Origin: Lytechinus pictus
Taxonomy: Eukaryota
DNA length: 64,000 bases
Direction of reading: 5' to 3'
Assembly (NCBI RefSeq): GCF_037042905.1
Contig: NC_087245.1
Coordinates: 35,404,001-35,468,000, forward strand
The position numbers and the translations under genes were made by a program. Shown piece by piece: positions 1 through 64,000 of this stretch. Within the stretch, counting starts at the first letter, position 1. Every line of letters starts with the position of its first letter. The notes beneath the pieces are model-generated. The model had not been told where the DNA came from. It did not search any database and saw nothing but the letters and a program-made list of their open reading frames with translations.

Positions 1-1599
1 TGAAGATATTGGGTAGCGATCATTTTTATGTGAATAAAGATAAATTAAGATTGCACTTATATAAGATACACAATATTTTATTTTGTCTTCGCAACATGAC
101 AATTACAAAGAAAGTTGTTCTATTTTCTTTGTAATCCTATGCATATATATTGCAGTTTAAAACCTGTGTGTGATAGAAGGAAAGATAGGCATCTGTGGAC
201 CTAAAACACAAACTTGATGGTAGGCCTGATTAACATTGATTGTTTAATCAAGTGTAATAGAAACTAGTTTAACACAATCGTATTAGCGGTCTTCCAAAAC
301 AGTTTGGAAAACCACCTTGCGATGTGGTTTTTCTAGACCGCTTTACCTCCTTAAACTAGTTCAAGCATAGGTGAGGACACAACTGTTCTTCGGGAAGCGA
401 TGTTCACACGTGTTGGGCGTGCTATTCCACAATTAATTTCTTATGGATTTTATTGTTTTTTGAATTCTTATGCATTTCTTTGTTTTTTCAAACCTTTGTT
501 TTTCTGATGATTTTTGTCAGGGACCCTTTTGCGATCATAAATAGCATAAAATGAATACATTTAAACCAACAAAAGTAAAAATAATCATACATTTATGATT
601 TTTGGTTGAAAAACACAATGTGCATTGACTTTGTACACGGAATCACGTCTTTTGAGCAGAAAATGCAATATTTCAAATATACCACTTAAGCATAATTTTA
701 CACTTAGTGAAACACCCCCCCCCCTTGTCTAATCTTTGCCAATCAAATCACAACCAACATCAGCATCTAATAACATACAATGCAACTTGTTATTGATGTC
801 AAGTTTAGTGAAACCATGAAGCTATAGCTTCATGGTGAAACATTGCCTACATGTACCAAAATTGTTGCACTTTGAGAATGGGGCATTATTTATAGTGTGT
901 ACTTAAAACTAGGACAATTATATATCTATATGTCTCTCATTATTTTTCTGGAAATTTAACTTAGTAGCTCTCAGTCTCAGATAGAGTGATTGCCATGATG
1001 GTGTTGTGTATTGTTTTATACCCCAATATATTCTATATTGTCATTGAAAACAACTTGCTACATGTATGTTATGTTTCTGTGGGTTTTTTTTATGTGTGAT
1101 TCATAAATTTGTATTTCTCCCTTATCACAAACTGATCATTGTATTCTGTGAAAATGCTTGGCTTGTCCTTTCATAGGTTTTTAGTTTTATATTACTGCCT
1201 TGGATAGTTTCATTAACTATACCATACATTAGAATTAATAATTGTTTTTATTTTATATTGATGTTTTTTATGTACATATCAACAATATGAAACAATCAAG
1301 AAGTGATGATATGTATGTATTTCAGTTGGAAAATGAAAATATTTCATGGAAAAGGTTATTTAGAAAATTTCATTCATTGAGAAATCACTGTGTGATATTT
1401 GAAACAACAAGTACTCTACCCCCCTTTAACAGTTTTGAGCAAACTTCTACTACTACTCCTAGTTCCTACTACTACTATTGATAATAAAGTAATATCAATA
1501 ATAATGAAAATCTATATTTTATTGTTCGAAATAGAAATCTTCCAAAAAGTAATTTTGGCCAGTTGATCGTGGGCCTGGCAGCCACTGAGCCATTAATGC

Positions 1600-1760
1600 T
1601 ACATTAAGTTGTTCTTTCCCCTAATGTAAAATCGTTGAACGCCAAACCGGGAAGCAGCAACTCCCATCTTTAAATATCTTTCGGTCTGACGAAGCCAGGG
1701 CTTGACTGCCCGACCTCCCGGCTCTGAGAAGGATACTCTACCAACTGAGCCCAACTTACC
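1600..1760 (-). mobile_element. Degenerate tRNA-derived SINE (body resembles the Nin-type domain)
   Basis: The - strand has A-box-like GGCTCAGTTGGTAGAG, a degenerate B-box, then GTCAGACCGAAAGA..TAAAGATGGGAGTTGCTGCTTCCCGG. Confidence 0.5.
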
Positions 1761-1782
1761 TGTAAAGAAAATATTCAAATTA

Positions 1783-2665
1783 ATTATACCCCTGCAGAAG
1801 GAAGTTTGAAGGGGGTAATGTAGAATCAGCGTTTGGTTTGGTGCATGGGCGGTGGGTCGGTCCATCCATTGCAAATCTTGCGGGTCAAACTACTTTCTGA
1901 TTCTTATAAATGAAATTTGAAATACTAATTTGTCTTGGGGTAAAGATGTGTGAGACACATTTTTCGCATATGTCAGAAATTGTGTTGCCATGGTAATGGT
2001 ACACTTTATTACTGCAAAATCTTGCATTTCAAACTACGGTACTTATTTTTTTACCAATTCTCATGAAATTTGGCACACACATTGGTTTTGAGGTGAAGAT
2101 GTGCAGGACATATATTTTGCTAGTGTTGGAAATTGTGTTGCCATGGTAACGGTATATTAAATGGTGAAAATTAGGTAAAAATTTTGTGGTTCAAACTAGT
2201 TTATCAGTTTTCAACCCTTTTCTCATAAAATTTGGCTCACACATTTATTTTGAGGTGAAGATTTGCGAGACACATTTTTGTGTGTGTCTTAAATTGTATT
2301 GCAATAGTAACAACATATGGAAAAAATTAGGTGAAAATCTTGCAGTTCCAAGAACTTCATCAGTTTTCAACCAGTTCTCATAAAGTTTGAATCGCACATT
2401 AGTCTTGAGGTAAAGATGTGCAAGACACACATTTGTCAGAAATTTTGCCATGGCAACCACATATTATGGCAAAAAAAACTAAGAAAACTCAATGTGGATC
2501 AAACTGCTTCCCCAGTTTTTATCCAGTGCTCATGGAGGTTGGCACAAATATTCATCTTGGGGTAAAGACATGCAGGATTCATGTTCTAAATATGTTGGAA
2601 ACTGTATTACCGTGGTAACGGCACAGGGCAGGGATATTAATCACCTTCAGTGATATTTCTAGTTT
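1783..2665 (+). mobile_element. Helentron-associated (HINE/DINE-1-like) element with about five internal ~155-bp tandem units
   Basis: 5' TATACCCCTGC and 3' GCAGGGATATTA subterminal inverted repeats, short 3' hairpin ATCACcttcaGTGAT, CTAGTT end in T-rich flanks, central tandem array. Confidence 0.65.
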
Positions 2666-3640
2666 TATGCTAATAGTACAAGAGACCTGGCAAGATAAGA
2701 CAAATTGAATATTTAAATTTCAGGTTATTGAGGTATGAAAGTTAACTAAAAAAATGTGTATGTTTGTATTTCAAAAAATGGATAATTGCAAAATATATTG
2801 TAATTCATTGGATGATATTGATAATAAAGTATGAAATTTATTTACATTTGCTTTATGTGTATTCGGTTTCATTTTGTAAACCAAAATATGTATTTATTAT
2901 GTTTTAAAAATTTGTATAAGCCAGCCTTAAAATCAAGTTTATTAGAATAAAGGCAATACAAATAGGGCACCATTGCTGTGTGAGAAGAAAGCCCATATAA
3001 ATAGTTTAGTTTTAGCTTGTTGACACCAAGTACAGGCATGACACGATTGGAGTGTCAAAAATGAAAAAAAAAATATGGGAAAGCATAGGCCCAAGTTTCT
3101 GGAGTTAAAGACCCTGAGGCAGAAAATGATATGTTTTTAATACCAAATTTAATTTATGTTTTCTTTTTTACTTCTCATATTGGTCTTGATTTTCAAATTA
3201 GCTATAATTCCTGATTAGTGGAAAGAACACATGTAGAAAAAAATCTAAATATGGTGTAAATTTCACCAGTTGCCAAAACTTTTGAGATAACTTTTCAAGA
3301 TTTTTCAGTGTGTTTAGAACAAAAGTTAAAAATTTCCTAATTTTGGAAACCTCAATAAATTTAGTTGATTCTCCCCGAGATTCCCTATCCCTTTTCATTT
3401 TTTTTTGGGGGGGTCAAATTTTATTTCAAAGTCATTGTGTTCTCTCCGGGAATGAGGAGCCCTTTTTTTTCCATTCCTAAGAATTCGACTCACTATTTCA
3501 CCTCTTCTGTCCCCCCCCCCCTTCCTGACATTTTTTTTTACCCTTGCAATTTTACCTTCTGCCTCCCCCCCCCCCCCCTGTAACTTTTTCTCTGCCATCC
3601 CTGCTGTTTTTACCTCAGTTTGCCATTTTAAAACCTGCCA

Positions 3641-4057
3641 TTTTTGGTGAGATTATAGGCGCCGCTTTTCCGACGGCGGCGGCGGCGTCAACATCAAAAT
3701 CTTAACCTAAGGTTAAGTTTTTGAAATGACAGCATAACTTAGAAAGTATATGGACCTAGTTCATGAAAATCGGCCATAAGCTTAATCAAGTATTACTGAA
3801 CATCCTGCCTGAGTTTCACGTCACATGACCAAGGTCAAAGGTCATTTAGGGTCAACGAACTTTGGCCAAATTGGGGGTATTTGTTGAATTACCATCATAT
3901 CTCTGTAAGTGTAATGGTCTAGTTCATAAAACGTGGACATAAGAGTAACCAAGTATCACTGAACATCTTGTGCGAGTTATAGTAGGTTTTAAAGTCAGCA
4001 CTGCTGCTATATTGAATCGCGTGATGCAGGTGAGACCGCCAGAGGCATTCCACTTGT
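3641..4057 (+). mobile_element. HINE-like element, family with further copies at about 22022-22290 and 42714-43231
   Basis: Shared TATAGGCGCCGCTTTTCC(GGC)n 5' part and GTCACATGACCAAGGTCAAAGGTCATTTAGG core; 3' GATGCAGGTGAGAC subTIR, then CTTGTT. Confidence 0.65.
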
Positions 4058-4388
4058 TGTTCTTATGTTTATTTTTTTTTTAGATGGGACACTTCTCTAA
4101 TTATTAAATAACTATAAAAGAAAAATCATGGTGGTCCGGGGATGGTGATCACTCTGCTTAGCTCGTACATGGAAATCGGTGACGATTAAAATTGGCAGAG
4201 GTGAACATGTGCATTGTGGGTATTGATCGGTGTTCATGATGAGGGAGGGGGTGGTGACTGACACCAATATCGTTCTCACCGAGGGATTTTTTTTTCTTAG
4301 TTTAAGGGGGGGATTTATCGGCGTAATGAGTCTAAATCTAAATTTTTAGGTGACCAGATGGCGTAAACGGCTACTGTAAGCATATTAA

Positions 4389-4800
4389 AGGGATGGTCCG
4401 GGCTGGAAGTATTTATAGCTTAATAAATAGAGTAGAAGTCACTGAGCAAAATGCCGAAAATTTCATCAAAATCGGATAACAAATAAAGTTATTGAATTTT
4501 AAAGTTTAGCAATATTTTGTGAAAAAATCGTCATGAATATTCATAAGGTGGGCTGATGATGTCACATTCCCACTTGTTCTTTTGTATTTTACTATATGAA
4601 ATAAGGTTTATTCAATTTTTTTCCTCCAAGAACTAGAAAAAAAGTGGGGATGTGGCATTATCAGCCCACCTAATGAATATTCATGACAACTGTTTTCACA
4701 AAATATTGCTAAACTTTAAACTTCAATAACTTTGCATTTTGCTCAGTGAATTCCACTCTATGACTGTATACCATCCTTTTAAGAATTTGGACCTTTACCA
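4389..4800. mobile_element. Truncated TTAA-flanked (Kolobok-like) MITE; related fragments near 23590-23960, 61090-61450 and 62350-62640
   Basis: TTAA|AGGGATGGTCCGGGCTG left end; the matching right end CAGCCTGGACCATCTCT|TTAA is seen near 23944-23964; internal inverted arms. Confidence 0.6.
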
Positions 4801-4907
4801 AAAACCAATTTTTATAATAGACTTTGACAGGATATTTAGAAAATTATTACACCTTTTTAAAAATTTTCTTCCTTTTCTCCTTTCTTGGTCGTGGAACTTT
4901 TTTTGGA

Positions 4908-5080
4908 GGGTCCATGTCCCCTATTAGTCCCATCTGTACGCCAGCGGGGTAGGGGGTCCATGTCCCCTATAAGTCCCACATCTGTATGCCAGCGGGGTAG
5001 GGTGTCCATGTCCCCTGTAACTCCCATATCTCTACGCCAGCGGGGTAGGGTAAGGGTCCTTGTCCGCTATAGTCCCACAT
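4908..5080. repeat. Minisatellite, about 47-bp unit, about 3.5 copies
   Basis: Repeated GTCCATGTCCCCTATAAGTCCCA(CA)TCTGTACGCCAGCGGGGTAGG. Confidence 0.85.
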
Positions 5081-5238
5081 GAAATTTTTGGATATTTTAT
5101 ATATTTAGCCCGTAAAATTGAACATTGTGAGCAGCTTTTGTTATCATCATATGGGAGTATCTAACCAAACGATCCATGCGAGCGCAAAGCGCGAGCTAAA
5201 ATTTTAAATATACTGGCCAGAAAAAAAGACCTGTTTAA

Positions 5239-5820
5239 AGGAGAATGAAACTCTTGGAGCAAGTTAGCTTTTGTGAAAGCAGAAAAATCAAAGAATAAGA
5301 TCAACAAAACTTTGAGTAAAATAGGACTAGCAATAAAAGAGTTATGAGCATTTGAATGTCGAGATCACTAATGCTATGGAGATCCCCCATTGGCAATGCG
5401 ACCAAGATCTGTGATGTCACACACGTACAACTCTCCCATTCGGACACTGAAAATATACCCCAAAATATCTCTTTTTGCTCATTCTAATCATATGACAAAC
5501 GATTCATCAATGATATAATGTTGTGAAACCTCTGTACTTGTCATCTCATAAAGAAAACACATAACCTTGTGATAGACTCTATAAAAGTGAGAATATAAGT
5601 GAAATAAGTACTAAAGTAATGAGGGAGTTGTACGTGTGTGATATCACAGATCTTGGTCGCATTGCCGATGGGAGGATCTACATGGCACTAGTGATCTCAA
5701 TATTCAAATGCTCATAACTTTCTTATTATTCATTCAATCTTCCTCAAACTTTCAACAATATGTTTCTTTGATTTTTCTCTTTGATATGGATTCAGCTAGT
5801 TTCAAGGGTTTCATTCTCCT
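5239..5820. mobile_element. Complete Kolobok-like MITE with long TIRs and TTAA TSD
   Basis: TTAA|AGGAGAATGAAAC ... GTTTCATTCTCCT|TTAA; arms stay complementary for about 200 bp (e.g. GATCTGTGATGTCACACACGTACAACTC / GAGTTGTACGTGTGTGATATCACAGATC). Confidence 0.85.
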
Positions 5821-5829
5821 TTAAGACTG

Positions 5830-6560
5830 TTCGCAGTGATCCATGATTTCTCTCCAATCCAAAAGTGCGAGCGCGAAGCGCTGGCTAAATCATTTTACAT
5901 TTCGATCTGAAAACTCGATTGTAGCCTAACCATGAAGAGGATGGATATATTAACCAAACAATAATTGATGCGCGCGCGAAGCACGAGCTGAACAGAAAGT
6001 TTTTCATGCACTGTTGGTAGAGAAGTGCGAGCTGACAACTCTTAATGTTTTTACTTGAAAACTTAACATCTCCACAGTTTTTGTGGAAAGAACAAACTTG
6101 GATTCCGCATATTTGATTGAACAAGTTGTATATATGTCAATAAACATGATGCGAGTGCAAAGCGCGAGCTGAAATTTTTGGTATAGTACTGACCCGACAT
6201 GGAATTTTAAGCACTGTCCAACATGAAGAAAAATTGTGGACAGAATATTGATCTCACTGAAAAGGCCTATGATGCGAGCGCGAAGCGCGAACTGATTTTT
6301 TTTTTAGATTTAGACTTTAAACCGGAACATTCTTATCACCAGCTGTTGGTACAAAAGCGCATGCTGAAACTTTTGAATCATCTTTTAACTTGAAAACTTA
6401 ACATTTCACACGTTTTTATATAAAGAACAAACTCAGACGCGGCATATGCAATTTAACAATCTGTGTATCTTAATGCGTGCAAAATTTTTACTAAATATAT
6501 GATGTGAGCAAGAAGCGAGAGATGATTTTTTTTTTAGATTTAGACCTCAAAACGGAATTG
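5830..6560. repeat. Degenerate tandem repeat with GCGAGCGCGAAGCGCGAGCTG core; also near 5170, 56200-56550 and 58350-58900
   Basis: The motif recurs at roughly 100-bp spacing in several blocks of the window. Confidence 0.7.
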
Positions 6561-7657
6561 CCGGTAGCCTACAGAGAGCTTGATCCCCACGATTCCATAG
6601 CGAAAAAATCCCAAAATAATGATAATAGTATGCAATTTGACATTATTTTACCGACAAAGATTGTCAAACTCAAATACCGAGCAAGAACAAGGTACAGAAG
6701 CAGTTGGAACAGCCCTGCGTGACCCGACAGTTTGCTATTTTCCCGACAAACGTCACTCCAACATCCCTGCGCTCGCGTAACAGACAATTTATAATTTTTC
6801 CAACATCTCAGACTCCCCACCTTTAATTACACCGACACACAGGTCTACCTATAATCAAAACCTTATTCATCCCATTATCTTCTCTTTCTGATTTTTCTCC
6901 TTCCTTTTGTTTTCACTTCCTCTGTACGTGCCCCTCTTTTTCTTTCTTTCTTTTTATTCTTAATTTATTTTCCTCTTTCTCTTCTCTCCCTTTTTCTTTC
7001 CTTTCTCTCTTTTTTTTTCTTCTCGCCCTTTTCTTCTCTTTCCCGACGGCAGCGCTGATTTACCGACTATATCGAAAAAAAGGGGGGGGGGGGGGAGTGT
7101 CACACCCCCACACATCCACCTTTTTTGCGACGGCGCCCTGCTTGGGACCCCTGCAGGGACCGTAAAAATAATACCAGGCATTTTATGAATAACGGGGTCT
7201 ACGGAACGGGATCGCGGTACTGGGAAAGGAGTCCAAAGGGGTCTTTTGTCATTTGGAGTATTATTGACTTTGACCTTGAAAACCCCCAAACCACTTTCCC
7301 CACCCCGCATTCCTCGTAACTTTTTGGGGTAAATGTTAATGACATCCATACAAACTGAAATCAATTAAAAAACCATTTCCAATAAATTTATTCCAGATTG
7401 GCTATAATAGGGTATTTAGGGATCTTAAAATTAGGTCTGAAGGCCCCCCCCCCCGGGAGGGAGGGGGGGGGGGTCAGCAAAGCGGCACGTCCTCATACCC
7501 AGGGTCGCATCTAGTTTTTTTTTCCAAGGCGGGGGTTCGACTGAGAAATCTGACAAGCAAAAAAAATGTTCACTATATAAATAATGAAGGTAATTTGGTC
7601 CCGAATAGTTGAAAATCACACAAAAAAAGGGCTGGCTCCGAAATATATAGGTCATAT

Positions 7658-8106
7658 TAGACAGCTGGCAGCCGTCGTTTCGAGGAGTTTTTTAACTTTT
7701 TTTATTTTTTTTATTTCTCCTCGTACACAGACGGCTCGCTAGCGTGCAGCCACCATTAGGGGACTTGCAATGCAAAATCCCCCCGTCGGGGCTCTTCAAT
7801 TTTTGTCTTTAATGAATAAAAATTTTGAAAATTAACGCGACCAAAATGCAAATTAATATTCCCTCTTGGCATTAATTGCCAAAAAACTGAGAAAAATCAA
7901 GTTAAAAGGAACAAAAACAGTGACTTACCTCGGCTGTCGCGCAAATTCACTTCCCCGTTTTATCCGATCTTAAGTACATAAACATATGGCCATTGAGTCC
8001 CCTGTACAGATCGCGCTAGAACTTCGGTCTCTGTATTTGGTGAGTGATGAAGCCAACGGAGTTCAGCTGAAAAACCAACATAACAGAGACCGAAGCTTTT
8101 GGTCTA
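7658..8106 (+). mobile_element. Non-autonomous DNA transposon with TAGAC...GTCTA ends and a 9-bp TSD; copies at 9149-~9270 (partial), 9822-10245 and 33626-34056 (inverted)
   Basis: AGGTCATAT directly flanks both ends (7649-7657 and 8107-8115); copies align over about 430-450 bp. Confidence 0.85.
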
Positions 8107-8299
8107 AGGTCATATGTGAGCCCCCCCCCCCCCCCCCTCCGGATACAACTGTGAGAAATTATGCAACAGCTTTAGCAACTTTTTTAATTTTTGATATGTT
8201 GTGAAAGAAATGAGTATAGAGAATTTAAGCTCCTACCATTGTTCTCTATCTTCTCTCTATTTATTTCACAAAACTATATACATTATTATACTAGGAAGA

Positions 8300-8649
8300 T
8301 GAAACAGGCCAGAGACAGAGAAAACCCGGCGAGAAAAAGACCTTCGGGAAGACCTTCCATCCTTCCCGTAGGACGCCATCTGCGGACGTTCGTTGTGTCG
8401 ATTGTATAACGGTACCTTGTATAACTCCGGCGCAGCTACGGTATGCTGCACTGCACTGCACTGCGTAAATACGGTTTATGTGCAGTGGTGCAGCTGGTGC
8501 CGGTGTTTTGTAACATAGACACAGCTACAGTACAGGCGTCGATCGGATGCGATGTTCTCAATCTTATAACTGGCAAAGAAGTGTATTAATTCATGCAAAA
8601 CGTATGAAAATCAGATTGACTGGAACACAAGAAGACGTAACAAGATAAG
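8300..8649. promoter_or_regulatory. NDUFV1 promoter / 5' UTR, possibly bidirectional
   Basis: CpG-enriched patch directly upstream of exon 1; YY1-type AGATGGCG on the - strand at 8374-8381; (TGCAC)n repeat near 8448-8463. Confidence 0.55.
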
Positions 8650-8695
8650 ATGGCACTTTCAAGCAGAGGGATATCATTTTTGAGGGCAGGAGTTG
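8650..8695 (+). CDS. NDUFV1: NDUFV1 coding exon 1 of 13 (mitochondrial presequence start, MALSSRGISFLRAGV); whole CDS 8650-22447, 471 aa
   Basis: ATG in aagATGG context; Arg/Ser-rich peptide with no acidic residues; GTAAGG donor at 8696; phase 1 joins exon 2 in frame. Assigned by phase and composition, not by conserved sequence. Confidence 0.8.
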
Positions 8696-9477
8696 GTAAG
8701 GAATCAAGATCTAGCAGTAGCATTGAAAACCATTGAAAACGAACGCTTGTTCAATGTTATTGACTATAGTTGAGTATTGTTGTTTGTTATACCGCCTTAC
8801 CGGCAATTATATACCGCATCTACTGGAAAAATGTAACAGTTGTTCCTGCAGTCAAGTTTCCAGGTCTATCTTGTTGTCTTCCTAGCTTGGATAAGTTCGA
8901 AAAGTGAGTCTGTGCTTTTTGTGCAATGTGCTGTGCCAATGACTGTGAATGTATTGAAATGAAAAAGGCACTATCATGACTATTCCCATGCGTGAACATA
9001 ATTAATGCCACGCAGACCAGAACTTGTCTAACTTTGTCTTGAAGCCATGTTGCCATGTTTCATGTTCAAATTGTTGTTAATGTTATGTTAATCACTCATG
9101 TTGTTAAATTGAAAGCAAAATTCAAGTTTTAACGTTAGGCCTTAGAGTTAGACAGCTGGCAGCCGTCTGTTTCGAGGAGTTTTTAAACATTTTTCAATAT
9201 TGTTTTTCTCCTCAAGCATGATTAGCCATGGCATTGATTAGGGGGTTAACAATCATACAATGCAAAATCCCACCGACACAACGAGCAGTATGATGGTGGT
9301 CCCCAGGCCAAGGGCCCATGCAAGCTAAGTCTGCATCTAACGATTTGAGTAAAGATTTAACATGAACTTTTATTTCACAAAATCTTTCTGTTAATAATGT
9401 TCCCTATATTATCATGAGTAAGTGTACCAAATATCTCATTAAAATTTGAAAGAAATATAGGATTTTCTTTGAAAAGA

Positions 9478-9780
9478 CGTCGGGCAGTCATTTTCAGATT
9501 GAAAAAAAATGGTACCCCATGTCTGCGCACCCATTCACTTTGCACACGATTCGGGTATTTTGATGAGAAAGGCTGCATTTGAGGCCGTCACATGAAATGC
9601 CCAAAATTCATTATTTTTCCATCATTTTGAGTCAGATTTTTTAATGAATATCTGTCTATGTGGTGCATGCGTGCATGTGTAAAGTTTGTGTTCGTTGCGT
9701 ATCTTCTTTTACTAGAATCGCGCAGATACGCGTGTGCGCAGACAAGGGGGACTGCGCAGACTTGGGGAAACTTGCCATAA
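9478..9780 (+). repeat. Interspersed repeat, second copy at about 41035-41357
   Basis: Shared GCACCCATTCACTTT, GGCTGCATTT(T)GAGGC.GTCAC.TGAAATGCC and GCGTATCTTCTTTT.CTAGAA blocks. Confidence 0.7.
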
Positions 9781-9821
9781 AGCGTGTACGTATGTGTGTG
9801 TGTCCTAATTCTAGTCTGGAG

Positions 9822-10245
9822 TAGACAGCTGGCAGCCGTCTATTTCGAGGAGTTGTTTAACATTATAATTTTTTTTTCTCCTCGTACACAGACGGCTCGC
9901 TATCGTGCAGCCACCATTAGGGGATTAACAATGCAAAATCCCCTGTCGGGGCTCATAGATTTTTGTCTTTATTTCATAGAAATATGTAAAAAGAATTTGT
10001 CCAATAAAGATTATTGATATTCCGTTTTGGCCTGAAATGCACCAAAATGGGGAAGAAAAAAAAAAAAGGGGAAAAAAGTGACTTCAGCTGTCGCGCAACT
10101 CCCACTTCCTTGGTTTATCCGAACTTATATGGCCATTGAGTCCCTGTACAGTTCGAGTTAGAACTTTGGTCTCTTAACTTAGTGAGTGGAGCCAACAGAG
10201 TTCAGCAAAACGACCAACATAACAGAGACCGAAGCTTTTGGTCTA
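9822..10245 (+). mobile_element. Second full-length copy of the TAGAC...GTCTA element, in NDUFV1 intron 1
   Basis: TAGACAGCTGGCAGCCGTC start and CAACATAACAGAGACCGAAGCTTTTGGTCTA end are identical to the 7658-8106 copy. Confidence 0.85.
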
Positions 10246-10363
10246 CGGTACCAGTCACAATTCTTTGACTACCTGTTTACCTGTTCCAACCAGAGAACAA
10301 TAGATTCAGTGGATCAAATCTATTGTTCTCTGGTTGAAACAAGGTAAATTGAGACTGGTACTG
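10246..10363. mobile_element. Small palindromic TA-flanked MITE (Tc1/mariner-like ends)
   Basis: TA|CGGTACCAGTCACAATT ... AATTGAGACTGGTACTG|TA with inner perfect stem AACCAGAGAACAATAGATT / AATCTATTGTTCTCTGGTT. Confidence 0.65.
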
Positions 10364-10999
10364 TATCTTACCATCACCACTGCTCCTTGCATCACATTGA
10401 CTACCCTATTCAAACTGAGAATGAGATTTATTGGTGCTTTATCATGTAACGTCCATCTTAAATATGTTTGACATTCAATTAATGTAAAGCTTAGAGTCTC
10501 CTCGTCTATCTTGCATTAATAGTTATATGATACATATTTCTCACGTGAGTGAGTAAAATAATATTAAGACAGTTTATAAAAAATTGGTTGGCAGATGATA
10601 TCTGAATTAAAAAAAAATAATATGTTTAATAAAATAGTAAATATATCTGCTCTTTAATGTGGTACCTTATTCCAAGGAAATGGTCTAGGAATACCAAATT
10701 TGATTTTCTTTAATGTAACACCTAAATTTCCATAATTTTCATTATTTAACAAAGAAGTTTTGCAGCCTACATGTAGCTGACAGACTTGATCATCATTTAG
10801 ATTTCTGCACTGTTGACAATTGGCCATGCATGAGTCTGTTGTTAACTATGCCATTGCTTTGGTAGCCCATTCTGTGAAAATGCAAACTGAAGTTGCCTGC
10901 CTGTATGTGTGGAACAGGGGAGATTCATTGTCACTGTCACATGGGAACAACCAAATAAAAACAATATTCACATCAGCCATGCCTTTAACTCAGATTCTT

Positions 11000-12650
11000 T
11001 ATTTCTAAAGAATAATACCTCCTATCTCTCTCCAAGTAACAATATTTCTCAAACAATATTTCCACGTTTCACAACCGTACCTGCCTCTCGGGCTAACATG
11101 TACAAAGCAGATCCTGTACTGACCTGATCGTAACCTCTCCAAATCTTAAACCTATACCAACACATTTACTTAATATCTATTAGCCTCTTACATCGGTATT
11201 CCCTCTACTATCCACTCTCTAATTCTGAACCATTTCTTTGCTAAATTAAATGCACTCTCTACGATAATCACTGGAAAATAAGCGCATATACTGTATATGC
11301 AACTGTTCTTAGAATCCCATCACGCTCATTTGTTTCAGTTCCATACATCACCATTCTGTTCATTCTTTGATGAATAGTTCATACTCCGAAGAATCAATGC
11401 TATAACGACAAAGTCCCGCTGTCGCAAATCTTGCTAAACAGCACTCCATCGGTGTTTAAGTCGCATACGTTGGAGTTAAGGATGGGACGGGGGTGCATCC
11501 TGCCCCAGACTACGTGCCATCTAAAATTGAATAACGGCCAGAAAACACTCTCTACTACATGTATATGGTTCAGATTCTATGAATAGTTATAATCATAATT
11601 AAAGCACTAGAGCATCTTACTAAATAATTACTAACTAATTCAGAGTCTATGATATCCTTCCATATTCCATTTAAAGTCCAATGACTCCCTATAAATAAAC
11701 AATCCGTCTTGAAATGCTGACATAAATGGGTTTTCTAAAAGTTCAAACAACAATAAAGGATAAAAATCAAACAATTCTATTATAGGGTTTACTCAAATAC
11801 TTTATAAGTAGGCCATAAAGAATCATCCATTTACTATAATAAAGTATCCTTTATCATAAGTCAGTATTGTTTCTTTCACATACATTATTTCTTTTACTTT
11901 TAAAACATACAAAAGCTCATAAGTCAACTCACCGGTGGTGCTGAATGAACCAAGTGTATACAGAATCGATGAAATACCCTGTCAAAACAGGTTCTTCTCC
12001 TGTTCTCAAACTTGGAGAATTAGAAGACTAAACCAAAAATTATTGAAGAAATTAAATGAACAAAATCTCCCGAGGATCCATGCCCAGGCTTGGCATGTCC
12101 TCCTTCTCTAACTGGCTGGGTGTGTCTGCCCCAAATGTACCTTTCCACATGTTCAGTACAAGGAACATGTCCAAAGTTAATTTGCACATTGGCACCTGAA
12201 AATTCTTAAACACAAAAGCCTATCCTGGGCTGAATAAAATAAGGCATGCAGTTCAATTATCTCTTGCATTGAAGACTACAGACTAGACCCTTTCACACTA
12301 AGAAATCAAACCTCTTTCAGCAAATCTACTCACGGACATTTCAATGACCTCTGGCATATTAGGACCTCTTTCACATTAGAAAATTAATTCAATTTCATCA
12401 CTAATCTCATTTAATCATCTTTCTCTATCATTCACCACATTTCACCACCAATGGCACAAGAACTTCAAGAAGCACGTTCTTTCGCTCTCTATCTCACCTC
12501 TCTCTTATTCTGTATCATCTTAAGATACGCACAAGTAAATGCAATTCTAATTCCTCTGTGACAGTCACTTCCCCCCCATACAAAGTCTTCACCGTTGCAC
12601 TCGCCTAATTCTACTATTCAGACAGAATTTGTGCTGGTAAGGATCAGTGA
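11000..12650 (-). mobile_element. Possible highly decayed non-LTR retrotransposon remnant in NDUFV1 intron 1
   Basis: Strand-skewed composition and broken zinc-knuckle-like pieces (LRIFRCQ / FGHV / GGH) in shifting frames near 12090-12230; no intact ORF. Confidence 0.3.
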
Positions 12651-12815
12651 ATATGATATTTTTAGAACTATGTTAATATCTTGATTGCTGTGTTGGTTTT
12701 AACTATAAATTTTAACTCCTTAATAAAGTATTCTTAATTTTCTATAGTTTAAATTGAAAAGAAACTGATACGTTAATGAAGGTAAATTGATGTATCTCAT
12801 TTTCTTTAACTGTAG

Positions 12816-12883
12816 GACGACTTCAAACTCAGGCAACGTGCAGTTTAGCTACATCATCTCGACACAATGCAAGTGCGGATAAA
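12816..12883 (+). CDS. NDUFV1: NDUFV1 coding exon 2 (rest of presequence, GRLQTQATCSLATSSRHNASADK)
   Basis: Pyrimidine tract plus TAG acceptor, GTGAGT donor; phase 1 to 0 links exons 1 and 3 without stops. Confidence 0.78.
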
Positions 12884-13630
12884 GTGAGTTTATAATCATA
12901 CAAAGGAAATATACCTTGCTTTTGTTCTTGCCCTCAAAGGTGTATGACCACAAGAATATGATTTTTTTAGACATGTAGTTTTGTTCACAAAGACATTTGT
13001 CATGTGGGAGAACAATAATGTGCACTTTCACATAGTGTCATTGAAACTGAGCTAGGCCCAATCAGCTTGATGAGTATACCTACCAGTATTCGGCTTGGAT
13101 TCTCTTCTTAGTACATGTACAGCATATGGTGATACATGTATCTAAGAAGGAAATAAGGTTGACCTAAAATTTTCTCTTGTAAGAACAAGTCATGTCTTTA
13201 TTTATATCCCTTACTGAAAATTTGTTTCTGTTTGATTGGTGGAGAGCCCTTGACATGACGAATAAATTAAATTCATCGAGATCAATATAGTTTGTGATGT
13301 TAGAGTAGGATAGAATTTATTCTATTTTGCGTCCGACTGAAAAACCATGCAGTCGGGCTGCCTCCATTAGGCAAGTCGAGTGATGTGTGAAGTTGCATGA
13401 ATTAGAGCTAAGCCAATCTAGATTTTGTCCAGATCATGGAGATGGGGTTAATTGGGACTAGATAACAAATATATTTCGTTAAAACTTAATATGGACGGGG
13501 TATGAAACAAATATACCAGGCGTTTCTTTTTAAAGTATAGTGGAAGTATTCATCCTCGGTCGGTACGGCAATGTTACTATGAATTATGAAATATGAATTA
13601 CATTATGGACTGTTTATTTGTTATTGATAG

Positions 13631-13714
13631 AATGATCCTCTGAAGGATGAAGATAGGATATTTACCAATCTCTATGGCAGACATGACTGGAAGCTGAAAG
13701 GAGCAATGTCAAGG
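13631..13714 (+). CDS. NDUFV1: NDUFV1 coding exon 3 ([26 protein letters not shown])
   Basis: Conserved NDUFV1 N-terminal motif [19 protein letters not shown] boundaries. Confidence 0.95.
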
Positions 13715-14712
13715 GTGAGTAAATGTGTGCTCGTCTACTCCTCTCTTCACCTTACAATTATGACATACGCTACTTGCCAACATGGAAGCCTGCAAAAGCG
13801 GTCGACATGGCGAGGGAGGGTCTGGGAGGAGGTCTTTGGAGACATCTGAAATTTTGAAATCTGTTTGATGCATTTTAAAACGCTTTCAATTCTTAAAATA
13901 ATGTGAAAGTATAACCATGATAATTAACCCCCACTAATTCACAACACTTCTGGCAAGCATTCAAAGGAAACTGAATCGTGTTATTTGGTTAGATTATCAG
14001 TCTTATTATAGTCGTCTTTCAAAATAAAAACAATTATTTGTGGCATTTTGAAGAAGAAATGTCTTTTAGATTTTAGGCCTTCATTGATATATTATGCTTC
14101 AAAATGAAACCTTTCAAATTACATGTATATCAACATTAGTCACATGCGGTGACAAAATTCCATTCCGAGGAGTGGGGGGGGGGGGGGAATAGGATGATAG
14201 CAATATATTGACCTTAAATTAAAACTATTTTGGGGCACTCCCACATCAAGGGCTATATATTGGGGTACATGAATCATACCATCTATCACATTAGGTGATG
14301 ACATTTATTGGTTAAAAGACTTTAGATGACTATTGTTATGGTTTTGTTGTGATGTTTACGTTTAATATCAATTTGCGAGAGAGCAAAGGGAGTGAGAAAA
14401 TTATCCTGAATGGTGTCCAAAAACATCTTACAAGGAATGTGTAATTATAGGAGGGACTGAAAGCCTGGGATAAAAGTTGCTTCTGTTGTTTGAAAATACA
14501 GAGACAAATGGGGCCAAACGTCTATCAATAACGAAATGGAACTTTAAAAGAAAAGGAAAGAGAAATATAAAGTTGTTCACATTGAAAATGAGAAAATTCC
14601 ACTATTCACTGGTTACAAAGAGGTGAAATGAGAAAGAAAATGGGATCATGAGTATTTGGAATAAGGTTGCCTTAGAAGTGAATTATATGAATTTATTCCG
14701 CTCGCTATACAG

Positions 14713-14861
14713 GGAGACTGGTACAAGACAAAGGAGATTCTGCTGAAAGGACATGAATGGATATTAAAAGAGATAAGAGACTCTGGTCTAAGAGGAAGAG
14801 GTGGTGCAGGCTTCCCAACCGGTATGAAGTGGGGTTTCATGAACAAGCCATCGGATGGAAG
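14713..14861 (+). CDS. NDUFV1: NDUFV1 coding exon 4 ([13 protein letters not shown]...[17 protein letters not shown])
   Basis: NuoF/NDUFV1 glycine-rich nucleotide-binding loop [14 protein letters not shown] boundaries. Confidence 0.97.
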
Positions 14862-15410
14862 GTAATTATAACATTGACAATCAAATAAGTGGGTAATTTG
14901 CTTGTGTTCAATCTTTTGGGACAGAAGAGTAATAAAACACATAATCTTGCCTGAAATGTCTGCTCTTACTTGGGCGAATATTGACTTACGGAAGTTTGAC
15001 TTTAGGCAAGCTTAATACCTGTACTAGGCCACATAAGGTAAAGCTTAGTTCTTGATTGTAATGACTGATTTTGATGATAGATTATATTGATCATTATGTA
15101 AATCAATTGTACATGTCAGCTGTACAATCAATTATTAAGTTGTATGCTGCTGCCCCAAGATCTTCTGTGTTATTTTGTATGGTATATTGAATTAATGTAA
15201 AAAGAAGAGATGGGGAGCATTTCATCAACCTGTATTGTTTGACAATTAGTAAGATCTGACATTTACTATGGTTAATGTCAGGTACAACAAGACTATCTGA
15301 AATGTAGATGGGTATATATCAGGGGTTTCTTAGTCTGTAGATACAGACCCTTGTTTTGGTTTTTTTTTTTGCATAGTGCATAATGCAGAGTATGACGCAG
15401 TTCCCTCTAA

Positions 15411-15578
<168 letters not shown>

Positions 15579-15582
15579 TAAG

Positions 15583-15745
15583 AATTATTATTATTATTAT
15601 TATTATTGTTGTTGGTAGAGCCATGGGAGCTAGAGCAGGTAAGAATTATTATTATTATTATTATTATTGTTGTTGTTGTTATTATCATCATCATCATTAT
15701 TATTATTATTATTATCATCATCATTGTTATTATTAATATTATTAT
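15583..15745. repeat. (TTA/TTG/TCA)n microsatellite in NDUFV1 intron 5
   Basis: Direct observation. Confidence 0.9.
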
Positions 15746-16533
15746 TTGTTTGGCGTCACCTGTGCCTGGGAGGCGAAAAGCGAACTGAATCTCTATGACC
15801 CGCAGGTCTCTCCTCCCGATATAACTGATTTAGGGGAGTTCAGTTCCCTATATCCAGAGCTCTTGTAATTTGTTATCATCTCAGTAAAATCCCCACACTC
15901 TAAGATAATTCCTGTGTGAAAGTTCTACTATTGAACAGTACCTACATGTAACCTGTGGTTATTTTCTTTGGGATAGTGCAAGTAATTTGCAGTCATGTGC
16001 ACTGGCTAAGTACTTGGAATTCTCTGATTGTGTAGAATTACAGATGAGGAAATACCTGGTATATTATGTTATTGGGTTGGTATGAAAGCAACCATTGAGG
16101 GAGAGGGGAGCTAACTGGAAGTTGGAATTGGGAAATGGGATAGGGAAATAATCAAATGGACAAGGGGCATTTGCACTTTTTTTATTGTGCAAAAAGCCTT
16201 CGAAAATTGGCGATGGATGAATTGACTTAAGCTCTTTTGAAGAAAATGATGTATAATATCCTGACAAAACAGTGAGACCAGTTTTAATTTAGTATTCTCC
16301 AAGTAGTCAGAAGATACTGAGCTATCTTGAATATCGTCCCTGGAAATTTCGTTTTAAATAAGAAACATGAAATATTATCAAACATCCCTGACATGGCTAA
16401 TGATAAGGATTTGAGACTTTTGATTCTCATACCTTTGTGTAGCGGGTAAGTATCAAGTAGACTTTAATTTTATGGATCATTGCATTTTGTAATTTTGTTC
16501 AAAGGATTTCTTGATTTTTATTTTCTATTGTAG

Positions 16534-16598
16534 CTTACATCTACATCCGTGGAGAGTTCTACAATGAGGCCTCTAACATGCAGCTTGCTATTAAAGAG
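16534..16598 (+). CDS. NDUFV1: NDUFV1 coding exon 6 (AYIYIRGEFYNEASNMQLAIKE)
   Basis: Conserved YIYIRGEF motif; AG/GT boundaries. Confidence 0.96.
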
Positions 16599-17935
16599 GT
16601 ACTACTTGTCTTCCTAAACAAGTCTTTGATTCCTTTCTCTATTTCACTATCTCTTAATCTAAGTTGAAAACTAATACATTTTCTATCCTTCTTGATATAT
16701 CTCTGTTTTTTATCTCTTCCTCCCCATAAGTTACCCTAAGAAAGATTCAATAGATTATTTCCATCAGTTAATTTCTATTTTAAGTTGTATTTAGTACTTT
16801 AGTAGTTTATGTTCTTAGTTATCAGTATTGATTGAATTAAGCACATTGATCTTTGTATTTGAGCTGTATATATTATTCTAAATATTTCTATACTACATTT
16901 TATTTCTAATTAAGTATAGTAATGATGTTTTGTTCTTCATATTATTTGTTTTTATTCTAAATATCTTGCACTATTCATACTTCCATCCTTTTATTTTCTT
17001 AGCTCTTTGAAACATATGTATAAAGTGCTTTAAAAATTTTGTGTGTATTATAAATTATTGTACATTTGATATATTTGCCATAAAAAATTACTGCTGTTCA
17101 ATATTTTATTTCACTGTTAGTTGATTATTGTCAACAAAATGTCGCAGATAACAATACATGTATATTGCAGAGTCTGAAATTGCATATTCATTGTTAGCTG
17201 TAATTCTGTGAGACGAGGGAAGGGATAAATAAACTTACGGCTTTCATTGGTGCATGTCTATGTAAAGAGGTCATTTGGGTACCAACCTATGAAATAATGG
17301 GTTGGTTTAAAAGTAATACAGAACAGCATTTTGGTCAATAAATAGTGATTGATTTTTCTTCATCGACAATATTTTGGTCATATCCTGTTAACGGGTATGT
17401 CAACATGATCATAAAACCATTATCGAATATTCATTATTTTTTTCAAAATCTCAAAATATTGCTTGTAATGTAAATATAGAAAGTCAAATATAATAAAATT
17501 GGTCCATCTATGCTTACCTTAGCATGGCATGGCTTCAATTAAAGTAGACTTTATATGGATTTTTTATATATGTACAGGTATATCATATTTTACAAAATTT
17601 ATACAAAAAATGATGTAACCCAATAGTTTATAACTTGTAATTTGAATAACCAGGAGATATGACAATGCCTGATAATTCCTCCACTCTGTCTTTCACACTC
17701 ATATGGAGATAAGCACACCAGCTATGATCCTCAATGTTAATTGTTTTATAAGATGGTTTGAATAATTACTGGGATAAGTTAAGGCATTGTTGTATTGGTA
17801 GGTCTCTTTATTTGGGAAACAGGTGTTATTAAATTTATGCATAGAAAACAGCCTTCTAGTAGAAATACCTGTATTAAGCACCTGACATGTCACTAAAATA
17901 ATGCTATTTTTGGTGTTTTTTTGTTCTGTTTTCAG

Positions 17936-18040
17936 GCTTATGAAGCAGGTTTTCTTGGAAAGAATGCATGTGGATCTGGGTATGACTTTGATGTCTACAT
18001 GCATAGGGGAGCTGGAGCTTATATCTGTGGAGAAGAAACC
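17936..18040 (+). CDS. NDUFV1: NDUFV1 coding exon 7 ([35 protein letters not shown])
   Basis: FMN-site motif [15 protein letters not shown] boundaries. Confidence 0.97.
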
Positions 18041-18076
18041 GTAAGTAGTGTTAACATCGTCAATTCATGGTACTTG

Positions 18077-18240
18077 GGTTTAATGCCAATCAGAACCGCA
18101 ATGCGGTATGGGATCGAAAAGGGGGGCAATCAAGCTAGCTCCGCGCATGCGCACTACGAACAGTCCGCAGTGCGCAGAGCTAGCTAACGGCCCCCTTTTC
18201 GATCCCATGATGCATTGTGGTTCTGATTAGGGATAAACCT
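18077..18240. mobile_element. Short palindromic MITE in NDUFV1 intron 7
   Basis: AATCAGAACCGCAATGC..ATGGGATCGAAAAGGGGG..AGCTAGCTC pairs with GAGCTAGCT..CCCCCTTTTCGATCCCAT..GCATTGTGGTTCTGATT. Confidence 0.75.
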
Positions 18241-18380
18241 TATTCTATACTAAATTTATGAATGAAGAGAAAATGTTTGAATGGATTGTTCATTTAAGTC
18301 AGAAGACGAGGGCAAGTTCATGAAACAAATTGTGACTTTCACTGACAATTTTTATAAGCTACTGAAATCCTTGCATCTGA

Positions 18381-18668
<288 letters not shown>

Positions 18669-18900
18669 TAGTGAAGAGAGTGCAGAGAAAGAGAGGTGGA
18701 GAGAGATGGCTACTGTATCATGCATGCTTCCTCAAATCTCAATGGACTTTAACATTGAAAAAGAAGCAGTATTTATAAAGTGGCTGCGCTATACAAATTC
18801 ATCTTATCATTATGTTGTTATCATTTTGTATTGTTGATGACATTTTATTTCACTTTGAATGTGATGGCTTTTATTGTAAGAGGTGGTTTTGTAAAAAATA

Positions 18901-19160
18901 AGATTATGCATACTTTTTACACAAGTTGTTTGTCGTGATTTTGTCTTTTTTTTATATTCAAAATACTTTCAACAAAATTATGATAGGCTGGTATGCTTAC
19001 CTATCTTAAGATTATGCATACTATGTACACAAGTTGTTTATAGTGATTTTGTCTATTAAAAAATTCAAAATAATTTCAACAAAATTACGCTATAGGCTGG
19101 TATGCTTACCTATTTTTAAATTATGCATACATTTTAAAGAAGTTATTTGTAGTGATTTTG
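18901..19160. repeat. About 109-bp tandem repeat, about 2.4 copies, NDUFV1 intron 8
   Basis: ATTATGCATAC occurs three times and ATAGGCTGGTATGCTTACCTAT twice at about 109-bp spacing. Confidence 0.85.
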
Positions 19161-19218
19161 AATAAGTTTATGCCAATCCATGTATGAGGCTTGTATTGCT
19201 TTATGTTACAACTTTCAG

Positions 19219-19451
19219 ATCATCTGTAGGAGGGGAGCTCCGTGGTTCGCCGGCTTTGGACGTGAACGCAACCAGGGCACCAAACTCTTCAACATCTCAG
19301 GCAATGTGAACACTCCCTGTACAGTGGAGGAATCCATGTCTATTCCTCTGAAGGTCTTGATCGAGAAGCATGCTGGTGGTGTAGAAGGTGGATGGGATAA
19401 CCTGTTGGCTGTCATACCCGGTGGCTCATCTACCCCTCTAATCCCTAAAGA
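19219..19451 (+). CDS. NDUFV1: NDUFV1 coding exon 9 ([13 protein letters not shown]...[13 protein letters not shown])
   Basis: Conserved GTKLFNISG and PGGSS motifs; AG/GT boundaries. Confidence 0.97.
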
Positions 19452-19745
19452 GTAAGCATTGAAATCTTAAGACGAGAAGTGGTAGATGATGCAGGGTAAT
19501 TGTCATAAAAGCGATTCAAAATAATCTCAAATTGTTTAGATCCAATGTCAATATCCATCATTGATATTCTACTCATATACCCCGTAACTTGAAAATTCTA
19601 CTTTTCTTTTTCTGTAGTAAATCTCATCTTTGTTTGGTTCTTCATGTTATTGTTATATCATGTACATTTTCCATGCTTGAGCCACTGATATGTCTAAGTT
19701 TCTTTATCGTTCAATAAAGTGATTAAAAATAATTATTCTTTTCAG

Positions 19746-19899
19746 TGTGTGTGAAGATGTGTTGATGGATTTTGATGCCCTGGTTGCCGCTCAGACTGGT
19801 CTTGGTACTGCTGCCGTCATTGTGATGAACAAACAGGCCGATGTTGTCCGATCTATTGCAAGGCTCATGGAGTTTTACCAGCATGAGAGCTGTGGACAG
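19746..19899 (+). CDS. NDUFV1: NDUFV1 coding exon 10 ([12 protein letters not shown]...HESCGQ)
   Basis: Start of the Fe-S cluster N3 motif HESCGQ|CTPCREG; AG/GT boundaries. Confidence 0.97.
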
Positions 19900-20779
19900 G
19901 TAAGGATCATGACCACAATGTGGTTTGATCGTTCATTTCAGACTTGGCTCGAGTTGTTACGTTTATTTGGAAAAACTTTCAATTGCTATTGATAATCAGG
20001 GGTGGTATTCTGGAACACTGTCATAACTTTTGAAATTTCTCTCCGAGATGTGACACCGCTATGATTGTCATAAATTGGTATTCTGAAAATTGTCTTTTCC
20101 CTGTCATATCTCTCTAAGTTCCCACCCATCTTTTCTGAAGCAAACCAATCAAAATCATCGTTGTTTCCCAGTGGGAGCACTTCTAGCCAATAGGAAGTCC
20201 CCGTGGCAAGTAGGGCGTATCCCCAATACAGTTGCTGGCATCACGCAACTGTGTGTATATTGATGCGCCTAATTACAAAGAGAGACAGGGAGCTGTGAAG
20301 GAATTTAAAAGAGAAGTAGAAAAATAAGGAAAACAGAGGAAAAAGGAGGAATTAATATGTAGGGCCTAATTAATTATAGCATGAAGAAATATTTTTGAAA
20401 ATTGTCATGGATGATGAGTTAAACTAATACCGCAATCTAATCTAAATATAATTATATGCTTGATATTTTGTCGGCAGGGTATCGAGATATTTGGTACTAA
20501 AAGACATGACAAAATTTATGACTGCTATCCCCGTCATAAATTATGTCATATCTTTTACTTGTATTAAATGATTAAGTGCATTTAAAGTCGCATATTTTTG
20601 GTGCGTGCTATAGACAAGAGACAAAACTTATGACAAGATTTTTTTTTTTTTTTTTTAATCAATGTTGAAATAATGCGGGTATTTACAAGACCTTAGTTAA
20701 TCAGAAATACATAAATAGATATTTACTTTAGTCAATTACATTCATAGGCTGGATGTTCAATTTTGATCTTACTTCACAG

Positions 20780-20834
20780 TGCACACCATGCAGAGAAGGA
20801 ACTGGCTGGATGACCAAGATTACTAACAGATTTG
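20780..20834 (+). CDS. NDUFV1: NDUFV1 coding exon 11 (CTPCREGTGWMTKITNRF)
   Basis: Completes the CxxCxxC 4Fe-4S motif; AG/GT boundaries. Confidence 0.96.
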
Positions 20835-21034
20835 GTAAGTTTTATTTAAAATTTTCACTGTGATCATATGGTCAGTGGACATGTTCGGGAGGGGGGCATC
20901 AAAATTGACAATTTTTTCATGATTGACAGGCTTATCTGGTACGACTCGTTAATGCTGTATTTTCTTTTTATCACTATGATTTCAGAAGAAAGAAATACCA
21001 CATGGTCAACATGAAATTGTCATGGGGATTGTTA

Positions 21035-21415
21035 TCATGATGATGGTGGTGGTGATGATGAATGTTGTAGTGATGATGATGGTGAAGTTGGATGATATGA
21101 TGATGGTTATGATAGTGAATTTGATATGATGATGATGATGGTGAAGTTGATATGATGGTGGTGGTGGTGATGGTGACGATGATGGTGAAGTTGATATGAT
21201 GCTGATGGTGGTGGTGATGATGAATAATTGTAGTGATGATGATGGTGAAGTTGGATGATATGATGATGGTTATGATGTACAACATTGCTTATTGTGGAGG
21301 TGTGGTTACAGTATTGGTGGTGATGTTGATGCCACTTTTGTTTGTGATCATAATTGCGAAAAATTGTGATGTTGATGATGATTCTGGTGATGATGAGGTT
21401 GAAGATAATGATACT
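21035..21415. repeat. GAT/GGT-rich compound microsatellite
   Basis: Direct observation; includes a repeated GATGATGGTGAAGTTG unit. Confidence 0.9.
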
Positions 21416-21687
21416 GAAAAATTATCATGGCTTATTTGGTAACCAACATTTGAAAATATCCCACCCCCACAAACAAACAGATTCATTGGGGTTATGCAAA
21501 TCTGTTCAAACTAAGGTGCAATTCAATAATAAAGTGAATAACACTGCAAAATTGGTCATAAAATTTTGCTTCAGTGAGGTGATTGAGAAGTGATTATTCA
21601 ACTCATTGAATGTAGATTTATGCAGATGAAAATGTTGTTATTGTGGACCCACCCATAATGATTTTTGTCTCTTGTGTACTTTTCCAG

Positions 21688-21797
21688 TGGAAGGCAATGC
21701 CAAGCCAGATGAGATTGATATGTTGTATGAGCTGAGTAAGCAGATTGAAGGTCATACTATCTGTGCACTCGGGGATGGTGCAGCATGGCCTGTACAG
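21688..21797 (+). CDS. NDUFV1: NDUFV1 coding exon 12 ([12 protein letters not shown]...[16 protein letters not shown])
   Basis: Fourth Fe-S cysteine in [13 protein letters not shown] boundaries. Confidence 0.97.
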
Positions 21798-22360
21798 GTA
21801 AAAAATATCATTTTTAAGATCAAGTTCACCCCAGCAAGTTTAATGAATACTGGTATAGAAAAATCAAGCAAGGATGCCACTGGAAGTTTATTAAATTTGG
21901 ATGTAAAAAGGAATTTCACTAAGTAGTTACATTCACAATCACATTACAGTTAGTATGCACATTCTGGTATCACACACAGTCATTTATCATATATTGCTGG
22001 GGGTATGAAATATATTTTCATTTTTGGTCCCACGTGCATAGCAGACTATAGGCGCCGCTTTTCCAACAGCGGCGGCTTCGTCAATGAAATCTTAACCAAG
22101 GTTCAATTTTTGAATTTTCATCATAACTTTGGAAGTATATGGACCTAGTTTCTGAAACCCAGATATAAGAGTAATCCAATATCACTGATCATCTTGCAAG
22201 AGTTTCAGGTCACATGACCAATGTTAAAGGTCATTTAGGTTCAATGAAATTTGACCATGTTCTGGGTATCAGCATTGAAATCTTTAATAATCAAGGTATG
22301 AAGGTCCTGTACTTATTTTAACATCCATTTATCCACCATTTATCTTTTTTTTTTACACAG

Positions 22361-22447
22361 GGTCTTATTCGTCACTTCCGCCCAGAGCTAGAAGCTAGGA
22401 TGAAACGGTTCCACGAGGCCAAGCAGAAAGCGTCGGCCACTGCATAA
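22361..22447 (+). CDS. NDUFV1: NDUFV1 coding exon 13, terminal (GLIRHFRPELEARMKRFHEAKQKASATA*)
   Basis: Conserved GLIRHFRPE; TAA stop at 22445-22447; exon lengths sum to 1416 nt. Confidence 0.96.
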   Translation, partial: GLIRHFRPELEARMKRFHEAKQKASATA

Positions 22448-22604
22448 AGCCTACCAATGTACACAAAGTGGTATCAACCTATCTATTAAAATCAGATATG
22501 ATATTGAATCTATGGAATTAAAATAGGTCAAGTCTTTGTATAGCAATGCCTTAAATTATCAGGGTATGTTTCACGAAGAATAGAAGATCCAAGGCTGACT
22601 ACAG

Positions 22605-22772
22605 GTGGGCGTTTCATAAAAGTTGCCAGCACTGACTAAATTGTCAGTGCTAACAATTTCAGTGAAATCCTTGGTTTTGATTGGCTGAAAGGCACTGGCC
22701 TCTGACTGTTACTATGGTAACTGTCAGAGAAAGACAACTTGTCAAAGCTGACAACTTTCATGAAACGGTCCC
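22605..22772. mobile_element. Palindromic PIF/Harbinger-like MITE inside the probable NDUFV1 3' UTR
   Basis: CAG|GTGGGCGTTTCATAAAAGTTG ... CAACTTTCATGAAACGGTCCC|CTG; CWG flanks. Confidence 0.75.
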
Positions 22773-23494
22773 CTGGTCACACTCAATTCCACCTCCCATG
22801 GGCTTAGACCAATGCAGTGGTGTGTGATATACCATATGTAACTGCAAAAAGTGTGATTCATAGATCTTTGTGAAACATCTTTACTTTCAAACTGTTGAAT
22901 GATACCGAGATTTATTTATAATTCATCAATATCCATGTGTCACAGTGGATAAGAGGGGGAGAAAAAGGGGAAGGGAATATATTCGTTTACAGAATTATCA
23001 ATTTGGTTTAACTATTTCTTCTGGTTTACCTAGTACAAACCTGTTAAATACATTGTAAAAAGACACAAATGTAACTGTGGATGATATATTCTTATTGTAT
23101 TATATATTATGTCTTCATCAACATAGTGATCTATACTGTAATTTCCTGTTATTTTATATAAAAGATCTAGTAATTTCAGAAAAGGCATTATTGAAGCTGA
23201 TAATCCTAACTACTGTATTCATCACAAGATGACCAAACTAGCTCAGTCTTTGGCATAATATCTAATACATTTCTGCAATACTGTATTAGACTGGAATACT
23301 TTCAGCACTTTTGACAATGGGAGACAATACAATGTTCTATTGGTGCCGGAAAGTCTTGAATTTGAGTCGAAAGTCAATATATATCATGTATATATTTAAA
23401 TAAGTGTCATTGCACGTTTGCTGTCTTTTACCGGGTTTGAAGACATTTACTTATATTGTAAAGAAATGAAATGACCTGTGAACTGGACAGGTGT

Positions 23495-23500
23495 AATAAA
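23495..23500 (+). terminator. Candidate polyadenylation signal of NDUFV1
   Basis: AATAAA about 1.05 kb after the stop, followed by GT/T-rich sequence. Confidence 0.45.
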
Positions 23501-24235
23501 GTGAATATTGTTCGAAACAAGTTATTTTGAATGGTGTGGTTTATTATCATCATGACTTTGTAATATAAGCCTTTCCTCAGCTCACATTGAATTGTGGGAA
23601 GTTGATGTCATATCCCCACTTTCCTTTTTCGTGTTATTACATGAAATCATTATTTCATTTTTTCATACATGTGTAAATGTGTGTCTCCATTATGATGAAA
23701 TAAGTTGCAGCAATAAATAGCTAATGCATTTAATCAGTTGGCAATCCAAGTGTTTTAGTTCTTGGTAGAAAAATTTTGAATAAACCTAATTTCATATAAT
23801 AAAAAAGTGGATATGACATCATCAGCCCACCTAATGAATATTCATAAAGACATGCCTAGAACTGTTTCACCAGAATAATGCAAATCTTGAAAATTTAATA
23901 ACTTCATTACGGTATTTATTATCCGATTTTGATCAAAAATCTCCAGCCTGGACCATCTCTTTAACCATTACATCTAAGCACATTTTGTCCAACAAGTATA
24001 TAGTCTAACAGTGGTTTGGTATATTTGGGCTATCAAAGATTTTTTTGTGAAGAAGATACATGAAAGGCAATCATACAGTGGTATATAGACTAGATTGCCA
24101 TTATGATTGAGTACCAAATAATTGTAAAGCTTCATAGTGGAAACAAAGGGCTTGTACCATCACATCAGATTGTCACATATACCTGGCCATTCGAGAAAAG
24201 GGCCCCCTAAATTCCTGAAACGTTGGGTCAAGTTT

Positions 24236-24505
24236 AATAATAAATAATAATAGACAGTTCTTGTATAGCGCATATCACGATATGAAAAATGTCTTAATGT
24301 GCTTCCAAAGGATTGGATATTATTACCCCGGCATTTCAAGGAATGAATTCCTGCCAGGTACCCATTCACCTCACCTGGGTTGAGTGCAGCACAATGTGGA
24401 TAAATTTCTTGCTGAAGGAAACTACGCCATGGCTGGGATTTGAACCCACCACCCTCCGTTTCAAAGTCCGGAGACTAATCCACTGAGCCACAAACAACGC
24501 TCTAC
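24236..24505 (-). mobile_element. tRNA-derived SINE; family copies at about 47757-48032 (+) and 63710-63880 (-, 5' truncated)
   Basis: A box TGGCTCAGTGG, B box GGTTCAAATCC, shared body GTGCTGCACTCAACCCAGGTGAGGTGAATGGGTACC, (TAT)n tail. Confidence 0.85.
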
Positions 24506-24509
24506 TTAA

Positions 24510-25398
24510 CCCTAAATCTCCCGGGGTATTTTGATTCTTGTCATTCCTGGGGGGGGGGGGGGGCCATTATTTAAGATCTCAGCCGCGGATTGCGCGATCA
24601 CAACAAAAATTGGTAAAGAAAAAAAAATGGTAGAGAATGACGTAATCTATGCAGTTGCATTGGTAAATTTCACTGAATTCATATATTTTTATTTTATATG
24701 AATTAATTATGCTAATTTATTCATGAAATCATACTTTTTGCTCTGATTCACTAAAGAAAGCTCCCAGAATGCTATTTTTTGTTGAAAATATTCTTTATAG
24801 CATTCCTAACAATTGTGAATGAAAAAAATTATGTTACCATGACCGATTTCTTATGTATTTCTTTGTTTTTTTATTGTTTTTTCGATGGAAATCGTTCCAG
24901 ACTTAATTCTGATCATAAACAAGGCAAAATTAATTAAGTTTAATCAATAAAAGTAGAAATAATGATACATTTATGAATTTTGGCTAATACACAATCTGCA
25001 TTGGATTTGTACATGAAATCACGTTTATGAGCAATTTGGGGTCCGACATGCACTTACATAATGTTACGTAATGTCGTAACCGCGTACCCGGGCATCACAA
25101 ATTTGGTCTCAAAATTTGCGCGAGACTTGAAAAAAAAAGTCAGTGAGCGGCGAGGTCAAAAAATTGAAACATGAAATCACGTTTATGAGCAATTTGGGGT
25201 CTGACATGCACTTACATAATGTTGCGTAATGTCGTAACCGCGTACCGGGCGTCACAAATTTGGTCTCAAAATTTGCGCGAGACTTGAAAGTAAAAAATCA
25301 GTGAGCGGCGAGGTCAAAAAAATTTGCGCAGCAGATATATCGCGAAAATTGTCGAGGGGGGGGGCCATTATGCCCCCCCCCCCCCCGGAGAATTAGGG
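24510..25398. mobile_element. piggyBac-like non-autonomous element with TTAA TSD and an internal ~157-bp tandem duplication; related fragment near 430-660
   Basis: TTAA|CCCTAAATCTCC ... GGAGAATTAGGG|TTAA; ACATGAAATCACGTTTATGAGC...GGTCAAAAAA block duplicated at about 25011 and 25170. Confidence 0.85.
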
Positions 25399-27523
25399 TT
25401 AAGTTTACACAACCATTCAAGAAAATGGCACCCTTAATTCCGAAAAGGTCGGGTTCAGTTTACCCATTGTCTTTCAAAAATAATAGCAAAATTCTTGGAT
25501 GGTCGGAAAACTGCCCCAGACGTTTCAGGAATTTAGGGGGCCCTTTTCTCGAAAGGTTGGGTATACGCGATTGCCGGACCCAACGCAATAACCCGATGTG
25601 ATGGCCTAAGCCAAACAAAGTCTGTGTATAAGAGAGACCATAAGAATCGCCTTGTTATAACAGGGATTTCATTAAAACCAATAATACAATAGGAAATAAG
25701 AAAAGTACTAGCTTCTTTAGTAATAATTTTTCAACATAAATCTCTTTACGCTGACCGCAAGGTTTCGACCCAAATGCATATCAAGATGTGAACGTAAAGA
25801 ACAACAAAGTCCACTGCAATAAATTACATTTGCTCATTATATCATCTTAAAACAGCGCCAGCTACGATGAAGGTCTGACGAAGCTTGCAGCCTAGCAAGC
25901 AAAAGCTTTACCCCCCCCAAAAAAAAAAAGGTTATGATAGGTTTTGTGATTTTGAAATAAACAAAATATTTCTAATGTCTAGACATCAATCAGATCAACC
26001 TTTTCAGTACTGAATATTTCATGTGAGGCAGTTTGATTAGTCATTAAATCATGTGCTACGATTTTTTAAAAATTGTATTTCATAATTATGCCAATATTCA
26101 AAAGATGGTCATTGACTTCATTGTACATGCATTCAATAATTCAACTATTCAAGTAAACTTCACACACGTACACACACACAAAGAAAATCTACATTGACTG
26201 AACTTGCAAGCCGGTGACCTACAGTATCACTGTTTTGCTGTTTGCTTTATTCTTGGCAGGATATTTATTTTTCATTACAGCAAAATTGAATTCATGTATG
26301 ATACAAATAGATCTATGTAAAATATAATTGACATATGTACATATTAAACCTACCATAAGATCCTGACATTTCACGGAAAAACTAAACAGTTAGGGCATTA
26401 TTTTTATCATTGTCTTTTTTCAGAGATATATGAGAATCAGTATTCTGGTAGATGTCATATCATTTGTCATCACAACTGTTGTAAACTTTGTCTCTCCTCA
26501 AAGGCACAACCCCAAAAATATGCCAATTCATAAACACGCATAATCCTATTACAAGCAAAAAATTAATGACTGGGTCTAGCAGTTCATATAATATTGCAAT
26601 ATCAAAATACCATGCTGATATTGTTGTTTTAGTTTCACTCATTATCCATGACTACTAAATATTTTTTTCATGCTTCAAGTCTTTAGGCTCTGCATACATA
26701 CTAATTCCTGGGGGTTTTTCCTCCGTTTTTCTCTCTCTTCTAAAAATCCTTCTCAACTTTCTGTCTCTCTGTATATTAAATTAAGCACATTAAAACATGT
26801 GCAGTCGTAGTGTCAGCTACTGTATTGAGGATATGCCCCCACGTTTCCTCAATCTTCCTACTGGTTAGAAGGGCTCAGAACTAACAGTGATTTCGAGATG
26901 ATGGGCAGGAACTTTCAGAGATTATGACAGAGAAAAGACAATGTTCAGAATACCAATTTGTGACAATCATAGTATGGTAATGTCCCGGGGAGGGGGGGGG
27001 GGGGGCTCACATATATTGGTGGTATGGGGACATGCTGCTTTGATGACCCCCTTTTTCAGACCTAGATACTCCGAATGTTCCATTCAAAAGCCGCCCGCCC
27101 CGCTCGCAAGACCCCCGTTACAAAACATCTTAGTTCCCTTGCCCTGCCAAAATAGCTGCACACACAACTCCCTCTGCTAGCAGCTCCATGCACCGCTAGC
27201 GCCCCAAAAGACATGCACAGAATGTCTTTTGTCAAAAGACATGCACAGCGCTAGCATGCACCGTACTTACTGTACCGTGATCCCATTCCGTAGACCCTGA
27301 ATTTCACACCGCCCGGTATATATTTAGTTCCCAAGACCCCATATTTTACCCTTGTCAGTTCCTTAGACCCCAATTTCAGTGTTTTTGTGAGGCACACCCC
27401 CATCAGAAAATAATTTGAGTGAATTCCTTCTCTGTTCTGAGATTACCCTTGATTTCCCCATGATTTATCGATGGAAGGTTGCTTTAATATGAGTGAATGC
27501 AAGTACCACATTCCAACAAAATA

Positions 27524-28412
27524 GGTGGTGCTGCACCATCCCGAGTTTGCTCAATCTCGAGATTTTAGCCCGATCGGCCCACTTCGCGATTAATCTCGAG
27601 ATTCAAGAAACCCCGTCTCCACCATCGCAAGAAGAGCGATTCCTGCTCGAGCGAGGCAACAAGCCCGATGTTACGAGCATGCGCACTTTCGGATCTTGGA
27701 GTTTCAACGGCCCGCGCTTTTGAATAACTTCCCGCGATATGCAAGCAATGTACTCCTTTCACTAGCACTTTCGCCGAATTCGACCGGTGTTATGCAACAA
27801 TCCTCTCAGCTCAGCGAGTGAAGAAGTGATGTATTCTTCGTTAAATATGATGGCGGAGTAGGAGGCAACGACAGAGAGAGAGAGAGAGGGAGAGAAGGAG
27901 GAAAGAAATGCTATTTGCTCACATTTTGTGAAGGAATAAGACAACACTGCTGTCAGTGTTGTTATTGAATATGACCATCGTCGATGAGCGCCTCCCCCTT
28001 CGGTCTGGTCTCTCCCAAAATCCATTCACTGGTGGGACACCATCGTTGCTTATTAGGCAATTGATGAACGCTATTCGCATGTATAAAGTTGACTTTCGCA
28101 CGTGTTTATGTTTTGACCAAGGCGGAAGTGGAACGCGAATTGCATTATGGACTGACGTCATGAATAAATTACCCCGAGTCCAATCTCGAGTGCATCTGCA
28201 CCGACGAATTAGCGGGATAATTCGTAAAATAGCGCGCTATTTTGCAAATAAACCCGAGTTGACTTGGGATTGCAATCTCGAGATTAATCCTACGAACTAG
28301 CGCGATAATTGCGTCTCCACCGCCAACTATCTCGAGATTTTTCAGATCGGGATAATTTGCCGGATCAGAAATAGCGCGCTAATTTGAAAACTCGGGATGG
28401 TGCAGACGGCCC
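27524..28412. mobile_element. GC-rich PIF/Harbinger-like non-autonomous element just downstream of the CCDC127 stop
   Basis: TIR CTGCACCATCCCGAGTTT / AAACTCGGGATGGTGCAG, GG..CC ends, ATA/TAA flanks, subterminal AATCTCGAGATT palindromes. Confidence 0.8.
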
Positions 28413-28573
28413 TAATGTCATGTAAAAAAATATATCCAATATATATCAGATAATAGGAAGAGATTCAAACTCCCCTACTTTTCCACCAAACCAAGCCAAG
28501 CAATTTTTGCTGTAGGTGCAAGTAACATTCATAGGACTACGGCAATGACAATGAGTAGAAAAATGATTTGTCT

Positions 28574-29064
28574 TTATTCCATCAGTTTACTTTTTTTTCC
28601 TTTTAGATCATATGCTCTCATTTTGAGGATGACATTTTCTTGCATATTGAGCCGTGCTCTTGTCCTCCACAATTCCATATACACCCACATGAGGCAGCCA
28701 TTTTCACTTCTGTCTGTGCCACAATGGCAATCTTTCTCCAGTATCTCTTCTATGCCACTGAAAAGTTTCAACTCTCTTTCATAGGGGCGCTCGACTACAT
28801 ACTCTCGGAGTTTCTTCTCCAGTTTTAGTCTTGTTTCTTTATGCTTGAAGGGACTGCAGTAGATATCCTGGCGTTCTTCGAGCATGTTGGATATCGCATC
28901 CAGGTCCCGATTCATCTGAATGTGCTTTTGGTATTCTTTTTGCTGTGTGTCGGTGATATGGCCATGGAAGTTTTCAATTTCAAATTTTAACCTCCTGATT
29001 TCAGCTTGCAATGATGAAATCTTGTCGTTTGGATCAACATGAAGACCTCTCGAAACTTTCCAGC
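28574..29064 (-). CDS. CCDC127: Coiled-coil domain-containing protein 127 orthologue, terminal coding exon
   Basis: Motifs LEERQDIYCS..F, RLKLEK, DCHCG and ENGCLMWVYMELW match my recollection of vertebrate CCDC127 (LTERQNIYCSLF, RLEIEK, DTYCG, QNGRLMWLYLKYW). CAG acceptor at 29065-29067; phase 1 matches the upstream exon. Confidence 0.88.
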
Positions 29065-29545
29065 CTGGATGGAAAATACAAATATAAAATAAACCTATGT
29101 AAGTAATTGTGAGGGCAAAGTCATTTAAAATCTCTATGTAATAGATAACATCAGAACACCTTTTGTACAAGTCAGAAATAAATCAGAAAGAAACACTTTG
29201 TAAAATATTCACATAACTTTACATTTTGCATTTACAACATTGCTTCTATTTCTTTGATTTGGGGCACTGACACTGTTATGATAATATTCAAATTTTGTAA
29301 TCAAGACTGCATATTTATTAAAAATGCACCTGAATAATTTCATGATGACATGATCTACATATCACCCCCCCCCCACTGAATCCTAGCATGATTGACATTG
29401 CTTTGAAATAAAATTGCAGAAATTTTAAAGACCCCAACCCGACCCAAAAGAGATTGACAAATCATTCATCAATTGAAAACTTACAAACTGCAAAACACAG
29501 CAATATATACATTGTCACCATTTCCCAGAAGGGTATTTTGCTTAA

Positions 29546-30835
29546 AGGTCAAGTATACCCCAATGAAAAGTTGATTTGAATAAAAAGATAACAAGAGTGT
29601 TGCTAAGGCGAGCACATAATACACCCGCCTGTAACGCGAAAAATTGAGTTATTGGTCAAGCAAGAAAAGTGGAAGGTGGCGACTTCACCTTTGACCTAAA
29701 AATCAGTAGGCTTTCTTGGATTCATGCTAGTATCATACACACCAAATTATATGAGCCTAGGTTAAAGAGAAATTCCAGTAGTTGCAGTAAACACTGATTT
29801 CATGAGAAAGTCTGTAAAACCAGGCTTAATTGTCAGTATATCATCGAGGATCTAGTTCTGGTACAGTTACATAAACTGAACTTTGTGAAATCTTGAAATC
29901 TACGCTGAAAAATGTTCAGACTGAACTTCCCCGACACAGATAAGCGCACGTGGGACAGTGTATAATTATTGCTTTGAGCGTCGGGCCCGACGCTCTACCC
30001 GAATCCTGTGCTTATTTGCTGATTTCTCAGCAATTACACAATTTCTTCCAGAATCCTTTGGCACATGCGTTTTATTTATACAAACAGACACTTTGGTGGT
30101 CATTTCATTGGATTCTGTACGAACTCATTTTGATATCGTTACCAAAACTAGCATTTACCTTTAACTTAAACTGAAGTTATCACGTTTACAAGGACTGCAG
30201 AAGGGTAAGATGAAAACATGTCACTGTGACCTTGACCTTTGGACCTCAAATTTCTGGGATCCATGCTAGTATCATACGTACCAAATAATATGAGCCTAGG
30301 TCAAGTTAAACTAAAGTTATCACGTTTACAAGCAAAAGTGAACGGACGGACACCGAGCGTGATACCATAATACGTCCCGTAGGATGGGCGTATAAAAATC
30401 AAACAAGCATAACCCTGAAAATTTCATCAAAATCGGGTGTAAAATAAGAAAGTTATGACATTTTTAAAATTCACTTATTTTTGACAAAAGTTATATGCAC
30501 AATTCAGTGATATGCAAATGAGAGAGTCGATGATGTCCCCCACAGTGACACTATTTTTTATTGTTTGAATTATACAATATTTCATTTTTCACAGATTTGA
30601 CAATAAGGACTCTCGTGTTTAAACCACAAAAAACAATAATTACACATGTTAACATAGGAATAAAACTTTGTTTCATATGACAATGAGGAGAAAATTTGAA
30701 TTTCCATATCCATGTAATGAAATACAAAAGAAATAGTGAGGTGATGATGTCATCAGTCTCCTCAATTGCATATCAACCAGAATATGAATATAACTATATT
30801 GTGAAATTTAAGCAAATCTTAATGTCATAAATTTG
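29546..30835. mobile_element. Kolobok-like MITE (family of 52819-53424) interrupted by a HINE (29591-30394), which is itself interrupted by a second TTAA MITE (29766-30160)
   Basis: TTAA|AGGTCAAGTATACCCC start. The host sequence resumes at about 30395 where the intact copy predicts. The inner element AGAGAAATTCCAGT..ACTAGCATTTACCT is flanked by TTAA on both sides. Confidence 0.82.
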
Positions 30836-31129
30836 TTGGGCTTCGAAATAAGCTATATTGTACTCAGAATTGCATTCAGATCAGATTATATGTATCAACT
30901 TTTCCTAACATAAGAATTTAAACAACAAATTGAACAGTTGTACATGTAGGTTTCCATTAAAAAAAACAATTGAAAAATTGTAATCGTAATCAGCATATTC
31001 TCTATAATATTGGCTTACACTACGGCTTACAATTTTTTTTAATGGCTGTTTGAATTTGATTGTCTGGATACACGACCTGTCCGGAGGACAACAACTGAGA
31101 CTAAGTGTCATTTTCCTCTGTAAATTGCA

Positions 31130-31586
31130 ACAAGAGTGTCGCTAAGGCGAGCACATAATACGCCCGTCTGTAACACAGAAAATGGAGTTATTGGTCAAGC
31201 AAGAAAAGTAGAAGGTGGTGTCTTCATCTTTGACCTTCTGGCCTCAAAATCAATAGGCTTCATGGGATCAATGCTAGTATCATACACATCAAATTATATG
31301 AGCCTAGGTTAAGTTAAACTAAAGTTATCGCGTTTACAAGGACTGCAGAAGGGTACGATGAAAACATGTCACTGTGAACTTGACCTTTGACCTTTTGACC
31401 GCAAAGTCAATGGGCTTCCTGGGATCCATGCTAGTATCATACACACCAAATTATATGAGCCTAGGAACTTAAGTTAAACTGAAGTTATCGCGTTTACAAG
31501 GAAAAGTTAACGGACGGACGGTCAGACAGACAGATGGACGGACACCGAGCGTGATACCATAATTCGTCCCGTCGAGACGGGCGTAT
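31130..31586 (-). mobile_element. Intact Helentron-associated HINE (DINE-1-like architecture)
   Basis: On the - strand: TT target, TATACGCCCGTC subTIR with adjacent partial inverted repeat, GTCY microsatellite, two central tandem units, GACGGGCGTAT subTIR, hairpin GTG(C)TCGCcttaGCGACAC, CTTGTT end. Confidence 0.82.
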
Positions 31587-32054
31587 AAAATATCTAAAAC
31601 AATCTGGAAAAAAAAAGAGTCATCTTTTTGACATACAAACCTATGGATTCACGTCACAGAATTCAGGCTGTGAAGAAGCTTTATCAAGCCTTTTTCACAA
31701 AACCAATAGAGTCTTTTTAATTTGACGCAAAACAGTCAGCTCTCAAGTGGAGAGTATGCATAAAACTCACATTGTTATACTATGTAGCTTATATCTTTTC
31801 CATTTGTCGATTTCACTTTTAGCTCTAGTCTGGGTCTTTAGGGTCCAAAATTTAGCTTTCAGAAAAAATGGGAAATTGCAATGTTCGTATATCTTGGAGG
31901 TAATGCAAAGCAGTCATTGCTTGAAGTTGAAGCCAATATTTATTCCGTAGCACAATAGATATTCTTCAAACAATTCAATTAACTAGGAGTAATGTATACC
32001 ATAGATAAAATCTTAGAGAAGAAGAAAGGCTTAGAAGATGCAAGAAATTCTCAC

Positions 32055-32181
32055 TTAGAAAAGCTGGAATGACGTAAGGAACTGCATACGGAAGAAAAAC
32101 ATCTCGAACGAGCCTGCTGATCTTTGCTTGCCAGGTCTCCGGTGGATCAGGCAGGATATTTAGATCATTCATAATATTCAT
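32055..32181 (-). CDS. CCDC127: CCDC127 orthologue, first coding exon (MNIMNDLNILPDPPETWQ...PYAVPYVIPAFL); exon spans 32055-32204
   Basis: aaaATG start. MN..ND..NI.P and a hydrophobic YAVPYVIPAF segment resemble the CCDC127 N-terminus. TAG acceptor at 32205, GTGAGA donor at 32054; phase 1 join gives a 205 aa ORF. Confidence 0.82.
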
Positions 32182-33245
32182 TTTTTTAATTTTAGCAGTG
32201 GAACCTAGAAGAGATTGAGCAAATGTGAGAAGAAAAATAAAACACAATGAAATAACAATCAAATATCAGAACTACTAACATTAAGATTTACCATTATGTA
32301 GAGTACCAAGGGATAAATTTAATCTCTCACTATAAATCTTTAAGTTTGAGCCACACAGTATTTTGGTACATATTCATATGGAACCTAATGTTACATTCAT
32401 TTATTAAAATACCTTGTGATATAAGGGAATGTGGCATGTACTTGTCATTAATCCCCCCTCCAAAAAAAAAATTATCTCCATTAACATCTCAAAAAAATTG
32501 CTGTGGCAAGCACAATACATGCAATAAAAAGAGTTAGTCTTGAAATAAAAGGCATGCGACCCATCGCATGTGCATTACCTCAAGGTTCCCTTTTGCATCC
32601 CATGCTTTTTATTTCATATGTGAATGATTTCCCAAAATCTTCAAAATAGTGTATTCTGTTATAACAGAAACTTAGAAACTCTTAAACTTATAAAGAGTCA
32701 TGTGTGCTGACCAAATAGATTCATGCAAATAAACTGTCGATTAATGCCTGCCTTTAGCTTTGGAAAATCAAGGGTCGATCATGTGAACTATATTTAGTTA
32801 TCATCTAATATTTCAATCTTAAAAACTTGGATCAACTGTTTGATCTTGTTTTCAACTGGCGATTCTCTATGAAAATTCAAACATTCAAATCAAACATATC
32901 TTGCACCCTCTACATGTATTCGAGCATTTACAATTCAGGTCTTGGATATCAAGATGCTACAAAGATTACTGTATTTCCTGAAACTTTCAGGCCGGTCCAT
33001 GCTTTGGAATAGGTTTCATATGGCCTTGTGTCTCCAACTCACTCCATTTGTGTCATGTCGCCCAAATCTAAAGCGCACCTGTCAACATCACAAGTGGAAT
33101 GCCTCTGGCAGTCTTGCCTGCATTAAGCAATTCAATATAGCAGCAGTGCTGACTTTGAAAACAGCTATTAAATAATTATTCACAAAAGAAAACACTCATA
33201 ATAAAATACCATGTCCATTTACCCAACATGACCTTTGACCATGAT

Positions 33246-33369
33246 CATCGAGTTCCTCACACGTTTCAAAACATCGCATGCGCGAGGGTCTGAGCTCGGA
33301 CCCTCATGCATGCGCATGCGATGTTTTGAAATCGGCAGCGAATTATTTATACGTGTGAGGAACTCGATG
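33246..33369. mobile_element. Small hairpin element / MITE
   Basis: Perfect 19-bp TIR CATCGAGTTCCTCACACGT plus inner stem TTTCAAAACATCGCATGCGC / GCGCATGCGATGTTTTGAAA. Confidence 0.75.
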
Positions 33370-33625
33370 TTGGCTCTAAATCACAAATTTTGAGGCTAAC
33401 CGGAGGATGGATATGGAGTGGAATTAGGATGAAAAAGTAAGAAATTAAGCTTCCTATTCTTTTTAAGCTAGTTTCAGTGTAGGATTTTTTACAACAAATA
33501 TGCATTTTTCCCACCTCTGCCACTCGGAGTATCAGAGGGAGTTTTGGACCTTGATGTTCGGGTAGGTGTGGTGTAGCGGTAGTGAAGTGGAGTGGAGGCT
33601 GCACAATCATCACTTGAGGTAAGTC

Positions 33626-34056
33626 TAGACCAAAAGCTTCAGTCTCTCTACTTTGGTTATTCCGCTGAACTCCGTTGGCTCCACTCACCAATAACAAGAG
33701 ACCGAAGTTCTAACTCGATTTGTACAGAGAGTCAGTGGCCATATGTTTATGTATTAAGTTCGGATAAACCAGGGAAGTGGGAGTTGCAGGACAGCCGAAG
33801 TAAGTCACTTGGTTTTTTTTTCTTTTAAGTTTATTTTTCCCCATTTTGGTGCATTTTAGGCTAAAATGGAATAATAATCTTTATTTTGGTCTAGTTCTTT
33901 TTATATATTTTTATGAAATAAAGACAAGAATCAAGAACCGTCAGGGGGATTTTGCATTAACCCCTAATGGCGGCTACTTGATCGCAAGCGAGGAGAAATT
34001 TAAAAAATTAAAAATGTTAAAAAAACTCCTTGAAACAGACGGCTGCCAGCTGTCTA
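33626..34056 (-). mobile_element. Inverted copy of the TAGAC...GTCTA element, in the presumed CCDC127 intron 1
   Basis: TAGACCAAAAGCTTC ... GACGGCTGCCAGCTGTCTA is the reverse complement of the family ends. Confidence 0.85.
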
Positions 34057-35382
34057 CATATAGTCTAGACCTATTTTTGTTAATAATTACCCAAATACAC
34101 AGATACTCTACGACTACGAGACAACCTGCTTTATAATTATAGTTTATCATGCATTTTTTAATCCGTTTAAAAAAAAAAATCTTTGATACGTGTTTAGCAA
34201 GCCTTGCTTTTGTACAGACCATCCTTTCTAGATCTAGGTAAGTATGAATATAATCCTTTGAAGTTCGCGTTTGTTCATGAGCTTTAGATTTAAAATTCAT
34301 ACCTTGCAAATCATATTAGTATACTATAGATCTAGACTCTAGACTCGACTACACCTTAATGGAAGTAGACAATAAATATATTTTTTTAATCACTTCGTCT
34401 TAGTTAGAATAACAAACATTGACTCTTGGTCTACATGCAGTGGCGTAACAGGCGGGGGGGGGGGGGGGGGGCCAAGCTGCCCCCCCCCCAGCAGAGTTCA
34501 CTGGGAAAATTAAAAAAATGGGAAAAAGAAAAAAAGGGGAGAAAGAAAGGGAAAAGAAAAAAGAGGGAGAAGGAAAGGGAAAAGAAAACTAACAAAAACA
34601 TAAAAAGGGAAAACGGAAAGAAAACAGGAAAGGGAAGGAAAGAAGGACAAGTGAGAAAGAACAATTCTCCCTGATATACAAATACATTAGCATTAAAGTA
34701 AGACAGGGAAATAGATTAAAGATGACAAAAAAGCAAACAAAAGCGGGAAATGAAGGTAGAATGGAATGAGCCCAAATCTAAATTGGAAAATAAAGAAAAG
34801 GGACAAGATAAAACTACTGGGCTGCCGAAGATTGACGATAATGAGCGAGAAGGAAAGATGGATGGTATATTGAATGTCATATGAAAGTCCGTAATCTTTC
34901 TTAATCTCCAAAGCTACCGGGGGCTCTGTCCAAGACCCCGTGCAGTGGGGGCTCTTCATCTGTAACCTTTTAAGGGCTCTATAACGGCCCCTGTATGGAC
35001 CCTTCCTGCATTAAACTTTGCGTTGAAGCACTGGCGTACCGGGGGGGGGGGGTGGTTACACAGCCAAGGGGGAATAAAAGAAAATAAAGGAGGCAGCGAA
35101 ATGAGATGAATGAAAAAAAATATATATGACATATTTGCTATGATGTAAAAATCTATCACATAATTAGAATTCCATTTCAAAGGCCATTTTTCTTTCTCGC
35201 TCGCTTCGCTCGCTGGCGAATTTTTACAAATTTTCCCACATTTGCTATGGTGTGCCCTCGAAAAATATTTGGATGATTACGGTACACAACTGCATTGAAT
35301 TTATGTGTTGTGTGAAAGCTACATAAATACACACGCAATTCGATTAAAATTAATAGCCATCTGTAAGGTTTATGGCTTTAAT

Positions 35383-36022
35383 TAGGGTGTCTGGAGAAAA
35401 ATATCACATTTTCTTTGTGAATTTGAAGAGAAATTACCTTCAGACTGACAGAAATGTAACATTTTTGAAAAAAATCCGATTATTGGCTGCAAAAAAGAAG
35501 AATGAAATTAGGTCAATTTTCAGCATTTCTCTGTGAGACTGTGTAGTTAAGAAATGGACACACACAAATCCAAGTTTTTAGCCTCCGAGAGCTGTTATAA
35601 ATTTATTATTAATGCCAAAAACTTGTCCATAAAGAGTCCAATAGGATTTTTTATGCTCTTTCTGATGGTATGATTTTCATAAAGATTTGGAAACCAGATC
35701 ACAATGAAAAATTGCGACAAAGTGAAGAAATTGTGCAAAACAGAAATTTCATTTCATGGGGAAATGGCAATCTCAACACACACACAAATAAGGGTTTGCA
35801 ATTTATCTCTAAATCCTTATTTAAAATGATCATATAAACTTGTCCTTACTGTAAAAAGAAGCCCCTGAATTTTCTCTTTCCATACATGCCAAACACAAGT
35901 TAATAATCAATTCAGATCACATTTTTCTAGTAGCCTGAACTTCCCGAAAAAAATGTGCCATATTTTCCCCTAAATCAGCCTGTCTTATGCTGAGACTTTT
36001 CAGTGTGGCTTCAGACACCCTA
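35383..36022. mobile_element. hAT-like non-autonomous element with a 7-bp TSD
   Basis: CTTTAAT|TAGGGTGTCTGGAG ... CTTCAGACACCCTA|CTTTAAT. Confidence 0.78.
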
Positions 36023-36689
36023 CTTTAATATCAAGAGGTTCCGGGGCTTTAAAACGGCTTTAATATCAAGAGGTTCCACTCACATAGCACTGTTGTATGG
36101 ATGAGTTTGGACCATGGCCCCAAAAAGTTCTACAACCAAACAAAAAAAAAAAGGGAGGAAAGAAAGAAAAGCAAAGAAAAAGTGTATTATATTTTCCTGA
36201 ATATCACGTCAAAATCTATCTTCATGTTAGATTCTCATGAAAAAGTGATTTTTTTATCTCACTCGCTCGGGGCTTAAGTTATTGTTAAGCTACTTCTTGC
36301 CACACGCGCCATGCCCCCTCGAGCATATAGAGCTTCGCCCTGATGCGCACAATAATAACAAAAATCCTATTCACCGTGGCATACCAGAAAAAGAGAGAAG
36401 GGTGAAATCTCTTTTTTTTTATTTCATGTTAAAATCTATCCCAAAATTAGATTTTTGTAATAAAAATGTCAAAATTTTTGCTCGCTCGCTCACATTTTTA
36501 TTTTTTGCCGGATACATGTATCGCCCCCTCAAAATTTTTGCCTCATGATGCCATTGCTTGCCTGTTCCGTGATTGATATGACCGGGAAATTTTTGGCTCT
36601 TGTCCCTCCCCCGGCCACTGACCCCTGTTATGTTTCAAACTGTATTGTTCTTGGTTAATTTGCAGTGGAAAGAAATTTGTTGTTTACCG

Positions 36690-37220
36690 CACCTGTAGGG
36701 TCTACATGTATGCAGGCATCGCCAGCGTAGTTGTAGATGTTGGGCCTGAGTCACATCTCATGAAGATAGCAAGTTGTGCCTCGGCCGCAGCTGCGTGGAA
36801 CTTCCACCGGCACCAGGGACAGATCCGACCCGTCCTCCGGCCAGCAGTCCTCACTCGGGATAGGTCGAAAGTCGAGACCGTCGGCGCCGCGTCGAGGACA
36901 ATTTACAGTCTTACAGATGCTAAAGTTAGAACTCTAACTTAGATCTTTTCTACTAGTCCCTATATTCCAGAATCCTGATGCTATGGCTGCCATTTATTTG
37001 GAGATCCAGTGTATCCAGCTCGAGCTCCAGGCTTTCTCCGCGCCGCATTTTCCGGTCAGCGTCGCGTCTCGATAACAAGCACTCATCAGTCTCATCTACG
37101 TACGTGCATAGCGCCAACTTAATGTGTTCCGCCATCTTGCTTGTTGGTTGCCGATAAAATGCGCATTTTCAGATTTTTTAACGCTCAGTTATTATCCATG
37201 ACTGAAACATTGACCAATCA
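36690..37220 (-). promoter_or_regulatory. Probable promoter and 5' (mostly non-coding) exon of CCDC127
   Basis: CpG-rich patch; YY1-type CAAGATGGCG at 37130-37139 on the - strand; CCAAT box near 37214; candidate donors GTGCGG and GTAAAC near 36687-36692. Boundaries uncertain. Confidence 0.5.
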
Positions 37221-40200
37221 AAAACTAGGATTCTACAAGAAATATGAATATTCATATACGAAAGTATAAACATAGATAATTCAGTTTTATGTGAAATTTA
37301 AACCCAATACTTCAAAATATGGTTAGTTTTATGTCTCTAAAATAACCCTTAAAACCTGAATTTTATTAGTAAAAAATAAAGGTTTTCCCAAGTTGCCATG
37401 GTAACGCGGTCTGAGATACAAAAGCTTAGCAAACACTTCATTTCAGTGATCGAGGATGTATTTGTTTACGGTATACGTCTACATAAATTATAACATTTTT
37501 TTCCAGACCATGGATGAACTTTCAAAAAGAGACATTTTAGGCAAGTTTTTACGATTTCCGGCAATTTTCTGACACAGGCACTTTGAAGAGGTAATTTTTA
37601 CAGAATTAGAAGAAGACATCATGGATTTTCCTAATTATCACGACGGATATGCAACTTAATTACTTGTAAACAAATCAAACAAAGTCTATGATACATTTTC
37701 GATAATGCAAAAAGAGACATTCAAGTCTCTGATTGAGAGCCGCAGATTGAACATTCGCACGGCGCAATGGTAGCGTTTTCGCCGAATTCGTCGGGGCGAA
37801 AACTCCAAGAGAGCCGTACCACTCACCAGTCCCGAACGCTGCGCTGTATGTTTGATGATTTATCTGGTGCCATTTCGTGCTTATAAATTTGTTTTTTCTA
37901 CAATGCCACTATCTCATTAAAATTGTTTGTCATGATAACATTGGAAATATTATCGTTTAATGGCCCAAAGGATCGACTGTAATAAAAGATACTTTGAAAT
38001 ATTGTCAGAGAGTGATTAGTTAGGTGATGTTTATGGTCAGAATTTAGTCATGGCTTCGGGTGAACTTACGCGAACGCGGTCACTTGCTCACGGGGCGAGT
38101 CGGCCTGGCCCTTTGGTGGAAGGCCGTTAGGCAACGTGCAGTGCAGCTAGAGCAGAGTTGGGGAGTTATAGGTATAAAAATACTTTGAAATAAGTAATCT
38201 GCAAATATTTTTGTCTTATCCCTTTGGATTACTTAGATAAGAAATTCAAATTCTCAAAGTTTAAATCAAATTTTAGACAGTGACAACAAAGAGTGGTGCT
38301 GTATGGGGGGGGGGGGGGGGGGTGGGGTCCCCAATTCACGAACAAGAAAAAAAAGGAAAAGGTAAGAGAATCTTGCGAAATTGTTCAATTGGATTTTTGT
38401 AACCAAAAGTCAAAATTATGCTTATGTCGCTTGCTTGCAACTATATATTTTATAAATTTTGCCTGATACGCCATATCGTAGTACCCTCAATTATTTTCAC
38501 TTGTTACGCCACTGACATGACTGATATAACATCTACTAGTTTATGATAACATTATTTGGTTGCGGGATCAAAGCATCAGCTATATAGCTAAACATTTATA
38601 CTTTATGCCTGTTCAACTTCCAATACAGGTTTAGGCCTGTATTTATGAGATGTTAAGATCTATGGGTGCCTTTATTATTTTCATTTTCAATTAAAACAAT
38701 TATTAATTATGTATTAATTTAGTATTAACCTCGATGATACATTTTATTGTATTAAATCGTACAATTTCTGTTGTATTAAGCCCCTTATTAAGCCCTTTTA
38801 AAAACATGCTCAGTAGCAGACCCCCCCCCATATATAAAGACAATAGAAGTGTATATAGAATTAATTGAACCCCCCCCCCCTTATTGAGGACAAAATGAAA
38901 AAAAAATACTCAAAATAATCGACCGCCCCCCCCCCCCCTTTGACGAGGCAGCTGTCGGTGGCCCGATGTCTTCATTGACTTCTTTTTGCTTGTAAAAATA
39001 ATATTAAAGAAATAGGGGCTACTCTAAGTGTCCCCTGTGAAAATTTATTTGGATCTGCAAGTGCATGAGGCTGCGCCCCCTCCAACGTCATAGCTACCCC
39101 ATATCTTTAGGTTCTAGCTCTCATATTTTTCAGCTCCCTGGTTTTTTGGAAGAAAAAAAAACGAGGCGAAAGAAAAAAGTGAAATAAATGAAATACGATT
39201 AATCAAAATTTGAGTTGTTTGAAAGAATTATACTTATCAGAGAAACTAAATTAAATTCTACAACCATGAAGAATAACAGCAATCTTGATAAATTCTGTTT
39301 TTTTTTCAAAATCAGAACCAATCAACCTTTTTCTGATTATTCTGTCACTTTCCATATTTTGGAGAAAAAAATAAAAGTGTTCATCGACGCCCTGTACTGC
39401 ATGATGAAACTGTATCCCCACTCGGCCCTCGTAACCCCCCCCCCCCCTCCCTCTCCCCCACCACAATGCCCCTTGCTCATTTCTCTTATCTCACCTTGAC
39501 CTTAATTAATTAATCTTAACTATTTGGCGGTACAGTCAAACGTGACTGGTCGCCATCATAGTTTCATCCCCAACAAACAAGGAACAAACAATAACAATTC
39601 TGTTTTTCGACCCAACATCATTCCTTTCAATATGCGTAAGGCTATACGTGGGCATGCACAAACAACGTGGGTTAACAAAAACTGACCCGCGTTTGGACTA
39701 AAATTGTGATTAAAATAAAAATGTTATAAATATGAAAAAAATATGTGTATAATGAAGGATATCTGATAAACGGAAAAACATCAATCGCTAATTCATAAAA
39801 ATGCTGGAAAAGATATGACAGAGGTTTTTAACAACGGTAATCAAGGGGAATTAGTGTATGGGTGAATGGCGTTCGAGCTTTAGCCGGAGAGGGCGCGGGC
39901 CAAATCTGCCTGAATCTGGCAATATGGCGTCGTCCATTAAGCTGACGTTAGCCAGCGGCGACTGCACGTACGTGTATATATCGCTAGCTCTGTGCAAAAC
40001 TGTACTATCGTACATATGCATAGCCATAGGATTTTGGAATCGCTTCCGTATTTACAGTTTTACGTACGTACGTCCCCGCGGGAGTGAGTGGAATTCTTAA
40101 CAGAGAATTTGATTAGTCATTAGTTCCACAAGGGCATCTTTTACGCCAATCAAAATGAGTTTCATGAACAGACTTGGGAGAAAAAAATGGTATAGCCTTT

Positions 40201-40489
40201 GTGCTAGACCGTTGTATTTTAATACATGTTTGTGATCTGGAAAGAGAAAATAATTTTAAAATTTTCAAAGTGACTCACATAATATGAACATTTAAAATTC
40301 AATGAAGTTATAAGAAGAAAAATTAAACTGAAATATAATAAAATTAAACGATAAATCAAACATTATATTTTGAAGATAAGTGAAATATTTTTATGAGGTA
40401 TTGAAATACGACTAAAATTCGTCCAGTATATTATGTATACAATGTACGTACAGAGCCAACGTAACTGAACTGGAGATCTCCATCCAACC

Positions 40490-40514
40490 GGAGGATTCTA
40501 GAACCTGGAAGAAG
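40490..40514 (+). promoter_or_regulatory. Candidate heat-shock element upstream of the BAG3-like ATG
   Basis: Alternating pentamers gGAGg-aTTCt-aGAAc-cTGGa-aGAAg, three of them perfect and in register, 94 nt before the ATG. Confidence 0.55.
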
Positions 40515-40607
40515 AGTGAGACTGAGAAACTGCCCGATCACTCTGGAACGTAACTCCTTCTACTTTATTAACATGCTACTTACTGGGTTAACAGAAAGGA
40601 GTACATA

Positions 40608-40850
40608 ATGGATCAACGCGATGGTTTTAGTCAGAAACCATCGAAAATTCGCCCGATTACCATCGACGATCCGCTTCCAGCAAATTGGGAAATGTTGACT
40701 GATCCGGGAACAGGTTGGCCGTTCTTCGTCAACCATGCAGCTCGTGCTACAACTTGGGAGGATCCAAGAGATGAAAAGGGTGTGAATACAACTTCAACTA
40801 CAACAAGTTATGATAATGGAAATCATTCTCAAGCTGGATCTGATGTGCAG
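40608..40850 (+). CDS. BAG3: BAG3-like co-chaperone, coding exon 1 (WW domain)
   Basis: WW domain [34 protein letters not shown] with the GWPFFV.H pattern typical of BAG3; CAG|GTAGGC donor, phase 0. Confidence 0.9.
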
Positions 40851-42713
40851 GTAGGCAAACAAGGCCAAGTCAAATCTAAGAGTTAGATTTTATTATCAAT
40901 TGGTGAAAAGCTGAAAAGTTGACCATGTCCATGGCCACTGTTGACTCATAAAATCTTAATTCTTATTCTTATTAATCTTATGATTTAATTGTGCCAAAAT
41001 TTTTAGATAAACTATCAACAGTTTCTTGGAAAAACCTCTGCCGTCATTTTCATATTGATTAATGGTGCCCCATTTAAAAATTCTGTGCACCCATTCACTT
41101 TAGAGTTTAGGCCCTACAGTACACATGATCATGATTAGGGGATTCTGATGAAGAGGCTGCATTTTGAGGCTGTCACGTGAAATGCCAAAAAACATTATTT
41201 TACCACCACCATTTTTAGTCAGATTTTTTATTGCATATCTTTGTACTAATTCATGTGTACTTAAGTCTATGGTTGTCGCGTATCTTCTTTTGCTAGAAAT
41301 ATGCACAGACACAGAGCCTTGCGCAGACAGGGACAGACCAGACCAGGGGACCTTTCCATTTCTATTCTAGATCTGGTGATCAATTCTAACGATGATGATT
41401 CCTGTCTAACTTAAGCCAGGTCTAGATCTATGTATCTATGCTGTGGCATATTGTCCCTATTTGGGTAACTTGTCTTGAGAGAAGGTTTTTCCTCAAACTG
41501 AAGTTAATACCCAGAATAAGATGTTGTGTTTCTGGACAAGAAAGGCAGTAACTTGCAATCAATATTTCATTTATCAATTGAAAGTAATATCAGACAGTAT
41601 TACAGAGCACAAACATTCACAATTATTTTTGCTATTACATGACTTTTGAGAGAATACAGAGCAAAAGCTGATGTTTTTATCTGCTGAAGTGTCTGGACAT
41701 CCAAACCCCACCCCACCCATCCTACATCATACATGTACCGTAATCATCATGATCATGGACAATTTGACTGCAATCGTGGGCCAAATTGCTGGTCGCTTAC
41801 CTTTGCTGATTTAAAGTGACAAATTCATTGTCTTTTTAGGATGAAAACATTTTAACAAATATTTGGAAACAAAACTCCTTCAATTTTAAGGATAAATGTA
41901 CAATATTAAAGGGGGCCACATGTCTGCACACCTACATGTAACTTTAATTTATTTTTTATTTCACAAATTTTTTCAGTTGACAATGTTCCTTATATTCTTA
42001 TAAGTGCCAAAGATCTCACAAAAATGAGAAAAATTACGAGAATATAACTGAGAGCAAGTTTCCAATGAACTTTTATTAAAGTTGGATGACCCTAAGGCCT
42101 AGCCTGCATCATTGTCTAGTTCTAATAATAAAATATATATGAAACTAAGCATTTCTGTAAAACCTGGATTTGGCTTTATAATGGATTAACATTATGCTGT
42201 TGCTGTCCTAGGGAGAAATCCTGTAGACTGGTCTATAATATGAAATATATTTTCACACACTGTACATGATGTAGACAAAGAGGCTTTGCATGTACCAATC
42301 TCCCTTTGCAATTCATGTAGCAAGTAATTTTGCTGAAAATGATTTAACCATAATGATGTCAGAGAGTTGACCACAATTGAATATTGGATATTTTGGAATG
42401 GAAGTCTCACACAAATAAGACCATGTTCTCATCTACATGTACTTTCTTGAACTTGTTTCCCTTGAAATCAAGCTGTGTACATGTACCTCTACGTAACAAC
42501 AAATGTCTATTATGTGTTTAAGCTGATCATTTTTGTTTGTGTACACATTTACTTATATACATGTAGTTCCAAAATTGCATGGACATACTCATGGCATGGT
42601 AATAATTTTGAGTTCTGTTTTTATTTTATAATTAAAGTTTTATTTAATGATATCTTTGTCATATTTTTCTGATGGGTGACAATTTGTTTTGTTTTAATTT
42701 GTGGATCTTAAAC

Positions 42714-43231
42714 TTTTTGTCTTGCCTGCATCGCAGAGCGAGACTACTAGTCACAGAACCAAAGTCAAAGGTCATTTAGGGTCAATTAATAGGCCATGTT
42801 TGGGGAACCACCATCGAATTCGTAACCGAGGTTAAGTCAATTGCCATCATAATTGCATGAAAGTTTATGGATCTAGTTCATTGAACATCCTGTCTGAGTT
42901 TCAGGTCACGTGACCAAGGCCAATGTTATTTAAGGTCAATGAACTTTGCCCATATTATTTGTTGAATTGCCTTCATAACTTTTAAAATTTATGGATCTAG
43001 TTCATGGAACGTGGGCAGACATGTAAGGGTAATCAAGTATCACTGAGTCTTACATGTACAGGTCTCATGATCAAGGTCAAAGGTCATTTAGAACATAGTA
43101 TTTTTCTTATCATATGAATGGTGTTTTTTGTGAATGATTACTTACATACATTCATTTTTTTTTAAAGTTAATTACTGCTGCTATATTGAATGGCCTAATT
43201 CAGGTGAGACTGCCAAAGGCGTTCTACTTGT
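42714..43231 (+). mobile_element. HINE-like element, same family as 3641-4057, inside the BAG3 intron
   Basis: 5' GTCTTGCCTGCATC is a near inverted match to the family 3' GCAGGTGAGAC; repeated GGTCAAAGGTCATTTAG units. Confidence 0.6.
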
Positions 43232-46200
43232 CATATTATCTTATTAGTCTGCAATGATGCAATGTTATCATTTTTTATTTTACCACCTTGTTTTTATACA
43301 TGCTCAAATGTTTTAATTAAAAGATGAATTTTTGCTACTTTAAATGAAGGTCGCTTGCTTGATGTTTACGAACACCTTTGCAACATTTTTTTACTGCCTC
43401 ATATCTCATAATTTGTATACAAAATAGTTGCAGAGCTTTGTTGCTATGATTGTCATGCCCTGTTCCAAACTAAGTGGGTTTGTGTTCTCAAACACTTTGA
43501 TCAAACCCCACTTCTCTTGTACATATACATGTACATGTATGCGTACATCAAGGGCGTAGGCCTGGGGGCGGGGGGGGGGGGAGGTGCATTGGGTGCACGT
43601 GCAGTTGTGCACCCTCCTGCTGAGGCAGAGGAGTTCCTACATGTACACTGAAAAGCAAAACAAAATTTGTACCCCTACTTCTGCTTTCGACAGCTGATTT
43701 TCCAAACTTTAGTTCCACCTCCCCAAGATATGTGTACATGTACACCAAGTTCCACCTTCCGATGTTCAAACCAGCCTACTGTATACGCCCTTGTACCCAC
43801 AAATTTGTGCATGGATAATAGGCCCTATACATGTACATGTACCTGTATGTGTAGGCCAACATAAAGAGCAAAATGTCCAGATACACAATTAAAAATTTGT
43901 GATAGATAAGATGCAGAGTTACATGTAATTAGCAACATTTTCAATTCAATTCAATTCGGTTTATTAGATATAAAACAGAATACAATGCTGTAGTCCGAAG
44001 ACTAATTGTGCAATGTTTACATTGATTATTACTTTAATACATTTGAAGATTGTATATACACTTAAAAAATTATTCACAATTCACATATAAATGAGAAACA
44101 GTTGGTTGATTGAGTCATGCATACATTTGTAAGTGAGATTTAGATTTTATGTTTGGTATTAAAGTGGGTGACCTATTTGTGTGTACATGTACACTACAAC
44201 TACAATACAAGATATGTATCACACTGGAGGTGTCACAATTCATACAAAGCAAACACTGATTTCTGGTTCTGTCCCATGCAGGGAGGTGAAAAATATGTGA
44301 GTACAGGGGCAATTAAATGGAAACAATTTTGACCTTTATACAGCGCTCCACTCTACTTCATCGTTACATGTATTGTCCTGTGCCAGTGATCTGAATAACG
44401 AATGAAATTTGCAGGCTGGGGTCCAACTGTAGGCCTGTACACGTTTTATAGTGAGTACAGGTTTTATAGGCCTACGTACAAAATTATTCTTCATTCATAC
44501 TTGTACATGATATACAGTTGTACATCACCACCAATCTCTGGGCTATTATAATGAAGACATACAGATACTGTACAATACATGTAGGCCTACAGCTACATAC
44601 AGGGGCCTGTTGCAGTAAACATAATTTGCAAATGCTTGATAAATCAAGGGCAAGTCTCTGATATTGGTTGGAAATCAAGTTGTATTTTGTATAGATTGTT
44701 CGATTGTGCACTCTTTCTTCAATGGTTCCCAGTATGACATGTACATGTAGTAGCCTACAGTGTGCATCTGCATGAGAACATTTCTCTATTTCCATATTTT
44801 TCCTTGAAATTGATGAATAGAATAGGATAGGAAATAATTATGTGATACATATTGAGTAGATATCTGTATGATGATTATTTTAGGCTTTCACATATTGTAA
44901 ATTCTCGTATTCTACCCACATACATTACATGGGTCTACAAACATCTTGCTTCATGTTCAAGAGAGACCAAATGAATACAACAATCACAATAACAAGTCAA
45001 TTTTAAAGCAAAGCATCAACATCATTCAACAGAAACCCCATTTCATACAACTTACATGTAGGTGCATTCCAACAGGAGAGGAAAAAATAAATGAATATAA
45101 TAATTAATACTGACAATTACATTGAAATGTGATGTAGAATATTTAGTTATGAGTTACATCTAAGTTGTGATTTAATAATGCGCATCAGTTCAAATCAGAA
45201 GAATTGATGCTACATGTATCTGACCTTATTATTATTATTTTTTTTTTACTTTGTAAATTTTAATATTTGAATTTTTGTAGATTTGATAATAAGCTCATGG
45301 ATATACCTACATGTATTACTCACAAGACAGCAATTTTAATCAAATTATCTTAATTAAAAAAATTAAGCCCTGAATTGTATGACACAACAAATTTTGGCAA
45401 ATGTCGATAGAAAATACCGGTAGTTAAAGGGTGCAGCTTATGTCAAATGAATAGCCCCCTCACTGATAATGACGTCCTGAGTTGTAGGACGAAGTGTGAT
45501 TATTGTCTAATAATATGTAAATGTGCTGATAGTGATAGGGTCAGCGTGACCCTGGGCCACTCACATGAATATGCATTATTATGCAATGAATATTTTTTCA
45601 TGTTTACTGTACATTTTACATGTAGATACGGGTCATGTTCTGTATACCCCCATTCTACAACACTGTATTTAGATTGCATAACATTGTTCCAACAAAGGAA
45701 ACTTCTCAAGTAATTTTTTTTTCCGTTGGTGGATTGGGTATAATTGGTACATTTTATTGTACTTTTAAAGCACATTTTTTTAGACAATTGTTCTAATGAA
45801 TAGTTTGGTATTTGTTTAAAAAAATTGGATGTCATTTGACATATAACACGTACATGTATTGTACTACTAGAATATGTACCATGTACATTACAGTGTATTA
45901 CATTACAATACAGTACACGTTAGTGTACGTGTACATGCTGTTCAATCCAAGCCTCCCTGGTATGTTACATATTCTCCTTCATCAAGTAGGCCAACATCTA
46001 CTGGTAGAATACCTTGCCAAGCTGAACAAGGGATTGATACCATCACCATTGCTCATCTTCAGGTCATGCCGTAGACTATTCACAGTTTAGTCCCTCGCAT
46101 ATCCTGTGAAGCAATGACCCTGACATTTGTCTCATACCACTATGCCCCTCCCTCTACACGTAGTCCCACCCCTTTCTCCTTGCGTTGCTAAATTGATTCC

Positions 46201-46440
46201 CCTTCCTGGCTTCCTGTTTTGGGGACAAATTTAGCCAGGTGGAAGCACCGTGAGCCTGTCACATGAGAAAAACACTAAGATCAAATGCTCCCCAGGGACT
46301 GAATCCTTGTTTTGAAGTCAGAAGGGAAAGCCCGTAGTCTCAGAGAATTGACTTTCAAATATGGATGTGGACCTACATTTTATGTATGAATGATGTATCT
46401 TTTAAGTTTTAATTATCTGTTTCTTCATAAATAAATGAAG

Positions 46441-46630
46441 GCGCGACAGCTCAGTCGGTAGAGCGGGGGACTCGTATTCCGGTGACCCGGGTTCGATTCC
46501 CACTTGGTGCGCTACTGCCCTTTGGTAAGGCATTAATCCTCAGTACCAGGTCCTTCGGAGGGGACCTTAAGCCGTCGGTCCTCTGGTTGCTTGCTTACAA
46601 GCATTCATGCTTTCTTAGCAATCAGGTAAA
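46441..46630 (+). mobile_element. tRNA-derived SINE (second family) in the BAG3 intron
   Basis: AGCTCAGTCGGTAGAGC A box, GGTTCGATTCC B box, followed by SINE body GCCCTTTGGTAAGGCATTAATCC and an A-rich end; the cloverleaf stems are imperfect. Confidence 0.75.
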
Positions 46631-47756
46631 AAAAAAATCACCACCACCACCACCCTATTCATTGATGTGGATGAATAGAGGAAAATAAAACGAGCGTGAT
46701 GCTGAAAATTTTATCAAAATATGATGTAAAATTATAAGAAAATTATGACATTTCAAAATGATGTTTATTTTAACAGGAATACATGTAACACAGGTGATAT
46801 GTAGGCCCCCTATATGAAAGAGTAGATGCCAGTAGGGTAACCAGACGTCTTGGATTTCATGGGGCAGTCCCGTATGTCAGCAATTTGTCCCGTGTCCCAT
46901 ATGACCCTGCCCAGTCCACCGTTATGTCCCATATTTCACGATTTGGAACACAATATAATATTCAACATTACATGTACATTTTATCTCATATGCATAACAG
47001 GATAAAGATGAAATATGATATGACTGTCTAAAGATTAAGTAAAAATAGTTCACAATATTTTATTTTTATATTTAAAACTAAACTAATAGGCCAACTTTTT
47101 TTTTCACTGGTGTCGATCCGTGACATCATACTATTCGAGTGGGGGGATGATGCATTAGATCATCCCCCCTTGAACAATAGATTCACAACATCTACACCCA
47201 TGGCCTAGCCCTTTACTGTACTTTACGATTTTTAGAATATTTCTTTTCATGCACTGGCAGTTATTTCAATACAAAATTATGAGAACAAGGCAGTATCAAA
47301 GACAAGCGATATAATAGAGGCTGTTCACATGGAAAATTTTGAACTACAGATTTGTACACAAACAAACCACTAAAGGTCTCTGCACCGGGGGGGGGGGGGG
47401 GGGGGGGGAGGCTTCCCTTTTATTTATGAGCAAAGAATCTCTGATCTAACCATTTGATGTGGAGCTCTAAGTTGTGAACTAAAAGTAATTCTAAACCATC
47501 AAAATACTTAATAAAGTATATTATATTGTATTTAGATTTTAGATCTACAGGACTATACACATACAAGCCATAGAAGGGAGAGGGTGGGATAGGCTTCATT
47601 TTTTTTACCCCCTCCTTTTTTCTGTGAGCAAAGAAATCACTGATCATTTTGGTATCCATCGATAAAATTTGTTACTAAAATTCTTTTAAACTGTAAAGTA
47701 AATACATTGACTGAAGAATACATCCTGACCTTAATTTGCTCATGTAGTACTATAGT

Positions 47757-48032
47757 GGGGGCACTGTTGTCTAGTGGTTACGACTATTGTCTTTCAAACT
47801 AAGGGACGTGGGTTCGATTCCCAACCATGGCGTGTTTTCCTTCAGTAAGAAATTCACCCACATGGTGCTGCATTCAACCCAGGTGAGGTGAATGGATACC
47901 CTGTCGGAAGAAATTCCTCAAATACTTGAGCGGCTCGGCTAAGTACTGCCAGGATAATAATATTATACCAAATGTAAAGTGCGATAGAGTATATTTTTAG
48001 TAGAGCTGCACTGTATAAATGGTCCAGTATTA
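47757..48032 (+). mobile_element. tRNA-derived SINE, same family as 24236-24505
   Basis: GTCTAGTGG A box, GGTTCGATTCC B box, CAACCCAGGTGAGGTGAATGG body. Confidence 0.8.
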
Positions 48033-49252
48033 TAGCTTGTGATATTGAAACACAAGAAGAGGATGAACTTCAAAGAAATATGGTTCTGAAATGCACTTTG
48101 ACCTAGGAGTTTTTAAGGTTTGAAATCAAACTTAAGCATGTGTAACCTGTAGGCCTACAGTATTGTTGAACAATTATGTAGCTTACAGTGTACCTGTATG
48201 TCATACATGTAAAATATTTTTATTCTTTTATGCACTCAAACTCAGTTGTGCCAAATTCAGATTTAATCTTACAGCTACCCCTAGTCTTGACAGGAAAAAA
48301 GAGCCTCAATTTGTGCATTCCAACCCACGTAAAGTGTGTGTACATGTACATGTAGCTTTGATGAGGATAGTGCCAGAGTGATTCAGTACTTTGGTGTCTA
48401 AGGAAGTCTGTTTGCGTAGACTAGTGGTGTCTTTGCCAAACCTGTTTTGGCAGGAAGCACCACAGATTACAGCACAACCTTGTGCTTATTAAGACTTGGC
48501 GTTCTTAAGTTCAAGCCAGTTTTAAGTTTGCAGCACTCGGACATCATATATATGTGTTTTGATCCACGCTGCTAGTTCACAAAGAGTTCTGTTCATGTTC
48601 TCTTGGTGTATTTAACTTGACTACATTCATTGCTTGGACCGACACAGAGTCTATCAAGTTTGTTGGAACACAGACTATTCAGTTTTTTTATTGTGATTCA
48701 TACAGAAGTCTGGATACAGTTTGTTTTGAATGAGGATCATAGGCACAAATACTCAGCAGTTTTTGGTGTGTATTACATGTATCTGTCAAACTTGCTGAAA
48801 AGATATTTGTTTTCATTATGTTCGAGTGAGACATAGGCATGCTTGTCAGGAAAACGTTGTTGACTTCTCTCTTTTTTTTTACTTACTGTCTTTGAGAGCA
48901 TGACGGTAAGATTTGCCGAGTAGAAAATGATTGATCTGTTGAACAGACTGGGAAATGGGAATTATTTAGTTGTACAATAGAATATTGAATATACAGTGTA
49001 TTCCTTCACTTTAGGAGTTCAGCTTCTCAAGGTTGACCCTCCAAAACAATAATGTATTCTCTCAATTGTTTAGGTCTTTAAACTGGTGTAGACCTACATG
49101 CACATTATGTAATTGAGAAAATAGTTTATTTTCCTCATTTGTCTTCTTCAAGATTTTGACATTTTTATTTTATCACTAATTGAAAAAGATCAGATTCTTG
49201 TTGAAATTCTATTGATTTTAAGTATTATTCAAATTTTCTTTTTATCTTTCAG

Positions 49253-50512
49253 CCTTTGAATGACAGTTCCTTTGGCAATATGTATGTCCAGTCAGCCCCC
49301 CACCATGGTCATCCAACTCCTACCAGCCAACAGCAGTACTACTGGCAGAATAGACCCGTTCATGTAGAGCATGGAGGAAGTGCAAGCCCCAAGAACCACC
49401 ATCGGGAGTTCCCTATCGTAGACGGCAAGTTCGTCAACCAGAGCATGGTCAGTCCACAGAGCAGCAGGAGAATGGGTTCCATGATCCAGAGGCCAGTCAC
49501 GATGCATAGTCCACGCCAGAGCCGAAGAGGAGGAGCCCCCCTGCAGCCATCGGGGAGTGTCCTGCAACGGGGTGGAGCTGTCAGGTCCAATGCAAGACCG
49601 ATGTCACCCCAGCAGCCACACCACCAACACCCAAGCAACGGAAGACCCAATGGAAGTCAAGCATATACTGTTCCAATCCATGTGCAGCAGCAGCAGCAGC
49701 ATGATGGATCCTCTTCCGGAAGCAGCAGTCCAGAGCCGAGGAGCGGGATGACCAGTTCCATGAGGAATTTTAATGGTCACCAGACCCCGATCTCTATACC
49801 CATTCAGGTGCTACGTGGTGGGGGCAACCAACAGAATAGTGATTTTCCTCATGTGCCGCCTCCTGTTCCTCCTTACCCTCATGAGAGTCTGATTAGTCAA
49901 AGGGCATCTCAGGCTAATCACCGTGCCCATTCACAAGCTGGTACCAAACCGCAAAGGACCCCGACCGTTGCATCGCCTCAGCTACCGAATGTCAGTGTCT
50001 CTGGAGATCTTCCACAGTTCACCGAAGAAGGGTCATCATCATCATCATCCAGTCAAGAGCGTCACTCCCAGACTCCATCAAGGGGAGGGGGGCAGACGAG
50101 AACAGCGTTCCATGGTGCCCCTCGTAAAGCACATTCACCGCCCAGGACTCAACCGGCAACGCAGCACAAGACGACAAAGACGGCAACGTCAAAGACCATT
50201 GATATCGACCCAAAGCCAGCTACATCCAGTGAAAAAGAAGAGGCTTCACTGCAGCATCCAAAGGAACTAAGGGAAATATTTGACATCATGACCATCATTG
50301 CTCAGCTGGGAAATGAAGTGGATACCTTTCAAGGATCAAAGACTGACCAATCGTATCTGAAACTTGAAGAACTCCTCACTCGCCAAGTACTCCGTCTTGA
50401 CAATATTGATGCACATGGAGATAGCACTGTACGGAATGAACGCAAGAAGGCAGTGCATAAAGCCCAGGGATATCTTGACTTCTTAGAAAAGAAATGCAGT
50501 GGCAATAGCTAG
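49253..50512 (+). CDS. BAG3: BAG3-like co-chaperone, coding exon 2 (IPV-like motifs, Pro-rich region, C-terminal BAG domain)
   Basis: Polypyrimidine-CAG acceptor, phase 0; TVPIHV and ISIPIQV motifs; BAG domain EVDTFQGSKTDQSYLKLEELLTRQVLRLDNIDAHGDSTVRNERKKAV; TAG stop. Additional small exons in the intron cannot be excluded. Confidence 0.92.
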   Translation, partial: PLNDSSFGNMYVQSAPHHGHPTPTSQQQYYWQNRPVHVEHGGSASPKNHHREFPIVDGKFVNQSMVSPQSSRRMGSMIQRPVTMHSPRQSRRGGAPLQPSGSVLQRGGAVRSNARPMSPQQPHHQHPSNGRPNGSQAYTVPIHVQQQQQHDGSSSGSSSPEPRSGMTSSMRNFNGHQTPISIPIQVLRGGGNQQNSDFPHVPPPVPPYPHESLISQRASQANHRAHSQAGTKPQRTPTVASPQLPNVSVSGDLPQFTEEGSSSSSSSQERHSQTPSRGGGQTRTAFHGAPRKAHSPPRTQPATQHKTTKTATSKTIDIDPKPATSSEKEEASLQHPKELREIFDIMTIIAQLGNEVDTFQGSKTDQSYLKLEELLTRQVLRLDNIDAHGDSTVRNERKKAVHKAQGYLDFLEKKCSGNS

Positions 50513-51122
50513 CCTAGCATTTCTTCATCTCTTTTATCAATTTGAATGTAATATATTCTCACATTGTAAATGTGTAAATTTGTTAGTGGCAGTAGTATTT
50601 GATTCTTCGAATTTGAAATTTCGTTCTCAGTTTATTCAGCATTTAGACTGTTTTTGAGTGGATCGGAACTAAGAATAACAATTTGATATTAATACTGAGG
50701 TCATCTCTGTTGTAAATTATTGTTTACATTTGGAAAGAAACCTACAAGTGTGCATGCACAGTCAATTGATGCAATGTGTGCTATGATAGATTGCATACAG
50801 ACTTACTTTAATTACATGTTTATTTTCAACCGCTTTTGGCTTTGCTCCATTTTATTAATCACAGAAACTGCACAAGGGTTTTGGTTTGTACGTTGTAGTT
50901 GCTGTTTTGATTTACATGTGAGTACATAGAGGCTAGACTAGTGAATATGATACAGGTTTGCCAAATCATGGATTGCCTTGAATGTGTTTTGATTAGATGT
51001 AATGGAAACATATCCACGTCAAAGTTATGACATTTTTTAAAGCCTAAATATTGATACCTTAAAACTGCCAAGGAGATTTTATGCTGTCTTTAGAGAGATA
51101 GGCTAATGTATTCATTACAACA

Positions 51123-51127
<5 letters not shown>

Positions 51128-51161
<34 letters not shown>

Positions 51162-51170
51162 TATATATAT
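51128..51170. repeat. (TA)n microsatellite downstream of the BAG3 stop
   Basis: Direct observation. Confidence 0.9.
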
Positions 51171-52818
51171 GATTCTTTTTAATTACTTGACAATCAGTAG
51201 ATGCCACTGAACTCAAGAGCAATATATTAATCTTGAAAGAATAAGAAACACAAATCCCTACCTATTCTAAATTTTCAAAGTTTTTATATTTTGCATCGCT
51301 AACTTTAAACTGCTTGGATTACATGCTGTCATTTGGGTACTTGACTTTGAAGTTCGCACAACTTTTATTTAGGCAGAAATGATGTATTCAACCTGTGTGC
51401 AGAGATCCTTTATATTATTAATCATAGTATTAAAGAAATGTATTCATTATTTATTTATTCTTTCTCTTCATGTACAATTTACAAAGTTATAAAAGAGAGG
51501 TTGTGGTGGCTTTGGGTAATGGATCTACATTTTCATTGAAACATAATAAAAATTGAAGGACTCCATTCAACTTATGACAAAGAAAATAAAGTGGTTCAGG
51601 TAAACAAAAATATGTATTTTTTTTAAAATGGTTCAGGGCTTTTTGAATATATTTTTATGTGCCAAAGTTGACCTTAAATGTCCTACAATTGCAGAGCTCG
51701 AAGTAATCCAATCCAATGCTATGGTTATAGATGGCCTTTTAATTGGCCTCAATGATCTCACATTGGCTTTGGAGATTTGTACTGCCCCTTTTTATTTGAT
51801 TTGAGCTGTAACATGGAAATATGCCCTAAACAAAGGTGGCCTTAATTGCTTAAACGATATTTTAAATCAGAATATAAAGGCTTGTAATTAGAAGCATGAT
51901 AGACCAAAACATGCAAAGCATGTATCTTCCGTCTTTCAAATTGAATTTCATCTTTAGAAGTCGGTGAGATTTCTGTGCTGCAAGGGTTATGCCTGTATTC
52001 AATTTAAACTTCAAAATGATACAGGCCAGTTTGTGTTCATGAACTTCTGTTAAATTTGGATCTTTAATTTGTAGATAATCAAAGTTTTAAGAAGGAATTT
52101 TGTTCTAAGGCTCAATCTGTAGTACAATATGTAGAGGAAGTAATTTATAAGAATGGTTAGCAAAGGAGCTAACAAGGTTATCATGTGTTTGTAAAATATC
52201 CGGATACCTTTAATGGTCAAGGTGTCACCCATGTGACCCTAATCATGTTTTAAGAGATTATACATCCCCTTATTATGGTAGACATGCTAATTGCGTAATT
52301 CCCAATACCCTGTGATAAACAAATTTCAGAGCTTGTACATCATGTCAGTTGTGTCGTAATTCACATAAAATAACACAACAGACATTAGTCTTAGGTGCAA
52401 ACCTTGACTTTTATAAAATGATGTATCCATCATGAATCTACATTGTATTTCAATTGATGAGTTCACCGGGCCACCGAATGTCTGTACATGTGTGTTTGTG
52501 CAAGATGTTATCTCCATGAATTTTCATTGAATGTGTTGTTTTTTGCTTTGTCGTGGTCAGAGAGAATTAAAAAAAACACACCTTTCATGCAGTTAGGCGC
52601 ATATCAGGTACTCATTTCAACAATCTAAAGAAATTTGTCATGGAAAGAGCTGATTAATTTTTTTTTAATAATAAAGAAATATCTGTCAGAATAAGTTATT
52701 AGCATGTCTCCTATTCCAACCTGATATTTTTTTAAAACATGAACTGCTAATTAGTTCCACATTGTGCACACATTGAAGGTCAGATGAGGACTATGTGAGT
52801 GATCAAGCCTGAAATTAA

Positions 52819-53424
52819 AGGTCAAGTCCACCCCAACAAAAAGTTGATTTGAATAAAAAGAGAACAATCCAACGAGCATACCACTGAAAATTTCATCAAA
52901 ATCGGATGTAAAATAAGAAAGTTATGACATTTTAAAGTTTCACTCATAATTTCACAAAACAGTTATATGCACATCCTGTTCGGTATGCAAATGAGGAGAC
53001 TGATGACATCATCCACTCACTATTTCTTTTGTATTTTATTTTATGAAATATGAAATCTTCTAAGTTTCTCCTCATTGTCAAGTGAAACAATGATTAATTC
53101 CTCCCTGAACATGTGGAACTAACATTATTTAATACTATATTGTTCAGTGAAGTTGGTCCTTATTGTCAAATCTGTAAAAAAATGAAATATTGTATAATTC
53201 AAACAATAAAAGACAAAAGAAATAGTGAGTGAGGGACATCAACGACTGTCTCATTTGCATATAACTGAATTGTACATATCACTGTTATGTGAAAAATAAG
53301 CGAGACTTTAAAATGTCATAACTTTCTTATTTTTCATCCGATTTTGATAACATTTTCAGCGTTTTGCTAGTTAGATTTTTCTCTATTTATTCAAATCAAC
53401 AGTTTTCTGGGGTGGACTTGACCT
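52819..53424. mobile_element. Complete Kolobok-like MITE with long TIRs and TTAA TSD
   Basis: TTAA|AGGTCAAGTCCACCCCA ... TGGGGTGGACTTGACCT|TTAA; arms complementary for about 200 bp. Confidence 0.88.
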
Positions 53425-56400
53425 TTAAATGAAATAAGGTTCAACTACAGTAGTTGTAGATTTGAAATGTAAAAGGAGAACTGTAAAAGAGGAGTGCAAT
53501 GTAAAGCTATATCTGTCCATTTGATGGGTCTTTGACAGAATGATAATTGAATTGAGAATACAATCTAATTAAGTTAATTTGTTATTGACAATGTATACAA
53601 CATGGTTGTTTGGCAAGTATTGAAATGAAGGAGTAAAAGACTGTATTTTTATTAGTTGTAAACATGTTTATGTTTGTGTCTTTCTCTTTTGTTTTGTTTC
53701 CTGTGTTTGTTCTTATTCGTATAACTGAATGTACCTCATGACATAATAGGCTATTTCAAATCAAGTTAATGACGGGCATTTAGAATTTGCAAGAAACTCA
53801 ATTTCAAAATTTGACCCAAAATGGGTGTATGCCGGTTTGTAAAATCTCTTCTGCATACTTCAATGGGATACATGTAAAAAGGAAGCAAGTGACAAAATGG
53901 GATTTCTTGTAAGAAATATGTAAATGAAATACTAGTTCTCAAACAAAATGTTTTTCACCATTTATGCTTTTCCTGCCTTATCTAATGTCTCTGAAGTATT
54001 TCAAGAAATTTTCAAATGCTATTGTTGTTTTTGGAACCCATGATGTAGCTGGCAATGAGTGTAGTACTATAAAAAGGTTTTCTTTTCAGTTTTTATTGCA
54101 TTTTCACTTTAGATTTATCCAACACTTGATAGAATTGTAACCCCCCCCAAAAAAAAAAAATGGCGAAGGATGCATCAGTAAATGCGTTACTTTTAGTTAT
54201 CAATGAAATGTTTCTTACTTCCTTCTGTATGAAAGTAATGACAGTCATTGATCTTCATGTACATATTTGACATTTAAAAGGCAAGCTAGGCCTCGGTAGC
54301 ATATACAGTCACACTCAGTGTACTGTATTGAGTATGTGGGTCATATGTGGGTGCCTTCACTGCCTAACCAAGGAAATTCTATTCATTATTCTGGGGCTAT
54401 TGTTGTGTGTCAAAACAAGTGATGCACAAAAGTCATTGTCAATCACCAATATTCATGGCTATTATTATCTTTGACTTTCTGCTGTCACATTGCACCCCCA
54501 AAAATAGTACAAAATTGCAGGCAAGCATTTGGTTATAAGAACTAAATTCAAATTTTCAAGTTTAAGTCTCTTCATGTATTCATTTTGAATTGAGATATAT
54601 ATGATATGAGTCTTTTTTAGAAAGTGAGTCATTTGTTTTAGAATCCCAGGGTTCTCCACACCAAATTAGGGATTTTTGTAATCCTACACAATCTGAAATG
54701 ATTGCATGTCAAACTTGGTCTGTTCACATTACCAGTTTATCATTACTTTGCTTTCCTTTTTATGCATAGTACAGGAAATGTGAACTGGTCCAAACTTGAA
54801 TAAGGGAAGATAAACATGCAGTCAGGTTTATTCACATGTCCAGTTTCTCAGACTTTGTTTTCCTGATTATTCATCGTATAGGCAGTGATAATGTGTCTAA
54901 CCATATTATTTAGTATTGGAAATCCACACCGCGTTTGGATTGTACACATAACGAGTTTCTCAGACTTTGTTTTCCTTATTTGGGGAGAGTAAAATGGTCC
55001 AAATACTCGATCATGTTTGCCTCTTCTAAGTTAAAATAGGGCTTGTATTCTATTCAATACTGAAATTTATGATAGACTTATTTAATGTGGAACTGACCAT
55101 GTTGCTAAAAAAATGTACCCCCTCTCCTAACTTAAATGTATTTTGATCTGTATGCAGTTGCTTTCAGACGAGTGCTACATACATGTACATGTATATTCTT
55201 ATAAACCCAGAGAGCTCTCTGGGTCAGTATATTCCCTTTTCCAAATTGTTTAAAAGCAGAGGGTCTAACAAAGCTTAATTTTACTGTAAACATCTGATCA
55301 TATATGTACATTACATGCATTCTTGCAGGTCATGTCACATAGAATAAGAAAAGACTTTCAAGCTTAAATGTGCAAAAGATGGGCTACCCAAATGTACATC
55401 CTCTCCTCTGGCACTTGTATCTATTTATTTCTATAGGGGAAAATTGTGCCAATTTGTATAAAAAGGTTTGTAAGAAGATGTATAAAAAAAACAAAAGAAA
55501 TATTATGTGTGTATAGTGGCACAACCAAAACTTGATTGTATAGTGTGAATATTTATTTTGTGGGATAGAGACTATATAATAAGTGTACTTCAAGTAAAAT
55601 TGATATTAAATGAAATGAAATCTATATATCTTTGTTTGAAAATATATTTGTCTTGTTCTATGATAAAGTTCTTAGGAGTATTTGATATCGGATTTAAAAA
55701 TTTGCATCCGTCTAAAGAATTTACCTGTAGATAACAAATATTAATCTACAAATAGCCTCCTTGTTATATGATGCTTCTCGAAAAAAAAATGGATTCAGTT
55801 TTTGGGCTTTAAATCTTTCAAAGGGTCTAAATTGAATCTGCAAAACAAATTTGTTGAATTTATGTATATTATATGGCGACTTGACATTTGAACTGGATGA
55901 AAACTTTAAAAAAAAATGTGAACAGTAGGCTTAGTGGCCTACATGTTACCCTTTTATAAAGATTTTAAAAAAATTGAGAAGAATGTGAGTCAGATTTTGG
56001 GTTTTTCCTGTTTCAGAGAAGAGCAGGGGTGGATCCAGCTTTTGCCAAGTGGGGGGGGGGGGGTGGTGGCAATATATTTCCCCCTACATTTCCCCCGATC
56101 GGCCGACTAAAAGCTGACTTTTGATGTTTTAGGTATTCCTAACTAAAGACTGAAGTTCTAAATAGCAATTATATCTTAGCTATGTATTTCATGTGCCCTA
56201 TAATTAAATAATGCGAGCACAAACTGCAAGCTCAGTTTTTTTCTCGAAAATTTCACATATTTTGTCCAGAAAATTAAACGTTCTCAGCAAATTTTGTGAT
56301 CATGAAGAACATGCTTATCTAACCAAATGCAAGTGCTTAGCATGAGGTGATTTTTTTTTTTTTTTAGATTTAGACCAAAAAAACTGGACACTATTCAACT

Positions 56401-58430
56401 TTGTAATCATGGATATGATAGGTATCTTCTTAAATTAATTGTTGAAGCGCAAGCTGAAGATTTGTGATATTCTGAAACTAGACATTTTAGGAACTTTTTT
56501 TATAAGCTGTGAATCTCAATAAACGATGCGAGCGCGAAGCACGAGCTAATTTTTCTTTTTTTTTAGAAGGGGGGGGGGGTTGAAAATCTGTGGTATTTGG
56601 TACTACAAACACGTAATTGGGTTGATTCCTTCCTCAGTTGGATCTTAAATTAAGATAAACCGTAATATCAGATCTATAGAACCCTATTTTTAACTTCACA
56701 TAACTCTCATTGTGGCAGCATTTCCCCCATCTGGTATCCGCCCTTCAAAAACAAAACATCGGGCTAGATACGTCATGATAATGCCCTTCTATAGTTTGAT
56801 ATGCATCCGATATTAATTTCCTTCATACAATATTTCAATACCATGAATTCTTGCATGGGATATCAATATTATCCGAAATATATTTTTAGAGCATAAAGAT
56901 CAAATGAAAATAAGAGAATAGAAAATAGATTTTCCCGATCTGTCCTTATCGTCCCAACTGATCGAGGGAGCTTATTATTTTCATCGACATTTTTTTTGCC
57001 AATCATAATAAGGATTTCTGTAGCTTCTACAAAATAGAAATACTCGCTGGAAATCGCTGATTATTTGTTTCATGAAATGCTCAGAACCTAGTAGTCAATT
57101 GTGGCCTAAATATACAACAACATCCATGAGTAAACTATGTAAACTGACCCAAAATTCTTAAAACTCTCTTATTGAGCAATTCACACGAAACTTCCTGCGG
57201 CAAGACACGGTTATTGTTAATAGAAGAGAGAGGAAATCACAAAATTAATATAGAAAGTATATAGTAAAGAAGGTCACTTTCAGACTGGAGGGTTGCGGTA
57301 TGCGTGGTGAGACACCTTGATCGTCTCCCATGATCCCAGTCTTGTCTGTTGCCATAGCGATCAAAATAAGCTTTGGGTTTTTTTTATTACATTTACCTTT
57401 CTCAACAACAACAACAACAACATTGAATTATGAGGAATAATTTCATTTCCGTTCTTTCTCAACTCTTCCGAAATTTTTATAAGTTATTTCAATCTAAAGT
57501 GCGTGAAAGAAATTACTATATTTGTAATAAAATGGGATCTTAATAAATGAAATAGGTGTTCTCGAGCCCCACCCCTCCCCTGCATGTCACGTGGGCCATT
57601 TTGATTTTTACAAACCATTGCATGCATCTCACTATCCTTGTATATTGCATTCGGTGGGGAGGGGGGGGGGGGGTGTCAAGGGTGTATTGATATACGGGGG
57701 AGGGGCAATACAACTTAAAAATTTCTTCTCATTAGAATAACACAGGGTTACACGACCCATATACCTCTCTCCTTATATTCTTTTTTCTTCCTCCTCCCTC
57801 TCTCCTTCCACTACCACTGAGAAACATGAAAGGGGGCAAATTTGCACCCCTTGTAAGAACCGCCCCGGCTTCCATTGTCACCGTAAACATGCATGTTGTT
57901 TGTTTTTTATCTTATACGTTACCAGACCGTTCCTTGTCGGTCTAGAAATAGACAGCCCCAGAGTAGACCAGGAACACATTTATTTTAGGGAATTGCCAAG
58001 CGTCGGAAGAAAAATATATATACAGCTAGGAAGTTACATGGTTCTTGGCTGCACGTCCCCTGTTTTTTTTTTTCTTGTTTCAGCTCCACAAGGTCTTAAG
58101 ATCTTGATATGAATATATTAGGCATACATCGTTTATTTGAATGGAAACTTTAATAAAAGAATTAACACAAAAGAACCATATATATCAACAATATTAAAAT
58201 CCTGGTACAGATATTCCGTAATTTGTAACCAGGATCGGGATAAGTACGTAACCAAACAATAATATTGATGCAAACGCATGAAATCTTTGGCGACTTCGAC
58301 CTAAAAAATTGTTAATTTTTGTTATGATATGGGTATAAACTATACGTGTGCGTGCAGCTCGAGCTGAGATTTTTTTAATATTCTGACCTGAAAACTTAAC
58401 ATTCTAAGCACTGTTTGTAACCATGATCAG

Positions 58431-58601
58431 GTGGGTGTTTCATAAAGCTGTTCGTAAGTTAAGAGCGACTTAAAGAACGACTGGTGAACCTTACTTACGC
58501 GCTAAACCATCGCCAGTGCAAATATCATTTACCACAAGAAAGGATCACCAGTCGTTCTTAAAGTCGCTCTTAACTTACGAACAGCTTTATGAAACGGCCC
58601 C
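58431..58601. mobile_element. Palindromic PIF/Harbinger-like MITE with CAG TSD
   Basis: CAG|GTGGGTGTTTCATAAAGCTGTTCGTAAGTTAAGAGCGACT ... AGTCGCTCTTAACTTACGAACAGCTTTATGAAACGGCCCC|CAG. Confidence 0.85.
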
Positions 58602-59879
58602 CAGGATGGGTATTTAGCTAAACGATGCAAGCGCGAAGCGCGAGGTGAACAGTTTTGACATTCAGACAAAAAAATGGACAAGTTTATCACATTTTCAGTA
58701 AAGAACAAAGTCCTATACGAACGCTAAATACGAGGTGAAATTCTTGACGATTTGACCTAAAAATTGAACTTTCTAAGCACCTTTGTAATTTTGAACAGAA
58801 AATAGATATGCGAGCGCGAAGCGCGAGCTGAAATTTTTCATATTCCGATCTGAAAAATGGACAGTTTAAGCACTTAAAAAAAATAAAGAGAATGTGTCCA
58901 ATAAACAATTATTGTGAGCTGATTTATTTTTAGGTTTAGAGCACTGGTGTACGGATGGGGATTGGGGGCTCTCGCCCCTCACCCCCCCCAAAAAAAAATC
59001 ACGACCAAGCAAAAAAGAAAAAAGGAAAGAGAGAATGGTGAAATATAATATCATTTTCTGAACTTTATGACAAAACTTATCACAAAATTGGATTTTTGCA
59101 ATAAAAATGTCAAACATTTTTGCTCGCTCGCTTCGCTCGATCGCTTGCAACTTTTCATAAATTTTACACGATAGCCCCCTGATTTTTTGTGTTGCTCATT
59201 ACGCCAATGGTTAATTTAGACCAAAAAATGGGACATTTAATTCGTTCTATTAAAACAGCAGCAGCAGCAGCAACAGCAACACAACAACTTTCCTTATGAA
59301 AACATCAAAACCTGCCAGACAACCTCCAAATGTTCTAATCATATATGCCACAGAATGATAAGGTTAGAAGTGTATGGTTATTTTTCTGATGAGAGACATC
59401 TCCTTGAAAACTGTTCTTAATCCCTTCTGGAATTAGCTACACCACCCTTCTCCTCTCGCAAGCTCATGGATCCCTATTAATAGCGGATTAACTTTCCCTC
59501 CAGCATTTTAGTGCATATTTTTAATCTTGGGTTGAGGAAGAGCGTGGCGGCTAAATTTAGCGCGACGCCCAGATCCTGGCTTGGCATGTCGGGTTCGGGT
59601 TGGGATCTTTCAAGGTTGATAGGAGATTTGAAAATGTCAAAGTTCTTGTATACCGCCATGCTTGCAAGCATGTGTCATCGCATGGTGTATCACTCGAGGC
59701 TGATGATCAATGCAACATCACGTGAGGGAATATGGAATTCGGAAGGGGAATATACACTCCCCCAAAAAAAGAAAACAAAGGGAGAAAACACAAAGTATAT
59801 GATCATGTAGAGATGCTACTTAATATTGTTCAGTCAAAATTAAAGACCATGATAAAATATTTCATAATCAATTGGAATT

Positions 59880-60035
59880 CCAAGAAGAAAAAAAGAAAAA
59901 AAAAGAGAAGAAAAAAAAAAGAAAGTAAGAAAGTAAGAAAGAAAGAAAGAAAGAAATAAAAGAAAGAAAGAACGAAAGAAAAGAAAGAAAAGAAGAAAGA
60001 AAGGAAAGAAAAAAAGAAACAAAGAAAGAAAGAAA
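59880..60035. repeat. (GAAA)n-type purine-rich simple repeat
   Basis: Direct observation. Confidence 0.9.
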
Positions 60036-60080
60036 TGGGAGGGGTGCCGATATCGCATCCACCCTAATTCCTGTCCAATA

Positions 60081-60705
60081 ATTCAATTCAATTCAATTTG
60101 CATTTATTTCATTTTCGATAAAAACAATTATAAAGCAAGGTATGAGAAACAATATATTTACAAGCAAGAGTAAACATGAAAATGAAATGGGGAACTGCAT
60201 AAATAAAGCCAAGTGGCCTTGTGTAAGCGCAGTTCCCAAAACATTAATAACATGACATGGTATAGAGAAACAATAAGATAAAGAATTAAACATGATATAT
60301 AAACAAGAAAAAAATACATTTAAAAAAAACATAAAAAGGTGTCAATCTACAAGACAAAAATAACTATAGATATTTAAGATATAGGAACTGCTTCAATCTT
60401 TTTTTGAATGACCTAACCGACTTGCTTTCAATTACATTTCTAGGGGTGGAGTTCCAAATTACAGGGAAATTATGTCTTACACATTTCATTACGTTATTAG
60501 TTTTAACTGGCCATAGGTGGAATGAATCTTTAAAACGAGTATTGTGATTTTGTATCCGGTGATTAAGGGTAAACATTTTATGGATATTAAGAGGTAGTTT
60601 ATTCTGGAAATAAAAGAAACCAATTAATGCAATAGAAAAATAATACAAATCATAAATGTTAAGAGACTTTATTTTTCGAAACAGTAATAAAACCTGGTTT
60701 ATCAC
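60081..60705 (-). mobile_element. 5'-truncated CR1/L2-group LINE: ORF2 C-terminus, 3' UTR and (GAATT)n tail
   Basis: Peptide LFRKIKSLNIYDLY...HNTR...IWNS.P..VIES.S..SFKKRLKQFL is typical of the CR1/L2-group ORF2 end; followed by a stem-loop (GGGAACTGC..GCAGTTCCC), AATAAA and a TTGAA repeat tail. Confidence 0.85.
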
Positions 60706-63100
60706 ATTTTATGTACTCAATTTTGTTCTGTTGTTTTATTAATGCAAAGTTATACAGAAGATAATAAGTGATATTTGAATAACAAAATGAAATTAAAATT
60801 CCTGATTACAATTATCCGGAATTGAACAGAGAGTATTTATTTCGTTGGTTACAAAAGTAGCACCCTTATAAAGGAAAGAACAATAACGATAAATAAGAAT
60901 AATTGCTAACGATGATGAAAGTTTTGAATATTAGATAAAGACCAGTTAATTTGACCTTGACCTCGCAGTATGTACTTGTTATACAGTCATGTATACACAC
61001 ACATATTTTAGGTTTGTCAAATTTTTCCTGAGCCAAACAACCCTCATTTTGGAGTGAAAAAAAAACAACCCAACTCTCTGTGCAAATCTTTATGAATATT
61101 CAATGAGCAAGCTGATGATGTCATATCCCCATTTATTCGTTTGAAATTTATTACATGAAATTATATTTATTCAAATTTCATCCACCAAGAATGATAAAAA
61201 TTGTCAACTGATTCCTTGCTGCAGCTTATAAAGGGAGACATATACACACTAATTATGATTTCATGTATAAAGGAAAGTGGGGACATGACATCATCAGCAC
61301 ATCACCTAATGAATATTCATGATGACGTGCATAATTATGCATGTAACTGTTTTCACAAAATATCGCTAAAATTTTAATTGAATAACTTCGTTATTTGTTA
61401 TCAGATTTTGATGAAACTTCCAGCGTTATACTCGGTAAATTCCACTCTATTCATTTAGGTATAATCATTTCAAACTCGGATAATCGCTTTGATAGGGTAA
61501 ATTTGAGTTGTTCGAACAATCCATCTCTTTTCATTATTCTTTCTTCCCTTTCTTTGAATTATTTTCCTTTTCTTCTCTACTTGAAAAAGACATAGGGTGA
61601 TCACCCCTACCCCGGCTCTAGCCTCGTCCCTGCATTTTTCAATAAAAGTTTATTTTCTATAACAACATATTATTCTTAATATAAGAATCCGACTAATATG
61701 TTGATCAACAGGTGCTTACGACTTCACTGGCGGATGTAATTGAAATTCCAACCAAAATCTACAAACCCTGGGCTACAAACCTACACAAACACTAGTTCAC
61801 CTCTATGAATTCACGAACGGAATCAATAGGGGCAATGATCGCAGATTTGGCAAACCAGACTATATAATTCTGGCGCTTCGCCATTGCTTTGCAAAATAAT
61901 ATGACGTCAATAAATTTCAGAGCAAGTGGAATTAATTTCCTAGGGGAAAATAAACATAATAGCCATTAATGAAACCCACTATTGATGTATCGTTGGATAT
62001 TCAATAATCTTATTAACACATACAAATGAAATGTAAAGCTAATTTAGTAAATTTTAATTCCTATAATACCACAATCTTAAGTTTAGCATTGACTGTAATA
62101 CGGTTGTGGTTACCATTTAGATGATCTGTGAGAATAATATTGATGGAGGGCTTCAAAAGATTACTGTTGTCGCAAATTTCTTGCGAAAATAAAAGTCCAG
62201 TTTCCTGTCAAAACTGACACCATATGCCCAATGAAATAGATGTCATAGCAATAAACCTGAAAAGAAAACCATTTTTTTGGGGGGGGGGGGGTCGCCTCTA
62301 CTAGTTTAATGAAATGTCTGTCGACAAAATTTTCCATGTACAGTATATTTAAGGGGTAGTCCGTGCTAAAAATAGTTCTATCTCAATAAAAAGAGGAAAC
62401 TTTATTCATCAAAATTTTATAACCAGAACAAAGTTATTGAATTTTAAAGTCAATCAATATTTTGCGAAAACAATAATTTGCGATTATTTTGGGAACACGA
62501 CATCATGAATATTCTTTGGGCTGAAAATGCCATGTCCCACTTTTCTTTACCCCATGTTATTAACATGATATCATAATTATTTGATATTTTCATACATGTC
62601 TGTATGATATGTCTCTCTTATAACAAAATAAATTTCATCAAAATCGGATGTAAAATTAGAAAGTTTTGACATTGAAATTTTGCTTATTTTTCACAAAAAA
62701 TACGCAAATGATAGAGACGATGATGTCCCTCACTCACTTTTTTGTTTTATTGTTTGTATTATACAATATTTCAAATTACACATTTGATAATAATGACCAA
62801 CTTGATTGAACCACAAAATTGTAAAAACATTGAAGAAGACTCGCTGACATGATGGACCTAAAAGGTCATACCCTCCATTTAAAGCAATTTCCCAGCCAAA
62901 CGTAACTATGTATAGTGGTTTCAGAGGAGATTGAGATTTATGTTGCTGTCATCGTTGAATGGATGATCCATATCTTATCATATTGCTCCATAATTTAAGC
63001 GATGAGACAAGACAAGACACAAACCGGGTGTAATGCCTCATTCACATGCAGGGTGAAAGCGATTCCAGATCTATGCAGAGATCTCTTCTACGTTAAATCC

Positions 63101-63322
<222 letters not shown>

Positions 63323-63519
63323 TTTTCAATTTTAATTTCATTTCAGTCCGGAAGGAGGTCGTACTATATCCCCCGGAATAATAAGAATAAAGGAAATAAT
63401 TATATAAGCCCCTCTATTTTGGGGAGTGATTGCATATAGGGGTAGGAACATAGGGAAAATTATCATGGTTATTGAAAAGAGACGACAAGAAGGCTTATCT
63501 GCAACTACGCAAATGTTAA

Positions 63520-63880
63520 TACTAATAATAATAATGATGATAATGATAATAATAATAATGATAATAATAATAATAATGATGATAATGATAATAATAATAA
63601 TAATGATGATAATGATAACAATAATAACAATAATAATAATAATAATAATAATATTAATAATAATAATATTAATAATTATGATAATAATAATAATAATAAT
63701 AATGATGATAGGCATTTATATAGCGCCGTCTATCTAGAATATTATATTACGAGGCGCGTTGTTGTTATCATTATTACCCCCAGCTTTAGCTCGAGCTGCC
63801 TTTTAGCGCCTATATGCGTTCAAGGAAATAATCCCGCCAGGTACCCATTCACCTCACCTGGGTTGAGTGCAGCACAATGT
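63520..63880 (-). mobile_element. 3' part of a tRNA-SINE with an expanded (TAT/CAT)n tail
   Basis: GCCAGGTACCCATTCACCTCACCTGGGTTGAGTGCAGCACAATGT is identical to 24353-24397; long ATA/ATG repeat at 63520-63710. Confidence 0.8.
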
Positions 63881-64000
63881 AAAGTTTATGTTCAGTTCAG
63901 TTCGAACGTTTTTATTGCTCATGTATCAAATGAACAGTTAAAATATTATACACAGAGTGGTGCATAAATATTAAAGTAAATTGGCAATAAACCTTAGATA

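Follow-up and report, generated by a model that had tools for sequence, protein, structure and literature searches.

The sea urchin gene BAG3 raises the question of how one eight-letter word came to be repeated many times within a single intron. The palindrome TACATGTA occurs 28 times between 41,700 and 48,800 of the window, that is, of the whole 64,000-nucleotide stretch of Lytechinus pictus DNA analysed here (contig NC_087245.1, positions 35,404,001 to 35,468,000), and 45 times by exact match in the entire window. The initial annotation of this DNA had counted 28 copies in approximately 7.1 kb and had proposed that they are footprints of transposon excision. A recount gave the same number, and all 15 of the TACATGTA coordinates that it gave were exact. 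Outside that range, 17 further copies had been missed, including one within an exon of NDUFV1 (15,479).

The word and its background in the BAG3 intron

The assignment of the gene to BAG3 was borne out by a WW domain and a BAG domain, whose exons join in frame across a GT-AG intron of 8,402 bp (40,851–49,252). In the RNA of run X24, depth reaches 14.5 and 8.3 in the exon bins, from one strand, versus approximately 0–1 in the unique intron bins. The features of the gene are as follows.

40608..40850, + strand: first coding exon of BAG3, encoding the WW domain (PF00397, E 3e-11); RNA depth 14.5 in run X24; in-frame join
40851..49252, + strand: BAG3 intron; CpG observed/expected ratio (o/e) of 0.36; 28 copies of TACATGTA, or 3.3 per kb
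49253..50512, + strand: last coding exon of BAG3, encoding the BAG domain (PF02179, E 1e-15)
41730..48781, no strand: field of 28 TACATGTA copies, six of them in tandem pairs (43526/43532, 43828/43834 and 48341/48347)

The number of copies expected by chance in 7.1 kb is 0.24 under an order-0 background, 0.37 under order 1 and 1.1 under order 2, the last of these from a background trained with the motif retained. For the intron (8.4 kb), the order-2 expectation is 0.6 when the motif is collapsed before training. The excess therefore ranges from approximately 50-fold (order 2) to 115-fold (order 0). An earlier estimate of about 100-fold was right in that the excess is real, but it holds only under the crudest background, and approximately 50-fold is the safer figure. 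After collapsing, the intron contains 25 distinct TACATGTA sites and 685 TA dinucleotides.

Among the palindromic 8-mers of the window, TACATGTA is the most frequent, and each of its 24 one-mismatch neighbours has at most seven copies in the window versus 45 exact ones. TACATGTA is a sharply defined word, and no extended motif was detected in the flanks of the window copies. Three tandem pairs were observed versus 1.05 in simulations (P=0.08).

Gene spans, CpG depletion and an independent sample

The excess extends beyond the BAG3 intron. From ATG to stop, BAG3 and NDUFV1 together span 23,742 bp and contain 35 non-coding copies, and three intergenic stretches (18,203 bp) contain none (P=2e-9, with the spans delimited after the counts were seen). 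The NDUFV1 span by itself gives seven copies versus none in the intergenic stretches (P=0.003). Beyond these two spans there are nine copies, of which three are in a CpG-poor stretch 3' of BAG3, four at a minus-strand gene and two at the start of the window.

8650..22450, + strand: NDUFV1 gene span, with seven TACATGTA in introns (10,768–17,155) and a match in coding sequence (15,479)
50513..55700, no strand: CpG-poor stretch 3' of BAG3 (o/e 0.30), with three TACATGTA (53,869 and the tandem 55,180/55,186)

The minus-strand gene, at approximately 28.6–37 kb, has its four copies in or near it. The absence of the word from 56.5–64 kb, which had been set against the intron, was confirmed as a count of zero; only 0.12–0.28 copies are expected there, so that the stretch lacks enrichment and is not depleted.

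The density is patchy, at 3.3 per kb in the BAG3 intron versus 0.52 per kb in the remaining genic stretches. The number of copies per kb drops with rising CpG o/e in the window (rho −0.42, P=5e-4), CpG o/e being 0.36 in the BAG3 intron versus 0.79 in the intergenic DNA, and the CpG-rich stretches adjoining gene starts contain no TACATGTA. Since methylation is described as concentrated in the gene bodies of invertebrates (PMC8857917, in excerpt), low CpG o/e serves here as a proxy for methylation in place of a direct reading.

An independent sample was obtained with a SINE probe that does not contain TACATGTA, which matched at least 120 loci (460,112 bp) in metagenome contigs, 80 of them with long flanks. 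These loci look like animal host DNA, and their SINE is one that we take to be coral-like. Among the loci listed, TACATGTA is again the top palindrome, with 94 copies. One locus (L128, 55% GC and not SINE-like) was left out of the CpG-class counts, and for the 119 listed loci used, the observed and expected numbers from the lowest to the highest CpG o/e class are 40/3.5, 37/2.8, 14/2.4 and 3/2.2. Among the loci listed, the CpG-poor contigs thus hold 77 copies versus approximately six expected, and the excess is gone in the CpG-rich ones (3 versus 2.2). In the 45 listed loci of at least 3 kb, the correlation of TACATGTA with CpG o/e has a rho of −0.66. Control words made of the same letters are near expectation across the CpG classes among the loci listed, and composition therefore does not account for the trend of TACATGTA with CpG. 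That the word gathers in CpG-depleted DNA of the gene-body type is a correlation, and both data sets display it. An urchin repeat probe gave no matches in either viral or metagenome contigs. Matches of the SINE probe in viral contigs (21 loci, with two TACATGTA) look like chance phage matches and were set aside.

If the copies are real scars of excision, their bias towards gene bodies could reflect age only, with intergenic DNA turning over faster and losing its scars. The intergenic stretches are indeed repeat-rich, and the six-fold difference in density between gene bodies (3.3 versus 0.52 per kb) indicates that local history matters. However, several intergenic repeat copies are only 60–80% alike, and hence old, yet lack TACATGTA. 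Among the metagenome loci listed, the median non-CpG divergence of the SINE is 6.6% in CpG-poor loci (25 copies) versus 12.1% in CpG-rich loci (18 copies), so the copies in CpG-poor loci are not older, in a comparison that mixes species and subfamilies and argues weakly. We consider it unlikely that age is the whole cause of the bias.

Six-base gains at TA

Copies of dispersed repeats with and without the word bear on how it arose. A homologous copy was alignable for six of 131 TACATGTA events, counted over the loci listed and the window. Three of the six are clean gains from TA to TACATGTA (L026:1717, L093:895 and L096:4314), two are ambiguous (L088 and L107) and one, at 43,051 of the window, is complex. 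Among 71 polarised insertions of 3–14 bp in repeats, four of the six that are six bases long read TA-C..G-TA (CATG, CTGG twice and CAAG); the remaining two are local duplications. Three further candidates for clean scars (L070, L140 and L117) were rejected, because a duplication explains them equally well or the family has no TA at that position.

Within the window, three DNA runs and one RNA run were aligned to 40,560–49,450, and a high-copy repeat filled the indel tables. The sites concerned are listed below.

42727..43231, no strand: high-copy tandem-unit repeat (family D12), labelled a HINE in the initial annotation, with a summed contig depth of 2–4 x 10^5 versus approximately 50–100 in unique bins
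43018..43025, no strand: putative decayed scar GACATGTA, opposite a 6-column gap in four of the four other window copies of the high-copy repeat, with TA following it in three of the four
43051..43058, no strand: TACATGTA at a complex junction in the same repeat as 43,018, where approximately 13–17 family bases are replaced by 12, according to the loose-end consensus of runs X6–X8 and the alignment

The site at 43,018 thus appears to be a clean six-base gain at TA that has decayed since, and it is the only clean gain of four testable window sites. The copy at 43,051, which had been singled out as the place to find an insertion of the word at TA, does not bear this out: the repeat family has no TA there, and 13–17 bases were replaced. 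At 36,513 and 46,780, comparison with repeat copies that are 65–75% identical points to replacement or substitution.

Contigs of a sister species align across the intron with 5–11% substitutions (12 of 423 indel rows listed, with one high-copy repeat dominating). At least one of the three TACATGTA in 42,273–42,632 is not a clean six-base gap in the sister species, as 13–14 letters are omitted and 18 would be needed. Letters omitted from the sister-species pieces amount to 4.4% with the motif versus 3.2% without it, in 19 of 24 listed pieces (three exon pieces, one duplicate and one exon-edge piece were dropped).

Some of these sites could be read as products of point mutation, with CpG decay and template-switch correction of near-palindromes together producing the word in methylated DNA. 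TACATGTA tracks CpG depletion, two substitutions in the family sequence would be enough to give the copy at 46,780, and that at 36,513 lies within a short inverted repeat whose family copy has a CpG. Against this, length gains of exactly six bases are observed, and stepwise change should fill the one-mismatch neighbours, which when pooled are barely raised (13 versus 8.9 expected). Simple CpG decay as the sole cause was rejected, as the intron shows no enrichment of the other isomers of such decay (TATGCATA 1/0.3, TACACATA 1/0.5 and TATGTGTA 2/0.5, observed/expected). We regard point mutation as the origin of the field as improbable.

A protein-binding motif kept by selection in the introns of housekeeping genes, such as a site of the Irx/TALE homeodomain type or a HIP1-like genomic signal, would fit the large surplus of exact copies over decayed ones, as well as the copy or copies in 42,273–42,632 without a clean gap. 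TACATGTA is cited as a preferred Irx site (PMC3520976, in excerpt) and is bound by PsMyb37 (PMC11134190, in excerpt). However, copies arise as six-base gains within dispersed repeats, the one at 43,018 has apparently decayed unrepaired, and none lies in the CpG-rich stretches adjoining gene starts. Selection also leaves the origin of the copies unexplained, although it could act on scars later. This reading, which the initial annotation had ranked as the alternative to footprints, is less likely here than scars, and we judge it very improbable.

Probable excision scars and known systems

We conclude that the copies are probably for the most part neutral excision scars of a TA-targeting element of the Tc1/mariner/pogo type, with gene bodies that look methylated as their main location. 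Footprints account best for the copies: repeat copies show six-base gains at TA, other TA-bounded scar types are enriched in the same places, and the word is a documented Tc1 product; set against this are the three window sites that are not clean (43,051, 36,513 and 46,780) and a donor that was not found. An element with 5'-CA...TG-3' ends, or its MITEs, would enter at TA and duplicate it, as is known for these families. Excision with a 2-nt stagger, known for Tc1, would leave CA and TG on the flanks, and filling in and joining of the overhangs would yield TA-CA-TG-TA with a net gain of six bases, a step that is documented in the germline of Caenorhabditis elegans and consistent here with six-base TA gains in four repeat copies. 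Recurrent cycles through germline history could then accumulate scars, at times on top of older ones. The bias towards CpG-depleted gene bodies would most likely come from insertion into transcribed methylated chromatin, or from end-joining of breaks within it. Other elements, with different ends or a stagger of 3 nt, may likewise account for TAGGCCTA, TACCGGTA and TACWGTA. The donor and the repair route are inferred here, as are what causes the bias and any expression in the germline. Where the initial annotation proposed germline-accessible chromatin, the link observed is one to gene spans and to CpG depletion.

The related scars are enriched to differing degrees. TACWGTA occurs seven times in the BAG3 intron versus 2.4 expected, and 19 times in the gene bodies of the window versus eight expected; TAGGCCTA occurs three times in the intron versus 0.1 expected, and TACCGGTA 15 times versus 2.5 expected among the animal-like loci listed. 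All three enriched six-base scars, TACATGTA among them, are palindromic, which matches the prediction of a two-base fill-in from each end. Scars with a gain of four bases (TACATA/TATGTA) are not enriched in the gene bodies of the window (47 versus 43 expected).

Searches of the window for a donor gave no Pfam match in the 27 intact open reading frames scanned, with seven further frames in the domain search and transposase remnants sought in intact frames. A scan of the window detected no TA-flanked element with clean CA..TG ends, and Rfam and ARAGORN gave no matches.

The absence of a donor and of +4 scars, and the recurrence of the same word with the same CpG dependence in two distant data sets, would also fit an addition of CATG at TA that is independent of transposons. 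It could occur in transcribed methylated DNA through repair synthesis, or through a domesticated transposase-like enzyme that cuts and rejoins without an element moving, and it accounts for the six-base TA gains equally well. However, the added bases are not copied from the flanks, so a distant template is needed, and transposon ends supply one. Moreover, several scar types that match different transposon ends are enriched together, and we know of no enzyme that cuts and rejoins at TA adding CATG without a moving element. We give such an addition a low probability.

The excision scar itself is already known. TACATGTA is a documented germline footprint of Tc1 in C. elegans (Eide and Anderson 1988, as cited in an excerpt of PMC3520976; PMC4490562), with the same word and the same net gain of six at TA as the window motif. 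TA-CA-TG-TA, in which the duplicated TA bounds the terminal bases, accounts for 24 of 103 germline revertants in wild-type worms, with 10 of 36 for lig-4 and 3 of 39 for polq-1 (PMC4490562, Supplementary Data 3), in an assay that detects in-frame products only; the wild-type and lig-4 counts make it a common heritable Tc1 scar for which ligase IV is dispensable in worms. In the available part of the same source, Tc1 excision leaves non-complementary 2-nt 3' overhangs, and polq-1 reduces overall reversion more than 20-fold. The correspondence is nonetheless incomplete. Messy products with flanking deletions also occur among the worm revertants (PMC4490562), and the germline spectrum is broad, with 26 products (PMC4490562, in excerpt), whereas the word is uniform here and its donor was not found in the window. 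The TA-CA-TG-TA footprint is called rare in worms (PMC3520976, in excerpt), whereas a single +6 word prevails in the present DNA, reaching 3.3 per kb. In the worm soma, +4 scars make up 78% of footprints (PMC13148408, in excerpt), in contrast to the lack of a +4 excess here. Excision scars in rice are described as usually heterogeneous (PMC4423477, in excerpt), and the uniformity of TACATGTA counts in this respect against the scar model.

Other TA-targeting elements resemble the proposed donor in part. Sleeping Beauty and mariner leave 3-nt scars, TA-C(A/T)G-TA, which are likewise TA-bounded and made of terminal bases; the corresponding TACWGTA shows a modest enrichment in the gene bodies that carry TACATGTA, but it represents a gain of five bases rather than six and its enrichment is far weaker than that of TACATGTA. 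The scar of Minos derives from the four bases of one end and differs from TACATGTA. Minos is a Tc1-family element with a 6-bp footprint (PMC10992017, in excerpt). ZB leaves 0–3 bp and Passer 0–4 bp at excision (PMC7913693 and PMC9976928, both in excerpt). Passer, of the pogo family, targets TA and prefers genes, especially the more highly expressed ones, and is thus a precedent for a gene-body bias (PMC9976928, in excerpt). However, as that source describes it, its preference was measured in human cells and is biased to 5' ends and promoters, whereas here the CpG-rich stretches at gene starts are without TACATGTA.

The same 8-mer is abundant genome-wide in Phytophthora as motif-1 or AM-20 (PMC3520976 and PMC11134190, in excerpt), and lies upstream of 12,070 genes (PMC3520976, in excerpt). 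In the parts of these sources that were available, it is read as a promoter motif bound by PsMyb37 and a footprint origin is argued against, whereas the copies described here are intronic and are seen as insertions. A literature search, with subscription journals mostly outside it, found no description of dense TACATGTA fields in sea urchins or other marine invertebrates, or of a tie to CpG-poor gene bodies.

Counting the excisions of DNA transposons is usually difficult, since they leave either no scar or scars of several kinds. With one dominant scar at such density, past excisions could be counted, bursts dated against species splits and the germline repair route read. As two unrelated data sets tie the word to CpG-poor gene bodies, it becomes testable whether gene-body chromatin attracts transposons and whether breaks are repaired differently inside genes. 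Searches for k-mers in marine invertebrates, and perhaps oomycetes, may take scars for regulatory motifs and call for caution. As a more tentative proposal, about which we are doubtful, TA-targeting transposons across distant marine invertebrates may be steered into methylated transcribed germline chromatin, or their breaks may be joined by two-sided fill-in only there, with a uniform six-base scar overwriting up to approximately 4% of TA in some introns. If this is so, scar density would serve as a fossil map, readable from a bare assembly, that traces both germline chromatin and normally invisible excisions.

Several sites suggest that scars of different types have met in the same places.

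43547..43794, no strand: MITE-like element that also contains TACATGTA at 43,638 and 43,735
44569..44600, no strand: stacked short units (CAA, CATG, GGCC and CAG) separated by TA, as identified in the sequence

In the MITE-like element, alignment of the left and right ends reveals that the right inverted repeat is broken at TA by a CTG scar and an extra TA (43,777), and this scar appears to be of the mariner/Sleeping Beauty type. The stack at 44569..44600 may be read as scars laid on earlier scars. Among the animal-like loci listed, 13 of 174 half-sites have scar-like flanks versus a background of 1%. The tandems and the scar-like flanks suggest a stacking of scars, although slippage could yield the same arrangement.

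In the window, A at position −3 of TACATGTA has a frequency of 38% versus 32%, which is not significant, and no significant Tc1-like target preference was detected in these flanks. Among the loci listed, with scar-like flanks removed, it reaches 43% versus 31% (P=0.0015), and 36% in control palindromes. An A at this position in the animal-like contigs is as in the TA-centred target palindromes described for ZB and Passer (PMC7913693 and PMC9976928, in excerpt).

Candidate scars of a second type

Within the BAG3 intron, TAGGCCTA and TAGGCC are clustered, at window positions 44467, 44582, 48150 and nearby, and TAGGCC occurs 12 times versus 1.2 expected. This clustering points to a second type of scar, the bases left at a duplicated TA after transposon excision, implying a putative TA-targeting element whose ends read GG..CC. 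Among the matches listed for the animal-like metagenome contigs, which were fetched with a SINE probe lacking the main palindrome, TACCGGTA is present in 15 copies across loci L030-L140, a six-fold enrichment. Two clean gains of CTGGTA at TA (L040:5736 and L046:825), again among the matches listed, look like a CpG-decayed form of TACCGGTA.

Other mobile-element-like and simple repeats

Transposon-like elements and trinucleotide tracts in the window
4427-4761, long-inverted-repeat MITE
5235-5824, long-inverted-repeat MITE
52815-53428, long-inverted-repeat MITE, TTAA flanks
24339-24484, tRNA-like SINE copy
46444-46630, tRNA-like SINE copy
47773-47918, tRNA-like SINE copy
21011-21411, long GAT/AAT tract
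63039-63734, long GAT/AAT tract

The inverted-repeat arms of the MITEs reach 133 bp. Because of its TTAA flanks, the MITE at 52815-53428 is classed in a different superfamily from that of the TA scars. The SINE of the metagenome contigs has a core in common with two of the window copies, those at 47.8 kb and 24.4 kb. In RNA run X24, aligned on 40,560-49,450, many RNA molecules end at 46,444, the lower coordinate of the SINE copy at 46444-46630.

Probable coding and transcribed segments

28574-29182, minus strand, open frame of 202 codons, possibly reaching ~37050

This frame is probably an exon of a gene; a Pfam search returned no match and no longer relative was found. Judged by eye, it appears coiled-coil-like.

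CpG depletion runs on for ~5 kb beyond the BAG3 stop codon (50513-55700), and this extension suggests either a long 3′ UTR or an unrecognised transcript. The segment 15572-15640 contains two copies, 55 bases apart, of the terminal part of an NDUFV1 exon together with its splice donor, adjoining an ATT microsatellite.
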